Shown here: positions 1 through 64,000 of the stretch, one piece after another | Numbering within the stretch: the stretch's first letter is position 1 | How the letters are laid out: each line of letters opens with the position of its first letter | NCBI GenBank assembly: GCA_947631645.1 | Contig: CANRMD010000006.1 | Location: 1,080-65,079 of the forward strand | Source: Candidatus Gastranaerophilales bacterium | GTDB taxonomy: Bacteria > Cyanobacteriota > Vampirovibrionia > Gastranaerophilales > Gastranaerophilaceae | Direction: 5' to 3' | DNA length: 64,000 bases | Program-made: the position numbers and the translations under genes | Notes under the pieces: model-generated | Told to the model about the DNA's origin: nothing | Seen by the model: the letters and a program-made list of their open reading frames with translations, nothing else | The model's database searches: none

Positions 1-1401
1 TGCTTTATTCATGCTTGTGTCGGGCTTATCGGATTAGGGGCTGCTACATTAATATCGGGTAAATTTAATAAAGATTATGGTATAAAAGCTCAAAATATTT
101 TTGCCAACGGTGATACCATCAAAAATATGTCAACGTTATGGCAAAATTCACAGGGGCAATCAAAACAATATTTTGACGGTTTTGTACAAAGTTTAAAAGG
201 ATTAAACGGAGCTCAATGGCAGAGTGTTTCTGCACAAAGTAAAGATGAAATTGTTGACTCTCTTGTAAATCTTTCTAATAAAATGAAAGAATTATCTTCT
301 GCAGGTAAAGGTTCTAAGAAACAATTAACGCAAGAAGTTAAAGAATTAAAAAATGTAATTATCTCTAAAATTGTGAAAGATACCGGAGCAAAAGCTTCAT
401 TTAAATTAAATATAGGGCAAGAAGGAGTAAAAGAAGTTTCTTCAAGTTTATCGGAACTTGTTGATAATGCTGTATCGCTTTCAAATTCTTTTAAAGGCAA
501 ACCGCTTGATAAAATTCAAAATTTTGCCGGAGCACTTACAAAAAATAAAGTTGCATCTACTTTATTAGGTTTAGGTATATGTGCTGCTTTATGTATGTCA
601 GTCCAACCGATAAACAGATGGCTGACAAAAAAACGTACGGGGCAAGACGGTTTTGTCGGGGTTGAAAATAAGAAAAGCGACAATTCTGATAAATTTAAAA
701 CTTTGAAAAAAGTTTTAGGAATTGCGTTCCCTATTGCAGCAATCAGTTCAATCGGGAAGCCTGTTGATTTAATATCTAATGTTCAATTCAACAGTAAAAT
801 ACCTACAATAAATCAGTTTAAATTTTTATACGGGCTTACAATCGGTTCAAGATTTATGTCGGCAAGAGACAGCAATGAACTAAGAGAAGCCGTAATAAAA
901 GATACTTTAGGGTTTACAAACTGGCTAATATTAGGCGGAATGGTTTCAAAGCTTACCGCACGAGCTATCGGAGGAAAAGAACTGATTAATAATCCCGTTA
1001 CTCAGGACGGAGCTAAAAAGGGTGTTAAATATGCTCTAAATTGGCTGACAAAATCTTCAGTTAAGTCTTTTGATGAAGTACTTTTGCCTAACGCTAAAGA
1101 ACTTATGAAAGACGGTAAAGTGATGAAGTTCTCCGAAATGTTCAAAAATGCCGCACCTGATGTTAAGAAAAAAATATTTAAATTAGCCGGTGCTCAAATT
1201 GCGGGATATTTATATTCCGGTATCGTTTTAGGTATGGGCATTGCAAAACTTAATATATTTATTACAAAACAGGTTCAGGCGAAAAGAGATCTTAAAGAAA
1301 AAATGAAACCTAAAGATGCTCAAAGCTCTTTATCAAAGATTGATTTTGAATATTTTAATAAATTAGATAAACCAAATCCCGTGTTTAAAGATTTTAATTA
1401 A
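1..1401 (+). CDS. Hypothetical membrane protein, 5' end truncated by the window edge
   Basis: Frame 1 is open from base 1 (CFIHACVGLIGLGAATLISGK...) straight into the ORF-track ATG at 127, so the real start probably lies upstream of the window. Hydrophobic segments are present (LLGLGICAALCMSV, IAGYLYSGIVLGMGIA). No family recognised. Confidence 0.5.
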   Translation, partial: CFIHACVGLIGLGAATLISGKFNKDYGIKAQNIFANGDTIKNMSTLWQNSQGQSKQYFDGFVQSLKGLNGAQWQSVSAQSKDEIVDSLVNLSNKMKELSSAGKGSKKQLTQEVKELKNVIISKIVKDTGAKASFKLNIGQEGVKEVSSSLSELVDNAVSLSNSFKGKPLDKIQNFAGALTKNKVASTLLGLGICAALCMSVQPINRWLTKKRTGQDGFVGVENKKSDNSDKFKTLKKVLGIAFPIAAISSIGKPVDLISNVQFNSKIPTINQFKFLYGLTIGSRFMSARDSNELREAVIKDTLGFTNWLILGGMVSKLTARAIGGKELINNPVTQDGAKKGVKYALNWLTKSSVKSFDEVLLPNAKELMKDGKVMKFSEMFKNAAPDVKKKIFKLAGAQIAGYLYSGIVLGMGIAKLNIFITKQVQAKRDLKEKMKPKDAQSSLSKIDFEYFNKLDKPNPVFKDFN

Positions 1402-1418
1402 TTTGTTATAATTCCAAA

Positions 1419-2609
1419 ATGGATATTATTTTAAAAGAAGAATATGAAAAATTTGTTCCGGCGGATTATAAATCTGTTATATCTTGTTGTTCCGATATTG
1501 CTTTGGCAAATGGAATCAATATCTATTTAATTGGCGGAGTTGTAAGAGATTTAATCTTAAATAATATTTTTAAAGATGTTGATATTACAGTTGAATATGA
1601 TGCAATTGAATTTGCAAAATTATTGGAAGCTAAAATAGATTGTAAGATAATTTCAACGCAAGAAAATCTTAGGACTGCAAAAGTTGAATTTGCAAATGGG
1701 GTACAGATAGATTTTGCTTCTACCAGAGAAGAAAAATATTCTTCCGGCGGGGTTTTGCCCGTTGCATATAATTTTGGCTGTGAACTTGAGAAAGATGTTA
1801 AAAGACGGGATTTTACAATTAATACTTTGGCTCTTGGGCTTTTAAATAAAGATAAATATAAGCTTATTGATTATTTTAACGGATACAGTGATTTAAATAA
1901 TAAAAAAATTAAAATTTTACACGCAAAAAGTTTTATTGATGACCCCTCAAGAATAATCAGAGCGTTAAAATTTATGGTAAGATTTGGGTTTGAACTTGAT
2001 ACTTATACAAAAAAATTGATGGAAGAGTATTTATCCGATAATAGTGATTTAATTCCTTTAGAACGAATTAAAAATGAATTATTTCAATATTTTTCTATTC
2101 CAAAGGAAAATTTATATAAGAATATTATTGACTACAAGGTTTATAAATTATTTGGCGATAATCCCATAACTGAATTTGACGAAAAAAAATTAAAAAAATT
2201 TCAAGATTTAAAATTCATTTATTTTACTTTTTTAGTTTTAAATTCAAATTATGAAGATGAGAGATATAATCTTACTTCAAAAGAGAAAAAAATTTTGAAT
2301 GAAATAAAACAACTTTTAACAGAAAATATCAAAAAAGACGATTTTGAAATTTATAAAAAATATAATGAAAAACAAGATTTATCATTAAATATTTATTACT
2401 TAATTACAAATGATACAACAGTTTTAAGGTATCAAAAAATTTTAAAGAATATAAAAGTAGAAATAACGGGAAATGACTTAATTAATTTAGGGTATAAACC
2501 GTCTAAAATTTTTATTCAAATTTTTGATGATATTTTAAGAGAGAAGCTTAAAGGTAAAATAAAAACAAAGGAAGAAGAAATTGAATTTATAAAAAAAATG
2601 AGCAGATAA
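1419..2609 (+). CDS. tRNA nucleotidyltransferase / poly(A) polymerase family protein (CCA-adding-like)
   Basis: Head-domain motifs GGVVRDLIL..DVDITV and RRDFTINTLA are typical of the PolyA_pol/CCA-adding family. Confidence 0.75.
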   Translation: MDIILKEEYEKFVPADYKSVISCCSDIALANGINIYLIGGVVRDLILNNIFKDVDITVEYDAIEFAKLLEAKIDCKIISTQENLRTAKVEFANGVQIDFASTREEKYSSGGVLPVAYNFGCELEKDVKRRDFTINTLALGLLNKDKYKLIDYFNGYSDLNNKKIKILHAKSFIDDPSRIIRALKFMVRFGFELDTYTKKLMEEYLSDNSDLIPLERIKNELFQYFSIPKENLYKNIIDYKVYKLFGDNPITEFDEKKLKKFQDLKFIYFTFLVLNSNYEDERYNLTSKEKKILNEIKQLLTENIKKDDFEIYKKYNEKQDLSLNIYYLITNDTTVLRYQKILKNIKVEITGNDLINLGYKPSKIFIQIFDDILREKLKGKIKTKEEEIEFIKKMSR

Positions 2610-2627
2610 AATATCTGCTCATTTTTA
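2600..2627. terminator. Bidirectional intrinsic terminator between the CCA-like gene and metK
   Basis: Perfect 9-bp stem GAGCAGATA-aaa-TATCTGCTC (2600-2620) followed by ATTTTT. The A-run on the left gives a U-tract for the convergent minus-strand metK. Confidence 0.6.
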
Positions 2628-2633
2628 AATTTA

Positions 2634-3905
2634 TTATGCATTTGCACTGATACACAAAGCTTGTTCTTTAAGAAGTTGAGCTTTGTCTGTATGTTCCCAC
2701 GGAACATCAAAATCAGTTCTTCCCAAGTGTCCGTATGCTGCAAGTCTTTGATAGAATTTACCGCCGTTTTTCTTGGGTAAATTTCTTAAATCGAATTGAT
2801 TAATAATAGCGATAGGTCTTAAATCAAAGTTATCTTGAACAAGTTTCATAATATGGTCGTCAGAAATTTTTCCTGTACCGAAAGTGTCAACGAAGATAGA
2901 AACAGGTTGAGCAACACCGATAGCGTAACCGAGTTCAATTTCGCATTTATCAGCTAAACCTGCTGCAACGATGTTTTTAGCAACGTATCTTGCTGCGTAT
3001 GCTGCACTACGGTCAACCTTAGTCGGGTCTTTGCCTGAGAATGCACCACCGCCATGTCTTGAGTAACCGCCGTAAGTATCAACGATTATTTTTCTGCCAG
3101 TTAACCCTGCATCACCTTGCGGTCCGCCTATTACAAATCTTCCTGACGGATTGATTAAATATTTTGTTGTGCTGTCCGGTTTTAATTGTTCTCTTTCAAA
3201 TACATAATCTATAACATATTTAATCATGTCATTTTTAATTGTTTCTTGAATAATCTTATTATCGGATGTACCGTTAATTACGTCATCATGTTGGGTTGAA
3301 ATAACAATAGTATCAATTCTTACGGGTTTATCATTTTCATATTCAACGGTAACTTGAGATTTGCCGTCAGGACGAAGGTAGTTTAAAATTCCTTGTTTTC
3401 TGACTTGAGCAAGTCTGTAAGAAAGTTTGTGAGCCAAGCTTATAGGCAGAGGCATTAATTCGGGTGTTTCATTGCAAGCAAACCCAAACATAATTCCCTG
3501 ATCGCCAGCACCGATATTATTTGTTTCATCGCTTGATACTGAAGCATTATTATCTCTGGCTTCAAAAGCTTTATTTACACCGCCTGCAATATCGGTTGAT
3601 TGTTCATCTATACTTGTTATAACGGCACATGTTTTGCTGTCAAAACCGCCTGATGATTTACCTGTATATCCGATATTTTCTATTGTTGTTCTTACTATGT
3701 GCGGTATATCTACATAGCAAGAAGATGTTATTTCACCCGTTACAAGAACCATACCTGTAGTAACAGATGTTTCTGCAGCTACTCTTGATTTTGAATCTTG
3801 GGTTAGAAATTCATCTAAAATGGCATCTGATATCTGGTCGCAAACTTTGTCGGGATGACCTTCCGTTACAGATTCAGATGTAAATAAGTATTTTTTTGAA
3901 CTCAT
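2634..3905 (-). CDS. metK: S-adenosylmethionine synthetase
   Basis: N-terminal [21 protein letters not shown], plus [12 protein letters not shown] and [19 protein letters not shown] signatures over the full length. Confidence 0.97.
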
Positions 3906-3990
3906 ATTCGGCTCTCTTTCATGACCTTTTATGTACTACTTTTGTTAATTTTACTTTTAAAAAAATTTCAAGTCAAATAAAATAGCAATA

Positions 3991-4016
3991 AAAAACCGCA
4001 TTATTGCGGTTTTTTA
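3991..4016 (-). terminator. Intrinsic terminator downstream of rpsO
   Basis: AAAAACCGCA-ttat-TGCGGTTTTT hairpin. On the minus strand it is followed by TTTTTTATTG, 26 nt after the rpsO stop. Confidence 0.7.
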
Positions 4017-4041
4017 ACTTTTTTATAATCAATTAATTTAC

Positions 4042-4317
4042 TTATTTTGTTTCTCTTATTTTTAAAGTTTTAATTAATTTTCTGTAATCGTCAAGATTTC
4101 TGTCTTTTAAGTATGAAAGAAGTCTTTTTCTTCTTCCTACCATCATTAAAAGACCGCGTCTGCCTTGGAAATCTTTAGGATTAGATTTTAAGTGTTCGGT
4201 TAATTCAGAAATTTTTTCTGTCAATAAAGCGATTTGGGTTTCAACGCTTCCTGTATCTTGTGCATTTTTACCGTATTTTTCAACGATTTTTGCTTTGTTT
4301 TTTAAGTTTATTGCCAT
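4042..4317 (-). CDS. rpsO: 30S ribosomal protein S15
   Basis: [70 protein letters not shown] is a full-length S15. The ATG at 4317 is preceded by GGAAAAG. The 52-aa N-terminal extension in the ORF track (to 4473) is not S15-like. Confidence 0.95.
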
Positions 4318-4425
4318 TCTCTTTTCCTTTTTTATATTTTGTGACTTGGTGGTGGGTAAGTCTTGAGTATTATCATAATAAGAAGAAAATAATATTTCAA
4401 GCCCGTAAGTAATTTTTCTTAAAAA

Positions 4426-4454
4426 TTGACAACAATTTTTGAATTTAATAATAT
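4426..4454 (+). promoter_or_regulatory. Consensus-like sigma-70 promoter (TTGACA-17-TAATAT) immediately upstream of the B12 radical SAM gene
   Basis: TTGACA at 4426-4431, a 17-nt spacer, and TAATAT at 4449-4454. The ATG at 4461 lies 6 nt after the -10 box, and no SD lies in between. Confidence 0.45.
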
Positions 4455-4460
4455 TTGAAT

Positions 4461-5903
4461 ATGAAAAAAGCAATGCTTATATATCCGCCTACCGGCAAGT
4501 TTTTTCAACGGGGAGAGGACAGGTGTCAAATAGATGTCGGTTCTTCAAGCGTTAATTCACTTAGAGCCTGCAATGATTTGGGTTATGTTTCAGCTATTTT
4601 AAAAAAAGACGGATTTGACATATTTTTAAAAGATTATCAAGCTTTAAAACTTTCTTTAAATAATCTTTTGAATGATATAAGAACTAAAAATCCTGATATT
4701 GTTTTTATAAGTACGACAAATGGAAGTATTTTTGATGATTTAAAAGTAATTTCCGAAATTAAGAAAATAAAAAATGATATAACGACTATTTTAAAAGGTG
4801 CAATATTCTTTAATCCTAATGAAAAACTTTTTGAACATATTGACTTATCTCAAGTTGATTATTTAATAGGCGGTGAGGTCGAATTTATAATCAGTGAATT
4901 ATTAAAAGCTCATTATACCGATAAGAATTTATTAAAAAATATTGAAGGGATATCTTATAAAGAAAATAATAAATGGGTAACAAATAACTTATATCATTTT
5001 CAAGAAGATATTGATTCACTTCCGTTTCCTGACAGAAGTTTAATGCAAAATGAGCTGTACATTAATCCTATGACAAATAAACCTATGGCTCTAATTACAA
5101 CTTCAAAAGGATGTTGTTTTAGCTGCAGATATTGTTTATCTCCTGTTTTATCCGGAAAAAAAGTCAGAACCCGTTCTTCAAACAGCATATTTAATGAAAT
5201 AAAAGACTGTGTAGAAAATCATAATATTACAAATTTCTTTTTAAAATCTGATACATTTACGGTTAATAAACAAAATGTCCTAGAATTATGTACTCTGCTA
5301 ATAAATTCAAAAATAAATGAGAAAATAGAATGGGTAGCTACAACGAGAGTTGATACAACAGATGAAGAAATGTTGAAAATAATGAAACAAGCGGGGTTGA
5401 AATTGCTTGCTATAGGTTTTGAATCCGGTTCACAAGAATCTTTAGATAAGATGCAAAAAAATACCACCATTGAAAAAAATCTTGAAACTGCTAAACTTTG
5501 TAAAAAATTTAATATTAATATTTTAGGTTATTTTTTAATAGGTTTTCCTTGGGAAGATAAATCACATCTTGAAGCTACAAAAAAACATATTCTTGAAATT
5601 GATGCGGATTATATTGAAATATCAGTTGTTGTGCCTTATATCGGAACTCCTATTTATGAAGATTTTATATGCAATAAAGAACAAATGCCTGATATACTCG
5701 GGTTTGATGCTTATAATCATATTTACGAAAAATATGCAAAAATATCTCCAAAATATATGCAAAAGTATAGAAAACATATACTTTTAAAGTATTATACACG
5801 TCCAAAATATATTATAAGTAAATTAAGAGAAATAAAATCTTTACCCGTACTGAAAAATTATATCCAATACGGGTTAAGACTTTTAAAAAATACACTTTCT
5901 TAG
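4461..5903 (+). CDS. B12-binding-domain radical SAM protein (class B)
   Basis: The N-terminal Rossmann-like B12-binding region (LIYPPTG...[19 protein letters not shown]) is followed by the CFSCRYC (CX3CX2C) radical SAM motif. ATG 4461 is preferred over the in-frame TTG at 4455. Confidence 0.8.
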
Positions 5904-7132
5904 TTGTTAAATACTTTGAAAAATTCTTTTAGAAATTCATAACCTTTAAGGTATGTTTTATAATTAATCTGTTCATCGCTTGAGTGCATGTTAAATACGT
6001 CAGCCATGCCGATAAGAACGGGTTTTAAAGTCTTGCCGTATTTATTTTTATTGTTTGCGTAAATATGAGTTTCTGCTCCTGCGTGGAATGATGAAATATC
6101 CAGAGGAAGATTTAAATTTTCGCCTGCTTTTTTTGCGGTATTTACAAGTGTTTCATCGTCGCTTTTTTCAAAAGGAGGCAAATGTTCCGAAGTTTCAACC
6201 TCTGCAAGTGCCAATCCTTTGTATTTCTCATTAAATTTATTAACAATATTTTTTATTTCATTTATTAAATTATTTTCATATTCTCTGCTTGAGCTTCTTA
6301 TTGAATATGCTGCCCCGGCTTTTGTATTAATAATATTAGTTACTGCTTTATCTAAAACTGTTTCAAGATATTTATTGCTTGTTGTAGTTGAATTTTTAAT
6401 GTTATCTATTGCGGTTTCAATACCTCCTCCGATTATTACGCCAAGATTAATTGAAGTAATAACACCTAACTCATCTTTTTTATAAACTCCCTGAGGAATT
6501 TCACTGACAAGTTCAGCTACAAGTTTAGCTGCGTTCAATCTTGTTTTATCATCAATATCAATACCCGAGTGACCGCCTTTTAAACCTTTTACATTAATAA
6601 CAAGTTTAGTATAGCTTGCACCTGCTATTTGTACCTGACCTAATTTGTCTGCATCAAGAACAAGAATGTGTTCGGCTTCTATTTCATTCATTTTAACGTT
6701 ATGAATACCCGTCATATTTTGTTCTTCATCACGGGTAAAAATTATTTCAAGTCCGCCATGTTTTAAGTCTTTATTTTGAGCTAATTCTATAGCAAGTAAA
6801 ATGGCAGCCGCAACACCGGCTTTATCGTCGGCACCTAAAGTTCTTGTTTTATCAGTTTCAATAATATCTCCGTTTAATTTTATATTAACGGAGCTGTCAT
6901 CGCCTACTACATCCATATGTGAACTTAATAACAAAGGTTTTTTAGAAGGGTCTGTCGCTTTAACTTTTGCTCTAATATTTCCGTAGTCATCTCTTTTTGC
7001 TTCTATATTATTTTCTTTAAAAATTGAAAGTATTTTTTCAATAACTTTATCTTCTTTTAAAGAGGGGGACGGAATTAAAGCTAAAGTACAAAATAAATCA
7101 ATAAGTTTATATTCTTTTCGTAATGTTTCCAT
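5900..7132 (-). CDS. M20 family metallopeptidase (PepT/PepD-like)
   Basis: SSHMDVV, LGADDKAGVAAAILLA and TRDEE metal-ligand motifs. AAGGAG RBS upstream of the ATG. Confidence 0.8.
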   Translation of the reverse strand: METLRKEYKLIDLFCTLALIPSPSLKEDKVIEKILSIFKENNIEAKRDDYGNIRAKVKATDPSKKPLLLSSHMDVVGDDSSVNIKLNGDIIETDKTRTLGADDKAGVAAAILLAIELAQNKDLKHGGLEIIFTRDEEQNMTGIHNVKMNEIEAEHILVLDADKLGQVQIAGASYTKLVINVKGLKGGHSGIDIDDKTRLNAAKLVAELVSEIPQGVYKKDELGVITSINLGVIIGGGIETAIDNIKNSTTTSNKYLETVLDKAVTNIINTKAGAAYSIRSSSREYENNLINEIKNIVNKFNEKYKGLALAEVETSEHLPPFEKSDDETLVNTAKKAGENLNLPLDISSFHAGAETHIYANNKNKYGKTLKPVLIGMADVFNMHSSDEQINYKTYLKGYEFLKEFFKVFNN

Positions 7133-7216
7133 TTTTTACTCCTTTTTAGAATAATTATAGATTATTTTTTATTAATAGTATATAATATATATGTTAAAAA
7201 GGTGTAAGGAAGTTAT

Positions 7217-7405
7217 ATGGCTAAAGTTTTATTATCAATACCCGATAAGTTTTTGACCCAAATAGATGAAGTGGCGGAAAACGAGCAGAGAACCAGAAGC
7301 GAATTAATTCGTGAAGCTTTACGAAATTACATCAAAAGAAATAGCATATTTGACATGAAAAAAACTGCATCTGACGCTGAGTTTTTAGAAAAATTGTTGG
7401 ATTAG
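7217..7405 (+). CDS. Ribbon-helix-helix (CopG/Arc/MetJ-type) DNA-binding protein
   Basis: A beta-strand (VLLSIPDKF) followed by helices (RTRSELIREALRNYI) is typical of RHH. AAGGAAG RBS. Confidence 0.65.
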   Translation: MAKVLLSIPDKFLTQIDEVAENEQRTRSELIREALRNYIKRNSIFDMKKTASDAEFLEKLLD

Positions 7406-7536
7406 AATTTAAAAAAATATTTAAATTATAAGGCTTAGAGGGTATATACACCCTTGCGGTTGAAATTTTATATTGACGTAATAAAATAAATTATAACAAA
7501 CTTCAAAGCGTGATAAATAAGATAAAGAGGATTTAC

Positions 7537-8148
7537 ATGGCTCGAAAAGTATTGATAATAATTGCGGCAGTATGTTTTTTATTTATGAATTTCCCGCAAG
7601 TAACAAAGGCAGAAGTTGTACCTACAATAGCAGTAAAAAAACTGATTGTTAAACATGCGAAAGAAATAGGTATAGATCCTGCAATAGCATTAAGTATTGC
7701 AAAGGCCGAATCGGGTTTTTGTCAGAGTAAAAAAAGCAGAGGCGGAGCTGTAGGTGTGTTTCAATTAATGCCAAACACCGCCAAAAGAATGGGATATAAT
7801 CCGTATAGTATCCATGATAACATCAGAGCAGGTATTACATATTACAAAAAAATGTATAAAATGTTCGGTTCAATGGAATTAGCACTTGCCGCATACAATG
7901 CGGGCCCCGGGAATGTTAAAAAATATAACGGAATACCGCCGTTTAAAGAAACTCAAAAATTTATTTCTTCAATAAAAACAAGTTATAATCACTTTAAGAA
8001 AAGCCCTGAATCTTCTTTAGAAACTTACAAAGGGATTAAAGATATTAATTATATTATGAAAGAAGAAGATGAAGAAATAGCATTAAATGATTTCAGAATG
8101 CAGCAAGATGCAATATTAAAAGAATTTTTGTCAATTCAAGGAATTTAA
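7537..8148 (+). CDS. Lytic transglycosylase (SLT domain), secreted or membrane-anchored
   Basis: Catalytic AESGF, GVFQLMP and AAYNAGPGNV motifs, with an N-terminal hydrophobic signal (VLIIIAAVCFLFMNF). ATG 7537 has an AGAGGA RBS. The upstream GTG 7510 is less likely. Confidence 0.85.
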   Translation: MARKVLIIIAAVCFLFMNFPQVTKAEVVPTIAVKKLIVKHAKEIGIDPAIALSIAKAESGFCQSKKSRGGAVGVFQLMPNTAKRMGYNPYSIHDNIRAGITYYKKMYKMFGSMELALAAYNAGPGNVKKYNGIPPFKETQKFISSIKTSYNHFKKSPESSLETYKGIKDINYIMKEEDEEIALNDFRMQQDAILKEFLSIQGI

Positions 8149-8160
8149 GAGAGTAGAAGC

Positions 8161-8841
8161 ATGTTTCAAGAGATAAAAACCCACGAAATAACAACCGACG
8201 TAGTTATATTTACAATTAAAGAAAATAAATTACAAGTTTTGTTGGTTAAACGTGCTAATGAACCGTTTAAAGGAAGATGGGCGATACCGGGAGGTTTTAT
8301 AAGATTATCCGAGAACCTTGATGCTGCTGCACTTAGAATATTAAAAGAAAAAACAAACGTTGATAATATTTATCTCGAACAGCTATATACTTTCGGTGAT
8401 CCGCTTCGTTACCCCGGCTCAAGGGTTATAACGTGTGCATATTTTGCTTTAATAAGAAGTGATGATATAAAATTATCCGTTGATAATTCACAAGGGATTA
8501 CGGAAGTTCAATGGCATGAAGTTTATAATCTGCCGACTTTAGCTTATGACCATAAAGAAATTATAGAATATTCAATAAAAAGAATGCGGGAACGTTTAGA
8601 GTTTTGTCCAATTGCTTTTCAGCTTCTGCCTGAAAAGTTTACTCTGACCGAACTTCAAAAATCTTATGAATTAATATTAGATATGAAGCTTGATAAACGT
8701 AATTTCCGTAAAAAAGTTTTAACCGGTGCAATTTTGAAAGAATTAAACGAATATACCAAAATAGGTTCAAAACGTCCTGCCAGATTGTATTCTTTTGATA
8801 ATATTACTTTGAACTCAAAAAGAGGTCACTTTTTCTCTTAA
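8161..8841 (+). CDS. NrtR-like Nudix-fold protein with C-terminal winged-helix domain
   Basis: Nudix box region GGFIRLSENLDAAALRILKEKTNV has correct spacing but lacks two catalytic Glu (REUxEE becomes RILKEK). The C-terminal ~90 aa resemble the NrtR wHTH. Confidence 0.6.
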   Translation: MFQEIKTHEITTDVVIFTIKENKLQVLLVKRANEPFKGRWAIPGGFIRLSENLDAAALRILKEKTNVDNIYLEQLYTFGDPLRYPGSRVITCAYFALIRSDDIKLSVDNSQGITEVQWHEVYNLPTLAYDHKEIIEYSIKRMRERLEFCPIAFQLLPEKFTLTELQKSYELILDMKLDKRNFRKKVLTGAILKELNEYTKIGSKRPARLYSFDNITLNSKRGHFFS

Positions 8842-9816
8842 TCATTGATTTAATAAAGGTTTTATAAGTTCTCCTACGGCATAATATTCAATATGAAGAT
8901 CAAGCTTTTTGGCTTCTTGTTCAAAATATTGATAAAATTCTATTATCGGATGATTTTTATCAATTTTATTTTTATTATATGTATACCAGTGTGATTCAAT
9001 ATCCATAATAACAGAATTAACATTTGATTCTTTGCTTAAAATAAGCCAATTTTTAATTTGTTCTTTAAATGCATTTGTATATACGCCGAATTCATACGGA
9101 AGAAGTATATATTTTGTTGCAACTCCGTATTTATTATTTTTTTGAGCTTTTGCGTATTTTTTTATATTTTTCCAAACCTCGTTAAATTTATCAACTCTTT
9201 TAATAATTCTGTATGTATTTGTATTAGAACTGTCAGGTGAGATTGTTAATCTTGTATTTTCTTGAGATATGTATTTTTCAATGCTCTTGGAGAATTTGAT
9301 TCCTGAAGAATTAATTTGCACACTTGCAATATTATTTTTATAAAAAAAATCCATAATTTTATCAAATTCTTTTAACAGTGTAGGTTCTCCGCCGCCAAAA
9401 CTTAATCTTCCGTCAAACCTTAAAATATTTTTTTCTTTCATATCTTTAAGAATGGGCATAAAATTATAAGGTTTTATTTTGGGTTTTTTATCTAAATCAC
9501 AATATATACAATTTGAATTGCAATGAGTCCAGTGAGATATTATTATAAAATTAATATAAGGTTCCCAATCATCCCAATCTTTTTCTTGATAATACTGACA
9601 GGTTTTACAAAAAATACTCGGGTTTCCTTCTTTCATATTTTGAAGTTGAGTTTTTCTTTCCCGCATTAGTAAATCCCAGTCTAAAGCTTCCCCGTTATAA
9701 GGCTCTTTAATTTTATAAAACTCTAAAAATCTTATGCCGGAATGACAACAATAATCTATTTGATTTGTCCAAAACATTATCGCATGTCTTAAAAATTCAC
9801 AACTTTTGTATTTCAT
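8842..9816 (-). CDS. Radical SAM protein with N-terminal Cys-rich domain (paralog A)
   Basis: CNSNCIYC (CX3CX2C), GGGEPTLL, and N-terminal C6-x16-C23C24H plus CKTC. Clear paralog of 13871-14872. Confidence 0.75.
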   Translation of the reverse strand: MKYKSCEFLRHAIMFWTNQIDYCCHSGIRFLEFYKIKEPYNGEALDWDLLMRERKTQLQNMKEGNPSIFCKTCQYYQEKDWDDWEPYINFIIISHWTHCNSNCIYCDLDKKPKIKPYNFMPILKDMKEKNILRFDGRLSFGGGEPTLLKEFDKIMDFFYKNNIASVQINSSGIKFSKSIEKYISQENTRLTISPDSSNTNTYRIIKRVDKFNEVWKNIKKYAKAQKNNKYGVATKYILLPYEFGVYTNAFKEQIKNWLILSKESNVNSVIMDIESHWYTYNKNKIDKNHPIIEFYQYFEQEAKKLDLHIEYYAVGELIKPLLNQ

Positions 9817-10068
9817 TTTATTCTTAGTTAAAAATTTAACCTTTTATTATAATACTTATTTTATTTTATATTATTTTATTGAAAAAATTAAGTAGAATTA
9901 AATATATAATGTAAAAATTATTTAGTGTAAAAAATGAATTTGTAAAAGTTTATTTATATTTTAAGATTTTACTTAAAATTTGTGATAAATTTGATATGTA
10001 GATAAGAGATTAGATAATAATAATCCCTAAAACAGTTTAATGATTTAGAGTCAAGGAGATTTATAGGT

Positions 10069-10674
10069 ATGCCGGAGTACTTGAGCAAAGAAGAAATTCG
10101 TAAGTGGAGAAGCTCATTAGAACGCATTACATTAGAAGAGTATGCGGCAAGGTTAGGTAAAGTTATTCAAGAAGAAAAACACGACGATAGTTTAGTTGAC
10201 AGTGTTATGTTTAGGTCTTTAAATTCAATGTCTGTTGAAAAGTACGAACCTAAGACAGAAAAAATACAAACACTCGCAATTAAATCATTTAATAAAGAAA
10301 AAGAAATAAAAAAAGAAACAAAAGAAATAATACCTCAAAAATCTGTTGTAAAAGAAGAAGCTTCTAAAAAAACAGAAAATAAAGAGCCAAAGAAAAAAGA
10401 ACAAGTAAAAGCAAAAGCAAAAGAAGTAAAAATTATGCCGACAGTTAATGAGGATGTAAATATTTCGTTTAAAAAAGCATTAACAGCACGCGAACAAATT
10501 GTTTTTGATTATTTCTTTGCTAATAAAAATAATATAGTATATGCAAAAGATTTAGCTGCAATATTAGAATTGCCGAGAGATTATGTATATAAATATATTA
10601 AAAATCTCAGAAGCAAATTGAATGAAGATATTCTTCAAAATGCTGACAACGGCGGATATTTGCTGAAAGTATAA
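10069..10674 (+). CDS. OmpR/PhoB-type winged-helix DNA-binding protein without receiver domain
   Basis: C-terminal LTAREQIVFDYFFANKNNIVYAKDLAAIL...YIKNLRSKLNEDILQNADNGGYLL fits the Trans_reg_C pattern. The middle is a K/E-rich low-complexity linker. AAGGAG RBS. Confidence 0.6.
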   Translation: MPEYLSKEEIRKWRSSLERITLEEYAARLGKVIQEEKHDDSLVDSVMFRSLNSMSVEKYEPKTEKIQTLAIKSFNKEKEIKKETKEIIPQKSVVKEEASKKTENKEPKKKEQVKAKAKEVKIMPTVNEDVNISFKKALTAREQIVFDYFFANKNNIVYAKDLAAILELPRDYVYKYIKNLRSKLNEDILQNADNGGYLLKV

Positions 10675-10681
10675 TTTATAA

Positions 10682-11809
10682 ATGGCAAAAGAACGATTAA
10701 AAGTGGCATTTCCGCATATGGGAAATGTATATATATCATGGGCTGCTGCGTTAAAGAAATTGGGTTTAGAACCAATTATTCCGCCAAGAACCAGTAAACG
10801 TACATTAGAATTGGCTTCAAAATACAGCCCTGATTCAATTTGTCTGCCTTATAAATTAATACTTGGGAATTTTCTGCAAGCAATTGAAAACGGTGCTGAT
10901 TATGTTGCTATGATTACTTCCCCCGGAATTTGCAGACTCGGAGAATACGGACAGAGCATAAAAAATGTACTGAAAGATATCGGTTATGGTGATAAGTATA
11001 CAGAACTTCAGCTCTATGACGGCTTTAAAGGCATGTATAAGTTCTTAACAGATTTGTCAGGTGAAAAAAATCCTATTCCTTTAATAAAGGCAATAAATAT
11101 GGCGGTTAGAAGCGTTTTTGTTGTTGATAAACTTGAAACACTTTTTTCATATTACAGAGCCAGAGAAATAACTGTAGGAACGGCAGAAAAACATTTTAAT
11201 AAAGCTCTTAATATGGTAATGACGGCAGAAAATACAAGAGAACTTAAAAAAATAGCTAAGGAAGCTTTTGAAGAAATTAAAAAAACGGAAATTGACCCGA
11301 ATAGAGAAATTGTTAACGTAGATATAACGGGCGAAATATTCCTTGTTCAAGACCCGTTTTCCAATCAAAACATAGAAAAAGAACTCGGAAGAATGGGAGT
11401 TCAAACAAGGAGGAGTTTGACTGTTTCAGGTTTTTTAAAAGATGCAATTATTCCAAAGTGGTTTAAAAAAGGTGAAACTCACTTAGAACGTGCTTTTAGA
11501 ATGGCAAAGCCCTACTTGATGCGTGATATCGGCGGTGATGCGTTAGAATCTGTCAGTGATGTAGCATACGCAAATGAACGTGGAGTTGACGGCATTATCC
11601 ATATAAGTCCTTTTACCTGTATGCCTGAGATTATGTCTCAAAATATTTTTCCAACAATGAGAGAAAATTGTGATATTCCTATTTTAACTCTTATTATGGA
11701 TGAACAAACAGGCAGAGCCGGTTATATTACACGTCTTGAAGCTTTTGTTGATTTAATGAAACGAAAAAAGTATATAAAAGCAAAACAAAAAAAATTGCAA
11801 AACGTTTAA
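10682..11809 (+). CDS. Acyl-CoA dehydratase activase-related protein (DUF2229-like), stand-alone
   Basis: N-terminal FPHMGNVYISW...LGLEPIIPPRTSKRTLELASKYSPDSICLPYKLILGNFLQAIENGADYV resembles the DUF2229 pattern (C.P.K...G). Confidence 0.5.
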   Translation: MAKERLKVAFPHMGNVYISWAAALKKLGLEPIIPPRTSKRTLELASKYSPDSICLPYKLILGNFLQAIENGADYVAMITSPGICRLGEYGQSIKNVLKDIGYGDKYTELQLYDGFKGMYKFLTDLSGEKNPIPLIKAINMAVRSVFVVDKLETLFSYYRAREITVGTAEKHFNKALNMVMTAENTRELKKIAKEAFEEIKKTEIDPNREIVNVDITGEIFLVQDPFSNQNIEKELGRMGVQTRRSLTVSGFLKDAIIPKWFKKGETHLERAFRMAKPYLMRDIGGDALESVSDVAYANERGVDGIIHISPFTCMPEIMSQNIFPTMRENCDIPILTLIMDEQTGRAGYITRLEAFVDLMKRKKYIKAKQKKLQNV

Positions 11810-11831
11810 TTATTAAGATTTGTAAAGTACT

Positions 11832-11862
11832 AAAACCCTAATAGAACAAGGGTTTTAATTAG
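11832..11862 (+). terminator. Intrinsic terminator after the DUF2229-like gene
   Basis: AAAACCCT-aatagaaca-AGGGTTTT, then AATTAGTTTTT, 23 nt after the stop. Confidence 0.55.
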
Positions 11863-12033
11863 TTTTTGAAAAATTTTGAAATAATTAGGCAATTATTTAA
11901 AATGTATATACTTTATATATATGTAGATGATAAACACAGGATATTAAGAGAAGCTAATAAAACAAATCATATATTCATACTTACCTTACTTACTACCTTT
12001 ACTAACACACGAGGAAATTGAAAAAGATTTCAG

Positions 12034-12061
12034 AGGAACAATTCTTGTTCCTTTTTTTTTG
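12034..12061 (+). terminator. Strong orphan intrinsic terminator 45 nt upstream of pckA
   Basis: AGGAACAA-ttc-TTGTTCCT followed by T8-T9. No ORF ends nearby. See the finding at 11863-12105. Confidence 0.6.
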
Positions 12062-12105
12062 TGCTATGCTAATAAGTATAGAAAATTAAAAGGAGGAACA
12101 TTAGC

Positions 12106-13704
12106 ATGGAAACATTCGGAATTGAAAAATGGGGAATTATTAACCCTAAAGCTGTTTACAGAAACCTTACTCCCGCTGAATTGACAGAAAAAGCATTAGC
12201 AAGAGGCGAAGGTAAGTTAAGTAATACCGGTGCTTTAGTTGTTACAACAGGTAAATATACCGGTCGTTCACCTAAAGATAAATTTATTGTTGATACCGAT
12301 ACAATTCACAATGAAATAGCATGGGGAAAAGTTAACCGCCCTATTTCAAGAGAAAAATTTAACTCAATAAAAGGCAAAATCGCTGCATACTTAGAAAACA
12401 GAGATGTATTTATATTTGACGGTTTTGCAGGTGCTGATAAAAAATATACTAAAAAATTCAGAGTTATTAATGAACTTGCAAGCCAAAACTTATTTATTCA
12501 TCAATTATTAATCAGACCTTCTCAAGAAGAGCTTGCAAACTACGGTGAAGCTGATTATACAATACTTTGTGCACCGGGCTTCAAATGTGACCCCGAAGTT
12601 GACGGTGTTAATTCTGAAGCTTGTATAGCTATTGACTATGAAGCTCATACAATTATCATTTGCGGTTCTCAATATTCAGGCGAAATTAAAAAATCAGTAT
12701 TCGCTACTATGAACTATGTAATGACGAAAGAAAATGTACTTCCAATGCACTGCAGTGCAAATATGGATCCTGTAACGGGTGAAACGGCAGTATTCTTTGG
12801 CTTATCAGGAACCGGTAAAACTACATTATCAGCAGACCCCGCTCGTAAATTAATCGGTGATGATGAACACGGCTGGTCACCTGACGGTGTATTTAATTTT
12901 GAAGGCGGCTGCTATGCAAAATGTATTAATCTTTCAGCTGAGCATGAACCTGATATTTACAACGCTATTAAATTCGGTTCGCTTGTTGAAAACGTAATTA
13001 TGGATGATAAAACAAGAGAATTTGACTTTAATGACGGTAGCTTAACCGAAAATACCCGTGTCGGTTATCCTATTGAATACATTAACAATGCTCAGGTACC
13101 TTCAAAGGGCGGAATACCTAAAGTTGTTGTATTCTTAACAGCTGATGCATTCGGCGTATTACCTCCTATTTCAAGATTAAACAAAAATGCAGCTATGTAT
13201 CACTTCGTAACAGGCTTTACGTCAAAATTAGCAGGTACAGAACGTGGTGTAACAGAACCTCAACCGACATTCTCTACATTATTCGGTGAACCTTTTATGC
13301 CGATGGATGCATCAGTATATGCTAAGATGTTAGGCGATAAGCTTGATAAATACGGAACACAAGTTTACTTGGTAAATACAGGCTGGGCAGGCGGAAGTGC
13401 AGCATCAGGTGCTAAACGTATGAAATTAAGCTACACAAGAGCTATGGTTACGGCTGCATTAAACGGATCATTTAATAACGTTGAATTCAAACATCATGAT
13501 GTATTTAACGTTGATTATCCGTCAAGCTGCCCCAATGTTCCAGATGAAATGCTTGATGCACGCGGTATGTGGGCTGATAAGAACGCTTATGACGAATCTG
13601 CAAATAAGTTAGCTCAAATGTTTGAAGATAACTTCAAGGCTAAATATCCTAATATGCCGTCAGAAATTGTTAACGCAGGTCCTAAACCAAAATGCAGAGT
13701 TTAA
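12106..13704 (+). CDS. pckA: Phosphoenolpyruvate carboxykinase (ATP)
   Basis: GLSGTGKTTLS kinase-1a motif, IGDDEHGW and FEGGCYAK. Length 532 aa. AGGAGG RBS. Confidence 0.97.
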   Translation: METFGIEKWGIINPKAVYRNLTPAELTEKALARGEGKLSNTGALVVTTGKYTGRSPKDKFIVDTDTIHNEIAWGKVNRPISREKFNSIKGKIAAYLENRDVFIFDGFAGADKKYTKKFRVINELASQNLFIHQLLIRPSQEELANYGEADYTILCAPGFKCDPEVDGVNSEACIAIDYEAHTIIICGSQYSGEIKKSVFATMNYVMTKENVLPMHCSANMDPVTGETAVFFGLSGTGKTTLSADPARKLIGDDEHGWSPDGVFNFEGGCYAKCINLSAEHEPDIYNAIKFGSLVENVIMDDKTREFDFNDGSLTENTRVGYPIEYINNAQVPSKGGIPKVVVFLTADAFGVLPPISRLNKNAAMYHFVTGFTSKLAGTERGVTEPQPTFSTLFGEPFMPMDASVYAKMLGDKLDKYGTQVYLVNTGWAGGSAASGAKRMKLSYTRAMVTAALNGSFNNVEFKHHDVFNVDYPSSCPNVPDEMLDARGMWADKNAYDESANKLAQMFEDNFKAKYPNMPSEIVNAGPKPKCRV

Positions 13705-13722
13705 TCTGATTTGTTTTTTAGA

Positions 13723-13760
13723 AAGCGGGCAGGTGATATACAACACTTGCCCGCTTTTAT
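13723..13760 (+). terminator. Intrinsic terminator after pckA
   Basis: AAGCGGGCAGGTG-atatacaa-CACTTGCCCGCTT (one G-U) followed by TTATTGCTTTT. Confidence 0.7.
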
Positions 13761-13870
13761 TGCTTTTATTATTTAAATTCTATATATATTAACGATACGG
13801 AGTGATATATGAAAAAATTTATAACATATTTATTTGTGCTTATATTAATAATAAAAAATGAAAAATTGTT

Positions 13871-14872
13871 TTAAGCATTTTCTATCATTTGTTTGTCTTT
13901 ATCTCTCCATTGATAGGAAATTTCATAAGCAATATTATTTTCTATCGCAAGTTTTTTCATCAGGCTTGCCTGATTAATTATATCTTCGGTTATATTGCCA
14001 AAAGGGCTTCTCGGGTTATTGGCACTGTTTGATTCGCAGTCTATAACAATGTGTTTAACTTTTGCTTCTTTGCATTTTTCAATAAATTGACGAACGTCAT
14101 TTTCGTTTGCACTCAAAGAAAAGAAAATATATTTAACAAACAACATATCGGGGTATTGAGCGTATTTTTTAATATTTTCCCAAACTCTGTTAAAGTTATT
14201 TTGTCTTTTTATTTTTACATAAGTTTCTTCGGTTCCCGCATCAGGGCTGATTTGAATACTCATGGAACCGTCTTTTAAACCTTCAAGAATTGTATTTGAA
14301 AATTCAATTCCCGAAGAATTAATTGCCTGTCTTATATGATTTTTATGGAAGAATTCGGCAATATCTTCAAACTCCGAGCAAAGCAAGGGTTCGCCCCCGC
14401 CCCAATTAATAAGACAATTATCATTAATTGTTTTTTGTTTAATCATTTGTTTAATTATCGGAAGCAGTCTGTATTTTATATCCTCGGTTTTTCTCCCTAT
14501 TGCACAATATATGCAGTTTGAATTGCACTTTGTAAAGTGATTTATTGTTAAAAAAGTTATTTGTTTTTCATAAGGCAGAGGCGGAACTACTTGTTTAATC
14601 AAAAATTTACATCCCCTGCATGCGGCATTAGCTGTTTGATTAGAGTTCATAATTCTGTCCAAATGATTTATATATTCATCAAAATTAAATTTTTTAATGG
14701 GAATAGGATATATAACAGGCGGAGAATACGGCATCCTTGAACAATGACAGCATTTATGAACACTAAACGGAAGAAAAGATATATCTTCATATATTCTCGA
14801 GCAAAATAACAATTCCTTATCCGCCCATTTTTCATTAAATTTATTAATTTTATATTTTTTGAACATAAACAA
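13871..14872 (-). CDS. Radical SAM protein with N-terminal Cys-rich domain (paralog B)
   Basis: CNSNCIYC, GGGEPLL, and N-terminal C24-x16-C41C42H plus CRGC. Collinear with 8842-9816 (INSSGI, ISPD..TY..IKR...FN.VW.NIKKYA). Confidence 0.75.
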   Translation of the reverse strand: MFMFKKYKINKFNEKWADKELLFCSRIYEDISFLPFSVHKCCHCSRMPYSPPVIYPIPIKKFNFDEYINHLDRIMNSNQTANAACRGCKFLIKQVVPPLPYEKQITFLTINHFTKCNSNCIYCAIGRKTEDIKYRLLPIIKQMIKQKTINDNCLINWGGGEPLLCSEFEDIAEFFHKNHIRQAINSSGIEFSNTILEGLKDGSMSIQISPDAGTEETYVKIKRQNNFNRVWENIKKYAQYPDMLFVKYIFFSLSANENDVRQFIEKCKEAKVKHIVIDCESNSANNPRSPFGNITEDIINQASLMKKLAIENNIAYEISYQWRDKDKQMIENA

Positions 14873-14980
14873 ATTATATCAAATTGAAATATAAAAAAAA
14901 ATCATTAATACACTAAACAGAGTATTTAAAATACCTTAAAAAAAGTACATACTTAGATATGTAGAAAAGGCGGTATAAGG

Positions 14981-16372
14981 TTGTACAATTCTATATATCC
15001 GAATTATGTAAATAACTATTTCGGCGTAAATAATAGAATAATAAAGAGAAAACAAGATGATGAGAAAAATTCTCAATCATCTAAAAAAGCTGAAAATGAA
15101 CCACAGCGAGATAAACACTCGCCTAAAGACGGCATGTATTTTCCTAATGGTGAAAAAACAGCAATAGATTATACAAAAAGACAGATTAGCATTGATCAAG
15201 TTGTAAAAGATTTTAAAAATACCGCAAATGCAATAGGTGTACCTGATGATCTTAAATCGGAAGTCGGCAAATATTTATCTTTGGTTGAAAGTCAAGCTCA
15301 AAAGGAACAGCCTAATGCACAAATAATACAATCAAATTTAAAAAGTGCCTCTAAAATACTTGATGAGTATATAACCGAAACCTTAAAAAAACCATCCAGA
15401 GTCGTCGAAAACTGGGTAGATACATTATTTTTACAGGAAGTTGATTATAAAAGCGGAAAAAAGGTTCAACAAGAATCTGAAATGCCGCAAACGCAGCCTC
15501 AAACGACAGAAGAAATAACTGTTGTCGATGAACAAACTCCAACTCAAGAACAACCGACTGAAGAAAATCAAGCCGCTAAAGAAGAACAAGTAACATCAAA
15601 AACTTATTATGTTCCGATTGATGCTCAATTAAGAGAATTACTTATTGCGGCAAAAAATTCCGCAGATGTTAAAAATAATGAACAAGCTCTGTATTTGTAC
15701 CAAAGTGCAATGGATTATGCAGAGCAAATAGGAGATATTCAGGCATGTGCAATAATTCATTATGAACAGGGGAAATTGTATAATAAATTTAATAGGCTTG
15801 AAGATGCACTATATAATTATGACAGAGCGGCTAAAAAAAGTAGTGATTTTAATATAAAAGCAAGAGCACATATTTCAATGGGTAAAATTTACGATGATTA
15901 CGTATATGTACAGCCAGCACTTGACCACTATTGTGCCGCTGTATCTTTTGCCGGAGAATCGGATAATTTAAAACTTCAAACAAAAGCCTTGACTGATTTG
16001 GCTCAAATTCATACAGACAGATATGAAAAAGATGACGCAATAATGTTTATGTCTTTAGCCGCAGTTAGTGCAAATGAAACAGGAAACGAAAAACTAAAGG
16101 GTTTAACTTATTTAAGAAGTGCAAAAAACTGTGAGAAATTAAACGAGAAAGCAAGAGCATTAAGATTATACGGAAATTCTTCAGCTTCATTTATTAAAAC
16201 CGAAGATAATGAAAATTTGGCAAAAAATTATAGAGATGCTGCACTAATAATGCTAAGCTACGGAAATAAAGCCAAAGCAAAATCACTTTTATCAAAAGCG
16301 TTTATTGTTGCACAAAAAACTTCGGATGCTGATTTAAAAGAAGATATTACTAAAAAGCTGGCTGTTTTGTAG
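14981..16372 (+). CDS. Hypothetical protein, Q/E/T-rich N-terminal half and TPR-like C-terminal half
   Basis: Repeated A..Y...A helical-repeat pattern (ALYLYQSAMDYAEQIGD, ALYNYDRAAKKS, ALDHYCAAVSFAG). TTG start is taken from the ORF track and is uncertain. Confidence 0.5.
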   Translation: MYNSIYPNYVNNYFGVNNRIIKRKQDDEKNSQSSKKAENEPQRDKHSPKDGMYFPNGEKTAIDYTKRQISIDQVVKDFKNTANAIGVPDDLKSEVGKYLSLVESQAQKEQPNAQIIQSNLKSASKILDEYITETLKKPSRVVENWVDTLFLQEVDYKSGKKVQQESEMPQTQPQTTEEITVVDEQTPTQEQPTEENQAAKEEQVTSKTYYVPIDAQLRELLIAAKNSADVKNNEQALYLYQSAMDYAEQIGDIQACAIIHYEQGKLYNKFNRLEDALYNYDRAAKKSSDFNIKARAHISMGKIYDDYVYVQPALDHYCAAVSFAGESDNLKLQTKALTDLAQIHTDRYEKDDAIMFMSLAAVSANETGNEKLKGLTYLRSAKNCEKLNEKARALRLYGNSSASFIKTEDNENLAKNYRDAALIMLSYGNKAKAKSLLSKAFIVAQKTSDADLKEDITKKLAVL

Positions 16373-16451
16373 CATTGTATAAAATTATTTCAGAATAGAC
16401 AAAATTCCTTTTTTCGTTTATAAAAGTAGTAACTGAATAAAAGGGATATAT

Positions 16452-17795
16452 ATGAAAATTGTTATATATGGTGCAAATGAAACAGCGGCACTAATAGCGG
16501 CAAGTCTTTTTGAGGACCACGACATAATTGTAATAGATGACGAACCAAACGCTAATGATGATATACAAAAGCTTGATATAGAATATGTACAGGGAACGGG
16601 TTCTAATATTGCATTGTTAGAAACAATCGGTATAAAAGATGCCGATATATTTATAGCTTGTACCGAAAATGATGAAGCTAATATAGTTGCGTGTTTGACC
16701 GTTACAAATATGACAAAGTTAAAAACCGCATGTTTTGTAAGTAAAAAAGAAAATGTAGAGTCTTTATCCTTGGTAAGAGGTTCAAAATATCAACGTGAGC
16801 TTATGATTGATTATGTTCTTTGGCCTGAAGAACTTATGACTCAAGAAATTTTCAGAATTATAACAGTACCTAATGCTATAGATGTTGAAAATTTTGCTAA
16901 CGGAAAAGCAAGACTTCTTGAATACAGAGTTGTTGAAACAACAAATTTTCTAAATAAAAAAGTAAAAGATTGCAGTTTCCCCGAAGAAACACTTATTGTA
17001 GGAATTACAAGAGATAATACTTTGTTTATTCCAAATGGTGATACCGAATTGCAACTCAATGATAAAGTTATATTTATGGGTTCATCGTATTCTTTGGATA
17101 TTTTAGCAAATAAATTCTTTCAGGAAAAAAATGACGTTAAACAAGTAACAATTATCGGAGGCGGTAATGTGGGCTTGATGCTTGCTCAGAACCTTGAAAA
17201 AGCCAATATGAAAATAAAAATTATTGAATATGATTATGACAGATGTGTTGAACTTACCGAAAATTTAAAAAATACACTTGTTATAAACGGAGACGGGGCA
17301 AATTTTGCACTGCTTGAAGAAGAACGTGTCAGCGAATCAGATGTTGTTGTCAGCGTAACAAATAATGATGAAAGAAATTTACTGTGTTCTTTATTGGCAA
17401 AACAATTAGGTGTTGATAAAGTTATTACAAGAGTTTCCAAAAATGCTAATGCTAATCTTTTTGAGAAAGTAGGTATAGATGTTGCTATTTCTCAAAACGG
17501 GGCAGCTATTGATGAAATTGAAAATCATTTAATTAAAACTGATGTAGAAATTCTTGCAACAGTTGAAAGAGGGCAGGGAAAAGTTCTGGAAATATGTATA
17601 CCGTTTGATTTCAAGACTAATACAATTATGAATTTAAAACTTCCTTGTGAAGCAATAATAGCCATTATTCAACGCAGAAACAGAGTAATAATTCCTCGCG
17701 GTACAACACAAATTATGCCATTTGATAATTTAATTGTGTTTACAACACAAGAAAATGCCGACAAGGTTTTAAATTATTTTAAAAGGTGCGTATAA
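16452..17795 (+). CDS. trkA: Trk potassium uptake system NAD-binding subunit
   Basis: Two Rossmann motifs (KIVIYGANETA, VTIIGGGNVGLMLA), each followed by a TrkA-C-like domain. Adjacent to trkH. Confidence 0.9.
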   Translation: MKIVIYGANETAALIAASLFEDHDIIVIDDEPNANDDIQKLDIEYVQGTGSNIALLETIGIKDADIFIACTENDEANIVACLTVTNMTKLKTACFVSKKENVESLSLVRGSKYQRELMIDYVLWPEELMTQEIFRIITVPNAIDVENFANGKARLLEYRVVETTNFLNKKVKDCSFPEETLIVGITRDNTLFIPNGDTELQLNDKVIFMGSSYSLDILANKFFQEKNDVKQVTIIGGGNVGLMLAQNLEKANMKIKIIEYDYDRCVELTENLKNTLVINGDGANFALLEEERVSESDVVVSVTNNDERNLLCSLLAKQLGVDKVITRVSKNANANLFEKVGIDVAISQNGAAIDEIENHLIKTDVEILATVERGQGKVLEICIPFDFKTNTIMNLKLPCEAIIAIIQRRNRVIIPRGTTQIMPFDNLIVFTTQENADKVLNYFKRCV

Positions 17796-17797
17796 AT

Positions 17798-19282
17798 ATG
17801 AATTATCGCAATATATTTAATACAATAAGTTTAATATTAAAATATATAGCAGTTTTAATGCTTATACCTTGTATTTGTTCAATAATATTTAAAGAATGGA
17901 ATGCCTATCAGCCTTTTATTATAGCCTCGGCTGTCTCATTTTTACTGAGTACGATTTTGAAAGATCGTTCGGGTAATGAAGATTTGAATAAAATTAATAA
18001 AGGTGAAACGCTTGCAACTGTTTTATTTTCTTGGATTATCTTTGCGTTAATATCTGCAATTCCGTATTTATATTACGGATTAACTCCGATAAATGCATTA
18101 TTTGAAAGTTTTTCGGGTGTAACAACAACAGGTGCAACCGTTTTAACTGATTTTAGCTTGTATCCTAAAACAATGTTCTTTTGGCGTTCATTCAGTCAAT
18201 GGCTTGGCGGTATGGGAATATTAGTATTGTTTATAGCAATATTGCCTCAATTCGCAATCGCAGGCAGACAAATGTTTTTCGCTGAATCCCCGGGGGCAAG
18301 TTCTACCGAAAGTAAATTAACCCCGAGAATTAGACAAACCGCAGCGGCACTATGGAGTATATATTTTATTTTAACATTTTTGGAAATAATAATATTAAAA
18401 TGGATGGGAATGCCCTTATTTGATTCGATTTGTAATTCCTTTTCAACTGTTGCAAACGGCGGGTTTTCTCCTGCTGCTGACAGTATTATGCAATATGGCG
18501 ACCCTAAGTACTTTTGGACTATCGCTTTATTCATGTTTTTGGCAGGTACTAACTTTGCTCTTCAGTATAAAATCTATGTAAAAAGAAACTTTATGGCGTT
18601 ATTTAAAGATTATGAATTTAAATTGTATTTCTTTACTGTTTTTATTTTCACAATATTAATAACAATAGTTTTAGTTACTTTAAATATGTATGATGTAAAA
18701 AAAGCAATAGAATCAGCATTGTTTCAGGTAATATCAATAATAACAACAACCGGTTTTTATACTGTTGATTACGATCAATGGAATTTAAGAGCGAAATTAA
18801 TATTATTTATTTTAATGTTCTGTGGAGCCTCAATTGGTTCGGCATCAGGCGGGTTAAAATTATTGAGATTAATATTTATTTTCAAATATTTAAAACGCCA
18901 AGTGGCAAAAATATTCCATCCAAACGGTGTGTATCCGATAAAAATTAACAGAGTAATTATAAATGAAGATATTGTAAGACAAATGATATCTTTTGTAATA
19001 TTTTATTATACTATTTTTGCTTTGACTGCAGTCTTGTTAACATTTATTGAAGAAAATACGATAGTCGGAATATCAAGTGCAATAGCATCTTTGGGAAATA
19101 TCGGACCCGGGTTCGGTTCAATAGGTCCAACATGTAATTTTTCGGGGATGCAAAATATTTCTAAAATTATATGTATGATTAATATGCTTGTGGGTCGTTT
19201 GGAATTAATTCCGTTTTTGGCTTTATTACATCCTGATTTTTGGAGTTTTAAAAAAATAAAAAACTTGCCAAAAAATAAGTAA
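17798..19282 (+). CDS. trkH: Trk potassium uptake system membrane subunit
   Basis: Polytopic protein with TrkH selectivity-filter-like motifs (SGVTTTGAT, STVANGGFS, ITTTGF, GASIGSASGGLK). ATG 17798 is preferred over GTG 17786. Confidence 0.9.
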   Translation: MNYRNIFNTISLILKYIAVLMLIPCICSIIFKEWNAYQPFIIASAVSFLLSTILKDRSGNEDLNKINKGETLATVLFSWIIFALISAIPYLYYGLTPINALFESFSGVTTTGATVLTDFSLYPKTMFFWRSFSQWLGGMGILVLFIAILPQFAIAGRQMFFAESPGASSTESKLTPRIRQTAAALWSIYFILTFLEIIILKWMGMPLFDSICNSFSTVANGGFSPAADSIMQYGDPKYFWTIALFMFLAGTNFALQYKIYVKRNFMALFKDYEFKLYFFTVFIFTILITIVLVTLNMYDVKKAIESALFQVISIITTTGFYTVDYDQWNLRAKLILFILMFCGASIGSASGGLKLLRLIFIFKYLKRQVAKIFHPNGVYPIKINRVIINEDIVRQMISFVIFYYTIFALTAVLLTFIEENTIVGISSAIASLGNIGPGFGSIGPTCNFSGMQNISKIICMINMLVGRLELIPFLALLHPDFWSFKKIKNLPKNK

Positions 19283-19325
19283 ATATGATACAATTTTTTT
19301 GTTATTAATTAGTTTTGAGAGTAGT

Positions 19326-20015
19326 ATGTTTAGAAGAACTTGTACATTAGGAATAGCAATATTAATTGCGGTGTATATAATTAAATTATTTGTAGTCGCT
19401 TGTATGAATATGGAACTCGGGGAATTCAAACCTGTAGCAACTATATTTTTACTTGATGTATCAGCTTCTAACAGAAATTTGTTAGAGTCACAGGAACAAA
19501 CAATTTTAAAAATAGCAAAAAGGCTTGATAGTGAAGATCAGGCGTTGATATATGTTGTAACTCAAGATGCCTATAATATATATAACGGTAATCCGCATAA
19601 ACTTGTTCAAATAAAGAAAACAATGCAAAAACGCGGTGCTTATGATGAAAAGAATTGGGGTACGGCATATGGTTTAGCGTTGAAAAAAGCAATCGGTGAT
19701 GCTCTTATGTACCACCAAGATGGTTTTAAACCGGCTATTATTATATTAGGTGATCTTGAAAATGAAGGTGACATACGTAAACAAATAAATTGGAATACAC
19801 TTCCAAAAAATATTCAGAAAACTTTAGAGTATGTTCCTGATTTAACATTGGCATTTTTGTATGCACATCCGCAAAAATTGGATGATGTCAGACAAACAGT
19901 TTTGCCGGCGATGAAAGAAAAACAACCGAATGAAGGCGAAAAAAATCTGATTTTAGCATCAGAAGAAAATGTCGATTTGGCTATTAGAAAAATTCTTGAA
20001 GCAGTAGGAAGATAG
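19326..20015 (+). CDS. Membrane-anchored von Willebrand factor A (vWA) domain protein
   Basis: N-terminal TM (LGIAILIAVYIIKLFVVA). MIDAS-like DVSAS, a later GT (NWGTAYG) and ILGDLENEG. Start ATG 19326 or TTG 19299. Confidence 0.6.
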   Translation: MFRRTCTLGIAILIAVYIIKLFVVACMNMELGEFKPVATIFLLDVSASNRNLLESQEQTILKIAKRLDSEDQALIYVVTQDAYNIYNGNPHKLVQIKKTMQKRGAYDEKNWGTAYGLALKKAIGDALMYHQDGFKPAIIILGDLENEGDIRKQINWNTLPKNIQKTLEYVPDLTLAFLYAHPQKLDDVRQTVLPAMKEKQPNEGEKNLILASEENVDLAIRKILEAVGR

Positions 20016-20025
20016 AGGATAATAA

Positions 20026-21696
20026 ATGAAAGTTACCATTACGTCTAAAAATAACGAGAAAGTTTTTAATGATACAAATGTCATTAACATAGGAACTGCC
20101 CGTAATTGTAATTATAAGTTGGATTTGGACTTTGATTTGATAATTTCACTTCAAAAGTTGGAATCCGGTAAATGGCAAGTTATAAATAATTTTCAAAGTG
20201 ACAGAATACTATTCAAAGGTCAACCAATTGGTAAGGCTATAGAAATAGGTTCTTTATGTAAATTAATGATAGCAGATACCGATGAATTTATCGGAATTAA
20301 GATAACTGTAGGCGGTACAAATCCAAAAGTTGTATCGGGTTCTTTAGAACTTGCAAACAGAAGAAATGCCGAAAAGCTTAAAAGAGAAAATCAAAAAACA
20401 ATCACTATGATTGAAGATGAAGAAATTAATGAAGATGATATTAAAACTCTTTACGGTGAAGGTATCGGGGCTACTACAAAAATTAAAATAGACAGAAGAA
20501 AAGCTGATATTGAACGCAGAAGATCTTTAATTACAAAAGAAATTGCTTATAAAGCTAATTATTTAAGAGCAAAATTGGCTCAAAATGAAATGATTTTATC
20601 AGTATTAAATCTTCTTATAGGTTTTGTTCCTTTGGCAATGGCATATATCTTAAAAGATATCATAAGGTTAGATTCTTTGAACGGTCAATTACAGAATAAA
20701 ATTTTGTTCTTAGTATCTATATCATTTATAATAATTACTTTACTTTTAAAGCAAGGTCAGTTTTTGATGTTGCAAAATAAAGGTAAAACAAAACTTTCAC
20801 AATCAAACATAATGATACAAAGATCTTGTTTGTTATCATCTTTTGGTATTTTTGCTTTGGTAATGATAGGTTCGTTATCTGAACTCTTTATGCATACATA
20901 CGGTTTGCCTTTATTAATACCACAAATGTTAATATTATGTACTTTCTTGTGTATATTCTTAGGTATATTTGCAGGGTTTACAAAAAATATTATTGCTGAA
21001 AGCGGTGAAGAACTTGACAGCTATGAATCAAGAGAAGATTTCCAAGCAGTTATTAAAGATTATCAACAATGGATTACATTGTATGTAAACAATATAACCA
21101 AAAAGAAGTTAAAGGATATAAATAATAAAATATTTAACTTACAGTTAAAATCATACGGAGAATTTGCATTGGGTGTTATTACTGCTCCGTTCTTGGCATA
21201 TGCCGTATCCCAGACATTAGGTGAAATATTCCCTGAAGCAGCTGGTTTTATAAGAATTGCAGGAGGTGCTTTAAAAGTTTCACCTGTATTCTTGGCTTTA
21301 GCTTCAATGATGATAATTTTTGCATTCCATTCTTTTGCTACTTCATTTGCAACTACTAAAAGAATAAACGGTTCTAATGTAATAAAACAAGACGGTTTCA
21401 GTGATTATAACGTACATGGTGTTACATTGCACGGTGTTGAAAGCAGTAAAACACTTAAAAAAGAATCTAAAAAATGGTTATTAATTGCTATAGGTGTTGT
21501 TATTATTGAATATACGATGAACGTAACTTACTTTATAGGAGTTATGGGCGGTGATATTTTGAATATGGTTGTATGTGCTTTAGGTGCAGCACTTCCTACA
21601 GCTATTCTTATAATGGAAACAACAATGTTAGGTAATACTAAGTATGAAATTATAATTCGTGAAGAATTATTAAATAAAGTTGATAAGGATTATTAA
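20026..21696 (+). CDS. Polytopic membrane protein with degenerate FHA-like N-terminal domain
   Basis: The N-terminal ~95 aa have FHA-like strand spacing (INIGTARNCNYKLD...W.VINN...ILFKGQPI...CKLMIAD) but lack the canonical R/S/H/N residues. These are followed by a charged coiled segment and at least 6 hydrophobic helices. AGAGGA RBS. Confidence 0.45.
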   Translation: MKVTITSKNNEKVFNDTNVINIGTARNCNYKLDLDFDLIISLQKLESGKWQVINNFQSDRILFKGQPIGKAIEIGSLCKLMIADTDEFIGIKITVGGTNPKVVSGSLELANRRNAEKLKRENQKTITMIEDEEINEDDIKTLYGEGIGATTKIKIDRRKADIERRRSLITKEIAYKANYLRAKLAQNEMILSVLNLLIGFVPLAMAYILKDIIRLDSLNGQLQNKILFLVSISFIIITLLLKQGQFLMLQNKGKTKLSQSNIMIQRSCLLSSFGIFALVMIGSLSELFMHTYGLPLLIPQMLILCTFLCIFLGIFAGFTKNIIAESGEELDSYESREDFQAVIKDYQQWITLYVNNITKKKLKDINNKIFNLQLKSYGEFALGVITAPFLAYAVSQTLGEIFPEAAGFIRIAGGALKVSPVFLALASMMIIFAFHSFATSFATTKRINGSNVIKQDGFSDYNVHGVTLHGVESSKTLKKESKKWLLIAIGVVIIEYTMNVTYFIGVMGGDILNMVVCALGAALPTAILIMETTMLGNTKYEIIIREELLNKVDKDY

Positions 21697-21698
21697 TA

Positions 21699-22442
21699 AT
21701 GTATAGATGTACTGAATGCAATCAAGAATTTGAAGAATGTCCGGATTATTGTGATTGCGGAAATGATACTTTTGAAGAAGTATCAGCGGATGCTGAAGAT
21801 TCTTATTATGAATCTGAATATGAAAGACCGCTTCCTCCGCCTCCTAAAAAAAGATTGACAAAACAGGAAAAGGAAGAACTCGCACAAGAAGAAAAAGAAA
21901 AAAAGATGTCTTTGGTCGTTCTTGGCGTAGTGGCAATTTTATTATGCGTGATAATATTTGTTTTACCGCCGCATAAGAAGCCAAAAATGGAAAAGGTTAA
22001 AATTAAGGTTTCGCAAAAACAAAATAAAGACGTTCTTGATGTTGATTCTTATTGGGATAATACAGTTCCATCAGTACATAAAAAAGAGGATCCGTTAGCG
22101 AACTTACCGTTATTAAATTCAAATTTCAGTTCAATTTCTCCTACTTTAAGAGAATATCTTGTATACATAGGTAATGAATTTAAAAGAAAATGGGATACTA
22201 CAATTATAAAAGGTGACGGAGAATGCAAGGTTGAATTTACTGTTAATAAAGAAGGAAATTTGGCAACGAAGAGAATTGTATCTACATCACATAATGACAG
22301 TTTAGACAATTCCGTTTTGCTTGTATTATCTAAGTTAAACAGTTTTAATGTTCCGCCGGATGAATACAAAGGCGAAAGAGTATATATAACATTTAAAGTT
22401 AATCCTGATAAATCATCAATGGTTATTTATCCGATGAAATAA
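21699..22442 (+). CDS. Zinc-ribbon / single-TM / TonB-C-like domain protein
   Basis: CTECNQ...CPDYCDCG zinc ribbon, E/K/P-rich linker, TM (LVVLGVVAILLCVIIFVL), and a C-terminal domain resembling TonB_C (ECKVEFTVNKEGNLATKRIVSTSHNDSLDNSVLLVLSKL). Confidence 0.5.
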   Translation: MYRCTECNQEFEECPDYCDCGNDTFEEVSADAEDSYYESEYERPLPPPPKKRLTKQEKEELAQEEKEKKMSLVVLGVVAILLCVIIFVLPPHKKPKMEKVKIKVSQKQNKDVLDVDSYWDNTVPSVHKKEDPLANLPLLNSNFSSISPTLREYLVYIGNEFKRKWDTTIIKGDGECKVEFTVNKEGNLATKRIVSTSHNDSLDNSVLLVLSKLNSFNVPPDEYKGERVYITFKVNPDKSSMVIYPMK

Positions 22443-23693
22443 GTTTAAAAACTCGGGAAAAGAAATATTAACCCATTGAAATTCATTAATTTTAATGGGT
22501 TTTTTACATATTAATCCCGCAACAAAAGTACTCATTGCAATTCTGTGATCATGGTAGCAGTTAACATCACAATCACCGGTAAGTTGAGTTTTGCCGTTTA
22601 TAATAAGTCCGTCATTTGTTTCTTGAATATCAGCACCTAATTTTGATAATTCAACTTTAACTGCATTAATTCTGTCTGCTTCTTTATTTCTTAAATCTTG
22701 AGCATCTTTTATTATTGTAGTTCCTTGTGCTTGTGTTGCAGCTACTGCAATTATAGGAATTTCATCAATCAATCTTGGTATTATAGCTCCTTGTATAGTT
22801 GCAGCCTTTAAAGAAGAATATCTGACTTTTATATCAGCTACTTTTTCATTGGAGATAATTCTTTCGTTAGTAAGCTCAATATCAGCATTCATTGATTTGA
22901 GAATATCAATAATGCCCGAACGTGTTTCGTTAATTCCGACATTTTTTATTGTAATATCAGAATCGGGAACAATTAAAGCAGCGACTATAAAAAATGCAGC
23001 GGAAGATATATCACCGCATATATTTATATCAACAGGATTAAGCTTTGATTTTTTTACCGAAACTTTATTTCCTTTTATTGATATATCAGCCCCCATATAT
23101 TCAAACATAAGTTCAGTATGATTTCTTGATTTATAAGGTTCCGAAAAAGAGGTAATTCCGTTTGCATTTAAGCCCGCAAGCAGAATGCAAGATTTTACTT
23201 GTGCTGAAGCAAGTTCGGATTTATAATCAATCCCATTTAATTCAGTTCCGTATATTTCTATAGGAAGTTTAAAATCATTATGATTAAATTTCCCTCCCAT
23301 AAGTTCAAGCGGGGTTATAATTCTTTTCATCGGTCTTTTAGAAAGACTTTCATCTCCAAATAATGAAGAGTTAAAGGGTTGACCGGCTAATATACCTGAT
23401 ATTAGTCTTGTTGTAGTTCCCGAATTGCCGCAATTTAAAGAAGTAATAGGAGCTTTTAGTGCATCTTTTGCATTTATTATCAATTCATTTTCATTTAGAT
23501 ATTCAATATGACAGCCTAATTGTTCTATTATTTTTAATGTTGTTAAACAATCAGCACCTTTTGAGTAATTAGAAATTTTAGCTTTCCCTTTAGTAAGAGA
23601 GGAGAACATAAAAGCTCTATGGGTAATAGATTTATCCGGAGGAATTGTTATTTCACCTTGTAAAGAATTTGTTTTATTTACGGTAATATCCAT
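22416..23693 (-). CDS. aroA: 3-phosphoshikimate 1-carboxyvinyltransferase (EPSP synthase)
   Basis: LNCGNSGTTTRLISGILAG, DHRIAMS and full-length collinearity. The 3' end overlaps the convergent upstream gene by 27 nt. Confidence 0.95.
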   Translation of the reverse strand: MDITVNKTNSLQGEITIPPDKSITHRAFMFSSLTKGKAKISNYSKGADCLTTLKIIEQLGCHIEYLNENELIINAKDALKAPITSLNCGNSGTTTRLISGILAGQPFNSSLFGDESLSKRPMKRIITPLELMGGKFNHNDFKLPIEIYGTELNGIDYKSELASAQVKSCILLAGLNANGITSFSEPYKSRNHTELMFEYMGADISIKGNKVSVKKSKLNPVDINICGDISSAAFFIVAALIVPDSDITIKNVGINETRSGIIDILKSMNADIELTNERIISNEKVADIKVRYSSLKAATIQGAIIPRLIDEIPIIAVAATQAQGTTIIKDAQDLRNKEADRINAVKVELSKLGADIQETNDGLIINGKTQLTGDCDVNCYHDHRIAMSTFVAGLICKKPIKINEFQWVNISFPEFLNLFHRINNH

Positions 23694-23783
23694 ATTTTTT
23701 ATTAGACAATAAATTTAAATTATTTGCAAATCGATTACATAAAAAATATTATTTTTATATTTAATTAAATAAAAAACAAAAAA

Positions 23784-23932
23784 GATGAAATCATCAACCG
23801 GATACTACGTTTCTAATTTTCAGGCTGCGACTCAAGCTGCGGAACTCCTCCCTGCGGTCGTCAAACAGTCCTCGCTTTGATGTTGTCTTGCTTGAAAATT
23901 TACGAAACTTCGTATATGGTTTCAGATTTCAT
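23784..23932. repeat. E1: ~150-nt imperfect palindromic element with GC-rich core
   Basis: Arms GATGAAATCATCAACCGGATACTACGTTTCTAATTTTCAGG and CTTGAAAATTTACGAAACTTCGTATATGGTTTCAGATTTCAT pair imperfectly. The element is flanked by an A-run and a T-run. The core carries AACTC...TCAAACAG, the complement of the E2/E4 loop strings. Confidence 0.6.
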
Positions 23933-23976
23933 TTTTTTTATTTATTTAAAAAAGAGCTAATAATATAAAAATTAAA

Positions 23977-24115
23977 GTCCCTTGCGTAGTATAGTACAAC
24001 TTCTTTGCGAAGAAACAGCAAAGACCCGTCTGTTTGAGCTGACTTTGTCAGCGAGTTACGGGGCTTATGCTGAGCTTAGAAGTTATCTATACGCAGCATC
24101 AGGACGCAATTTTTA
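23977..24115. ncRNA. E2: candidate structured RNA / REP-like element sharing a covarying core with E4
   Basis: Nested helices run from outer GTCC..GGAC and TGCGTAGTATAG../..CTATACGCA to inner cccgt|CTGTTTGA|gctgac-ttt-gtcagc|GAGTT|acggg (24025-24062). T-runs lie on both sides. Strand unresolved. Confidence 0.4.
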
Positions 24116-24170
24116 TATTATTTGCACATTCTTAAATATAATTAAACCTATTAATAATATTTTTTATGTA

Positions 24171-25424
24171 TTATAAATCATTCGGTGATATTATTCTTCC
24201 TGCGATTGCACTTGCTGCCGCAACATAAGGTGAAGCCAAATAAACTTCACTTTCTGTATGTCCCATTCTTCCGACAAAATTTCTGTTTGTTGTTGATATG
24301 GCTCTTTCACCTTTGGCAAGTATCCCTGCATGTCCGCCCAGGCAAGGTCCGCATGTTGGTGTAGATACGGCTCCGCCCGCTTCTATAATTGTTTCTATGT
24401 AACCTTCTTTTAAAGCATTAAGATAAATTTGCTGAGTTGCGGGGAATACTATTAACCTTACATCTTTGTGAACTTTTTTCCCTTTTAAAATTTCTGCTGC
24501 CGCTTTTATGTCCGATAAACGTCCGTTAGTACAGCTTCCTATAACAGCCTGATCAATTTTTATATCTCCCGCTTGAGAAACAGGTTTTGTGTTTTCAGGC
24601 AGATGAGGAAATGCAACAACAGGTTCAATTTCTTCCGTGTTATAAATTATAACTTTTTCATATTGTGCATCTTTGTCGCTGGTATGGAACTTAGGCAGGC
24701 GAATACTTCTGTTATTAAGATATTCTTTTGTAATATCATCTGGCTCAATAATACCATTTTTTGCACCTGCTTCTATTGCCATATTACAGATGGTAAATCT
24801 TCCGTCCATTGGCAGATTTCGGATTGTTGAACCTCCTATTTCCAAAGTTTTATATAAAGCTCCATCTACTCCGATATCACCGATTAAGTATAAAATAAGA
24901 TCTTTTGCCGTTACGTATTTATTTAATTTCCCGTTAAATTCAACTTTAATTGCAGAGGGAACTTTAAGCCAAGTTTCACCTGAAGCCATTGCACAGGCAA
25001 TATCGGTTGAGCCCATGCCTGTAGAAAAAGCACCTAATGCCCCGTAAGTACAAGTATGAGAGTCTGCACCTATAACCAAATCACCCGCCGTAACTATACC
25101 GTTATCGGGTAAAAGAGCGTGTTCTATACCCATTCTGCCGACTTCAAAGAAGTGTGTGAGATTTTGCTCTCTTGCAAATTCACGAACTTGCTTAACTTGT
25201 TCGGCTGATTTTATATCGCGGTTTGGGACAAAATGATCGGGTACAAAAACGACTCTGTCTTTATCAAAAACTTTATCTACCCCGATTTTATTAAATTCAT
25301 TAATAGCTACAGGTCCCGTAATATCGTTTGCAAGTGTAATATCAACTTTTGCAGTAATTAATTGCCCCGGATAAACTTCTTTTAATCCGGCGTGTTCAGC
25401 TAAAATTTTTTCGGTTATATTCAT
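24171..25424 (-). CDS. leuC: 3-isopropylmalate dehydratase / homoaconitase large subunit (aconitase family, short archaeal-type)
   Basis: Aconitase-family Fe-S ligand context ([27 protein letters not shown]). 417 aa. Confidence 0.9.
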
Positions 25425-25500
25425 AAATTATCCTCACACAAAAACTTTTTAAATGTTATTATAGAACATAAGAGAGTCAAAAGGAAGTATCGGAGAAAAA

Positions 25501-26553
25501 ATGCCCGTAAAAGAATTTAAAACCGTTTTAACGGAAGAACCTGTATTAATAGGACCTGACAGCGGAAAAGATAACATAATATTTGCAATAGAATCAAGTT
25601 GTGATGAAACTGCAGCAGCTATAGTAAAAAACGGGCGAGAGGTACTATCAAATGTTGTAGCATCTCAAATTAAGACACATATAGAATTTGGCGGGGTAGT
25701 CCCCGAGGTTGCGGCAAGGGAACACTTGGAAGCCATAAATCTTGTTATAGCTCAAGCATTTGAACAATCGGGATTAAAAGCGGAGGATATAACGGCTTTT
25801 GCTGCAACGGTAGGTCCGGGGCTTGTAGGTTCTCTATTAGTCGGTATGAATGCGGGCAAAGCTCTTGCTCTTGCTCATGATAAACCTTTTATCGGGGTAA
25901 ATCATTTGAATGCTCACGTTTGTGCTAACTTTTTAAATACGGACCTGGAACCTCCTTTTGTTGCTTTGTTAATAAGCGGAGGTCATACTCAAATTATAGA
26001 AGTAAAAAGTTACTTAGAACAAAGAATAATAGGTGAGACTATTGATGATGCGATAGGAGAAGCTTATGATAAAGTTGCAAGACTTATAGGGCTTCCGTAC
26101 CCCGGGGGAGTCAACCTTGACAAACTCGCTCAGACAGGTAACCCGTTTGCTTTTAAATTGCCTGAGGCTAAACTTCAAAATGAATATGATTTTAGTTTTT
26201 CCGGTTTAAAAACTGCTTCTTTGCAATTAATTCAAAAATTGAAAAAAGAAAATCTTGAGCTTCCAAAAGCTGATATTGCTGCAAGTTTTCAGGAAAATGT
26301 TTCTTCCGTATTGTTGAAAAAAGTAAAAAAAGCTGCGGATAATATAAATGCAAAAACAATAGTTTTAGCAGGCGGAGTAGCGGCAAATTCCGAAATAAGA
26401 AAGAAGTTTTTTGCACTTAAAAATAACGGATACAAAATATATGCACCTGAGATGAAATATTGTACAGACAATGCATCTATGATAGCTTCAAGTGCATATT
26501 TTTTAGCGGGAACAATGGACTCACTTAACGTAGAAGTTTTTTCAAGAATGTAA
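25501..26553 (+). CDS. tsaD: tRNA N6-adenosine threonylcarbamoyltransferase
   Basis: ESSCDETAAAIV, GPGLVGSLLVG, HLNAH, SGGHT and GGVAAN motifs. Confidence 0.95.
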   Translation: MPVKEFKTVLTEEPVLIGPDSGKDNIIFAIESSCDETAAAIVKNGREVLSNVVASQIKTHIEFGGVVPEVAAREHLEAINLVIAQAFEQSGLKAEDITAFAATVGPGLVGSLLVGMNAGKALALAHDKPFIGVNHLNAHVCANFLNTDLEPPFVALLISGGHTQIIEVKSYLEQRIIGETIDDAIGEAYDKVARLIGLPYPGGVNLDKLAQTGNPFAFKLPEAKLQNEYDFSFSGLKTASLQLIQKLKKENLELPKADIAASFQENVSSVLLKKVKKAADNINAKTIVLAGGVAANSEIRKKFFALKNNGYKIYAPEMKYCTDNASMIASSAYFLAGTMDSLNVEVFSRM

Positions 26554-26895
26554 AATAAAAGCCGCTATAGCGGCTGTGGTTGGATTTCTCCAAATCTCCT
26601 CTCCCTAATAGTCGTTTGACTAAACTTTTTTTTACAAGGCAGGTTAACACTTTTTATTTGCAACTTTTATATTAAATCACTATTTTTTATTCTTGCATAG
26701 TTATTTTTTAAAAATTTTTTTTAATTAATGTATCGAATACACTCAACATTCAATAATAGTAATGTATTTGTTGAATATATTTATTTGTTAAATATCTTAA
26801 CATTTGCATAATTCTCGCCTTATCCCCCCTGTATAACAATACCATTGTATAATTCAAAATAAATTGATATAATCATGTCAGTCAGGATATATAGC

Positions 26896-29142
26896 ATGAA
26901 AAAAGAATTATCACTTGCATTTGTATGGCACTTTCACCAGCCAAATTACCAAACCCAGCCTAACGGCATCAGAATTATGCCTTGGGCAAGACTTCATGCA
27001 ATTAAAGATTATCTTGATATGCTTTTGGTGATTGATAAATTCCCAAATATTAAACTTAATTTCAGTCTGGTTCCTACTCTTATTGATGCGATTGAAGATT
27101 ATTCAAAAGACGGGCATGATATTCATTCAAAACTTACTGTTACACCTGTTGAAGAATTGACTAATGATGATAAAGTTTACATTTTAAACTATTTTTTTGA
27201 TGTAAATTATCAAAACAAAATTTCTAAATTTCCGAGATATAATGAACTGTACCTTAAAAGATACAGTAAACATGATGTAAATATTAATGAATTTTCCAAT
27301 CAGGATTACGCAGACATAATGATGCTGTTTAATCTTGTTTGGTTTGATGATATATGGAAAAATAAATATCCCGAAATTAATGCTTTTATAAAAAAAGGCA
27401 GAAATTATACGTTACAAGAACGCCGTGAACTTATAGAGCTTAACAGAAAAATTATCAGGCAGATTATTCCCGCTTTTAAAAAATATCAAGATGAAGGTAG
27501 AATTGAGATTATAACAACTCCTTATAATCACCCTATTTTACCTATACTTATTAATCCAAATGATTTAAAGATTTCAACACTCAAAAACCCTATGCCTGAT
27601 TGTAAAATTGCTTTGATGGTAGATGTTAAAGAGCAGTTAAAAATGGCTCTTGATAAAATGGAAGCAACTTTTGGCAAAAAACCTAAAGGCATTTGGCCAA
27701 GTGAACATTGTATAAGCCAAAAAACTCTTGATGTTCTTGCTAATATGGATACCGAATGGGTTATTACAGATGAAAGTGTTCTTTCTAATTCTATTAAAAA
27801 AGATTTTGTCAGAGATTTTCGCGGTTGTTATGAAGATCCTTATGACCTTTGCTCTTTTTACCTTTATAAGACTAAACGAGATAAAGAAATAAACATTATT
27901 TTCAGAAATTCGGTATTCCCTAACCTTATTACTTTTGAATATCCTAAATATGACAGTGTTCGTTGTGCGAATGATTTGTATGACAGAATAAAAAACATAT
28001 ATGACAAATTAAAAAATTCGCCTGATAAATGTCATTTGTTAACAATCGCAATGGATGGTGAAAACAGCTGGGAATATTATCCTAATGACGGTGCCATTTT
28101 CTTGGAAAGACTGTATTCTTTAATAAATGATGACAAATCTTTGAAAACTGTTTTAGTAAGTGATTATATTTCGGAAAATAAAAAATCTGAAAAACCGTTA
28201 AAAAAAGTAACAACGGGTTCTTGGCTTAATCAGGAATTTCAATTATGGATAGCGGAACCGACAAAAAATCTTGCTTGGAAATACCTTGTTCAGACAAGAA
28301 ATGATTTAAAAGAAGCCGAAAAATCAGGTAATTTGACAAAAGAACAAATTCAATCAGCAAAATCGGAAATATATGTTACCGAAGGCTCTGATTGGTTTTG
28401 GTGGTACGGAGAGCCAAACAATTCGGGGCAAGACCATATTTTTGACTTTATGTTCAGAGAACATCTTAAAAATGTTTATAAAATTATTGATAAATCTATA
28501 CCGCAATATTTAGAAATGCCTTTAATCGCTTATATGGGTAAACCGCTTAAAAACCCCGTAAGAGAAATTACGCCTAATATTAACGGTATTATTAAAGGTA
28601 ATGATGAATGGCTTCAGGCAGGCTGTATTGATATTCCTGACGGGCCTATATTAAATGAAAACAAAATTTTTAACAGAATATATTTCGGTAATGACAAAGA
28701 TAATCTTTATTTAAGATTTGATACAAACAAGTATTTCTTAGAAAACAGAGATAGTTTTAAAGAATATTATTCCATATATGTATATGTTAAATCATATAAT
28801 AATCAGATGGAGCAAAGTTCTGCCGTTAGGACTACAAATAAAGCCGATATGATTTTACCTATCTTATTAGACGGTTATACAAAAGAAATAAAATTTGCAA
28901 TAACAAGTGCCCGTAAGTATCCGATGCAGTTTTCGGAATCGGTAAAAGACGGATTGTGGGAGTTAAATTGGAACCATCATATAAAATATGTACAAAATGA
29001 GATATATGAAGTAAGTATACCTTTTGATGATTTGAAAATACAATCCGGAGAAAGTTTTGATTTCTTTATAATAACAGGATGCAGCGGAGTAACTGAAGAC
29101 ATATATCCAAAAGATGCGGCATTAACTATTACAAGACCGTAA
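26896..29142 (+). CDS. Glycoside hydrolase family 57 protein (alpha-glucan-active)
   Basis: FVWHFHQPNY, TPYNHPILPIL, WPSEHCIS and DGENSWEY motifs are typical of GH57. The start could also be ATG 26875. Confidence 0.85.
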   Translation: MKKELSLAFVWHFHQPNYQTQPNGIRIMPWARLHAIKDYLDMLLVIDKFPNIKLNFSLVPTLIDAIEDYSKDGHDIHSKLTVTPVEELTNDDKVYILNYFFDVNYQNKISKFPRYNELYLKRYSKHDVNINEFSNQDYADIMMLFNLVWFDDIWKNKYPEINAFIKKGRNYTLQERRELIELNRKIIRQIIPAFKKYQDEGRIEIITTPYNHPILPILINPNDLKISTLKNPMPDCKIALMVDVKEQLKMALDKMEATFGKKPKGIWPSEHCISQKTLDVLANMDTEWVITDESVLSNSIKKDFVRDFRGCYEDPYDLCSFYLYKTKRDKEINIIFRNSVFPNLITFEYPKYDSVRCANDLYDRIKNIYDKLKNSPDKCHLLTIAMDGENSWEYYPNDGAIFLERLYSLINDDKSLKTVLVSDYISENKKSEKPLKKVTTGSWLNQEFQLWIAEPTKNLAWKYLVQTRNDLKEAEKSGNLTKEQIQSAKSEIYVTEGSDWFWWYGEPNNSGQDHIFDFMFREHLKNVYKIIDKSIPQYLEMPLIAYMGKPLKNPVREITPNINGIIKGNDEWLQAGCIDIPDGPILNENKIFNRIYFGNDKDNLYLRFDTNKYFLENRDSFKEYYSIYVYVKSYNNQMEQSSAVRTTNKADMILPILLDGYTKEIKFAITSARKYPMQFSESVKDGLWELNWNHHIKYVQNEIYEVSIPFDDLKIQSGESFDFFIITGCSGVTEDIYPKDAALTITRP

Positions 29143-29216
29143 TTGTACTTTTGATATAGGTTTTGGAAAGTGCAAAACACATCTTATCTTTGAATTTTAA
29201 ACCCGCTATTTGAATG

Positions 29217-29633
29217 CGTTCGGCTTTCGCCTTGTCCTCGCTTTACCCCTCGCTAACCGGACTTAATTTTTTTATCATATTGATTTTTCGGGCGTGCACA
29301 GACAATCAGCTTCGCTTTCAAATTACTGCGTAATTTTTTCGCTCCGCCTGTCTTTTGCACTTACGGGTTCGTTCAGCTTTGCTTCAACTACACCCTACCG
29401 AAAAATCCTCTCTTGAAATTCCTTTCGCTCGGGGTAGTCGCTCGTTCAGCTTTCGCCTTGTCCTCGCTTTACCCCTCGCTAACCGGACTTAATTTTTTTA
29501 TCATATTGATTTTTCGGGCGTGCACAGACAATCAGCTTCGCTTTCAAATTACTGCGTAATTTTTTCGCTCCGCCTGTCTTTTGCACTTACGGGTTCGTTC
29601 AGCTTTGCTTCAACTACACCCTACCGAAAAATC
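29217..29633. repeat. E3: tandem direct repeat, two ~191-bp GC-rich units with 226-bp period
   Basis: Units 29217-29407 and 29443-29633 are identical by eye except one position (29222 G versus 29448 A). Each unit contains nested inverted repeats (GATTTTTCGG/CCGAAAAATC, GTGCACAGACA/TGTCTTTTGCAC). Confidence 0.9.
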
Positions 29634-29662
29634 AAAAAAAACCCTTCTTTTTCAAGAAGGGG
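29634..29662 (-). terminator. Intrinsic terminator reading on the minus strand, abutting the E3 array
   Basis: CCCTTCTT-tttc-AAGAAGGG preceded on the plus strand by A8. On the minus strand this reads as hairpin plus U8. No minus-strand ORF lies upstream of it. Confidence 0.55.
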
Positions 29663-29850
29663 ATGAGCACTAAGAATAAGCAATCAGAAGAGTTGAGGAT
29701 TTACTCTTATATAATAGCTATTTTTTCCTTTACGTTCATTGCACTTAATAACTATATTTAGTAGTTATACTTTTGTTTAAATAAGCTTACATCTTATTTG
29801 TATTGTGATTGTAACTAAGGTAAAATTATTTTGTACTGTAGGAGATATTT

Positions 29851-30426
29851 ATGACTAAATTAATTGAACTTAACAACCTTAAACAAGAGTGTGAAAACTG
29901 TCTTAAGTGTGAGCTTGGTAAAACAAGAACAAATGTTGTATTCTCTGACGGAAGCCCTGAGGCAAAAATTCTTTTAATAGGAGAAGCTCCCGGAGCGGAT
30001 GAAGATGCCACCGGTACTCCGTTTGTCGGCAGAGCAGGGAAATTGCTTTCCGCTCTTTTGCAAGACTGCGGGCTCGATAGAAAAAATGATTTGTATATTT
30101 GTAATACCGTTAAATGCAGACCGCCTGAAAACAGAGTCCCTACCGATGAAGAAAAAAATTTGTGTGAACATTTTCTTATTAAACAAATTAATACCGTTAA
30201 ACCTAAAGTTATTGTACTTTGCGGGGCTACAAGTGCTAAATCTTTCTTGGGTGATAAAATTAAAATCTCACAAATTAGAGGTCAATGGTTCAAAATTCTT
30301 GATAATTTTGATGCTACCGTTATCTTTCATCCCTCTTATTTGTTAAGAAATCACTCTGAGCTTGAGGGTTCTCCACGATGGCTTACTAAACAAGATTTAC
30401 TTAAAATTAAAGATTTTATTTCATAA
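29851..30426 (+). CDS. Uracil-DNA glycosylase, family 4 (Fe-S type)
   Basis: CENCLKCEL cysteines, GEAPGADEDATGTPFVGRAG motif and HPSYLLR. AGGAG RBS. Confidence 0.92.
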   Translation: MTKLIELNNLKQECENCLKCELGKTRTNVVFSDGSPEAKILLIGEAPGADEDATGTPFVGRAGKLLSALLQDCGLDRKNDLYICNTVKCRPPENRVPTDEEKNLCEHFLIKQINTVKPKVIVLCGATSAKSFLGDKIKISQIRGQWFKILDNFDATVIFHPSYLLRNHSELEGSPRWLTKQDLLKIKDFIS

Positions 30427-30523
30427 TATTCGTAAACATTTGTAATATAAAATTATATTATGTGCCCTATTTCCTTATATTTGTTACAATAAAAATTGGT
30501 AAATTATAAATTGAGAGTGCAAA

Positions 30524-33013
30524 ATGGCAGCTGATAATTATAAAGAAATTCTTCAAGAAGTATGTGAAAAGCTTAATAATATTGATTCCGTTAAAGAAAC
30601 TGATATTTTAAATATTAAAAATTCCGTTGAAGCTATCGAAAGCTTAATTACTGATACACAGGCTAAGCTTAATTTTCAGGATATTAAAGAAAAACTTGAA
30701 AATATATCTTTCCAAATGGATAACAGTAATGAAGGTATTTTAAAAGATTTATTTAATGACATTAATTCTTTAAAAGAATCAACCGGAAATGTAGGTAAGT
30801 GTCTTGAAAATATCCAAAATCTTCAAAATTTGACTGTTACCAGCAGCGAATTTGAAGAGTACCAAAAAAGACAGCTTGATTTGGCTCTTAAAACCAACGA
30901 AAATATTTTTAATGAGTTGACTTATATTAAAGAAAATATATCCTCTACTCCTAACGGTGAAAATGTTAAAAATTTAGAAGAACAGCTCTCTAATATTCAC
31001 GATAATCTTTCAGATTATATTGAACAACTTGTTAAAAAAATTCCTGAGGTTCCCTCACTTGATGAAATCGGGGCTATAATGTCCGATTTGAACAGTGTTC
31101 ATCAAAAAAATATAAAACAAACTAATCAGCTTATTAAAGATTTGCAATCTAAATTCTCCAGTTTTAAAGATGATTTTGAAAGCAAAGATTTTGAAAATCA
31201 AATTGAAAAAATTAGTGAAATATATGACAGTTTAAGCAAAATTAATCTTTGGGTTGAAAAAGTCGGTTATGTTAATCAGGCAATTGAAAATGTTTACGCA
31301 AGGCTCGGAGAAAACGTTGATTTTGATGAAGTAAGCGAAAAAGTTGATATTATTTATGAAAATATCACTGCTCTTAATAATTGGTCTATGAAAATTGATA
31401 ACGTACAAGATACAGTTACTCAATTAAAATCAGATATTTCTTCTTTCAGCGATTTTCAGGAAACTACAAAAAATATTTCTGAGTCTATTAATAATCTTAA
31501 AGAACATTTGAGTTCAAATAACTCTTTAGAAGGAATTGATTTTGAAGACTTTATTAATAAAATTGATTTGATTTACGACAACCTCGGTATGCTTAATGAT
31601 TGGGTCAGCAAAATTGATGACATCGTTAAAAGAAGCAATGACCTTGATTTAAAATTCCAACAAACAAGTGATAATATATCTTCTAAACTTCAAGATGCTA
31701 TTGAAAACTTTAATTTTCAATTTGATGAAGCAAATGAAAATATTACTCAACTCGATTTTAAAATTCAAGCAGTCGAAGATACTTTTAGTATTAAATTAAA
31801 AGAAGCTGATGAAAATATCACTTCAAAATTAGATGATATTAATAACGATATTAATTCAAAATTACAAGAAACTAATGATAATATTAATCTTAAATTTGAC
31901 GAAACTAATGACAATTTAAATTCAAAAATAGATGAAATTTCTCAGACCGTTGCTAACAGTGCTTCAAATACGGATAAAATCGTACAGGATGTTCCTGATA
32001 TTAAAGCAACTCTTGAAACATTGGCTTCTGATTTGCATGCTATAACAAATACTACAAAATCAGACGGCGATTCATATATCTATACACTTATGGATATTGA
32101 ATCTGATTTTGAAAAATTACATAAATCTATTGATGATAATAAAAAAATTGCTTCTGATGATATCCAATCAATTAAAGAATGTTTTGCAGAGCTTAATGAA
32201 GATATTTCAAGTATCAGTATAAGAACCAATAAACTTATTCTTTCCGCTGACGATGCAAATAAAGAGTTTAAAACTTATTTAGACACTTTTAAAAATGTTA
32301 TTAATTCTTTTGAAAATCAAAATCAAGCAAATAATTTATCGTTAAAGTTTGATTTACTCTGTTCTAATGTTTCAGAGATGATAAAACTGTTAAACAAAAG
32401 TGTTAATGCAAATAATAATTTGAATACGGCTTTCACTTATCTTGCCGAATGGATTGACGCTACGGGCGGTGTTTTAAATAACATTCAAGATGAACTTTCT
32501 CAATTAAAATCAAATAAAACGATTGATACTTTACCTACTGTGGAAATTAAAGAAAAAACTTCTAATCCTGAAGAGTTTACATCTTTAAATGAAAATATAT
32601 CGGAACTTAAAAGTTTATTAACAGGTATTATTGTTCAGTTGAATACGGCTCTCACTCCTGATATTGACTCTTTAAATGAAAGAATTGATAAACTTTGTGA
32701 TGAAAATAATAACAAATTGACTCAGCTTGAGATACTTTTGCAAGAAAAAGTTATTGAACAGGAAAAGAAAATCGTTGTTTTGGAAGAAAAAATTGATAAA
32801 ATGAGCGAAAAATTTGACAGACTTGTTGAAGTTATGGCTGATGATTCTCATAGTTATGAAATAAAAGATATTCTTAATTTCATCGCGAGCCAAATTAATA
32901 CTAATGTTGTTAATATTCAAAATACCAATACTACTATTAATGAAGTTGCTCAAAAGCTTGATTCTTTTGATGCAAATATGAATAAAATTGTTTCATATAT
33001 AGAAGAAGACTAA
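30524..33013 (+). CDS. Large acidic N/D/E/I-rich repeat / coiled-coil protein, unknown function
   Basis: 829 aa with no TM and no signal peptide. Three ~60-aa internal repeats ([KVI]DFE..I.KI..IY[DE]..L..[IL]N.W..K[IV]) and a run of short D.NI.SKL repeats. Confidence 0.6.
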   Translation: MAADNYKEILQEVCEKLNNIDSVKETDILNIKNSVEAIESLITDTQAKLNFQDIKEKLENISFQMDNSNEGILKDLFNDINSLKESTGNVGKCLENIQNLQNLTVTSSEFEEYQKRQLDLALKTNENIFNELTYIKENISSTPNGENVKNLEEQLSNIHDNLSDYIEQLVKKIPEVPSLDEIGAIMSDLNSVHQKNIKQTNQLIKDLQSKFSSFKDDFESKDFENQIEKISEIYDSLSKINLWVEKVGYVNQAIENVYARLGENVDFDEVSEKVDIIYENITALNNWSMKIDNVQDTVTQLKSDISSFSDFQETTKNISESINNLKEHLSSNNSLEGIDFEDFINKIDLIYDNLGMLNDWVSKIDDIVKRSNDLDLKFQQTSDNISSKLQDAIENFNFQFDEANENITQLDFKIQAVEDTFSIKLKEADENITSKLDDINNDINSKLQETNDNINLKFDETNDNLNSKIDEISQTVANSASNTDKIVQDVPDIKATLETLASDLHAITNTTKSDGDSYIYTLMDIESDFEKLHKSIDDNKKIASDDIQSIKECFAELNEDISSISIRTNKLILSADDANKEFKTYLDTFKNVINSFENQNQANNLSLKFDLLCSNVSEMIKLLNKSVNANNNLNTAFTYLAEWIDATGGVLNNIQDELSQLKSNKTIDTLPTVEIKEKTSNPEEFTSLNENISELKSLLTGIIVQLNTALTPDIDSLNERIDKLCDENNNKLTQLEILLQEKVIEQEKKIVVLEEKIDKMSEKFDRLVEVMADDSHSYEIKDILNFIASQINTNVVNIQNTNTTINEVAQKLDSFDANMNKIVSYIEED

Positions 33014-35691
33014 TTAACGGGTATTGCCGTTATAAGCTCACCTTTGTTACTGAATACTGATTCCATTTTTTTATCGTTATAAGGAGTTTGTATTACAATA
33101 CGATGTGAGTCCTCTCTGCCTTTTATCGACTTTGGAGTTTGGGTATATATTGATTTTAATGTATTTCTCAATTTTTCTTTTGTTGAATCGCTATATAATT
33201 CTTTAATGCTGCCTGATGAAGTTAGTGCTATTCTGTCTGTTAATCTTAATCTGGCATGAAGTGTTATATTAGGAATTTTATTTTCATCATTATTAAAATT
33301 CAGCCAATCATTAGAGTTAATAAAATCTATAAACTCTTTTGGCAAACTTTCTTTTATTGCATATATATATGTATTATTGTCACAATCGGCGGGAATTCTT
33401 AAACTTTCTTTATCCAGTTTTAATTCCCTTGCTAAATTTTTATATGATTCATTTGTTGTATCTATTTTGTTTACTATTTCTTTTGCAATTTTATATGAAC
33501 TGTATCTTTCGTGAGCATTTGTATATGTTGATTTTAAACCTTCTATAAAACTTGTATTTGATTTTTGATTTAGTATTAAACAGAATAAATTGTTTAATTC
33601 GTCTACGGATTTTATTTTTCTGGGTTTGTACTTATTTATATCTATGTTTAAAATATTATCATTATCTATATTTCTTGGTATTTGATATTGTTTTATTACA
33701 TTATTTAATGCGTTAAGCAAGGTTGTATAGCTTGTAAAGTCCATGTCATCAGGTATTAAATATAAATGTTTAATTAAATTATTGTATTCTCCCGAAGCGT
33801 TTTGATATGTTTTAAAGAATTTATTTAAATCTTTTACTGATGGTACTTTTTTATCTGCAATAATTTTTATTAAAGAATTTAATTGACCCGAATCTTTATA
33901 TTGTGCTGTAAAAGAAGCCAAGATATTTTTAGAGTTCGGTAAAAAGCCTGTTTGAGTTATCTTTTCTATTCTGTCTTGTGCCTTGTGAGGGTCTGAGGAT
34001 AATATATTTAAAATTTCTAAACATTGATTTCTATATTGTTCTGATTCTTGTGAGTCATCAAATTTTATTTTATTTTGTATTAAAAAATCAAGGGCACTTT
34101 GTTTTGAGTTAAAATACTTCCTGAAATTATTAAAGGCTTCTTGGCTCTTTTGTGTCTGCTCTGAATTATTTTGATGGAAAACAGCTATATCATTTAGGTT
34201 TTGTATTTTTTCGGAAGAACTAAAATCAGCACAATAATTAAATTCTTTATATATTTCTAACGGTGATTTGCCTATGAAATAATCACTTGCTTCATTTCTC
34301 AAGAAATTTTCTATAAAAGGTAATGCTGCATCAAATTTTGCTTTGTTTTGTTCTAATGTTTTTAAATCTGTTATATCTTTTTTATCAGAGTATCTGTATA
34401 AATCAATAAATTCCGATACCTGTTTTGTCGTTAGGCTTTTTTCTTTTGTGTTATGTACAGTATTATAAAAAGATAAAAACGAATTTTGATCTTTTATTTT
34501 ATTTGCATTTATTACATCTATTAAAGTATCAACGGCTTCTGTATCTTCTTTATTACAGCCTTTTGTATAGACCGCTGTTAATATGGCATTAAAATCATTA
34601 AATAATACTTGAGGCTCATTTGCATGTATTTGATTACAAATTGACTCTTTACTGATTATTATATCAAGCAAATCACTGTCAGAAATAATGTTTTTCTTTG
34701 TGTATATGTTAATTTCATTAACTGATACATTGCATTCATTCATTACTTCCAAAAGTGAAATTTTTTCTTCCGGAGTATTTAATTCACCAAAATTTTTATT
34801 AAGTCGGTTTCTTGCAGATGTTTTTATTTTTCCGAAATCTAAGGCTTTTTCTATATATTCCTGTAATTTATTAAGACTTTTTCCGTCATTTTTTAGATAT
34901 AAATAATTAACAATATCACTTAATTCGTAATATACCTTTTCACTATTCTGTTTAGATAATTTAGGATTAGCTTTTAATATATCATTTAAGAGTGCTATTT
35001 TTGCGTCATAAGTTTCTTGCAGATATTTTATTGCATTAACTTTATCTGCATCTGATTCAAAATTATTAAATTCGGGCTTTAAATATGATAATTTTTCATC
35101 AATTTCCGATTCGTTTTTTATGCCTGACTTTTTTAAAATATCTGTATAAGTATTTAATTTATTGAAATTCGGATTATCTTCATCTTCTTCTTGATTATAT
35201 AAATATAATAAAAGATTAGGAAATGAACTTATATCATATTTATTATTCAAATATTTGTATATTTTAACCGCCTCAATATTTTGATTTTTAAATACTTTTG
35301 GCGTGCTTGAGTTTTGGGTATATATTCTTAAAAAATTAACGAGTTGAATGCCGTTATTTATTCCGGCTTCTTTAAAAAGAGAGTTTATATATTCTTGAGC
35401 TGAATTATTAGGTAAAATAATATAATTTAATTCTTCAATTTTCATATTTTTTAATTGATTTAATTGGGATTTTAATTGTTTACTGGATAGTGCAGTAATA
35501 TAATTTTCCACATTTCTTTCATGTGTTAATTTTTTCATTACACCTGAAATTACACTAAAAATATTGCTAAATAAACTTCCAAGAATATTAACTTCATCTT
35601 TTGAAGTATCACTTCCAAAAGACGGGGTAACATTTTTTATCTTTTGTGAAGAAACGCTATTTAATTTTGTTGTGTTAAAGTTAACTTGCAC
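33010..35691 (-). CDS. Large hypothetical protein (893 aa) with possible C-terminal DUF4258/BECR-like domain
   Basis: A long uninterrupted ORF with a GTG start. The C-terminal ITLHARLRLTDRIAL...ELITAIPVN resembles the HAxxRxxxR start and hydrophobic final strand of DUF4258-type toxin domains. The rest is unrecognised. Confidence 0.55.
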   Translation of the reverse strand: MQVNFNTTKLNSVSSQKIKNVTPSFGSDTSKDEVNILGSLFSNIFSVISGVMKKLTHERNVENYITALSSKQLKSQLNQLKNMKIEELNYIILPNNSAQEYINSLFKEAGINNGIQLVNFLRIYTQNSSTPKVFKNQNIEAVKIYKYLNNKYDISSFPNLLLYLYNQEEDEDNPNFNKLNTYTDILKKSGIKNESEIDEKLSYLKPEFNNFESDADKVNAIKYLQETYDAKIALLNDILKANPKLSKQNSEKVYYELSDIVNYLYLKNDGKSLNKLQEYIEKALDFGKIKTSARNRLNKNFGELNTPEEKISLLEVMNECNVSVNEINIYTKKNIISDSDLLDIIISKESICNQIHANEPQVLFNDFNAILTAVYTKGCNKEDTEAVDTLIDVINANKIKDQNSFLSFYNTVHNTKEKSLTTKQVSEFIDLYRYSDKKDITDLKTLEQNKAKFDAALPFIENFLRNEASDYFIGKSPLEIYKEFNYCADFSSSEKIQNLNDIAVFHQNNSEQTQKSQEAFNNFRKYFNSKQSALDFLIQNKIKFDDSQESEQYRNQCLEILNILSSDPHKAQDRIEKITQTGFLPNSKNILASFTAQYKDSGQLNSLIKIIADKKVPSVKDLNKFFKTYQNASGEYNNLIKHLYLIPDDMDFTSYTTLLNALNNVIKQYQIPRNIDNDNILNIDINKYKPRKIKSVDELNNLFCLILNQKSNTSFIEGLKSTYTNAHERYSSYKIAKEIVNKIDTTNESYKNLARELKLDKESLRIPADCDNNTYIYAIKESLPKEFIDFINSNDWLNFNNDENKIPNITLHARLRLTDRIALTSSGSIKELYSDSTKEKLRNTLKSIYTQTPKSIKGREDSHRIVIQTPYNDKKMESVFSNKGELITAIPVN

Positions 35692-35751
35692 TTATTTTTC
35701 CATTTTCCTTAAATTAGACAAAACAAAGGAAAAGGATAATTTGTCTTTTCA

Positions 35752-36645
35752 TTAATTTTTATTAAGAGCTTTACGTAATATACCGTTAGTTTGTTTTAAA
35801 AGATTTGAAGCACTTTCAAAATCAATATTGAATTTTATTTGTACAATTGCTTCTTTAACTTTAAAATTATTGTTTTCAAGAGTCATTTTTGCTGTTTCAT
35901 AATCGGTTTGAGCAATTTGTGATACTATTCGTATTGCTCTGTCTTTAAGTTTTATATTAGTAGGCTTAACATCAACCATATAGTTTTTATATGTTTTGCC
36001 GGTTTTAACCATTGCTCCTGTTGTGAGCATATTTAATACCATTTTTTGAGCGGTGCCCGCTTTCATTCTTGTTGAACCGGTGATAGCTTCCGCTCCTGTT
36101 TCAATACAAATGCTGAGGTCTGCATAATCCTTCATTTTTGCGTTGGGGTTACAGGTTAAAGCTATTGCTTTAGCGTGTTTTTCTTTAGCAAGTTTTAAAA
36201 TTTCCATTACGTAATTAGCATTACCGCTTGCAGAAATTGAAACTACGGTATCGTTTTGATTAATATTAAGTCTTTTAAAGTCATCTTGAGCAAGTTCAAT
36301 AGAATCTTCCGCCCCCTCTATAGCATATCTTAAAGCTTTATCCCCGCCGGCTATTGTTCCTGTTACCATATCAGACGGGGTATTAAAAGTAGGGGGACAC
36401 TCGGAAGCATCTAAAACACCTAATCTTCCGCTTGTGCCTGCTCCAAAATATAATAATCTGCCGCCCTTTACAAAATTTTCACTTATTATATCTATTGCTT
36501 TTGCTATAGTATCTAAGTTTTTTGATATTTCTTGTGCAACTTTTAAATCTTCATTATTAATCATTTTAACAATTTCTAAAGATGAAGATACGTCAATATT
36601 AACAGTATCGGGGTTTGTTTTTTCAGTAATAATTATATCTTTCAT
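35752..36645 (-). CDS. murQ: N-acetylmuramic acid 6-phosphate etherase
   Basis: SIS-domain protein with GAGTSGRLGVLDASECPPTF and TGSTRMKAGTAQK motifs. Confidence 0.92.
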   Translation of the reverse strand: MKDIIITEKTNPDTVNIDVSSSLEIVKMINNEDLKVAQEISKNLDTIAKAIDIISENFVKGGRLLYFGAGTSGRLGVLDASECPPTFNTPSDMVTGTIAGGDKALRYAIEGAEDSIELAQDDFKRLNINQNDTVVSISASGNANYVMEILKLAKEKHAKAIALTCNPNAKMKDYADLSICIETGAEAITGSTRMKAGTAQKMVLNMLTTGAMVKTGKTYKNYMVDVKPTNIKLKDRAIRIVSQIAQTDYETAKMTLENNNFKVKEAIVQIKFNIDFESASNLLKQTNGILRKALNKN

Positions 36646-37496
36646 TTTATTTCTTCTACCCCCTGTGCTATAGTTTCAAGATTTTCAAAAATTTCATATT
36701 TATTTTTATCTAAAGTTGTTTTTATTTCATTTTCAAGTACAAAAAATGTTGAGCCTGAGCCTGACATTAGTGAATTTTCGACATTTGTTTTTATTTCCCT
36801 TAATTCTTCATAATCCGGGAAAAGAGCATTTTCTAAACTGTTATAAATTAAATTTTTATCAAATTTTCCTTTTATTAAAAGTTCCTTTAACTTTTGAGTA
36901 TTATTCGGATTAGATTTATCTTTAAGCAGAGCAAATTTTGTGTAAGCTTCTTTTGCACTGATACCAAGGTTTTTAGGCTTTATTAAAGAAACACTTTGTT
37001 TATAAAAAGGTAATATTTGATGAACTTCGCCTCTTGAAGTGCATAATTGACAGCCTCCATATAAACAGAAATTAAGATCAGAGCCTAAAGAGGAGCATAA
37101 TTCTTCAATATCGTTTTCGGAAAAAATATTGTTATAAAGCTTATTTAAAGCATAAAAAGTACCCGCTCCGTTTGTACTTCCGCCTGCTAACCCCGCTGAT
37201 ACGGGAATATTTTTTTCTATATGTATTTTTAAAAATGCTTTTTTAATTTTTGCTTTTTCAAAGAAAAAATTCGCCGCTTTATAGACTAAGTTTGATTCGT
37301 TATAAGGTATTTCGTTATTGTTTCCGCTTAATTCAATTTTTAATTCATCAGCTTCATAAAGTTCAAATGTGAGGATATCATACAAATTTATTGTCTGCAT
37401 TATTGATTGGATATTGTGAAACCCGTCGGGGCGTTTATTTAGGACTTCCAAAGTAAGGTTAATTTTTGCGGGTGTTTTAACTTTTATTGTCTTCAT
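36642..37496 (-). CDS. ispE: 4-diphosphocytidyl-2-C-methyl-D-erythritol kinase
   Basis: PAKINLTLEV, DGFHNIQSIMQ and GHMP motif PVSAGLAGGSTNGA. 4-nt overlaps with both neighbours. Confidence 0.92.
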   Translation of the reverse strand: MKTIKVKTPAKINLTLEVLNKRPDGFHNIQSIMQTINLYDILTFELYEADELKIELSGNNNEIPYNESNLVYKAANFFFEKAKIKKAFLKIHIEKNIPVSAGLAGGSTNGAGTFYALNKLYNNIFSENDIEELCSSLGSDLNFCLYGGCQLCTSRGEVHQILPFYKQSVSLIKPKNLGISAKEAYTKFALLKDKSNPNNTQKLKELLIKGKFDKNLIYNSLENALFPDYEELREIKTNVENSLMSGSGSTFFVLENEIKTTLDKNKYEIFENLETIAQGVEEIK

Positions 37497-38329
37497 AAAT
37501 TTTCCTTTAGTTGTTCGGATAATTTCCCCATTTGTTTTATAGAAAGGGTTTCGCCTCTCAGATTTGCATTTATTTCTAACTCTGACAGAGTTTTTTCCAC
37601 CGCATTTTTAGCAAAACCTATATTTACAAGTGAATTTTTAATATTTTTTCGTCTTGTTGCAAAACAACTCTTTGTAACTTTTTTGAAAAATGTATAATTA
37701 GAAAGTTCAAGCAAAGGTTTATTTCTTACAGTCAATTTTACTATTGCCGAATCTACCTTAGGAGAGGGGAAAAAAGATTTAGACGGAACTTTTTGAATAA
37801 ATTTTACATCTGCCCAAAACTGTGCCAAAACCGATAAAAGGCCGAACTCTTTTGAAGGCGAATTTTCATTTGCGGTTAATCTTTTTGCCACTTCATATTG
37901 AACCATTAAAACCACTTGAGAGATACTGTTTCTGTTTTTGTTATTTAAGTCATCAACTTCTCCTAGCAAATGTGCAAGTATCGGAGATGTAATATAGTAG
38001 GGAATGTTAGCTACAACCTTGATATTTTGCCCGAAAGTTGATAAGTCCGTTTTTAAAATATCCTGATGAATGATTTCTATATTATCAGCTTCAATTTTAG
38101 ATAATTCATTAACCATATCTTCATCAAGTTCAACTGCATATACTTTTTTAGCCGATTTAACAAGATGTTCCGTAACGAACCCAAGCCCCGAGCCGATTTC
38201 AACTACAATATCATCTTTTGTTATATTTGATGTATCAAGAATAGTTTCTATAGCATGTTCATCAACTAAAAAATTCTGTCCGAGCCTTTTTTTTGCTCTG
38301 TATTTTTTTGCACGATCAAAGTAATTCAT
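37493..38329 (-). CDS. rsmA: 16S rRNA (adenine1518/1519-N6)-dimethyltransferase
   Basis: KRLGQNFLVD, EIGSGLGFVTEHL and ANIPYYITSPI motifs. Confidence 0.95.
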   Translation of the reverse strand: MNYFDRAKKYRAKKRLGQNFLVDEHAIETILDTSNITKDDIVVEIGSGLGFVTEHLVKSAKKVYAVELDEDMVNELSKIEADNIEIIHQDILKTDLSTFGQNIKVVANIPYYITSPILAHLLGEVDDLNNKNRNSISQVVLMVQYEVAKRLTANENSPSKEFGLLSVLAQFWADVKFIQKVPSKSFFPSPKVDSAIVKLTVRNKPLLELSNYTFFKKVTKSCFATRRKNIKNSLVNIGFAKNAVEKTLSELEINANLRGETLSIKQMGKLSEQLKENL

Positions 38330-38368
38330 AACTTTTATAATACTACAAAATATGATATTTTATAATTT

Positions 38369-38812
38369 ATGGACTGTTTTAAATATAATTCAAAAATTGG
38401 CGATATTTATATTCAGGCTGACGAAACTTGGCTGTATAGGGTTTCTTTTTCCCCTATAGAGGTAACAAAAAATAATCTGATAATAAAAGAAACTATAAAG
38501 CAGCTTGATGAATATTTTTTAGGAATACGAAAAACCTTTGAACTTCCGCTAAACCCAATTGGAACGGAATTTCAAAAAAAAGTCTGGAATGAACTAATGA
38601 AAATTCCATATGGTGAAATAAGGTCATATAAAGATATTGCAATAAATATAGAAAACCCGAATGCTTCAAGAGCAATAGGCAATGCAAATAATAAAAACCC
38701 TATTGCGATTATAATTCCTTGCCATAGAGTAATCGGGTCAAACGGAAACTTAACAGGATATGCCGGAGGACTTAATAAGAAACAATTGCTTTTAAATCTT
38801 GAAATGGCGTAA
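38369..38812 (+). CDS. ogt: Methylated-DNA--protein-cysteine methyltransferase
   Basis: Active-site IPCHRV, GNANNKNPIAIIIP and LTGYAGG. Confidence 0.92.
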   Translation: MDCFKYNSKIGDIYIQADETWLYRVSFSPIEVTKNNLIIKETIKQLDEYFLGIRKTFELPLNPIGTEFQKKVWNELMKIPYGEIRSYKDIAINIENPNASRAIGNANNKNPIAIIIPCHRVIGSNGNLTGYAGGLNKKQLLLNLEMA

Positions 38813-39165
38813 AATCACAATATTCACTCAAAAATTATTTAAAAATAAAAAACATATATTCTTAATTACCAAGAGCAAGAGAAATTCTGAATAATAACTA
38901 TATACTTACTTATATTCCTTTTAGACTTCTGTATTTTTGCAATGTTATATCCAAAAATTTCCTGTTTGCTTTATTATTTAACTTAATATTATTGTGAACA
39001 AAAATGTTATAATTGTACGCGGACTATTTGAGCACAAATAACATAAACCTAAATGCCGATTGAAAATCAGTTTAATAAGAAATGAGAACATAAATAAACT
39101 ATAGACTGCTAATCACATTCATTATCATAATGAGCTGCATACTTATGACGCAAATTTCTTGAATT

Positions 39166-39513
39166 TTAAACTTCTAAGACTTTTTCGGAAAATTTTATTG
39201 TCATATAAAATTGATAAAGTTTCCTTATATCAATCCTTTCACTATTTATTGCATCCACCAATTCTTTTTTTAACTCGTTTATGTCATCAAGATGTTTAAA
39301 ATTAAACAGTTCAAACGGTTCAACATTTAATGCCGATAATATTTTAGAAAGTGTTTCTGAGGTTACAAAATTATTTCCGCATTCAATTTTACTAAGATTT
39401 CTTTCTCCAACTCCTATTAATTCGGCAAGTTTTTCCTGGGTTAAACCTTTATTCATACGTATTTCTTTAATACGTCTGCCTAACAGTTTTTTAATATCTG
39501 TTTTATTATCCAT
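39166..39513 (-). CDS. XRE-family helix-turn-helix transcriptional regulator
   Basis: LGRRIKEIRMNKGLTQEKLAELIGVGERNLSKIECG is an HTH_3 motif. ATG 39513 has an AGAGGA RBS and is preferred over the ORF-track start at 39549. Confidence 0.85.
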   Translation of the reverse strand: MDNKTDIKKLLGRRIKEIRMNKGLTQEKLAELIGVGERNLSKIECGNNFVTSETLSKILSALNVEPFELFNFKHLDDINELKKELVDAINSERIDIRKLYQFYMTIKFSEKVLEV

Positions 39514-39669
39514 TGTTATCCTCTTATTTTTATAATAATTGACTAACAATTTTTAAATAACGTATTTTAAAACTCTAAAATAATTGACAAAGAGTTTTTA
39601 ATGACGAATAATAGAGTTTATAAATTCTATTTATTGTTTAAATTAAGTTTAAAAGACAGGGGAGACAAC

Positions 39670-40830
39670 ATGAACAATATTATAGCCAAATTGTTAACTC
39701 TTTTTTTACCATATAGCGATATGAGAAAAGAGTTTCGAAGAACACATGACTTAAAAATATTTTCTATTAAGAGTTTTAATGAATATTATATTAAAAATTA
39801 TTTGTTGAAAATTCAAAAGAATATAATTAAAAACAAATTAAATCCATTATATTTTGAATTTATGCAAAATCTGAATAAATTTACGTTTGAAGAAAATATA
39901 TCAACTATGGAGCAATACATTGTTGACAGAATACCCGATAAATTAATATATGGTTCAATATGTTATTTAGAACAGACAAATTCTGATAAAGAAATATTAT
40001 TATTAACCGATAAGGAAAATACTTACAATTGTAAAAAAATTAATATAAACGAAATTAGCAATTTTGCAGACAGTGAAAAATACATTTTTTTAGTTGCATA
40101 CAATAAAGATTATTTGGGATTAGAAGCAGCAAAAATAATTTCTGATTTGGGTTTAAAATATCAAGTTATTACTCAAGGTACGCCGACCTGTAAATATTAT
40201 CATACAGATAAATATGCTTATGAATGTTTAATGGATGAATGGATGAAAAAAGATAGAAAAGCTCATTTCAGTGCGTTAGATTTTGAAAATATTTTTCAGG
40301 CAATAAAGCAAACTCAAGATATTGAGGGTGATTTTGTAGAAATAGGAACATATCAAGGTGCTTCGGCAAGAGCCGCATTAAATTATATGAAAAGAGCAGG
40401 GATTAACAGAAAGGCTTATTTTTTTGATACTTATGAAGGATTTACTTATGAAGAAGCTCAAAACTCTGAAGATACCTATTGGAAAAATACACATACGGAA
40501 ACTTCCCTGCAGACTGTTAAAAACTTTTTATCGGAATATGATAATGCAAATTGTATAAAAAGCAATATTATCAAAGATGAATTGCCAAGCGAAATAAGTA
40601 AAATTGCGGTAGCAAACATTGATGTTGATATGTATGAAGCGGTTAAGGCTGCATTATACAAAGTAAAAGACAGAATTGTTCAATATGGTATAATTTTAGC
40701 TGAGGATTACGGGCATACACCATTTTTGCTTGGAGCAAATAAAGCTGTTAGTGAATTTTTAGAAGAAAATCCAAACCAATTTATATCAATTATTAGTTCG
40801 GCAGGACAAATGATAATGATAAAGAAATAA
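39670..40830 (+). CDS. Two-domain protein with unknown N-terminal domain and C-terminal TylF/MycF-type SAM-dependent methyltransferase
   Basis: GDFVEIGTYQGASA (motif I), FFDTYEGF and NIDVDMYEAVKAAL...ILAEDYGH resemble macrocin-O-methyltransferase-like enzymes. ATG 39670 has a GGGGAG RBS. Confidence 0.6.
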   Translation: MNNIIAKLLTLFLPYSDMRKEFRRTHDLKIFSIKSFNEYYIKNYLLKIQKNIIKNKLNPLYFEFMQNLNKFTFEENISTMEQYIVDRIPDKLIYGSICYLEQTNSDKEILLLTDKENTYNCKKININEISNFADSEKYIFLVAYNKDYLGLEAAKIISDLGLKYQVITQGTPTCKYYHTDKYAYECLMDEWMKKDRKAHFSALDFENIFQAIKQTQDIEGDFVEIGTYQGASARAALNYMKRAGINRKAYFFDTYEGFTYEEAQNSEDTYWKNTHTETSLQTVKNFLSEYDNANCIKSNIIKDELPSEISKIAVANIDVDMYEAVKAALYKVKDRIVQYGIILAEDYGHTPFLLGANKAVSEFLEENPNQFISIISSAGQMIMIKK

Positions 40831-40856
40831 AAAGAGCCTGTTAGGCTCTTTTTTTT
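40831..40856. terminator. Bidirectional intrinsic terminator between the methyltransferase gene and accB
   Basis: AAAGAGCCT-gtt-AGGCTCTTT followed by TTTTT, and preceded by an A-run. Confidence 0.75.
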
Positions 40857-40873
40857 ATATGTTTAATTTTTGT

Positions 40874-41332
40874 TTATTCAACGTACATAAGTACTTGCCC
40901 GAATTCAATACTGTCTCCGTTTTGAACACATATTTCGGTTATTTTACCCGAAACATCAGCTTCAATTTCGTTCATAAGTTTCATCGCTTCAATAATACAA
41001 ACGACCTGACCTATTGAAACCGAATCACCGACTTTAACAAACGGAGCATCATCAGGTGACGGAGCCGAATAAAACGTGCCAACCATTGGAGATGTAATCG
41101 GCTTACCTTTATGTTCGGAAGTTTCTTTGTTAGCTTCAGGTTTTGATTGTGGTACGCTTATTACTTGAGATGTAGCAGTAGCAGGTATTACAGCGGGAGT
41201 AACAGCCTGAACAATTTGTTTTTCACGTTTAAAACATACCGCTTTTTCTTCATCTTCTAAAGAAATTTCCGATAAATCATTTTCATATATAATATTTGCT
41301 AATTTTTCTAAGTATTCAAGATCAAATTTCAT
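40874..41332 (-). CDS. accB: Biotin carboxyl carrier protein (canonical EAMKLM motif)
   Basis: C-terminal biotinyl domain with [14 protein letters not shown] and a P/A/T-rich linker. Sits directly downstream of efp. Confidence 0.92.
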
Positions 41333-41345
41333 TTTATAATAATCC

Positions 41346-41903
41346 CTAAACTCTGTCTAAATACTCATTTGTTCTTGTATCAACTCTGATTATTGTTCCT
41401 GTAGTAACGAAGAAAGGAACGTTAACAACAGCACCCGTTTCAAGTGTAGCTGGTTTTGTACCGCCTTGAGCAGTGTTACCCTTTTCAGCAGGAGGTGTAT
41501 CAACAACTTCCAGTTCTACAAAGTTAGGTATATCAATACCTATTATGTTTGTACCGTGAAGAAGTATTGCTACATTCATATTTTCTTTTAAATATTTAAC
41601 TCCGTCACCGATTTTATCAGCACCAACAGAGATTTGTTCATAAGTTTCCAAATCCATCATTACATAATCGTTACCTTCTTTATAAAGGTATTGCATATCT
41701 CTTTTATCTAAAGTAGCTTTAGCAACTTTTTCACCGGCTCTGAATGTTTTTTCAACAACGTTGCCTGTTTCAGCATTTTTTAATTTAGTTCTTACAAATG
41801 CTGCACCTTTACCGGGCTTTACGTGCATAAATTCTACTACATTCCATAGTCCGCCGTCTATATCAAGTGTCAGACCTGTTTTTAAATCATTTACCGAAAT
41901 CAT
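41346..41903 (-). CDS. efp: Elongation factor P
   Basis: [16 protein letters not shown] and full-length EF-P collinearity (185 aa). Confidence 0.96.
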
Positions 41904-41993
41904 TAATTTTTCCTTTTCTTAGATACTTTATCCGATTATATTTTCAACTATATCATAAAAGTTGAAAATATAATATTATTGTAACTATTTCTT

Positions 41994-42030
41994 AAAAAAC
42001 TGATTGGGTGTGCTTTAGCATACCCAATCA
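41994..42030 (-). terminator. Intrinsic terminator downstream of the autotransporter gene
   Basis: TGATTGGGT..ACCCAATCA stem (42001-42030). On the minus strand it is followed by GTTTTTT. Confidence 0.6.
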
Positions 42031-42063
42031 AATAATTTATTCATTTTAAAAGCTTCTTTGCGG

Positions 42064-45000
42064 CTATTTTTGTGTTGTCTTTGCCGCAGAGGGCTGGCAG
42101 AAGAAGTTAGAGAACTTTAACATCCAATTATAGATAAAGGAGTGATGTTCTTCGTTATCAGGCTGCTGAGATTTTGCCAAAGTTTTCGTTTTAATTTTAG
42201 CCGGAGTTTCAACCTTTGCCCCGGCTTCTGTCTTGACGGCAGGTTGTATAACCTCAGTTTTTAGGATAATTTCATTTGTTTGAACTTTTTCGGGAACCTT
42301 TGTTTCAACTTTAACAGGTTTTTCCGCTTTAATCTTTGACGGTTTTTCAGTTTTAACTCTAGCGGGCTTTTCCGCTTTAACCTTCTTAGATTTTTCGGTT
42401 TTAGTTACATTAGAAACGGTTTTAATATTATCATCCGTTTTAACTTTTTCAATTTTTTTACCGTCATCACCTAAAGCAATTCTAAAGCCCATAGTAAAGG
42501 CAATACCGTTTCTGCCGCCGCTTCTTGCCATAGCTTGTAAAAATCCCGTGTATTTATCGTTCCATAGTTTTTGAATACCAAGTCCGTATTCTGCGTATGG
42601 TTTAATGCTTAAAGCTGGAAGCTCAACGTTATTTCCGTATAAATCAGCAACTCTTATTTGTGTCTGCCCCATTACATTATATACAAAACCGCCTGCCAAG
42701 TACGGCTGCCACCCTGATTCTGTATTCTGTATAAATTTAACGTAAGGATGTACTTGAAGTGCGTGCAATGGTTCAGCGTTTATTCGTACGTTTGCTGCGT
42801 TTGTGTAATCAAATGTGTTAATAAAAGTGTAAGATAGTAATAAATTAGGCTGAATAATAAATCTGCCGTCATTAAACTCAAAATTATACCCTGTTTTAGA
42901 AGCAACACCGCCCATAAGCATTGTAAAATCTTCATTTCCGTACATAGTAGAAGTTTCACCTATAGATGAACCGACAGAAGCTGTGAGTGCGGTATAGAAA
43001 TTATTTTTATAGAAAGTATCGGTTATACCGCCTACAATACCGTTTTGATATGTATGGTTGCCCTGGTAGCTTTGGCTTGCCCCTGTATAACCTATATAGC
43101 CTGAATATACGCTGTCCCATCCGTTTTTCAGATGAAATACTTCGGTATCTCCGCCTATGTAAGAACCATATAAAACGGTGCTTGTTTTAGGCCCGTTTTT
43201 AAGCGGGATACTTTCAAACGAAGTATAGGGTCTGAACCAAAGGGCATTTTTATTTAGATGATTATTATATAAAGGAAGATTTCCTTCTGTTATTGCATAT
43301 TTATTTTGATTAAGCATAGCTTTTCTTACAGAAGCAGGTAATGCTGAAAAAGTATCGGCATGTTCAAACGCATAATTGTATGTTTGAACCATAGAAGCAT
43401 AACCGCCCGTTAGCTGAGCAACAGGACTTGCAAGGATAGCTGGGTTAAATCCTATTCTTGTGAATAAAAAATCACCTGTTGAACCTATAGAAGAAGTTTT
43501 TGTTGCTGCACCTGTCAAATAATCAACACCATATTGATAAATAGGGCCGTATGCTTTATTTACGGGTGAGTGAACTGTACCGGCAAAACTTGCGTCAGCA
43601 AAATTAACGGGAGTAACCAAATCAGTGCTGTCTGATAAAACTTTCATATCATTAACATTAATTGTTCCGCCTGAACTTGTTTCATAGCTTTCAGCTTTAA
43701 TTCTTCCCATTACCTTATCTGCAAGATTTACGTCAACGGAATCAATGTTTATAGTTCCGCCTTGTATATCAAATTTTCTGAAATTTAACTGAGTCAAACC
43801 AAAATTATTAATATTTAATGTTCCCGATTGCATATCAAGTGAGTTAGAGTTATTAAGAAATTTAACATCGAAAGCATTTGTTGTTACATCTTTATGTGTA
43901 ATATCGGCATTTAGAATGTTGTTATACAAATTAACTTCGCCTGCTTCATCACCTGTTATAGCAAGATTATACCCCACTTCGCCGTTAATTGTATCAAAGA
44001 AGTTAAATTTACCGCTTTTTTTGGCTGATAAGGTCAGAGTAACATCGTCTGCCTTACCGACATAAATAGCTTCACTTTCGCCGTTTGCTTTATTGTCTGC
44101 AAATTCAGAAACATAACCGTCTGCGGTTAATTTAAGTGATTTTTCGGTATATATAGCACCGCCGTGTGTTCCTGCAGTATTATTATAAAAGCTTGAGTTA
44201 TATATGCCTTTATTATCTGCTTCGCCTATTTTTCCGGCATTATATACTGCACCGCCTAAACTTGAAGCACTGTTGCTTACAAAATCACCGTGAATATTTC
44301 CTGTTTCGCCGGTATTGGCTAATGCACCGCCTTGACCACCTGTCTTACCGTTTGCGGAATTGGAAGAAAAATTACCTTCAATATTGCCTATTTTCGCTCC
44401 TTGGTTATAAATAGCACCGCCTGTTGCATTTTTTTCGCTTGAAATAGCTCTGTTTCCTATAAAATCACCCTTTAAATCACCGATTGTAGAACTTGAATAT
44501 TCTGCTGTATTATAATTGTAAATTGCACCGCCGAATGAATCATTAGCACCTTGTGAGTAGTTCTCAATAAAATCACCTGTTATATTACCGATTGTACTGT
44601 CACGGTTATCAATTGCACCGCCATGAGAGATATCACTTTCGGCAGAAGAATAGTTGCCTATAAAATCACCTGTTATATTACCGATTGATGCACCTGTGTA
44701 ATTATATACAGCACCGCCATGTGCATCCTGGTCTGATTTAGCATAATTTTCAATAAAATTACCTGTTATATTACCTATTTTCGCATCGTTTTCGTTAAAA
44801 ACAGCACCTCCGCTGGCTGTAACTTTTCCTTTCGCATAATTTTCGATAAAATTGCCCGTTATGTCACCTATTGTCCTTTCGCCTTCGGTACCATATCCGT
44901 CATTTTTAATTGCGCCGCCGCTTGCATAACCGTTTGTTGAATAAGCATAATTATAGGCAAAATTTCCTTCTATATCGCCTATTTTAGAATCGTAACTCAT

Positions 45001-45980
45001 AATAGCTCCGCCTAATGCATATCCTTCAGAGTATGTATAATTTCCTATGAAATTACCTGTAATATCACCTATTGTGCCAAAAACATTAGCTATTGCACCG
45101 CCTTCAGACTTGTTGTCACTGTTTGTTTCATTTTTTGTATAATTTCCGATAAAATCGCCTTTTATGCTTTCTATTTCTGCTTTGTTACCGTTAAATATAG
45201 CGCCGCCTCTTACCCAACCATTTATTGAACGGGCATAGTTATAGGCAAAATTTCCTTCTATATTGCCTATTTTAGCCTCCTTATCGATGCCGTCATTTGT
45301 AATGGCTCCGCCGAGTACATAATCACCATTGTCACTATATGCATAATTTCCTATGAAATTACCTTTAATATTACCCATTGTGCTATAAACATTAGCTATT
45401 GCACCGCCTTGAGAACCAGCTTTACTATATGTATAATTTCCTATGAAATCACCTTCAATATTACCTATTGAGCCCCACATATTGGCTATTGCACCGCCTT
45501 GAGCATTACCGTCAGCTTCTACACGGTTTCTTATAAAATCACCTTTAATATTAACATTTTCCATTTGAAATGCATTATTATAAACAGCTCCGCCTTGCTC
45601 TTGGCTGGTGCCATCAAAAGACAAATCTACAAATCCTTGATTTATTTCTTTGGTCTCGTTATTAATTTTTTCTCTTGTGTTCTTGTCTGCATCATAATGC
45701 ACTGTTATTTGAGCCTCTTGCTCATTTTCAGTTTTTTCTAAAGAATAATCCCCATTCTTGTCTTGTACCCATTTAAAATAAGCGGTAGCATCTCCGCCGG
45801 TACCGTAATCGGTTTTTTTCAAATAGGTATCTGGCCCTTCGGCATTTACGGGAAGAGAAGATAAGTTAAACACGGATACAATTGATACGGCAAGTAAAAG
45901 CCCAAAACCTGACCTAACCCCCTTAAATAAGCCTATTTTCGCTCCCCGGGGGGGGGAATTACAGGTTTAATTTTCTTCAT
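42064..45980 (-). CDS. Autotransporter-type outer-membrane protein with Pmp (GGAI / FxxN) repeats, frameshifted at a C9 tract as assembled
   Basis: More than 15 repeats of GGAI.N....IGNI.G.FI.NY, then a C-terminal beta-barrel-like region ending ...NGIAFTMGFRIAL, then a 135-aa K/E/P-rich tail. The RBS+ATG at 45980 is out of frame with the body because of the homopolymer at 45944-45956. The ORF track begins at GTG 45873. Confidence 0.8.
45944..45956 (-). repeat. Homopolymer block C9 followed by G4 on the coding (minus) strand
   Basis: The plus strand reads CCCC (45944-45947) and GGGGGGGGG (45948-45956). It lies between the start codon and the signal-peptide h-region of the autotransporter. Confidence 0.95.
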
Positions 45981-46361
45981 AATCTATCCTCAACTATTTT
46001 AAATTACAAGTAAAAAATTTTATATAAAATAACTATACAGCCAAACTATCTTTTTATACATCTTTCATTATAAACATTTTTTATAATATGTAAAGATTTA
46101 TTTAGTTTTTTATATCTCCGTTAAAAGTTGGATTTTTAACTTATATTTATATAATTACCTCAGATTACAAAAAATTAAACATTATTTTCTTTATGAGGGT
46201 TTAAATACAGTTGATAGCTGAGTGTGGCAAAGAATTATATAATATTGCGTTATACTTCAGCATAATTGGGAATCTTTTCGAGATGAAAGCAGCATATATC
46301 TGGTTGAACAGAGTATTTTGTAATTTTGATAATTGTAACTTATTTTTGTTACATTGATATT

Positions 46362-46763
46362 TTAGTGTTTTATTAAGGCTTCTATATTGCAGTTTTTCAA
46401 ACCTTTTTGCGTTATGCAAAGTTCCATTAATTCTATGTTTTTATTTATATACTCTTTAAATGTTATCTTTTCGTTTGTCTTATTTTGTTTTTTTTCAATA
46501 TTTAAAAGGGTTGTTTTTAATACCATTACTTTAAATCTTATATCATCAATTAAATTTAAAATATTATCCGTGACTATTTCTCCGGTATTTTGGGAAATTA
46601 CATCATTAATATAACTTGACATATTTTTGTATAAAAAATATAAATTTGAAACAATATCGAGTTTTTGAAACAAAATACAATTCTTGTAATCAGATATTAC
46701 AATTGCTTCAATGTATTTTTTAATACCTTCAATTTCCTTTTCAATTTTTTTATAATCACACAT
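46362..46763 (-). CDS. Hypothetical protein (133 aa)
   Basis: The ORF has an AAAGGA RBS 7 nt upstream of the ATG. Helical, K/I/N-rich, no family recognised. Confidence 0.45.
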   Translation of the reverse strand: MCDYKKIEKEIEGIKKYIEAIVISDYKNCILFQKLDIVSNLYFLYKNMSSYINDVISQNTGEIVTDNILNLIDDIRFKVMVLKTTLLNIEKKQNKTNEKITFKEYINKNIELMELCITQKGLKNCNIEALIKH

Positions 46764-46880
46764 ATCCAGTCCTTTTCCAGTTAAAATAAATTTAAATTTG
46801 TAATTTTAAAAGCCATTAATATTCATACTTTAATTCAAATTTTAAATTTATACTATTACCTTGGTGGGTAATCTATAAGG

Positions 46881-47525
46881 CTAATATTTAAAAGCAAAAT
46901 ATTGTAGCATTGGGTAATTGGTATGCCACAATTCTTCATTAGGTACATTTTCGGGAAGTTCAAGAGTAACGGTCGGAATATTTCTTTCAACGCCCGCAAA
47001 ATTGCCAAAACTTCCGGGGGTGGGGTAACCTATATCCGCTTGAACGGGATAGGCTGTTATTTTGGAAATTGTTTGAGCTAATTCTTTTGCGGGGCCGTCA
47101 TAGTTAACGATTTCAAAAGGTGCGTGAATTGAAATTATTGCATCAGGTTTATATTGTTCAAGCACTTCTATTATAAATTTTGTTTCGATTTCACTTGCAG
47201 GTTCTAATCCTCCAAAATATTCATTTTTATCGGTTAATTGCCAATTTTTTGTTGGGAAATTCCTGTTTAAATCAACTCTGTTTGAGTTTTGACGCTGATT
47301 TTTTGCCATACCATCAGGGTTTAAGCAAGGAAGTATCAATAATTTATTTTTAATTCCCGTTAAATCTGTTTTCATAAATTTATTAAGCAGATAATATCCT
47401 TGAGGTTCTTCACCATGAAAGACGCCTATCAGTAATATTTTTTTATCATATTCTTTATTTTGAGTTTCAAATAAAGTAATGGAATTTTTTTCTTTAGTTT
47501 TAGCAGATTTAACGGCTTTGAACAT
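46881..47525 (-). CDS. M14 zinc carboxypeptidase, murein peptide amidase (MpaA)-like
   Basis: HGEEPQG (HxxE), NPDG, NRVDLNRNFP and SIHAP motifs. Confidence 0.8.
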   Translation of the reverse strand: MFKAVKSAKTKEKNSITLFETQNKEYDKKILLIGVFHGEEPQGYYLLNKFMKTDLTGIKNKLLILPCLNPDGMAKNQRQNSNRVDLNRNFPTKNWQLTDKNEYFGGLEPASEIETKFIIEVLEQYKPDAIISIHAPFEIVNYDGPAKELAQTISKITAYPVQADIGYPTPGSFGNFAGVERNIPTVTLELPENVPNEELWHTNYPMLQYFAFKY

Positions 47526-47938
47526 TATTCCCCCATAACTTTAATTAAAACTCGTTTACGTCTTTGCCCGTCAAACTCAGCATAATAAACTTGCTGCCAA
47601 GGTCCGAAATCAAGTCTGCCGTTTGTTACCGGGATTATAACTTCATGCCCGATTAAAAGGCTTTTTAAGTGGCTGTCTGCGTTAGTTTCTCCGGTATGAT
47701 GATGATTATAATTAATATCAAACGGGGCAAGTTCTTCAACCCATTTATCTATATCTGATATTAAGCCTGACTCGGCATCATTTATGTAGACGCCTGCAGT
47801 TATATGCATGGCACTTACAAGAATCATACCTTCTTTTATACCGCTTTCGTGTAGTGCTTGTTCTACTTCGTCGGTTATGTTTATATATTCGCGGTGTTTT
47901 TGTGTATTAAACCAAAGATATTTAGTATAAAATTTCAT
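47525..47938 (-). CDS. YjbQ/UPF0047 family protein (secondary thiamine-phosphate synthase-like)
   Basis: [16 protein letters not shown]...NADSHLKS...GPWQ.VYY.EFDG.R.R pattern over the full 137 aa. Confidence 0.8.
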
Positions 47939-47960
47939 TTTTCCTCTTTTTATTTTTTAT

Positions 47961-48000
47961 CTCATTTTATATCATTTTATATCATTTTATATCATTTATT
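47961..48000. repeat. Four tandem 10-bp units (ATCATTTTAT-like) between the yjbQ start and E4
   Basis: CTCATTTTAT ATCATTTTAT ATCATTTTAT ATCATTTATT, read directly. Confidence 0.85.
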
Positions 48001-48340
48001 GAAATATTATAAGGTTTGAATGACTTGAAATAATAATGTAATTTTCTTAACGAGGTGAATATCAGAGCAATTCTCTGTTTGAGCCCGATAGGGCGAGTTA
48101 GAATTGCTTTGGTGCCGAGTTAAAGAAAATAATTATTATTGAACGGAATGAAAACCTTATAATATTTCATTATTTGTTTTTCCTTTTTATAATGTATTAA
48201 ATAATAATGTAATATTTATAACGAGGTGAACATCAAAGCAATTCTCTGTTTGAGCCCGATAGGGCGAGTTAGAATTGCTTTGGTGCCGAGTTAAAGAAAA
48301 TAATTATTATTGAACGGAATGAAAACTTTATAATATTTCA
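48001..48340. ncRNA. E4: two tandem copies (171-bp period) of a structured element sharing the E2 core
   Basis: Copy A (48001-48168) is closed by a perfect 17-bp stem GAAATATTATAAGGTTT/AAACCTTATAATATTTC. Its inner helices are AATAATAATGTAATTTTCTTAAC/GTTAAAGAAAATAATTATTATT, CAGAGCAATTCT/AGAATTGCTTTG, and the core CTGTTTGA|gccc-gata-gggc|GAGTT. Copy B (48199-48339) lacks the left outer arm. Strand unresolved. Confidence 0.45.
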
Positions 48341-48357
48341 ATATGTATTATCATTTT

Positions 48358-49836
48358 TTATTTTGTAATATATTTAATTAAGCTTCTTACTCCGATACCT
48401 GTAGCACCTTTTATTCCCTCTGAGTTTGCAGAGTCTAAAAATGCGGTTCCCGCAATATCCAAGTGAAGCCAAGGTGTATTTTTTATAAATTTAGAAAGGA
48501 AAATACCTGCAGCAGAAGCTCCGCCCATTCTGCCGCCTGTATTCTTGGTATCTGCTATATCACTTTTCAGCGTGTCGCCGTATTCTTCAAACATTGGTAA
48601 TTGCCAATATCTTTCACCTGTAATATCTGCCGTTTTTATAAATTCTTTAATTTTATCTTCATTGTTACCCATAATACCTGAAGCTACGGTACCTAAAGCA
48701 ACCATACAAGCACCTGTTAAAGTAGCTATATCAATAATTTCATCAACATTAAGTTCTTCCGCGTAAGCTAAAGCATCAGCAAGAGTAACTCTGCCCTCTG
48801 CGTCGGTATTATCTATTTCAATACTTCTGCCGGTTTTTGCTATAATTACATCCCCCGGTTTATATGCACTGCCTGAGGGCATATTTTCGCAAGCTGCAAC
48901 AAGTGCATGGACTTCCACATCAGGTTTTAATTCGGAGATTGCTCTCATAGTACAAATAACAGCAGCAGCACCCGACATATCATCACGCATTGTAAGCATA
49001 GATGACGGCGGTTTAAGGTCTAATCCGCCCGCATCAAAAGTTATACCTTTCCCGACTATAGCAATTTTTCGTTTTGCTTTCTTTTCGGGTTTATATTCCA
49101 TGTGAATAAACTTAGGTTCGTGTACACTGCCTTGCCCTACTGCTAAAAAGGCATTCATACCCATTTTTTTGATTTGAGCTTTATTATAAACGGTTGTTTT
49201 TACGCCCGAGTTTTCAACTGCATATTTTGCAAGTGTTTCAGGGTATAAATATTGCGAAGATTCATTTATTAAATCTCTGGCCCTGTTTACTGCTTCTGCG
49301 ATAACGGTGCCTGTTTCAACCCCTTGTTTCGCTTTTTTATATTTTGTGTTATCTGTTTCAGCTATAATAAATTCTTTTATATTATTGTCTTTTTTTTCTG
49401 TTTTATATTTGTCAAACGCGTATGTTCCTGAAATTGCACCTTCTGTAATCATTTGAGCACACAATTCAGGGCACATTCCGCCTATACCTGCACCATGTAA
49501 TATAGTTACAACTTTTTTTACACCTTTTAATAAACTGCAAGTTCTTATTATTTTTGCGGTTAAATCTCTTATTTTAGAATATGTAAAATCTTTTTGTTCA
49601 CCCAGCCCGGCAATAAATATTCTTTTACCTTCTTTTGGGAGAGGAAGCTGATAGATAGAGCCGTATTTACCTTCAAATTTTTCCTGTTTAATAACAAAAT
49701 CGGAAATAATGTTTTTATATGCTTTATCTACAATTCCCGTAACGCCTCCCGGGGCTTTTACCCCTTTAAACAGATTAACTATAATCAAATCTGCATCAAT
49801 ATCTAAGATAGATTTTTTTTCGATTTTAACTTTCAT
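48358..49836 (-). CDS. pepA: Leucyl aminopeptidase (M17)
   Basis: GKGITFDAGG and NTDAEGRVTLAD motifs. ATG 49836 has AAGGAG 6 nt upstream and is preferred over the ORF-track ATG at 49854. Confidence 0.93.
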   Translation of the reverse strand: MKVKIEKKSILDIDADLIIVNLFKGVKAPGGVTGIVDKAYKNIISDFVIKQEKFEGKYGSIYQLPLPKEGKRIFIAGLGEQKDFTYSKIRDLTAKIIRTCSLLKGVKKVVTILHGAGIGGMCPELCAQMITEGAISGTYAFDKYKTEKKDNNIKEFIIAETDNTKYKKAKQGVETGTVIAEAVNRARDLINESSQYLYPETLAKYAVENSGVKTTVYNKAQIKKMGMNAFLAVGQGSVHEPKFIHMEYKPEKKAKRKIAIVGKGITFDAGGLDLKPPSSMLTMRDDMSGAAAVICTMRAISELKPDVEVHALVAACENMPSGSAYKPGDVIIAKTGRSIEIDNTDAEGRVTLADALAYAEELNVDEIIDIATLTGACMVALGTVASGIMGNNEDKIKEFIKTADITGERYWQLPMFEEYGDTLKSDIADTKNTGGRMGGASAAGIFLSKFIKNTPWLHLDIAGTAFLDSANSEGIKGATGIGVRSLIKYITK

Positions 49837-49846
49837 ATTAGTCTCC

Positions 49847-51160
49847 TTATTCATTAAAGTTTTCGTTAAATTTTTTCATCCAGCCGAAAATAACCGATAA
49901 TTCGTATGGTTTAGGCAGATATAAGTCTGCTCCGGCGTTTAAAACAAGCTCTTTATCTCTTATTGTTGTTGTGAATATAATTTCTGATTTAAAATCAGGT
50001 GTTTCAAATTTTAATTTTCTGCATATTTCAAGCCCTTTAAGAGTTTCGGAATTACCGGCATCAAGAATAATAACAGAGGGATTAAATTCTTTTATTGCGT
50101 CAAAAATTTCATCATATTGGGTTATAACTCTAACATTATAGCCTTGAAGTTTTGCGGTTGCTTCTAGAAGAATGGAAAGGGCATCATCAGGCTCCATAAT
50201 AAGAATATTTTTGTTGTATTCTTTTTGCTCAACTGCGTTATCTGCGGTAATTTCAGGACGTTCAACCACATAGTTTGACCCTGTTTTATATTTTGCAAGT
50301 TTGTGAGTTGAAAAAAGCGAACTTATAACCTGTTTTATGTCGGTATATTTTTTATATTTGTTAGATATTATACCGATGCTTGCACAAACAAGATTCACTT
50401 TATCTTCTGCCGCATCATCACCGTGCATAAAAGTAAAACCGCGTTTTGCATCATTTTGAGAGTAGAATTTTTTTACTACCGTATCGAATGCATATACTAA
50501 ATAATTGGCAATTCTTTCAGCTTTATCTGCGTTAGTAATCACGATAAAATCTTCTTGCCCTAATTGTCCTAAATAATCCGAAGGTTCAAGGCAGGATTTT
50601 ATGATGGCTGAATAGGTTTGAAGCAGTTTATCAGCAGCCAGTTCTCCGTATAATTCTTTATAAAACTCAAGATTGTCAATATCTATATACATAATTTCCC
50701 ATTGAGTTTCACTGTTTATAATACGTTTAATCATTTTATCGGAAACTTTTGAGTTAAACAGCATGGTTTTTTCGGAGAATGAATTTTCTAGATTTCGTCT
50801 TAGATGTGCTGATATTCTTGCTTTAAATTCTTCGCTGTTAATGGGCTCGCTTAAAAAGTCATCTGCACCGGAGTCTAAAATATCAATTTTATCTTGAATA
50901 TGGTTCGATTTTGATAATGCAATTATTGCGGGACGTGTATTATATGTTAAGACTCTTATCTGCTCCAGAGCTTTTTTTACATCAAAGTCTAAACTGTCTG
51001 AAATTAATATTAAATCAGGTTCAAAAGAATTTATTATCTTTAAACCTTTCGCAAAATCGGAAGCTTGAAAAACCGTAATATCACTGTTTTCAAGAATTTT
51101 CTTGTATTTTATTGATTGTTCTTTTCTTTTATCAATTAATAAAACTACTTTTGCTAACAT
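49847..51160 (-). CDS. Response regulator with REC - degenerate GGDEF - REC architecture
   Basis: The N-terminal REC-like domain (LILISD) has SEP in place of the conserved KP. The central GGDEF-fold has GQEDF in place of GG[DE]EF. The C-terminal REC is canonical (EPDD, IILDAG, PKPYE). Confidence 0.75.
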   Translation of the reverse strand: MLAKVVLLIDKRKEQSIKYKKILENSDITVFQASDFAKGLKIINSFEPDLILISDSLDFDVKKALEQIRVLTYNTRPAIIALSKSNHIQDKIDILDSGADDFLSEPINSEEFKARISAHLRRNLENSFSEKTMLFNSKVSDKMIKRIINSETQWEIMYIDIDNLEFYKELYGELAADKLLQTYSAIIKSCLEPSDYLGQLGQEDFIVITNADKAERIANYLVYAFDTVVKKFYSQNDAKRGFTFMHGDDAAEDKVNLVCASIGIISNKYKKYTDIKQVISSLFSTHKLAKYKTGSNYVVERPEITADNAVEQKEYNKNILIMEPDDALSILLEATAKLQGYNVRVITQYDEIFDAIKEFNPSVIILDAGNSETLKGLEICRKLKFETPDFKSEIIFTTTIRDKELVLNAGADLYLPKPYELSVIFGWMKKFNENFNE

Positions 51161-51163
51161 TTT

Positions 51164-51913
51164 CTACTCTTTAATCTTGTTTTTACCGTTATCTTCAGGC
51201 GTTGCTGCTTTGAAAATCACTTTAAATTCACTGCCTTTGGAGGAACTTTCGACCGTAATGTTTCCTCCCATTTTTTCTACAAGGGTTTTTGTGATATAAA
51301 GCCCTAAGCCGTTGCCTTGAATTTTTCTTGTTAAAGGCGAATCAACCCGCGAAAATTTATTAAATATTCTGCTTAAATCCTCTTGTTTTATTCCGATACC
51401 CTCATCTTTTACCGATATTATAAGGGTATTTTCATTATAATTTTGGCTTAAATCTACCGTTACGGTTGTATTTTCATCCGAATATTTTGATGCATTATCA
51501 ATTAAATTTAATAATATTTGCTGAAATTTATCAGTATCCACAAGAATTTTAGGAAGATTTTTTCCGTAATTACAAACATATTTATGAGTTTTATACTGAT
51601 TTTTAACCATTTGAACGGCACAATCAACAATCGGAACTGCATCTATCGTTTTATAAACCATTAATTCTTTTTCCGATTGCATTTTAGAAACGGTTAAAAG
51701 ATTTTCAACAAGATTTATAAGCCTGTTAGATTGTTCCTTAATAATTAAAAGAAATTTTTCTCTTTGCTCGGGCGTTAACCTGTCATAAGACGTTAAAAGA
51801 GTATCGGCAAAACCTCTGATGCTTGTAAGAGGCGTTCTTAACTCGTGGCTTACGGTTGATATAAAATCTAAGTGTGCCTGTTCAAGATTTTCTTTAGTTT
51901 CTGTCATAAACAT
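51164..51913 (-). CDS. Soluble histidine kinase, DHp + catalytic domains only
   Basis: H-box VSHELRTPLTSI, N-box LLNLIDNASKY, G-boxes DEGIGI and GNGLGLY. 249 aa with no TM or sensor domain. Confidence 0.85.
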   Translation of the reverse strand: MFMTETKENLEQAHLDFISTVSHELRTPLTSIRGFADTLLTSYDRLTPEQREKFLLIIKEQSNRLINLVENLLTVSKMQSEKELMVYKTIDAVPIVDCAVQMVKNQYKTHKYVCNYGKNLPKILVDTDKFQQILLNLIDNASKYSDENTTVTVDLSQNYNENTLIISVKDEGIGIKQEDLSRIFNKFSRVDSPLTRKIQGNGLGLYITKTLVEKMGGNITVESSSKGSEFKVIFKAATPEDNGKNKIKE

Positions 51914-51972
51914 TATTATATAACTGTTTTTAATTTTTAGCTATGATATTATTATTTATATAGGATTAAATT

Positions 51973-52551
51973 ATGGAAAAAGATAAAAAAACAATATGTG
52001 TTTACTGCTCATCAAGTAATCATTTACCTGAGAAATTTTATAAAATCGCTCAAGAATTCGGAACTGCAATCGGTAAAAACGGATATAATATGGTTTATGG
52101 CGGAACAACGGTCGGGATGATGGGTGTTATAGCAAATAATGCACTTGAAAACGGTTCCGAAGTCATAGGTGTTATCCCTGAACGTATTGCATCTTTTGGT
52201 TTAAAACATCCTTCTTTAGCGAAAGTTATTGTTACAAAAGATATGAGAGAGCGTAAAGCAACAATGGAAAAATACGCCGATATCTTTATTGCAACCCCGG
52301 GAGGCTTCGGCACCTTTGAAGAAATTTTTGAAATATTAGTGGCAAAACAATTGGGCTACCACAATAAACCTGTTATTTTCTTTAATTTTGACAACTATTA
52401 CTCTGATATGTTAAAGATGTTTGAAACCGTATACGAGAATAAATTTGCAAAACCCGAAGCACGTGATTTGTACTTTATAGCAAACTCAATAGCTGAAATG
52501 TTTGATTATATTAAAACATACACACCTAAAGAGTTTGTTTTAAAGTGGTAA
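51973..52551 (+). CDS. LOG family protein (TIGR00730, nucleotide 5'-monophosphate nucleosidase)
   Basis: GGTTVGMMG and PGGFGTFEE motifs. Confidence 0.88.
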   Translation: MEKDKKTICVYCSSSNHLPEKFYKIAQEFGTAIGKNGYNMVYGGTTVGMMGVIANNALENGSEVIGVIPERIASFGLKHPSLAKVIVTKDMRERKATMEKYADIFIATPGGFGTFEEIFEILVAKQLGYHNKPVIFFNFDNYYSDMLKMFETVYENKFAKPEARDLYFIANSIAEMFDYIKTYTPKEFVLKW

Positions 52552-52555
52552 AAAG

Positions 52556-52939
52556 TTATTTTACAACAGAAATTGTATCAACTTCTACAGACAAAGAATG
52601 GAAGTCTTTATCAACTTCGCCAGTGATTTTAACGGTATCATTAGCACTGACGGTTGTTCCCGCCCAAACTTTATCATCGATTTCCACAGTTATAGTACCC
52701 GTTGAGTCTTTAAAAAGATATTTTTCTTTTCCGATTTTGGAAACAATATTCCCTTGTAAAGAAATATAAGAATTATCGGCAAAAGTTTTAACGGAAGCAA
52801 CTGTTGCTGCTTTGTCTTGAGAAGCACCCGTGAATCCTCCGCCGGCATTATTATACTGAGTATTGTCTGTATAACCCGCATAAACGTTTGAAGCTGTCAT
52901 AACAAAGATAATTGAAGTCAATGCTAATAACTTTTTCAT
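52556..52939 (-). CDS. Periplasmic OB-fold protein, YgiW/BOF family
   Basis: Signal peptide (MKKLLALTSIIFVMTASNVYA) and the BOF pattern TVASVKTFADNSYISLQGNIVSKIG.EKYLFKDSTGTITVEID. Confidence 0.8.
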   Translation of the reverse strand: MKKLLALTSIIFVMTASNVYAGYTDNTQYNNAGGGFTGASQDKAATVASVKTFADNSYISLQGNIVSKIGKEKYLFKDSTGTITVEIDDKVWAGTTVSANDTVKITGEVDKDFHSLSVEVDTISVVK

Positions 52940-53083
52940 ATATTTCTCCTTTGTTAATAAAATAACTTATTATGATAATAAATACTATACCATATTTTAT
53001 AACTGCTTGTGCATATTTGTGTAATTATGTAAAAACAAGCAATTTGGGTTATAATATAGCTTTCGTCTACACTGGACAATAAT

Positions 53084-53272
53084 TTACATTAACGCTTCAA
53101 ACTTAGAGTAAAATTCTGTTTTTTCACGTACAAAAATCATGTCGGGATGCTTATCACTTTTATATAAAACCATCATTTGTCCGTCATTAACGTTGGTGCA
53201 GTTTATCACGTCATCACGAAGCATCTCGTATATATTGCCTGTTTTTAAATGTTTAAACTTTTTGGAAGACAT
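53084..53272 (-). CDS. DUF1653-like small protein
   Basis: FKHLKTGNIYEML...MMVLYKS...IFVREKTEFYSKFE resembles the DUF1653 pattern. Overlaps the upstream methyltransferase gene by 20 nt. Confidence 0.55.
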   Translation of the reverse strand: MSSKKFKHLKTGNIYEMLRDDVINCTNVNDGQMMVLYKSDKHPDMIFVREKTEFYSKFEALM

Positions 53273-54128
53273 AAATATACTCGTGTTTAAAAATGTAGAA
53301 CCCGCCGTTTAATGCTCGATAACGCCATAAGTTAGCGGTTTTACCTTTTGCTCTTTCGTTGCCTTCCATATTTTTAACAATTACGGCTTTCATTTTAAAG
53401 CCGATTTCACGCATTTTTTGAGCACAATCAGCGCCTAACGGAACTATTTCTCCGTTCGCATACTTATCGCCTATAATTAATGCTGCAAATCTGCCTTTTT
53501 CCAATAAATCGTAACCGTTTTTCGCTACTTTTCGGAACAAATCATAAAATTCCTCTGTTGTAGCACAGTTTGATAAATCTTCTTTTTTATCCGAAAACTT
53601 AATAATATCGTCATAAGGCGGATGAAGGATTAAAAATTGTGCTTTATTTTCCCTCATTACATCAAGTCTTGCCTGAATTTTATCTTTGACTTTAACATCG
53701 GCACTATCCGAGCATATTATGTTTACGTCGGTTACAAGTTCTTTATTTGAGAATTTATTTTTAACAACTTCAACCTGTTCGGGTTTAAGTTCAACCCCGA
53801 TACATCTTCTTTGCATATTCAAAGCTTCAATGGCACTTGTTCCAGAGCCTAAAAACATATCAAGAACTATATCGCCTTTTTTTGTAAATCTTTCAAACAA
53901 CTGTTGAGCCAATTGAGGAATATAGTTTCCGTGATACTCGTTAGAGTGCCCGTGAGTATTATCTCTTGAAGCAAATTCCCACCACGTATCCGTTTTAATG
54001 TGGCTGTAATTTTTCCAATTATTCAGGTCAATATCGCTGTATGGCTTTGTTTTAACCTTAGGAGCCACCCTTAAATCGGGTCTTTGCTCTTGAATTTTAA
54101 CTTTTTTAGTATTATCGCCTCTTACCAT
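53253..54128 (-). CDS. SAM-dependent amino-methyltransferase (N6/N4 DNA or RNA methylase), orphan
   Basis: Motif I VLDMFLGSGTSAIEA precedes motif IV ILHPPYDDII. No endonuclease gene is adjacent. Confidence 0.65.
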   Translation of the reverse strand: MVRGDNTKKVKIQEQRPDLRVAPKVKTKPYSDIDLNNWKNYSHIKTDTWWEFASRDNTHGHSNEYHGNYIPQLAQQLFERFTKKGDIVLDMFLGSGTSAIEALNMQRRCIGVELKPEQVEVVKNKFSNKELVTDVNIICSDSADVKVKDKIQARLDVMRENKAQFLILHPPYDDIIKFSDKKEDLSNCATTEEFYDLFRKVAKNGYDLLEKGRFAALIIGDKYANGEIVPLGADCAQKMREIGFKMKAVIVKNMEGNERAKGKTANLWRYRALNGGFYIFKHEYIYVFQKV

Positions 54129-54354
54129 AATCCCTCAAATGTATACTATATTCATTTGTTTAGTATATGGAAATTTATTCTTTTTCAAATCGTACAAAAT
54201 TACGATTTATTTTTTGTACTTGAAATTCATGCCAAAAACCTTAATAAATAAATGTTTCGTGTGATTTAAGTCTTGTAAAAAATACAACATATAAATGATG
54301 CTTATATATGTAAAAAAATATATTGTATTGCTATAAGTAAGATTAGGGTGATAA

Positions 54355-55536
54355 ATGACGGCTTTAAAATCAGAAGTAAATAGTACAAAAATAAAACCAA
54401 ATGATTTATTTAAAGATTATTTTTGGTTTTATTCAAACATATATGAAAAAGTTCAATCTGCCGTTAATGAGTATTTTCAAAAAGATATTGAACTAAGATT
54501 TATGGGAGTTTCCATAGATGAGAATATTTTGGCATATGGAGATGAATATTTTGTAAACCATATACCTGTCAGCAAAAATTCGGTTGTAAAAATAAAAATA
54601 TCCTCAGATTTAGTATCATCAATCTTAGATGTAACTCTTGGAGGTTCCGATAGGGCATTTGCTTTAAAGACCATGACCGATATTGAAGCAATGCTTATGA
54701 AATCTTTTACGTTATTTGTGTATAAAAATATTGAGGAACCTTTAATTAAAGCGGAATTAAATAAAAAGGTATTGGAAAGTGCAAAAGAATACAGTATGAC
54801 ATTTTATGCCAAATGCAGTGAAAAACATGCGGGTAAAATAATACTGACAATACCTGATTATATGATACCGCCTATAGAAATACCGGAATATGAAGAAAAT
54901 TATGATATTTCAGATTTTCAATCAGCAAAAATAAAAGTTAAATTAAGTGCCGGCTCATCAAAAATAAAGTTAAACGAGATAAAAACAATAGAAGACGGAG
55001 ATGTAATATTGCTGGAAAACAGTAATATTAATAAAATGTCAATACTATGGGATGATAATAAAGTGGAATTTAATATTGATCCTGACCCGTCTTTAATCAT
55101 CAGTGTAGATAATAACGGAGGCAATGAAATGGAAGAATCATCAAGCGTAAAATCTCAAAATATGTGGGATTCAATACTTGTAGACATCGTTGCGGAATTT
55201 GATAATGTTAAATTAACTTTAGGAGAATTAAAACAAATCTCTGAGGGGCTTGTAATTGATGTCGGTTCCGTTTATGAAAATAAAATTAAGTTAAGAGTCG
55301 AAAACCAAGTTGTTGCAACGGGTGAGCTTGTTATATTGAATGACAGATACGGAGTCAGAATTGATAACATCGCTAAAGTAAAAGAATCAGAACCTAAGAA
55401 GGAAGTAACTTCCGTTTCTGCTGAAACTAAAGCGGAAAACATCGAAGCGGTTTCGACAAATGAAATGCAAAAAAATAAAGAAACCGATAAAAACTTTGAT
55501 TACAGTGATTTTGAAATAGAAGACGAAAGTATATAG
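54355..55536 (+). CDS. Flagellar motor switch protein, FliM-like N-terminal part fused to FliN-type SpoA domain
   Basis: There are two SpoA-like segments: KVKLSAGSSKIKLNEIKTIEDGDVILL and VAEFDNVKLTLGELKQISEGLVIDVGSVYENKIKLRVENQVVATGELVILNDRYGVRIDNI. The gene sits directly upstream of fliO, fliP, fliQ and fliR. No LSQxEIDALL CheY-binding peptide was seen. Confidence 0.75.
   Translation: MTALKSEVNSTKIKPNDLFKDYFWFYSNIYEKVQSAVNEYFQKDIELRFMGVSIDENILAYGDEYFVNHIPVSKNSVVKIKISSDLVSSILDVTLGGSDRAFALKTMTDIEAMLMKSFTLFVYKNIEEPLIKAELNKKVLESAKEYSMTFYAKCSEKHAGKIILTIPDYMIPPIEIPEYEENYDISDFQSAKIKVKLSAGSSKIKLNEIKTIEDGDVILLENSNINKMSILWDDNKVEFNIDPDPSLIISVDNNGGNEMEESSSVKSQNMWDSILVDIVAEFDNVKLTLGELKQISEGLVIDVGSVYENKIKLRVENQVVATGELVILNDRYGVRIDNIAKVKESEPKKEVTSVSAETKAENIEAVSTNEMQKNKETDKNFDYSDFEIEDESI
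55117..55131 (+). promoter_or_regulatory. Internal Shine-Dalgarno plus in-frame ATG inside the fliM/N fusion
   Basis: GGAGG (55117-55121), a 7-nt spacer, and an in-frame ATG at 55129 (codon 259). This would yield a 135-aa SpoA-only product. Confidence 0.4.
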
Positions 55537-55545
55537 AGGAATATA

Positions 55546-55803
55546 ATGAACAGTTATATAATACATTTTGCCACATACACTCTTGCAATGATAGGTTTTA
55601 TTGTCATTGCGGTTTATATATATAAAAAAACAATGTATACCGGAGCTGCTCAAGGTGACAAAAATTATCTGAAAATAGAAAATGCTCTCAGATTAAGTGC
55701 AAGTAAAACAGTGTATGTTTTAAAAGCAGGCAGCGAAAAGTTTTTAATTGCGGCAGATAGTTCAAATACAACGCTGCTGGCAAAGTTAAATGAGAATAAT
55801 TAA
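55546..55803 (+). CDS. fliO: Flagellar biosynthesis protein FliO-like (single TM)
   Basis: An 85-aa protein with one TM (YTLAMIGFIVIAVYIY) and a VYVLKAGSEKFLIAADSS tail. It occupies the canonical position between fliN and fliP. Confidence 0.6.
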   Translation: MNSYIIHFATYTLAMIGFIVIAVYIYKKTMYTGAAQGDKNYLKIENALRLSASKTVYVLKAGSEKFLIAADSSNTTLLAKLNENN

Positions 55804-55815
55804 GAATAAACAGAG

Positions 55816-56463
55816 GTGGATATGGATGCAGTTTTAAAAGATTTAAGCCCTATATTACAATTATTGGTTGTAATGGCGATATTTTCGCTGTTGCCTTTTA
55901 TGTTTGTATGTATGACAAGTTTTATGCGTTATGCAATAGTGTTCGGGTTTTTAAAACAAGCTTTAGGAGCACAGCAAATACCTCCTGCTATAGTATTGGT
56001 CGGATTATCAATTATATTAACATTTTATACAATGGGACCCGTTTTTCAACAAATGTATGAAATAGGTTCAAAACCGTATCAAAAAGACGGTTCTATTGTA
56101 CTTGCCCTTTCTGAGGGTTCAAAACCTTTAAAAGAATTTATGTTAAAGCAAACAAGAGAAAAAGATTTGGCATTTTTCGTTCAGTTATCAAGAAAAGAAG
56201 CTCCTAAAAATATTGAAGAATTAACAATATGGGAAGTAGCTCCCGCTTATATTTTAAGCGAATTGAAAACAGCGTTTGAAATAAGTTTTATAATATTTGT
56301 ACCGTTTATTGTTTTGGACTTGGTAATAGCGAATGTACTATTGGCTTTAGGTATGTTCATGCTGTCGCCGACCATTATTTCTTTACCGTTTAAACTGCTG
56401 ATATTTATTGCCGTTGACGGCTGGGGTTTAATTGTAAACGGTTTAGTCGGAAGTTTTAACTAA
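55816..56463 (+). CDS. fliP: Flagellar export apparatus protein FliP
   Basis: TSFMRYAIVFGFLKQALGAQQIPP and the conserved C-terminal TM pair. The start is GTG 55816 or ATG 55822. Confidence 0.93.
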   Translation: MDMDAVLKDLSPILQLLVVMAIFSLLPFMFVCMTSFMRYAIVFGFLKQALGAQQIPPAIVLVGLSIILTFYTMGPVFQQMYEIGSKPYQKDGSIVLALSEGSKPLKEFMLKQTREKDLAFFVQLSRKEAPKNIEELTIWEVAPAYILSELKTAFEISFIIFVPFIVLDLVIANVLLALGMFMLSPTIISLPFKLLIFIAVDGWGLIVNGLVGSFN

Positions 56464-56472
56464 GGATTAATT

Positions 56473-56970
56473 ATGGATTTATTAATAGAATATCTTGCAA
56501 AAGGACTTATGGTAATGTTGATGATAGCAATGCCTTGTGTATTAACGGCGGCAGCTATCGGTCTTGTTGTCGGTATATTACAGGCAGTTACTCAGGTGCA
56601 AGAGCAGACGATAGCTGCCGCTCCTAAAATTTTTGCCGTATTTTTGGTTATAATTATTCTCGGAACGGGGTATATTAAATTATTAACCAATTATATCAAT
56701 GAGGGTGTGGTTTTAGCATTTGATGTTGTTCCTAAATCGGATGATTTTGTACTTCCGCCTGATTATTATAATTATACAAAACCGTTTATTGATGAAATGA
56801 AAACGGAAGTAAGAAAAGACATGACCCCAATGAACAGAATATTAAGTACAGCAACAAGGCCAAACGGGGTTAATGATTCCGAGAGATTTAACTTTATGAG
56901 GAACGGAGCAAGAGATATTCCTACTCCAAATCTTGCCGAAAGAAAACGAATAATGGAAAACAGAAGATAA
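56473..56970 (+). CDS. fliQ: Flagellar export apparatus protein FliQ with a 79-aa C-terminal extension
   Basis: The first ~86 aa are FliQ-like (two TM hairpin, LQAVTQVQEQTIAAAPKI). The following PKSDDFVLPPDYYNYTKP...ERKRIMENRR has no FliQ counterpart. Confidence 0.85.
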   Translation: MDLLIEYLAKGLMVMLMIAMPCVLTAAAIGLVVGILQAVTQVQEQTIAAAPKIFAVFLVIIILGTGYIKLLTNYINEGVVLAFDVVPKSDDFVLPPDYYNYTKPFIDEMKTEVRKDMTPMNRILSTATRPNGVNDSERFNFMRNGARDIPTPNLAERKRIMENRR

Positions 56971-57752
56971 TGATTGATGTTATTTTAAATGAATTTCCGA
57001 AAGTTTTTCCTGAAATCAATAATATGATTGCAGCAGGAGTTCCTATATTTGCCAGAACTGCGGGTTTGATGAGGGCTACACCGTTTTTAAACAGAACGGA
57101 AGTTCCGATGATTGCAAAAGTAGGCTTTTGTCTTTTATTTTCGGTAATGTTAACCATGATAATGAAGCCCGGGCCGATGCCGGCAAATGTTTCATTACCT
57201 ATTGTTATATTATTAAATTATTTGTGTGGTGCTTTAATCGGCTTTATTGTTAATTGTATTATCTCCGCTATTGAAAGCGGAGGCGATATGATAAATATGC
57301 AGCAAGGTGTATCATCCGCTACAATTATGGATCCTTCAACATCTTCTCAAGTTTCCATAATGGGAAGATTATTCAGCTTATTAGGATTGATTATTTTTCT
57401 TGAAATAGGCGGTGCTTATTGGACATTCAATGCTTTTATAAGAAGTTTTGAAATTTTTCCGATATATTCGGCATTAGTTCCGCTTGATGAAATAGTTAAT
57501 ATGCCTTATTTGGTAAAAATTACGTCTAATGTTCTTTATATAGGTTTACAAATAGCATCACCCGTATTATTGGCAACATTAGGTCAGGATATTATTCTCG
57601 GTATTATTTCTAAAACCGCTCCTCAAGTTAACGTATTTCAGATGAGTTTCTTATTTAAACCTTGTTTGGGGTCTGCAATTTTAATCGTTATTTTACCCTC
57701 TGTTTTTGATGTAATTAACGATTTCTATCTTTCTTTCTCTAACATTTTTTAA
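56970..57752 (+). CDS. fliR: Flagellar export apparatus protein FliR
   Basis: Polytopic 260 aa with FliR-like segments (FARTAGLMRATPF, GFIVNCIISAIESGGDMINMQQG). TAATG overlap with fliQ. Confidence 0.9.
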   Translation: MIDVILNEFPKVFPEINNMIAAGVPIFARTAGLMRATPFLNRTEVPMIAKVGFCLLFSVMLTMIMKPGPMPANVSLPIVILLNYLCGALIGFIVNCIISAIESGGDMINMQQGVSSATIMDPSTSSQVSIMGRLFSLLGLIIFLEIGGAYWTFNAFIRSFEIFPIYSALVPLDEIVNMPYLVKITSNVLYIGLQIASPVLLATLGQDIILGIISKTAPQVNVFQMSFLFKPCLGSAILIVILPSVFDVINDFYLSFSNIF

Positions 57753-57759
57753 GATTATT

Positions 57760-58002
57760 TTAATTAAAATAATCGCAAATAAGCTCTTTATGATTTGATT
57801 TAACTTTTTTTATTAACTTTGATAGGAAAGAGGGTTCTTTGTGCATTAATTTATCTCTTAATATGGCTTTTTCGATTAACAGCTTATTAAAAGATTCATT
57901 TAAAACCGGTTTATCATCCGATAAGTGCGGTTTGATTGTATTCAGTCTTAATTTGCACATTCTTATAGATTCTTTTATTTCTTCTTCTTTTGTTCTTTTC
58001 AT
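57760..58002 (-). CDS. Hypothetical small basic protein (80 aa)
   Basis: ORF only, with a weak RBS. No family recognised. Confidence 0.35.
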   Translation of the reverse strand: MKRTKEEEIKESIRMCKLRLNTIKPHLSDDKPVLNESFNKLLIEKAILRDKLMHKEPSFLSKLIKKVKSNHKELICDYFN

Positions 58003-58183
58003 AAGATAATTGTCCTAACTGTAATACGACCATTATTTCCTGACAAATTTATAATAATCAATTTTTTTATAAATTCATTCCTCTAAAAAGTTTAAAATGA
58101 TATTTCAAATGTAAACTTTTATTGTATTTTTTTTAAATAAAATTCATTTAAATAATGGTATACTGGTTAAAAAGGATTGTAAA

Positions 58184-59221
58184 TTGGACGAGAAAGAAAT
58201 CAGAAAAATTCTTATTATAAGATTAAGTGCATTGGGTGATACAATTCATACTCTGCCTTTAGCTTATGCATTAAAAAAGCAATATCCAAATACTTTAATT
58301 GATTGGATTGTTGAAGATAAAGCGTCTAAATTTATTATTAATAATCCTTTGATTAATAAAGTTTTTGTAATAAAACGTGAAAATAGATTTAATAATTATA
58401 TTTCAACTATAAAACAAATTAAAAAAGAGAAATATGATATTGTAATTGACACTCAACAATTGCTAAAGAGTGCTATTTTAATGGGTTTTTCGGGGTGTAA
58501 AAGAAAAATATCTTTAGATAAAGGCAGAGAGTTTTCAGGGATTTTTGCTAATGAAATTATAAAGACTGATAAAGAACAATTTGATATTAATTATCATGTT
58601 GTAAATAGGACTCTTGAAATTGCAAAATATCTTAACTGTAAAGATTTAGAGCCTCATTTTGTAATACCTGATTTTGAAGCTGAATATTCAAAAGAAATTG
58701 TTGAATTGTTTAGTAATTTAGATAAAAATAAAAAAACAATAATAATATCACCCGCTACAACTTGGGATAATAAGCATTGGACTGTAACGGGGTGGGCGGA
58801 AGTTATAAAAGAATTTCAGGATAAATGTAATATAATAATTACCGCATCCGAAAAAGAAAAAAAATTAACTGAAAAAATAACAGCTCAAACAGAAAACTCA
58901 AATATTATTGATTTAACGGGGAAAACTTCGCTAAGTGATTTAGTGTATGTATTTAGAAATTCTGACATTATAATAAGCCCTGATTCAGGGAGTGCCCATG
59001 TTGCTTGGGCAAGCGGAGCTAAAAATATTATTACCCTTTTCTTTGCAACATCTGCAAACAGAACCGCACCTTTGGGAAAAAATTATTATTCAATTTCATC
59101 AAAAGTATCTTGTTCACCTTGTATGAAAAAACATTGCCGTTTAAAAACTAACGTTAACGGTTGCAATCAGGAAATAAAATCTGAAGAAATAATAAATATT
59201 GTAAAAAAAATTATACAATAA
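58184..59221 (+). CDS. Glycosyltransferase family 9 (LPS heptosyltransferase-like)
   Basis: ILIIRLSALGDTIHTLP N-terminus and C-terminal PDSGSAHVAWA motif. TTG start with an AAAGGA RBS. Confidence 0.85.
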   Translation: MDEKEIRKILIIRLSALGDTIHTLPLAYALKKQYPNTLIDWIVEDKASKFIINNPLINKVFVIKRENRFNNYISTIKQIKKEKYDIVIDTQQLLKSAILMGFSGCKRKISLDKGREFSGIFANEIIKTDKEQFDINYHVVNRTLEIAKYLNCKDLEPHFVIPDFEAEYSKEIVELFSNLDKNKKTIIISPATTWDNKHWTVTGWAEVIKEFQDKCNIIITASEKEKKLTEKITAQTENSNIIDLTGKTSLSDLVYVFRNSDIIISPDSGSAHVAWASGAKNIITLFFATSANRTAPLGKNYYSISSKVSCSPCMKKHCRLKTNVNGCNQEIKSEEIINIVKKIIQ

Positions 59222-59278
59222 TAAAAATTGGGTATATAATAAGTAATACACAATAACTTAATTGTACGGAAAAAAAGC

Positions 59279-61189
59279 GTGGGTATATTTTCGGGAATAA
59301 AAGATTTGCTGGGGCAAATCAACAGAATTGATGGGGCTGTTTATACTTCGGGCCGAGATTTTGCTGATGTATATGCGAGAAATATTGCTTTGGAAGAAGA
59401 AATTGCAGTCCGTACTAAAGAATTAGAACAAGCTAATCAAACAATTTTAACACTAAACAGTGTTTGGGATATGATGAATTCTTCTCAGCCTTTATCCAGT
59501 CTGCTTGATAAAATTGTAAGCATCTTACATGACGATATGAGTTATGTTTACACAGCTATTTTAAAACTAAATCAAGAAGAAAACGGCAGTGAATATTTTT
59601 CAATTATGTCATCTTCGGAAGATAAATTAGTCAACAGTATTTTTTCTATAATTAATGAAACGGCTCAAACATATAAGATACCTTATGTAACAAATTCAAT
59701 AATCGAAAAATCACTTCATGAAGGGCAAATATGTTCTACACCTGATATGAAAGGTGTTTTAAATATGTTTTTCCCCGCTTTGAATGATGAGCAGCTGAAA
59801 GACTTTGTCTCTCAAATGATTACAAAAAGTGCGATTTTTGTACCTTTAAAAAGAGATAAAACTAACTACGGCTGTGTTGTTATAACATCAACCAGAGAAA
59901 TTACAAGTGATACGGAATTAAACTTTTTATCATTATTTGCAAACCAAATAGAACTGGCAATAACTGTAGCTGGGTTATTTGAAGAGGTAAAAAATCAGGC
60001 AATAACAGACCCGCTGACGGGAATATATAACCGCAGATATTTTGAAGAAAATATTGTAAAAGAAGCGGAAAGAGCATTAAGATTAAAACAGCCGTTCTCA
60101 TTAATTTCTATGGACTTAGATTATTTAAAAAGAATTAATGATACATACGGACACCAATTTGGTGATTTGGCGATAAAAACAATCTCAAATATATTGAAAA
60201 AAGAAGCCCGTTCGATTGATATACCCGCAAGAATAGGCGGTGAAGAATTTAATCTGCTTTTGCCGGGTGTTGATTCAAACGGAGCATATATTGCAGCTGA
60301 AAGAATTAGAAAATCAATTGAAAGCCAAGTTCTTGATACAATAGGAACTATAACGGCAAGTATAGGTGTTGCTACCTTTTTGGAACATTCGGATAGAATT
60401 GATGAATTGACTGAACTTGCAGACCAAGCTATGTATAAAGCTAAATTAAACGGGCGTAATCAAGTTCAACTTGCAGTAGGTCATGAAAGTGTTAACTGGC
60501 AAAAGCTTGCAGTCGAAGCTTTTACTGATATTTTAAATCAGAAAAGAATTCCCGTTGATGAAAAAATTGCTAAAGAAATAATAGGTAAACTTCATCATAT
60601 TAAAGTAGAAGAACAATCATCAAAAGATATTTTATATTCAATAGTTGATATGATTTCCCAAACATATAATCAGGCATATAAAACTGGTACAACAAAATCA
60701 AAATTATTTTTAGCCGTTATGCTTGCTCAAAGACTTGAAATGTCTAAAGAAGATATAGACAAGTTAAAATTGGCAATATTGTTGTATGATATCGGAAATG
60801 TAATGATACCCGAGGAAATATATAATAAAAAAGGTCCTTTAAATGACCACGAAAAAGAAATAATGAGGCAGCATCCTATTATAGCTGCAAGAGAAATTCT
60901 TCAACCAATAACAGATATTCAAGACATTATACCTATAATAGAAGCACATCACGAAAACTGGGACGGAAAAGGATATCCTAATCAAAAAGCGGGAGTAGAA
61001 ATTCCTATAATGTCGCAAATAGTTTTGCTTGTTGATGCCTTTTATGCAATGACACAGGATAGACCATACAGAAACGCTTATACCCTTGATGAAGCCTTGA
61101 AAAATATTAAAGAAGATTCGGGCAAAAAATGGAATGAAAAACTTGTTGATGAATTTATATATATCGTTAAAAACGGTATGATGAGATAG
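59279..61189 (+). CDS. GAF-like sensor - GGDEF - HD-GYP c-di-GMP turnover protein
   Basis: DPLTGIYNRRYF and the GGEEF active site, then HD...HHENWDGKGYP (HD-GYP). GTG start. Confidence 0.88.
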   Translation: MGIFSGIKDLLGQINRIDGAVYTSGRDFADVYARNIALEEEIAVRTKELEQANQTILTLNSVWDMMNSSQPLSSLLDKIVSILHDDMSYVYTAILKLNQEENGSEYFSIMSSSEDKLVNSIFSIINETAQTYKIPYVTNSIIEKSLHEGQICSTPDMKGVLNMFFPALNDEQLKDFVSQMITKSAIFVPLKRDKTNYGCVVITSTREITSDTELNFLSLFANQIELAITVAGLFEEVKNQAITDPLTGIYNRRYFEENIVKEAERALRLKQPFSLISMDLDYLKRINDTYGHQFGDLAIKTISNILKKEARSIDIPARIGGEEFNLLLPGVDSNGAYIAAERIRKSIESQVLDTIGTITASIGVATFLEHSDRIDELTELADQAMYKAKLNGRNQVQLAVGHESVNWQKLAVEAFTDILNQKRIPVDEKIAKEIIGKLHHIKVEEQSSKDILYSIVDMISQTYNQAYKTGTTKSKLFLAVMLAQRLEMSKEDIDKLKLAILLYDIGNVMIPEEIYNKKGPLNDHEKEIMRQHPIIAAREILQPITDIQDIIPIIEAHHENWDGKGYPNQKAGVEIPIMSQIVLLVDAFYAMTQDRPYRNAYTLDEALKNIKEDSGKKWNEKLVDEFIYIVKNGMMR

Positions 61190-61447
61190 TTATTCTTCGA
61201 TTGTGAAAACTTGTTGTCCTGCTTCTTCTTTCATTGCTGTTTCAAGCAGAATATAAGTCATATAAGCCCCCAGAGCAACTGCTTTTGGGTCTAAATCGGT
61301 ATTTTGAGCAGCTTCTATTATGGCTGAATTGATTTCAGGGTTTTCTTCTTTTATATAGTGTATCATTTTCTTTCGCCAAGAATGTACATCTTGAAATATC
61401 TCGGCAAAACATAAAGTTGATTGTTCTTGATTTACTATCGGAAGCAT
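61190..61447 (-). CDS. Hypothetical small acidic protein (85 aa)
   Basis: ORF only. Its stop abuts the stop of the convergent GGDEF gene. No family recognised. Confidence 0.4.
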   Translation of the reverse strand: MLPIVNQEQSTLCFAEIFQDVHSWRKKMIHYIKEENPEINSAIIEAAQNTDLDPKAVALGAYMTYILLETAMKEEAGQQVFTIEE

Positions 61448-61529
61448 TTTTATTCTTCTTTCTTATGTTATTAGAATATCATTGTTTAAATTATATATCA
61501 AGTGGAGTTTACTCAAAATGTGTAATTTC

Positions 61530-61558
61530 TTGACTTGGTTGTTTTTCAAAGCTAAAAT
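61530..61558 (+). promoter_or_regulatory. Consensus-like sigma-70 promoter for accB-accC
   Basis: TTGACT (61530-61535), a 17-nt spacer, and TAAAAT (61553-61558), 31 nt upstream of the accB ATG. Confidence 0.5.
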
Positions 61559-61588
61559 AATTAGAGTCTTAATTTATAAAGGGATTGT

Positions 61589-62047
61589 ATGAAAGAATTT
61601 GAAACCGATTATATTGAAAAATTAATAAATATAATGCAAGATAATGAACTTACCGAAGTTACATTAGAAGATAAAAATAAATCTTTGGTAATAAAAAGCA
61701 GCGGATATAAACCTGTTATAAAGAATAAAGAAACTCAAAAGGAAGAAGTTATAGAACCTGTTGCAGAAGCTGTTGAAGAAACAAAACCGATTGAAGAAAA
61801 GACAAATCTTGTTCCGATAGTTTCGAATATGATAGGTTTATTTTATTCAAAACCGTCTCCGACTGAAGAAGCTTTTGTAAAAGTAGGAGATAGAGTAAAA
61901 GAAGGTCAGGTAATTTGTATTATTGAAACAATAAAATTAATGAATAAAATTACCGCGGAATTTTCTGGCAAAGTAGCCGAGATTTGTATAGAAGACGGAA
62001 AACCCGTTGAATACGGTCAAGTAATGATGTATATAGAAAAAGATTAA
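61589..62047 (+). CDS. accB: Biotin carboxyl carrier protein paralog with non-canonical ETIKLM motif
   Basis: Biotinyl-domain collinear with 40874-41332, but IIETIKLMNKITAE replaces EAMKLM. Sits immediately upstream of accC. Confidence 0.85.
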   Translation: MKEFETDYIEKLINIMQDNELTEVTLEDKNKSLVIKSSGYKPVIKNKETQKEEVIEPVAEAVEETKPIEEKTNLVPIVSNMIGLFYSKPSPTEEAFVKVGDRVKEGQVICIIETIKLMNKITAEFSGKVAEICIEDGKPVEYGQVMMYIEKD

Positions 62048-62059
62048 TGGTAACGGAAT

Positions 62060-63412
62060 ATGTTTAAAAAAGTATTAATAGCAAACAGAGGCGAGGTAGC
62101 AGTAAGGATAATAAGAGCTTGCAGAGAAATAGGGATACCGACGGTTGCTGTTTATTCTCAAGCTGATGCAAATTCTTTGCACGTTAGTTTGGCTACGGAA
62201 GCTTATTGTATAGGACCTAATGAGAGTTCAAAGAGCTATTTAAATATACCCGCGATAATATCAGCCGCATTAGTATCGGGTGCAGATGCAATCCATCCCG
62301 GATACGGATTTATGTCAGAGCGTGCAGATTTTGCGGAAATTTGTGCTGAGCATAATATTAAATTTATAGGTCCGTCGCCCGAATCTATGCAGTTGATGGG
62401 TGATAAAGCTACTGCAAGAAAAACAATGGCTTCAAAAAATGTACCAATCACACCCGGAACAGGTATCATAACTGATATAGAAGAAGCAAAAACTCAAGCT
62501 AAAAAATTCGGATACCCTGTTATTGTTAAAGCAACGGCAGGCGGCGGCGGTAAAGGTATGAGAGTTGCCAATAACGATGCAGAGCTTGAACAAAATATTA
62601 CCCTTTGCCGTCAGGAAGCTGAAAAGTTCTTCGGCAACCCTGATGTTTATATGGAAAAATATCTTGTAAACCCTAGACACATTGAGGTTCAAATTATAGC
62701 AGATAAATTCGGAAATGTTGTCCACTTGGGAGAAAGAGATTGCTCAATCCAAAGAAGACACCAAAAACTTGTGGAAGAAGCACCATCACCCGCAGTAAGT
62801 GAAGAAATAAGAAAAAAATTAGGCGATGCTGCAGTTCGTGCCGCTAAAGCTGCTAATTATGAAGGTGTCGGTACTATTGAATTTCTGCTTGATAAAGATA
62901 AAAATTTCTACTTTATGGAAATGAATACAAGACTTCAGGTTGAACACGGTATTTCCGAAATGATTTCTAACGTTGATATAGTTAGAGAACAGATTAATAT
63001 AGCAGCAGGAAACCCGCTTTCCTTTAAGCAAGAGGATATTAAATTATACGGGCATGCGATAGAATGCAGAATTAACGCAGAAGATCCCGAAAGAAACTTC
63101 CTTCCCGCACCGGGTGAAATCAACGGTTATATAACTCCTGGCGGTTTTGGAGTCAGAGTTGATTCTCACGTATATTCAGGCTATAAAATTCCGCCTTATT
63201 ATGATTCTTTAATAAGTAAAGTTATGTGCTGGGCTCCTACACGTGAAGAAGCAAGACGCAGAATGTACCGTGCTCTTAAAGAATATGTTATTACGGGAGT
63301 TAAAACCACACTCCCTTTTTATCAGGAACTTATTGAAGATGAAGTATTTATAAGCGGTAATTTTGATACGGGTTTTATGAATACATACAAGCAAAATAAA
63401 GAAAATGAATGA
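62060..63412 (+). CDS. accC: Acetyl-CoA carboxylase biotin carboxylase subunit
   Basis: KVLIANRGEVAVRIIRACRE, GGGGKGMRV and EMNTRLQVEH motifs. Confidence 0.97.
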   Translation: MFKKVLIANRGEVAVRIIRACREIGIPTVAVYSQADANSLHVSLATEAYCIGPNESSKSYLNIPAIISAALVSGADAIHPGYGFMSERADFAEICAEHNIKFIGPSPESMQLMGDKATARKTMASKNVPITPGTGIITDIEEAKTQAKKFGYPVIVKATAGGGGKGMRVANNDAELEQNITLCRQEAEKFFGNPDVYMEKYLVNPRHIEVQIIADKFGNVVHLGERDCSIQRRHQKLVEEAPSPAVSEEIRKKLGDAAVRAAKAANYEGVGTIEFLLDKDKNFYFMEMNTRLQVEHGISEMISNVDIVREQINIAAGNPLSFKQEDIKLYGHAIECRINAEDPERNFLPAPGEINGYITPGGFGVRVDSHVYSGYKIPPYYDSLISKVMCWAPTREEARRRMYRALKEYVITGVKTTLPFYQELIEDEVFISGNFDTGFMNTYKQNKENE

Positions 63413-64000
63413 TAAACCGAAAAAAGAAATATTAAATTATATCAATGTCTTTAGAGGACTTGCAATTCTTTTAATTCTTGCGGGGCATACCTTGCAAATA
63501 GGTGCTAAAGGCAGCTGGGTAAATAATATTTCTTATGAAATTTGGGCGGGCGGTACCGCTCTGTTTATTTTTATATCAGGGTTTTTGTTTCAGCATTTAT
63601 CTTATAAATTTGAATATAAAAACTATATGCAAAAAAAGTGGACAAATGTAATTATTCCTTATATTTTAACTGCAATTCCTGGGATAATATTATGTTTTTG
63701 GATACCAAAAATCTATCTTAATCCCTTTGAGGGTTTAAATCCTATTTTACAAATAGGAGTTTTTCTCACTACAGGCCGAGTTCACAATGTTCCCGTTTGG
63801 TTTATACCAATGATTATTATATTTTTTATTATAAGTTTTTTACTTCTTTATTTGGAAAAAAAGAATATTTTATATAAACTTTTGCCCGTATTATTTTTGA
63901 TTACATTTGTCATTCCAAGGTCTGACATAGAACCTGAGTGGGTTATGAATATGGACTATTATCATAAATATTTGGCTTATTTGGGTTACGTGCTTAACGG
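63405..64000 (+). CDS. Acyltransferase-3 family membrane protein, 3' end truncated by the window edge
   Basis: This ORF is not in the ORF track because it has no stop before the window end. ATG 63405 overlaps the accC stop (ATGAATGA). MNDKPKKEILNYINVFRGLAILLILAGHT..., followed by multiple TM helices, is typical of OafA-type acyltransferases. Confidence 0.7.
   Translation, partial: MNDKPKKEILNYINVFRGLAILLILAGHTLQIGAKGSWVNNISYEIWAGGTALFIFISGFLFQHLSYKFEYKNYMQKKWTNVIIPYILTAIPGIILCFWIPKIYLNPFEGLNPILQIGVFLTTGRVHNVPVWFIPMIIIFFIISFLLLYLEKKNILYKLLPVLFLITFVIPRSDIEPEWVMNMDYYHKYLAYLGYVLN

Follow-up and report, generated by a model that had tools for sequence, protein, structure and literature searches.

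A family of intergenic elements with covarying helices around an invariant asymmetric internal loop in Candidatus Gastranaerophilales

The described intergenic palindromic repeats include the REP/BIME/REPIN, ERIC, Correia/NEMIS and RUP families and cyanobacterial MITEs such as Nezha, and in enterobacteria REP and ERIC have been proposed to act as 3'-end or processing hairpins of neighbouring transcripts. Further points of comparison are the multi-copy families of structured small RNAs, such as the cyanobacterial Yfr2-5 family and the bacterial Y RNAs; invertons, stretches of DNA that can flip between flanking inverted repeats; and integron attC sites, with their RYYYAAC...GTTRRRY end boxes, one-orientation cassette arrays and nearby integrase. 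In the hammerhead ribozyme, whose core reads CUGANGA / GAAA, the GA before and after a hairpin gives a tandem G-A beside that stem. Here we analyse an undescribed family of elements from Candidatus Gastranaerophilales (Melainabacteria/Vampirovibrionia) and some other uncultivated bacteria, four copies of which lie in a 64,000-nt stretch of DNA (the window). The Melainabacteria are uncultivated gut-dwelling relatives of cyanobacteria. Literature searches for structured RNAs, non-coding RNAs, repeats or hairpins in Melainabacteria or Gastranaerophilales found nothing, and searches for the loop string CUGUUUGA returned unrelated miRNA and siRNA papers only.

A preliminary description of this DNA had quoted the core strings of three copies (E2, E4A and E4B), all of which are present at the coordinates given here. 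The four copies and their parts are as follows:

23694-23735, minus strand: aroA promoter-like block, immediately outside the E1/E2 cassette
23736-23770: left cassette arm, repeat I1 (35 nt, 86% complementary), with core ACATAAAAAATATTAT at 23737-23752
23760-23950, minus strand: E1, complete hairpin in the opposite orientation (model match 23778-23927, 114 bits)
23760-23794 and 23916-23950: arms of repeat I2 of E1
23843-23868, minus strand: top loop of E1
23943-24138, plus strand: E2, complete hairpin including the AT-rich outer stem P0 (model match 23970-24123, 160.9 bits)
23943-23973 and 24108-24138: arms of repeat I3, the inverted repeat enclosing E2
24025-24062, plus strand: E2 top module (P3, 8-nt strand, variable hairpin P4, 5-nt strand)
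24025-24029 and 24058-24062: P3 strands of E2, cccgt and acggg
24030-24037 and 24053-24057: loop strands of E2, CTGTTTGA (8 nt) and GAGTT (5 nt)
24038-24052: P4 apical hairpin of E2, gctgac-ttt-gtcagc
24136-24170: right cassette arm, with its core at 24154-24169 on the minus strand, abutting the stop codon of an aconitase-family gene
48000-48169, plus strand: E4A, hairpin element (50.6 bits; core 48069-48105, top loop 48075-48099)
48189-48340, plus strand: E4B, tandem duplicate of E4A (53.6 bits; core 48240-48276, top loop 48246-48270)

Without the outer AU stem the elements measure approximately 150 nt, and with it approximately 190 nt. Four matches to the split motif CTGTTTGA-N(6-30)-GAGTT lie in the window (24030-24057, 48075-48099 and 48246-48270 on the plus strand, 23843-23868 on the minus strand), versus 0.06 occurrences expected from dinucleotide shuffles, none of which reached four. 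Minimum free energies of -48.5 kcal/mol for E2 (z-score -3.95), -65.1 kcal/mol for E4A (z-score -10.6) and -43.9 kcal/mol for E1 (z-score -4.0) bear out the long outer stems noted previously; the terminal stem of E4A is a perfect 18-bp helix (TGAAATATTATAAGGTTT / AAACCTTATAATATTTCA) followed by a U-rich tract on the plus strand, and a TATAAT hexamer (48188-48193) lies directly upstream of the structured part of E4B. E1 had been regarded as a weaker copy in the opposite orientation. The orientation is correct, but its 114 bits (E2, 161 bits) and its proper apical stem, which contains a tandem G-A (C-GA-CC-gca-GG-GA-G), do not mark it as weak. E4A and E4B form a 171-bp tandem unit with 91% identity and identical cores and, being recent tandem duplicates, count as a single independent observation. 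E2, E1 and E4 have only the loops and the structure in common and are old, diverged paralogues, with recent duplication limited to the E4A/E4B pair, in line with the earlier view that the family did not arise by simple recent duplication.

To delimit the family, we used a covariance model (R1) built on the element. Searches of relatives and metagenomes with this model, as had been proposed, identified further copies: besides the four in the window, R1 matched approximately 20 in Candidatus Gastranaerophilales relatives, and on unrelated metagenome contigs it matched two copies on L178, one on L179 and one on L180, for approximately 25 in all, in DNA of 27-54% G+C. Four copies fall within the 64 kb of the window, and elsewhere there is roughly one per 100-200 kb (approximately 1 Mb of relatives, the aroA site aside). 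As a control, viral DNA was chosen in which the linear motif occurs by chance, and its 886 kb gave no R1 match at E ≤ 1; at least 120 chance matches to the generic 17-base motif in viral contigs included no true copy by the model. A specific 23-base pattern matched three metagenome loci only and was absent from the viral contigs searched, and plasmid and phage databases held no DNA similar to the elements.

Comparison of these copies revealed strong covariation. Across approximately 25 copies, 35 of the 36 base pairs of the modelled consensus structure have changed on both sides, many of the compensating changes being flips such as UA to AU or GC to CG; 90.7% of the cells at paired positions are paired, versus about 37% with the partners slid, and none of 500 shuffles equalled any observed covariation measure. 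The structure model was written by hand and then verified pair by pair, since RNAalifold on a plain MAFFT alignment missed the inner helices through misplaced gaps. Around one invariant loop of 8 + 5 nt, the largest internal loop of the elements, there are approximately 18 distinct P4 apical hairpins and 11 distinct basal P3 helices. The proposal that the loop is kept while the helices change therefore holds, and a 13-base loop that stays invariant while its helices vary is usually the mark of a specific molecular recognition site. The conserved part is nonetheless larger than the loop to which it had been confined: copies without the top loop still retain the tandem G-A of P2 and the A-rich mid loop (..AACANCA). 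In several copies the top loop has been lost and the lower stems retained, so the loop cannot be the sole selected feature. Coding potential was rejected on the basis of P4 lengths, which differ by non-multiples of three, and of the only AUG-started frame of E2, which is missing from its orthologues.

The two strands of the elements are not equivalent. E2 scores 161 bits on the sense strand versus 27 bits on the antisense strand, the sense strand folds better by 4.2 kcal/mol on average (23 copies, Wilcoxon p = 0.002), and only the sense strand has tandem G-A mismatches that recur at set positions; in E2-type copies both strands fold equally well. Most copies show an A tract, the hairpin and a U tract in that order. 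In E4A, E4B and the G+C-richer L178 copies, a U-rich tract comes after the closing stem on just the sense strand, the one that runs antisense to the upstream gene, whereas in E1/E2-type copies the A and U tracts are symmetrical and the palindrome runs on into the AT-rich flanks, thereby occupying the place where a promoter would have to be. Scans with a promoter consensus performed no better at the elements than on shuffles, and a terminator consensus scan called none at the elements and did not exceed shuffles, although U-rich tracts follow the outer stems. Nearly all pairs are Watson-Crick. Wobble pairs make up approximately 1.4% of paired cells, which is unusual for an RNA under selection on one strand, and the consensus pairs show no excess of G-U over A-C, with 11 and 23 cells respectively, although a register shift in the P3 of E1-type copies accounts for some of the A-C cells.

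Divergence at orthologous loci points to long-term purifying selection. E2 orthologues are 87-89% identical, whereas aroA at the same loci is 74-77% identical in DNA and 52-56% identical at third codon positions, its synonymous sites being saturated. By these identities, E2 orthologues have remained at one locus under long-term purifying selection over genus-level divergence, and paralogues that share only structure and loops fit an RNA gene family and not a recently spread repeat.

All copies are intergenic, with variable orientation relative to their neighbours, and many lie 17-47 nt past a stop codon, directly ahead of the next promoter; of the elements nearest the 3' end of a gene, approximately 10 of 13 are antisense to that gene. 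The tested neighbours are all housekeeping genes, and the 28 neighbouring proteins scanned included no transposase or recombinase. At aroA, the promoter-like block outside the cassette comprises TTGCAA (23724-23729), a 17-nt spacer, TCTAAT (23701-23706) and a further 7 nt before the ATG, and its strings ATTTGCAAAT...TTTATTGTCTAAT are kept in most of the 35 orthologous loci listed. An aroA leader or riboswitch was rejected because E1 is separated from the start codon by this conserved promoter and the orientation of the element varies.

Around each element, or around the E1/E2 pair, lies a further conserved inverted repeat. The resulting cassettes are bounded by 16-25-bp inverted repeats with a 16-nt core, ACATAAGAAATATTAT, which bounds the aroA cassettes of five loci (the window, L005, L017, L019 and L024) and also the L011 cassette at a different locus. 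This core has 21 matches in approximately 1 Mb, of which 13 flank elements; the window matches at 13924 and 63523 are likely due to chance, as they lie inside long ORFs or protein-coding-looking sequence. The core is absent around the L016, L020 and L178 copies, and no consistent direct repeat that could represent a target-site duplication lies outside the inverted repeats of seven cassettes. The E1/E2 inverted pair is present here and in L005, L017, L019, L024 and L026. A 384-bp cassette is inverted between L024 and L026 (L026 9582-9964 corresponds to L024 9107-8725 at 95.8% identity) within flanks that are 100% and 93.7% identical, and in L005 E1 and E2 have each been flipped in place, taking along approximately 40 nt of upstream spacer, which fits a self-contained gene carrying its own promoter.

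Elements are also found at synteny breaks and at sites that are filled in some genomes and empty in others. The M17-yjbQ spacer spans 419 nt here, with E4B and E4A, versus 88 nt in L190-L195, where a plain terminator (GGGGAGTATTG-TTAC-AATATTCCCC-TTTTTT) stands in the place that the elements occupy in the window. Similarly, the M14-efp spacer is 365 nt long in L196 (filled) and 100 nt long in L190 (empty). Assemblies break at the hairpin apex, and the only 'inverted' contig, the fold-back L189, is probably an assembly artefact.

Searches against known RNA classes were negative. With the 4227 models of Rfam 15 there was no match at gathering score anywhere in the window, and at E ≤ 10 the E1/E2, E4, L179 and L178 elements gave unrelated chance matches only, none of them to a ribozyme or riboswitch model, which agrees with the initial impression that the motif is no described riboswitch, ribozyme or sRNA. 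In the relative L003, the same slot upstream of the aroA promoter is taken by a genuine 6S RNA (9765-9937) with an extended -10 element, which as a control scored 48.2 bits against the RF00013 cut-off of 46.4. A 6S identity was rejected for the elements, as positions 23690-24175 gave no RF00013 match at E ≤ 10 and the central bubble is missing.

Taken together, the tests lean towards an RNA on the motif strand, on account of the folding asymmetry, the tandem G-A, the one-sided U tracts of the G+C-richer copies and the selection on paralogues; DNA-level features, namely the lack of a G-U excess, the terminal inverted repeats, the inversions and the synteny breaks, are also real. We give about an even chance to the explanation that E1, E2, E4A and E4B are autonomous genes for rod-like small RNAs in which the loop is a recognition site and which also serve as terminators. 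The family, its structure, conservation and strand asymmetry, its genomic settings and the inversions are shown by the data; beyond these, we infer a transcript and its ends, a partner and a termination role along the following lines. RNA read from the CUGUUUGA...GAGUU strand would fold into one long irregular hairpin comprising, in order, P0, P1a-c, P2 with its tandem G-A, the A-rich asymmetric mid loop, a P3 of 9-12 bp, the top loop and P4. The top loop probably closes as U-G, G-A and A-G beside P4, leaving a U-rich bulge. Function would reside in the invariant loop, where a putative conserved protein or RNA partner would most plausibly dock, and the stems would act as scaffold only and hence covary freely. 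Lying between A and U tracts, usually tens of bases from a gene end, the hairpin would probably stop transcription in both directions; such bidirectional termination would place both strands under selection and so explain the lack of G-U pairs. Because inverted repeats bound each unit, recombination could easily flip it.

The main rival, which we regard as a real but minority possibility, holds that the elements act as DNA: MITE-, REPIN- or inverton-like palindromic repeats forming non-autonomous cassettes bounded by ACATAAGAAATATTAT, with the extruded or single-stranded hairpin and its asymmetric loop recognised by a recombinase or transposase encoded elsewhere. Stem covariation would then reflect co-evolution of the arms, or template switching within the palindrome, instead of RNA folding. 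The inverted-repeat core shared by the flanks of the elements speaks for this, as do the inversion of the L024/L026 cassette and of E1 and E2 in L005, the synteny breaks, the filled and empty M17-yjbQ and M14-efp sites, the nearly pure Watson-Crick pairing without G-U excess over A-C, the many UA to AU and GC to CG flips, and the assembly breaks at the hairpin apex. It accounts poorly for copies that are few and highly diverged within a genome, for orthologues fixed at a locus under purifying selection over genus-level divergence, and for the folding asymmetry between strands; moreover, there is no consistent target-site duplication, the core is missing around the L016, L020 and L178 copies, and neither a transposase or recombinase among the tested neighbours nor copies in plasmids, phages or viral contigs were found. 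The alternatives offered at the outset, a structured RNA or a protein-recognised DNA hairpin, both hold up and are supported by the covariation. We judge it distinctly unlikely that the two combine in a new kind of non-autonomous self-inverting cassette around a structured RNA; a loop forming the core of a new class of self-cleaving ribozyme would be just as novel. In such a self-inverting cassette, the CUGUUUGA/GAGUU loop, in RNA or single-stranded DNA, would be presented to a dedicated factor encoded elsewhere (a recombinase, an RNA-binding or an RNA-guided protein) that would flip or move the cassette, and the orientation of paired units would select the paralogue to be produced or the neighbouring transcript to be terminated.

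An unlikely reading in which the elements have no RNA of their own treats them as co-transcribed intergenic hairpins, acting as insulators, as terminators in both directions, or in the stabilisation of 3' ends or RNase processing. The A tract-hairpin-U tract order of most copies, their frequent position immediately ahead of the next promoter, 17-47 nt past a stop codon, the replacement of the plain intrinsic terminator of the M17-yjbQ spacer by elements and the orientation flips without visible consequence would all follow from it. A terminator, however, needs neither 13 invariant loop bases and a conserved tandem G-A nor helices that covary over 150 nt and persist from 27 to 54% G+C, and none of the elements is called by the consensus terminator scan; E4 and L178 have a U tract on just the motif strand, which runs antisense to the upstream gene, and two elements are present where one would suffice. 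As for catalysis or ligand sensing, an invariant internal loop with freely covarying flanking helices, dispersed in both orientations, is the typical architecture of a small self-cleaving ribozyme or an aptamer, and the loop (CUG-UUU-GA / GAG) with its tandem G-A arrangement resembles the hammerhead core. We nevertheless consider a new ribozyme core or aptamer highly improbable: Rfam ribozyme and riboswitch models are silent even at E ≤ 10, the loop is two-way with U and G at the places of the hammerhead A6 and A14, no gene class is preceded by the elements at a fixed position or in a fixed orientation, and E1 is upstream of the aroA promoter and not in a leader.

The family is a well-supported undescribed structured element whose 13-base loop is retained from 27 to 54% G+C with all helices free to vary. 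If transcribed, the elements would constitute a new multi-copy RNA family for the lineage, probably with a putative partner protein; if acting as DNA, they would be an unusual inverting palindromic cassette that marks rearrangement points beside essential genes. Hairpins of this kind break short-read assemblies at the apex and are consequently under-represented in genomes assembled from metagenomes.

Several described motifs are set apart by their defining features. The hammerhead was rejected because CUGUUUGA / GAGUU forms a two-way internal loop and not a three-way junction, with no Rfam match. The elements resemble it in having CUG...GA, a hairpin and then GA..., with a tandem G-A extending the hairpin stem, but their loop is one base too long, the essential A6 and A14 are U and G, and stem I is missing. 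A kink-turn, in which a three-base bulge adjoins a tandem G-A and a Watson-Crick stem starts right after the A of the other strand, was rejected for the top loop, where the would-be canonical stem CUG opposite GUU is unpaired, and for P2, where the tandem G-A has no adjoining bulge. Integron attC was rejected because the ends read AAAGTCC...GGACGCAA or are AT-only, orientations are mixed and the neighbours are housekeeping genes; a T-box was likewise ruled out on its defining features. Like 6S RNA, the elements form a largely double-stranded rod of 150-190 nt that is interrupted by internal loops, and U residues come after the closing stem; but 6S RNA has a large central bubble resembling an open promoter and one or two copies per genome, whereas the elements are multi-copy and lack any 6S consensus string.

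Like REP-type repeats, the elements are intergenic, exist in multiple copies and form imperfect palindromes able to fold either as RNA or as single-stranded DNA; they occur alone or in inverted pairs (BIME, REPIN) near gene ends in either orientation, carry terminal inverted repeats and are associated with rearrangements; the E1/E2 pair is such an inverted pair. Unlike such repeats, copies within a genome share structure and not sequence, the asymmetric loop is invariant across widely differing G+C, copy number is low, target-site duplications are lacking and orthologues are kept at a locus under purifying selection. Membership of REP/RAYT, one type suggested initially, is not supported: the elements measure 150-190 nt, versus 20-40 nt for REP; their number in the DNA scanned is low, versus hundreds of copies per genome for REP/RAYT systems; and the GTAG-type head of E2 (GCGTAGTATAG) is not conserved, being GCGCAG in L024, GCGAAG in L027 and ACGAAG in E1. 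The 28 neighbouring proteins scanned likewise include no RAYT (Y1 transposase). MITE features are present in the terminal inverted repeats and in the filled and empty orthologous sites, but neither in target-site duplications nor in near-identical copies, E4A/E4B being a local tandem. Invertons are similar in that inverted repeats of 13-25 bp delimit a segment of 370-450 bp directly ahead of a gene promoter, and that comparison of two genomes with near-identical flanks, L024 and L026, shows the segment in both orientations; here, in contrast, aroA keeps its own promoter outside the segment, no invertase is found among the tested neighbours, and the segment holds two structured hairpin units instead of a recognisable promoter. 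With the Yfr2-5 family and the Y RNAs the elements have in common diverged paralogues within a genome, conserved loops on variable stems and, putatively, independent intergenic genes that are at times in tandem. They show no sequence or model similarity to these RNAs, the Rfam searches being negative, and differ in forming a single long rod with its conserved bases in internal loops, built of units that are bounded by inverted repeats and invert.

All strings quoted in the preliminary description were found where it had placed them, and the window (approximately 31% G+C) contains four instances of the split motif CTGTTTGA-N(6-30)-GAGTT. Shuffled sequences yielded a mean of 0.06 matches and never reached four. 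Each copy of the motif sits close to the tip of a long hairpin whose folding is far more favorable than that of shuffles (z-scores of -3.95, -10.6 and -4.0). The four hairpin elements (E1, E2, E4A and E4B; collectively, the E-family) and their flanking genes are arranged as follows.

22416-23693, minus strand, EPSP-synthase gene (AroA), one flank of E1/E2
23843-23868, minus strand, split motif of E1
24030-24057, plus strand, split motif of E2
24171-25424, minus strand, aconitase-family gene, other flank of E1/E2
47525-47938, minus strand, yjbQ (UPF0047), one flank of E4A/E4B
48075-48099, plus strand, split motif of E4A
48246-48270, plus strand, split motif of E4B
48358-49854, minus strand, M17 aminopeptidase gene, other flank of E4A/E4B

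Because E4A and E4B are a tandem duplication (171-bp unit, 91% identity), the independent versions in the window number three: E1, E2 and E4. Pfam alone does not separate MurA from AroA for the gene at 22416-23693, the close homologues of which are annotated by their sources as 3-phosphoshikimate 1-carboxyvinyltransferase (AroA). A 10-bp unit (TATCATTTTA/TATATCATTT) is repeated head to tail four times in the stretch from the yjbQ start to E4A (47950-48010), at a spacing of one helical turn; the number of copies may vary between strains, since contig L189 has fewer.

A covariance model of the family (R1; 153 positions, 36 pairs) was built from nine aligned copies, with helices written by hand and checked pair by pair. 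On the window, with filters off, R1 matched E2 (161 bits), E1 (114 bits), E4B (54 bits) and E4A (51 bits) and nothing beyond them. The covariance-model search proposed in the preliminary description returned approximately 20 copies in relatives (the exact motif, within the same wider architecture, recurs in seven relatives), and scanning a metagenome collection with a 23-base pattern added three contigs from other organisms: L178 (two copies, 45-47% G+C), L179 (54% G+C) and L180. The orthologous aroA loci all come from gut-metagenome assemblies of Candidatus Gastranaerophilales and other Melainabacteria. As a negative control, 886 kb of viral contigs, chosen for the chance presence of a 17-base version of the linear motif, gave zero R1 matches at E<=1, and no similar elements were found in plasmids, phages or viral contigs. 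The E-family is a genuine family.

On L178, from an organism of approximately 45% G+C, the two copies (1331-1486, plus strand; 11685-11832, minus strand) are inverted relative to each other and enclose a stretch running from three paralogous genes in a row that encode a papain-fold glutamine-deamidase toxin domain (3497-7305) to an M23 peptidase. A VanY-type peptidase lies just past the second copy, and another conserved hairpin (ACTTTCTTTT-loop-AAAAGAAAGT) comes after each copy.

In an alignment of 25 matches, standard pairs fill 90.7% of cells, versus 34-40% once the partners are displaced by 1-3 columns, both sides change in 35 of the 36 pairs, and the observed covariation measures were matched in 0 of 500 shuffles, all figures biased somewhat in favor of R1, to which the alignment was fitted. 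Read directly, the copies present approximately 18 versions of the apical hairpin P4 (among them gctgac/gtcagc, aggc/gcct, ggagc/gctcc, gcacgc/gcgtgc, gttc/gaac, gccc/gggc and gggtg/caccc) and approximately 11 of the basal helix P3. Beside all of them the 8+5 bases of the top loop are identical, rare deviations aside (one C-to-U, one CCGGUUGA, one UGUAUGA and one AAGUU). Conserved loop strands between covarying helices, as first described, are hence borne out, but the conserved architecture is wider than had been proposed. Helix P2 presents a tandem G-A beside a covarying dinucleotide pair (GAAG/CUGA, GAAA/UUGA, GAGG/CCGA) and is followed by an A-rich mid loop, with ..AACANCA on the 5' strand and 2-5 nt on the 3' strand; a GAA/GAA-type loop lies near the base of the rod. 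In four or five copies the top loop is missing or has given way to another hairpin, yet the lower part is kept. At the E1 position of the relatives L017 (9742-9927) and L019 (9739-9924), the outer stems and mid loop of E1 are kept, but approximately 60 nt forming two hairpins stand in place of the top loop and P4, with only CUG... and ...AGUU left at the junction; these copies are a natural variant whose apical domain differs.

Mid-loop positions 2-5 are purine-purine-pyrimidine-purine in 15 of the 16 copies having the top loop, and their variants (AACA, AACG, GGCG, AGCG, AGCA, AAUA) are exactly sequences that can pair with the top-loop UGUU if G-U is allowed. This complementarity is not covariation, since the UGUU partner is invariant, and the two segments are unable to pair in the drawn rod because they lie on one strand, at either end of a single 9-bp helix. 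Pairing through an alternative fold or between molecules is conceivable.

The strand carrying CTGTTTGA...GAGTT (the sense strand) scores 161 bits with R1, against 27 for the antisense strand. It also folds better by 4.2 kcal/mol (mean of 23 copies, which are partly dependent; Wilcoxon p = 0.002), an advantage of 5-14 kcal/mol in divergent copies that vanishes in E2-type copies. Its recurrent tandem G-A mismatches become U-C/C-U on the opposite strand, and in E4A/E4B, as in the L178 copies with their higher G+C, only the sense strand has a U-rich tract after the closing stem. Among consensus pairs, G-U (11 cells) is not commoner than A-C (23 cells, a count partly due to a register shift in E1-type P3), wobble pairs make up approximately 1.4% of paired cells, and in E1/E2-type copies the palindrome continues into flanks made up of AT only, where the A and U tracts are symmetrical. 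The rarity of G-U and the symmetric flanks argue against constraint purely at the RNA level. These strand facts would be reconciled if both strands were selected, the sense strand as RNA and the antisense strand as the transcript end of a converging gene. Judged from sequence, both the function and the active molecule of the E-family (RNA or DNA) are putative.

All copies are intergenic. Of the 13 elements closest to the 3' end of a gene, approximately 10 run antisense to it, the rest showing mixed orientations. E1 points toward aroA, upstream of a strongly conserved promoter-like block, ATTTGCAAAT-N11-TTTATTGTCTAAT-N6-7-ATG (23694-23735, minus strand), which the majority of the 35 listed orthologous loci retain, cassette present or absent. 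Because of this position, E1 was rejected as an aroA leader. The block reads TTGCAA, a 17-nt spacer and TCTAAT; its distance from the ATG would make transcription begin at the start codon or right beside it, and the aroA mRNA may accordingly be leaderless; the TTTATTGTCTAAT part of the block could also be a regulator site.

E2 orthologues (window, L019, L017 and L005) share 87-89% identity, hypervariable P4 included, whereas the adjacent aroA genes share 74-77% of their DNA and only 52-56% of third codon positions. The contrast indicates that the elements are under purifying selection at their loci, which excludes decaying insertions.

A 35-nt inverted repeat (23736-23770 and 24136-24170; core ACATAAAAAATATTAT) encloses the E1/E2 pair. 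In L005, L017 and L019 the equivalent cassette lies between copies of the core that face inward, the repeat is likewise present in L026, the L024 cassette has one strict match and a more diverged partner, and in L011 a core pair bounds a cassette at a different locus. Over approximately 1 Mb scanned, 13 of 21 core matches flank E-elements. Between L024 and L026, flanks of 100% and 93.7% identity surround a 384-bp cassette that is inverted (95.8% identity), and between L005 and the window the E2 and E1 units are each flipped in place with approximately 40 nt of their own upstream spacer. No target-site duplication was seen at the cassettes. Gene order downstream of aroA is conserved in most relatives and upstream differs in every one, placing the cassette at a synteny break. 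The M17-yjbQ spacer measures 419 nt with E4B and E4A in the window, versus 88 nt in close relatives with 93% identical YjbQ; there, L190 (9913-10000) and L191-L195 carry an ordinary intrinsic terminator, AAAAAGGGGAGTATTG-TTAC-AATATTCCCC-TTTTTT, an example of the standard form in this lineage. The M14-efp spacer holds a degenerate copy in L196 and is empty in L190. The neighboring genes tested are all housekeeping, with no transposase or recombinase among them.

These hairpins break short-read assemblies, and the family is probably under-counted in metagenome-assembled genomes. Contigs of several independent assemblies terminate within them: position 1 falls near the E1 apex in L001/L002 and at other points of E1-like, E2 or E4 elements in L018, L182 and L186-L188. 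The low-coverage contig L189 reads yjbQ (reverse), E4A, yjbQ (forward), and its arms (1-362 and 362-1168) share only 92% identity. A fold-back misassembly at the 18-bp terminal repeat, mixing two strains, is the probable cause, a real inverted duplication being possible.

That the E-family is a new structured-element family, and a real finding, is well supported. We consider it about an even call that its members are autonomous small structured RNA genes. This reading fits best because old, diverged paralogues keep the structure and 13 loop bases, because of purifying selection in place and the sense-strand features, and because copy number is low and the surroundings are housekeeping. The invariant top loop of the putative RNA would be its recognition site, the element DNA is suggested to terminate transcription as well (A-tract/hairpin/U-tract, with the canonical terminator replaced), and the bounding inverted repeats render the units prone to flipping. 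The main rival, to which we assign a minor share of probability, is a palindromic cassette acting at the DNA level, whose hairpin is recognized by a transposase or recombinase with its gene elsewhere. This rival accounts for the inverted repeats, inversions, synteny breaks and absent G-U bias, but leaves unexplained why the copies are diverged and few, why target duplications are absent and why the elements have stayed so long at one locus. A pure terminator or stabilizer, which leaves the invariant loop unexplained, is more doubtful still, and a ribozyme or aptamer, without positional support, is highly improbable. The family is of moderate to high interest to RNA and mobile-element specialists, and interest would rise sharply if a transcript and partner, or active inversion, proved true.

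In agreement with the preliminary description, which recognized no described RNA and suggested searching Rfam, Rfam 15 matched nothing in the window at gathering score, and its matches to four different copies at E<=10 were all unrelated and due to chance. Direct reading of the top loop rejects a kink-turn and a hammerhead core, and the ends are not attC-like, which rejects an attC site; the E-family is undescribed. In one relative, L003, a genuine 6S RNA gene (9765-9937, plus strand; RF00013, 48.2 bits) with an extended -10 element, TGGTATAAT, in its promoter occupies exactly the site of E1/E2 in the window, immediately upstream of the aroA promoter, and this slot is thus able to house a small RNA gene. 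The 6S RNAs of the Gastranaerophilales may often fall below the Rfam threshold, since that of L003 barely passes and none was detected in the window or in the four other loci scanned. A 6S identity for the E-family was rejected: its copies do not match the 6S model and, unlike 6S RNA with its large central bubble, the E-family lacks such a bubble and is multi-copy.

Follow-up and report, generated by a model that had tools for sequence, protein, structure and literature searches.

The Pmps of chlamydiae are type V autotransporter adhesins that contain GGA(I/L/V) and FxxN repeats and form a large paralogous family (PMC2997323). Poly-G tracts have been linked to phase variation of pmp genes in these organisms, and copies described as 'pseudogenes' represent OFF alleles that are thought to phase-vary (PMC3504296, PMC4514472). 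Here, we report a similar gene in a stretch of 64,000 nucleotides (hereafter the window) from a Candidatus Gastranaerophilales bacterium. Gastranaerophilales are widespread, uncultured, non-photosynthetic gut relatives of cyanobacteria, and their surface biology is almost unstudied. As in chlamydial pmp genes (C. abortus pmp16G and C. pneumoniae), the protein is of the same kind and a G/C homopolymer in the coding region sets the frame. However, in Gastranaerophilales the tract has a constant position within the coding sequence of the signal peptide, whereas it is central in C. abortus pmp16G (PMC3504296). The two systems also differ in phylum, a gut cyanobacterial relative as opposed to Chlamydiae, and in that approximately half of a very large Gastranaerophilales family is tract-bearing. 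The window gene codes for a Pmp-like type Va autotransporter, and its C9(G4) block is likely to be a slipped-strand contingency switch that was assembled in the OFF state.

Placement of a repeat near the start of the gene has parallels. CTCTT repeats in Neisseria opa genes and CT repeats in Helicobacter pylori hop, sab and oipA genes follow the start codon and precede the hydrophobic or cleavage part of the signal peptide, and frame changes in these multigene families abolish export of the surface protein. These systems involve penta- or dinucleotide repeats and small beta-barrels of Proteobacteria and Campylobacterota, whereas a mononucleotide run and a 1300-residue autotransporter are found here. 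In Campylobacter jejuni, targets of switching are mostly genes for glycosylation and for modification of capsule, LOS or flagella. Gastranaerophilales resemble this organism in that an AT-rich gut genome has rare coding-region G/C runs that would switch surface-related genes, but differ in that the putative targets are autotransporter adhesin-type genes and the position of the tract after the start codon is conserved. The C. jejuni runs are approximately 8-13 nt long and turn surface-related genes ON or OFF by frameshifting (PMC3025981, PMC3068675). A general scheme that includes repeats placed as in opa and hop has been published (PMC4514472, Fig. 1D, 'position 4'). In Neisseria meningitidis, G/C homopolymers dominate the strong candidates for phase variation, tracts of at least 8 nt were predominantly variable on deep sequencing, and an association with surface proteins was observed (PMC5084427). 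Switching was experimentally validated in N. meningitidis, whereas in Gastranaerophilales it is suggested by differences between assemblies.

All features of the window locus are on the minus strand. A Shine-Dalgarno sequence, GAGGA (45991-45987), is followed by a 6-nt spacer, TAGATT, and the start codon ATG (45980-45978), so that the whole element spans 45978..45991. The codons after this ATG read AAG AAA ATT AAA CCT GTA ATT CCC CCC CCC GGG GAG CGA AAA TAG. Inside this frame and close to its 5' end, 24 nt past the ATG, begins the proposed slippage site (45944..45956), composed of nine C's (45956-45948) and four G's (45947-45944) and encoding PPP in the N-terminal region. The frame continues through both homopolymers and ends after 15 codons at TAG (45935-45933); thus, as assembled, the region 45933..45980 specifies only the short product MKKIKPVIPPPGERK, as read from the sequence. 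The long ORF (42064-45873, approximately 3.9 kb, 1269 aa counted from GTG 45873) is in the -1 frame relative to ATG 45980. Its frame is open back to 45966, directly after TAA (45969-45967), and its first canonical start is GTG 45873; no ATG, GTG or TTG is present between the tract and the hydrophobic core of the signal peptide at this locus. In these respects our analysis reproduced the coordinates and codons of an earlier, sequence-only reading, in which a strong ribosome-binding site and ATG opened a short frame, the long ORF lay in another frame and that frame extended upstream of GTG 45873 to 45966. The binding site itself was as described there, with GAGGA, a 6-nt spacer and ATG 45980, but it starts at 45991 and not within 45990-45985.

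Addition of one C (C10) or removal of two (C7) fuses the ATG with the signal peptide and passenger, as had been proposed, into a single 1305-residue protein that begins with MKKIKPVIPPPRGAKIGLFKGVRSGFGLLLAVSIVSVFNLSSLPVNA and continues with EGPD. Its 47-residue extended signal peptide, encoded at 45841..45980, was delineated by hydropathy and is encoded in frame as the same peptide in a related locus, L064. It contains a Lys/Arg-rich N-terminal region, a hydrophobic core, SGFGLLLAVSIVSVF, at residues 24-38 of the fused protein (from hydropathy), and a cleavage-type site, VNA, followed by E. These parts are found in one frame only with C10, C7, G5 or G2. The product that starts at GTG 45873 begins with MFNLSSLPVNA and lacks the hydrophobic core and, since no start codon occurs between the tract and the core, the signal peptide. 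Therefore, the claim that this copy is OFF as assembled held: C9 leaves the ATG out of frame, and the GTG gives a protein without the core.

The tract is exceptional in its surroundings. The window has a G+C content of 31.4%, and C9 is the only G or C run of 7 nt or longer in its 64 kb. For the pattern CCCCCCCCC, 0.03 occurrences per window were expected from dinucleotide-preserving shuffles, with any match in 2 of 100 shuffles. We took approximately 8 nt or more as the slippage-prone length (PMC5084427). A promoter-like site, TTTACA (46094-46089) and TATAAT (46072-46067) separated by 16 nt (46067..46094), matches 11 of 12 consensus positions and is the best such site on the minus strand in the region, its assignment being by consensus match only. 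It is located approximately 87 nt upstream of ATG 45980. The tract is downstream of this site; thus, the switch would act on translation rather than on transcription. Immediately downstream of the autotransporter gene is the gene pair efp-accB, and Rfam and tRNA scans of the 64-kb window gave no matches.

The autotransporter nature of the protein had been assumed in the sequence-only reading. Searches with Pfam and NCBIfam models detected no autotransporter beta-domain, and a profile search of the PDB with the protein gave no match. As sequence models were silent on this domain, structure prediction was needed, and the predicted barrel confirmed the assumption. For the last 506 residues ahead of the C-terminal tail, AlphaFold2 predicted a long helix followed by a beta-barrel (pLDDT 86, pTM 0.78), in keeping with classical type Va translocators, in which an alpha-helical linker precedes a C-terminal barrel of about 12 strands. 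Top Foldseek matches of the barrel model in the PDB were the translocators of EspP, AIDA-I, EstA, BrkA, Hbp and NalP, with E-values of 1e-25 to 1e-17 and TM-scores, normalised by target length, of up to 0.84. From these results, the translocator was assigned to 42472..43443, with an alpha-helical linker (approximately 43443-43312) and the beta-barrel (approximately 43248-42472). Upstream, the passenger (43444..45840) is built of Pmp-like repeats of approximately 30 residues, as indicated by motif counts (16 GGA[ILV] and 19 FxxN), by the NCBIfam model TIGR01376 POMP_repeat (18.6 bits, just over the cut-off of 15) and by AlphaFold2, which predicted a regular structure with three short strands per repeat (pLDDT 95.2, pTM 0.94). 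Foldseek matches of the passenger were weak and non-significant (E-values of 0.4 or higher), and all were beta-helix proteins. The Pfam model Chlam_PMP scored 17.7 bits, below its cut-off of 20.6, and neither the Pmp middle domain nor any other Pfam family was detected. Judged by its sequence, the protein is Pmp-like but, by Pfam criteria, falls outside the chlamydial family; by its predicted fold, on which class membership depends, it is a type Va autotransporter with a Pmp-like passenger.

The translation also revealed a Lys/Glu/Pro-rich tail of approximately 135 residues after the barrel (42064..42471, including the stop codon). Accordingly, the polypeptide does not end at the last barrel strand, which is unusual for the type Va class. 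Similar tails were present in P0003, P0004, P0005, P0009 and P0019 and absent from P0007 and P0008.

The functional start of the window gene can be recognized from L064, the closest 5' cassette, from a sister species, which is 86.5% identical to the window over 498 nt covering the promoter, leader and early coding region. L064 uses the same ribosome-binding site and ATG and reads ATG AAG AAA ATT AAA CCT GTA C9 GGA GCG, giving MKKIKPVPPPGARIGLFKGVRSSFGLLLAVSIVSVFNLSSLPVNAEDTG in frame; this in-frame reading identifies the functional ATG and frame. Its tract is C9GG, and the window sequence has an additional ATT as well as GGGG where L064 has GG, so that either homopolymer, C or G, could carry the shift. 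A Sec signal peptide is in frame in L064 and in P0003/P0004, and at the window locus only with C10 or C7. Orthologs that start at the GTG had been named as an observation that would speak against a switch; instead, L064 starts at the same ATG and continues in frame through C9. We rejected L064 as a positional ortholog, as none of six neighboring window proteins was found there (0/6), and regard it as a related 5' cassette located elsewhere.

Homologs of the window protein are numerous. A protein search returned 2562 relatives, almost all of them metagenome proteins, and 529 relatives were confirmed by a genome scan. Nearly all of 80 listed loci were in 'Candidatus Gastranaerophilales' MAGs, the closest among them in rabbit-gut ('Lapin') bins, and at least 8 paralogs were found among the loci examined in a complete HiFi genome, OZ006972.1. 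We analyzed 83 related loci (1.44 Mb, 35% G+C), in which 45 G/C runs of at least 8 nt were detected, 31 of them at the 5' ends of family genes. A tract was counted if a run of at least 9 nt was found within -250 to +300 nt of the opening of the long frame. By this definition, half of the family ORFs with a readable 5' end (31/62) had a G/C run of 9-17 nt at the frame opening, and none of the 62 had a run of 7-8 nt there; two runs in L080, G40 and C17, were set aside as probable sequencing artefacts. The order of elements was nearly universal: ribosome-binding site, ATG, 7-25 codons, tract, K/R residues and hydrophobic core, and an AxA-type cleavage site. Most family genes had poly-G, encoding a Gly run, and poly-C, encoding a Pro run, was present in L004, L005 and L064, the nearest relatives of the window gene. 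In 22 of the 31 tract genes, no start codon occurred between the tract and the hydrophobic core.

Start codons were picked by Shine-Dalgarno match, with L057 added by hand to the in-frame set, and on this basis 7 tract-bearing genes (6 plus L057) were in frame and 23 out of frame; in L008, the tract was placed in the 5' UTR. Among the out-of-frame genes, 15 need a change of -1 or +2 nt and 8 a change of +1 or -2 nt. The in-frame share, roughly one quarter, is near the one third (1:2 in frame to out of frame) expected for random phase. In AT-rich DNA, the ORFs of all out-of-frame alleles have remained intact over 2.5-5.5 kb, an argument for continuing selection on these genes. All evidence is from metagenome assemblies, many at approximately 5x coverage, and the assembled homopolymer lengths carry some error.

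Differences in tract length were found directly at one family locus. It belongs to the 90% cluster of P0045, which has members of 1840, 1841 and 1813 aa, including one named Candidatus Spyradomonas excrementavium. With identical flanks, this locus had G10 (L094), G12 (L096, L101) and G13 (L093, L095) in different samples, and its in-frame alleles had G11 (L097-L099, 1840 aa) and G12AG (L100, 1841 aa, with one extra residue). In addition, two paralogs in OZ006972.1 had identical flanks and different tracts, G10 in L033, which is out of frame, and G12 in L034, which is in frame. Relatives therefore do carry the tract, the comparison that had been suggested as a possible refutation, and the interpretation of the window sequence as a contingency locus gained support from both observations: the tract is a trait of the family and a family member shows length alleles.

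In the mechanism that we favor, translation would begin at ATG 45980 behind the strong Shine-Dalgarno site, and the tract would separate a short N-terminal extension from the remaining signal peptide. Slipped-strand mispairing during replication would add or remove C's. With C10 (or C7, G5 or G2), the ATG would be in frame with the core, the VNA site, the passenger and the barrel, and the protein would be exported and displayed (ON); with C9, translation would stop after 15 codons and no start codon could supply the signal peptide (OFF). Both replication slippage and the advantage it would bring, evasion of host antibodies, phages or niche pressure, are inferred. With about half of a large paralogous family bearing tracts, a population can express shifting subsets of its surface proteins. 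Ongoing switching at the window locus itself is suggested by the behavior of its relatives. Exact-pattern scans of JGI metagenome contigs, one with the tract flank and one with the signal-peptide region, gave no matches and thus no further alleles of this locus. With tracts of 9-17 nt in the family, C9 is among the shortest, so this locus may switch slowly or no longer.

The latter case leads to an alternative that we consider unlikely, namely a fixed frameshift in a recently dead or dying pseudogene, with the tract as a relic of a once-variable site in a gene that is no longer expressed. C9G4 was identical in the window and in four ENA assemblies that differ by SNPs (ERZ27060504, ERZ27248973, ERZ27248980 and ERZ27248987), that is, there was no change in tract length among five consensus sequences. 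The protein cluster of the window gene (members of 1269, 1269 and 1252 aa) contained no in-frame allele. Furthermore, L085 has a second frameshift, a 40-nt insertion in the passenger. Against this explanation, the window, L083 and L084 all retain an intact 3.9-kb ORF at 31% G+C, where long frames are not kept by chance. The 5' regions of approximately 800 nt are the same in the window and the four assemblies, all with an intact Shine-Dalgarno sequence, ATG and set of signal-peptide codons, and the 23 out-of-frame relatives have intact ORFs as well. Further on, the assemblies differ by 2-26 substitutions, with a mosaic block in the passenger of L089, and a divergence of only 0.1-1% is too little to separate decay from maintenance.

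A second alternative, which appears quite improbable, is recoding with no change in DNA, by slippage of RNA polymerase on C9 or by a -1 ribosomal frameshift on C CCC CCC. A low level of full-length protein would then be made constitutively from C9, and stalling at Pro-Pro-Pro-Gly might help the frameshift. Transcription is known to slip on long homopolymers, and ribosomes stall on polyproline. The long-ORF frame would be reached with one additional nucleotide in the mRNA, which is equivalent to a -1 slip of the ribosome, and tRNA-Pro can re-pair perfectly on the C run. However, no stable RNA structure was found downstream of the tract (fold z-score of -0.52, no better than shuffled sequences), and the shifts that would restore the frame in the out-of-frame relatives go in opposite directions (15 versus 8). 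An unstructured mRNA and shifts both ways make a conserved programmed frameshift unlikely, and lengths that vary in DNA fit mutation. The OFF state of the proposed switch could nevertheless be leaky through polymerase or ribosome slippage on C9, in addition to the change in tract length.

It is very improbable that C9 is a sequencing or assembly error, with a true tract of C10 and a gene that is simply ON. Errors are common in homopolymers, and coverage of the available assemblies is only approximately 5x, but exactly C9G4 was reproduced in all five, assemblies of the same types resolve G10, G11, G12 and G13 at other loci, and out-of-frame tracts occur in the complete HiFi genome too. Finally, GTG 45873, the start chosen by gene callers both in the ORF call and in P0001, is hardly tenable as the true start, with the ATG, tract and mini-ORF merely as a leader, because its product lacks the core and would not be exported although the protein must reach the outer membrane, no Shine-Dalgarno match is present at 45873, and L064 and P0003/P0004 begin upstream and read through the tract.

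Taken over the family, the evidence leans toward a lineage-wide contingency system in gut Gastranaerophilales (Melainabacteria/Vampirovibrionia), which would act on Pmp-like autotransporters through a tract at a fixed place in the signal peptide. If this is true, no phase-variation system would have been described earlier in the cyanobacterial phylum, the resemblance to chlamydial Pmps would be striking, and an uncultured commensal would have to be under strong pressure from antibodies, phages or its niche. Within the library searched, we found no paper on homopolymer phase variation or on autotransporters in Melainabacteria or Gastranaerophilales. The mechanism is already known from textbooks; what is new is the lineage, from which, together with the size of the family and the likeness to Pmps, the observation derives its value. 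The data suggest random on/off variation of a large adhesin-type repertoire, as in mucosal pathogens, and point to immune or phage pressure.

There are also consequences for annotation. For many family genes, the annotated start is an incorrect internal one, or the gene would score as a pseudogene, and the signal peptide is missing from database proteins such as P0001. A concrete target for future studies is the tract length, as metagenome reads in which it can be counted already exist.

Two additional features of G/C tracts belong to this lineage-wide reading. A conserved AAAACC(C)TTG ('LKTL') element often stands ahead of the tract, and the tract is attached to shuffled 5' modules. In addition, further G tracts adjoin extended -10 boxes of other secreted-protein genes.

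An identical 5′ module extending up to the G/C tract (MSNTVFTTLP.LSNNSLFSE) was found in loci L033, L034 and L060, all of which belong to OZ006972.1, a complete HiFi genome containing paralogs of the autotransporter family. Beyond the tract, the signal peptide and passenger of L060 differed from those of L033 and L034 and matched those of L075, a locus from outside this genome whose 5′ module is unlike that of L060. The fact that one 5′ module is common to L033, L034 and L060, and that the 3′ part of L060 is common to L075, implied that the tract is a junction between shuffled modules. Three Logan contigs from different runs (L086, L087 and L088) had a common end point at window position ~46108, adjoining the −35-like box and ~150 nt 5′ of the window's C tract. 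This position may be an assembly-graph branch point at the start of the shared 5′ cassette.

An AAAACC(C)TTG element was conserved 24-34 nt 5′ of the tract in approximately 12 tract-bearing genes, including those in L010, L026, L051, L057, L059, L067, L070, L071 and L094, compared to a background frequency of 0.03 per 60 nt. The window contains a similar sequence, ATTAAACCTGTA, at 45971-45960. The encoded peptide is LKTL or ENLD, and the element may act either as a DNA/RNA signal or at the protein level, as a motif within the N-terminal extension.

Several G tracts were preceded by the usual leader and followed by G+C-richer sequence instead of a signal peptide (L017 1006-1016, L026 9496-9504, L029 7142-7153, L051 7522-7532 and L070 14872-14883). 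Translation 3′ of these tracts gave strings such as NVILSECEESQ or PLPRRGE; this sequence may stem from the insertion of repeat elements or from the decay of 5′ cassettes. In L032, two gene copies located 3.8 kb apart (at 9719 and 13493) were identical in the 60-nt leader, the G11 tract, the first 50 encoded residues and the length of the downstream ORF (3426 nt); they represent a tandem duplication or else a repeat created by the assembly. The G40, G9 and C17 runs clustered in L080 (2432-2558) are probably sequencing artefacts.

G tracts were also detected at other genes. G9-G10 tracts on the minus strand of L049 (16783-16792 and 20634-20642) and of L064, the sister-species copy of the 5′ cassette (3296-3304), were directly followed by extended −10-like boxes, e.g., G10-taaaagTGatATAATgac. 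The genes 3′ of these tracts code for small signal-peptide proteins with no kinship to the autotransporter family. These look like promoter-spacer tracts, which, if true, would place phase variation at the level of transcription.

Strain differences were observed in the passenger in other assemblies of the window locus. L085 contained a 40-nt insertion at ~2558-2597 (corresponding to window ~45598), with CAAGGCGGA as a direct repeat on either side. The inserted sequence was an additional QGGFVFNSETDNG-like unit with one surplus T, resulting in a frameshift. A dense block of substitutions with a 3-nt insertion was present in L089 (window 44059-43960), a sequence pattern that suggests gene conversion.

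Whereas classical autotransporters end with the last barrel strand, the window protein continues into a Lys/Glu/Pro-rich tail of ~135 residues (42064-42471, minus strand). This tail was present in relatives P0003, P0004, P0005, P0009 and P0019 and absent in P0007 and P0008. Directly 3′ of the autotransporter gene, on the same strand, are efp, coding for elongation factor P, and accB (40874-41903). EF-P relieves ribosome stalling at polyproline, and the C tract of the neighboring autotransporter gene encodes Pro-Pro-Pro; this proximity is probably a coincidence.

The window also contains two intergenic tandem direct repeats, one of 226 nt x 1.8 (29217-29633, 99% identical) and one of 171 nt x 1.9 (48028-48344, 95% identical), each unit of the latter enclosing the inverted repeat CAAAGCAATTCT...AGAATTGCTTTG.
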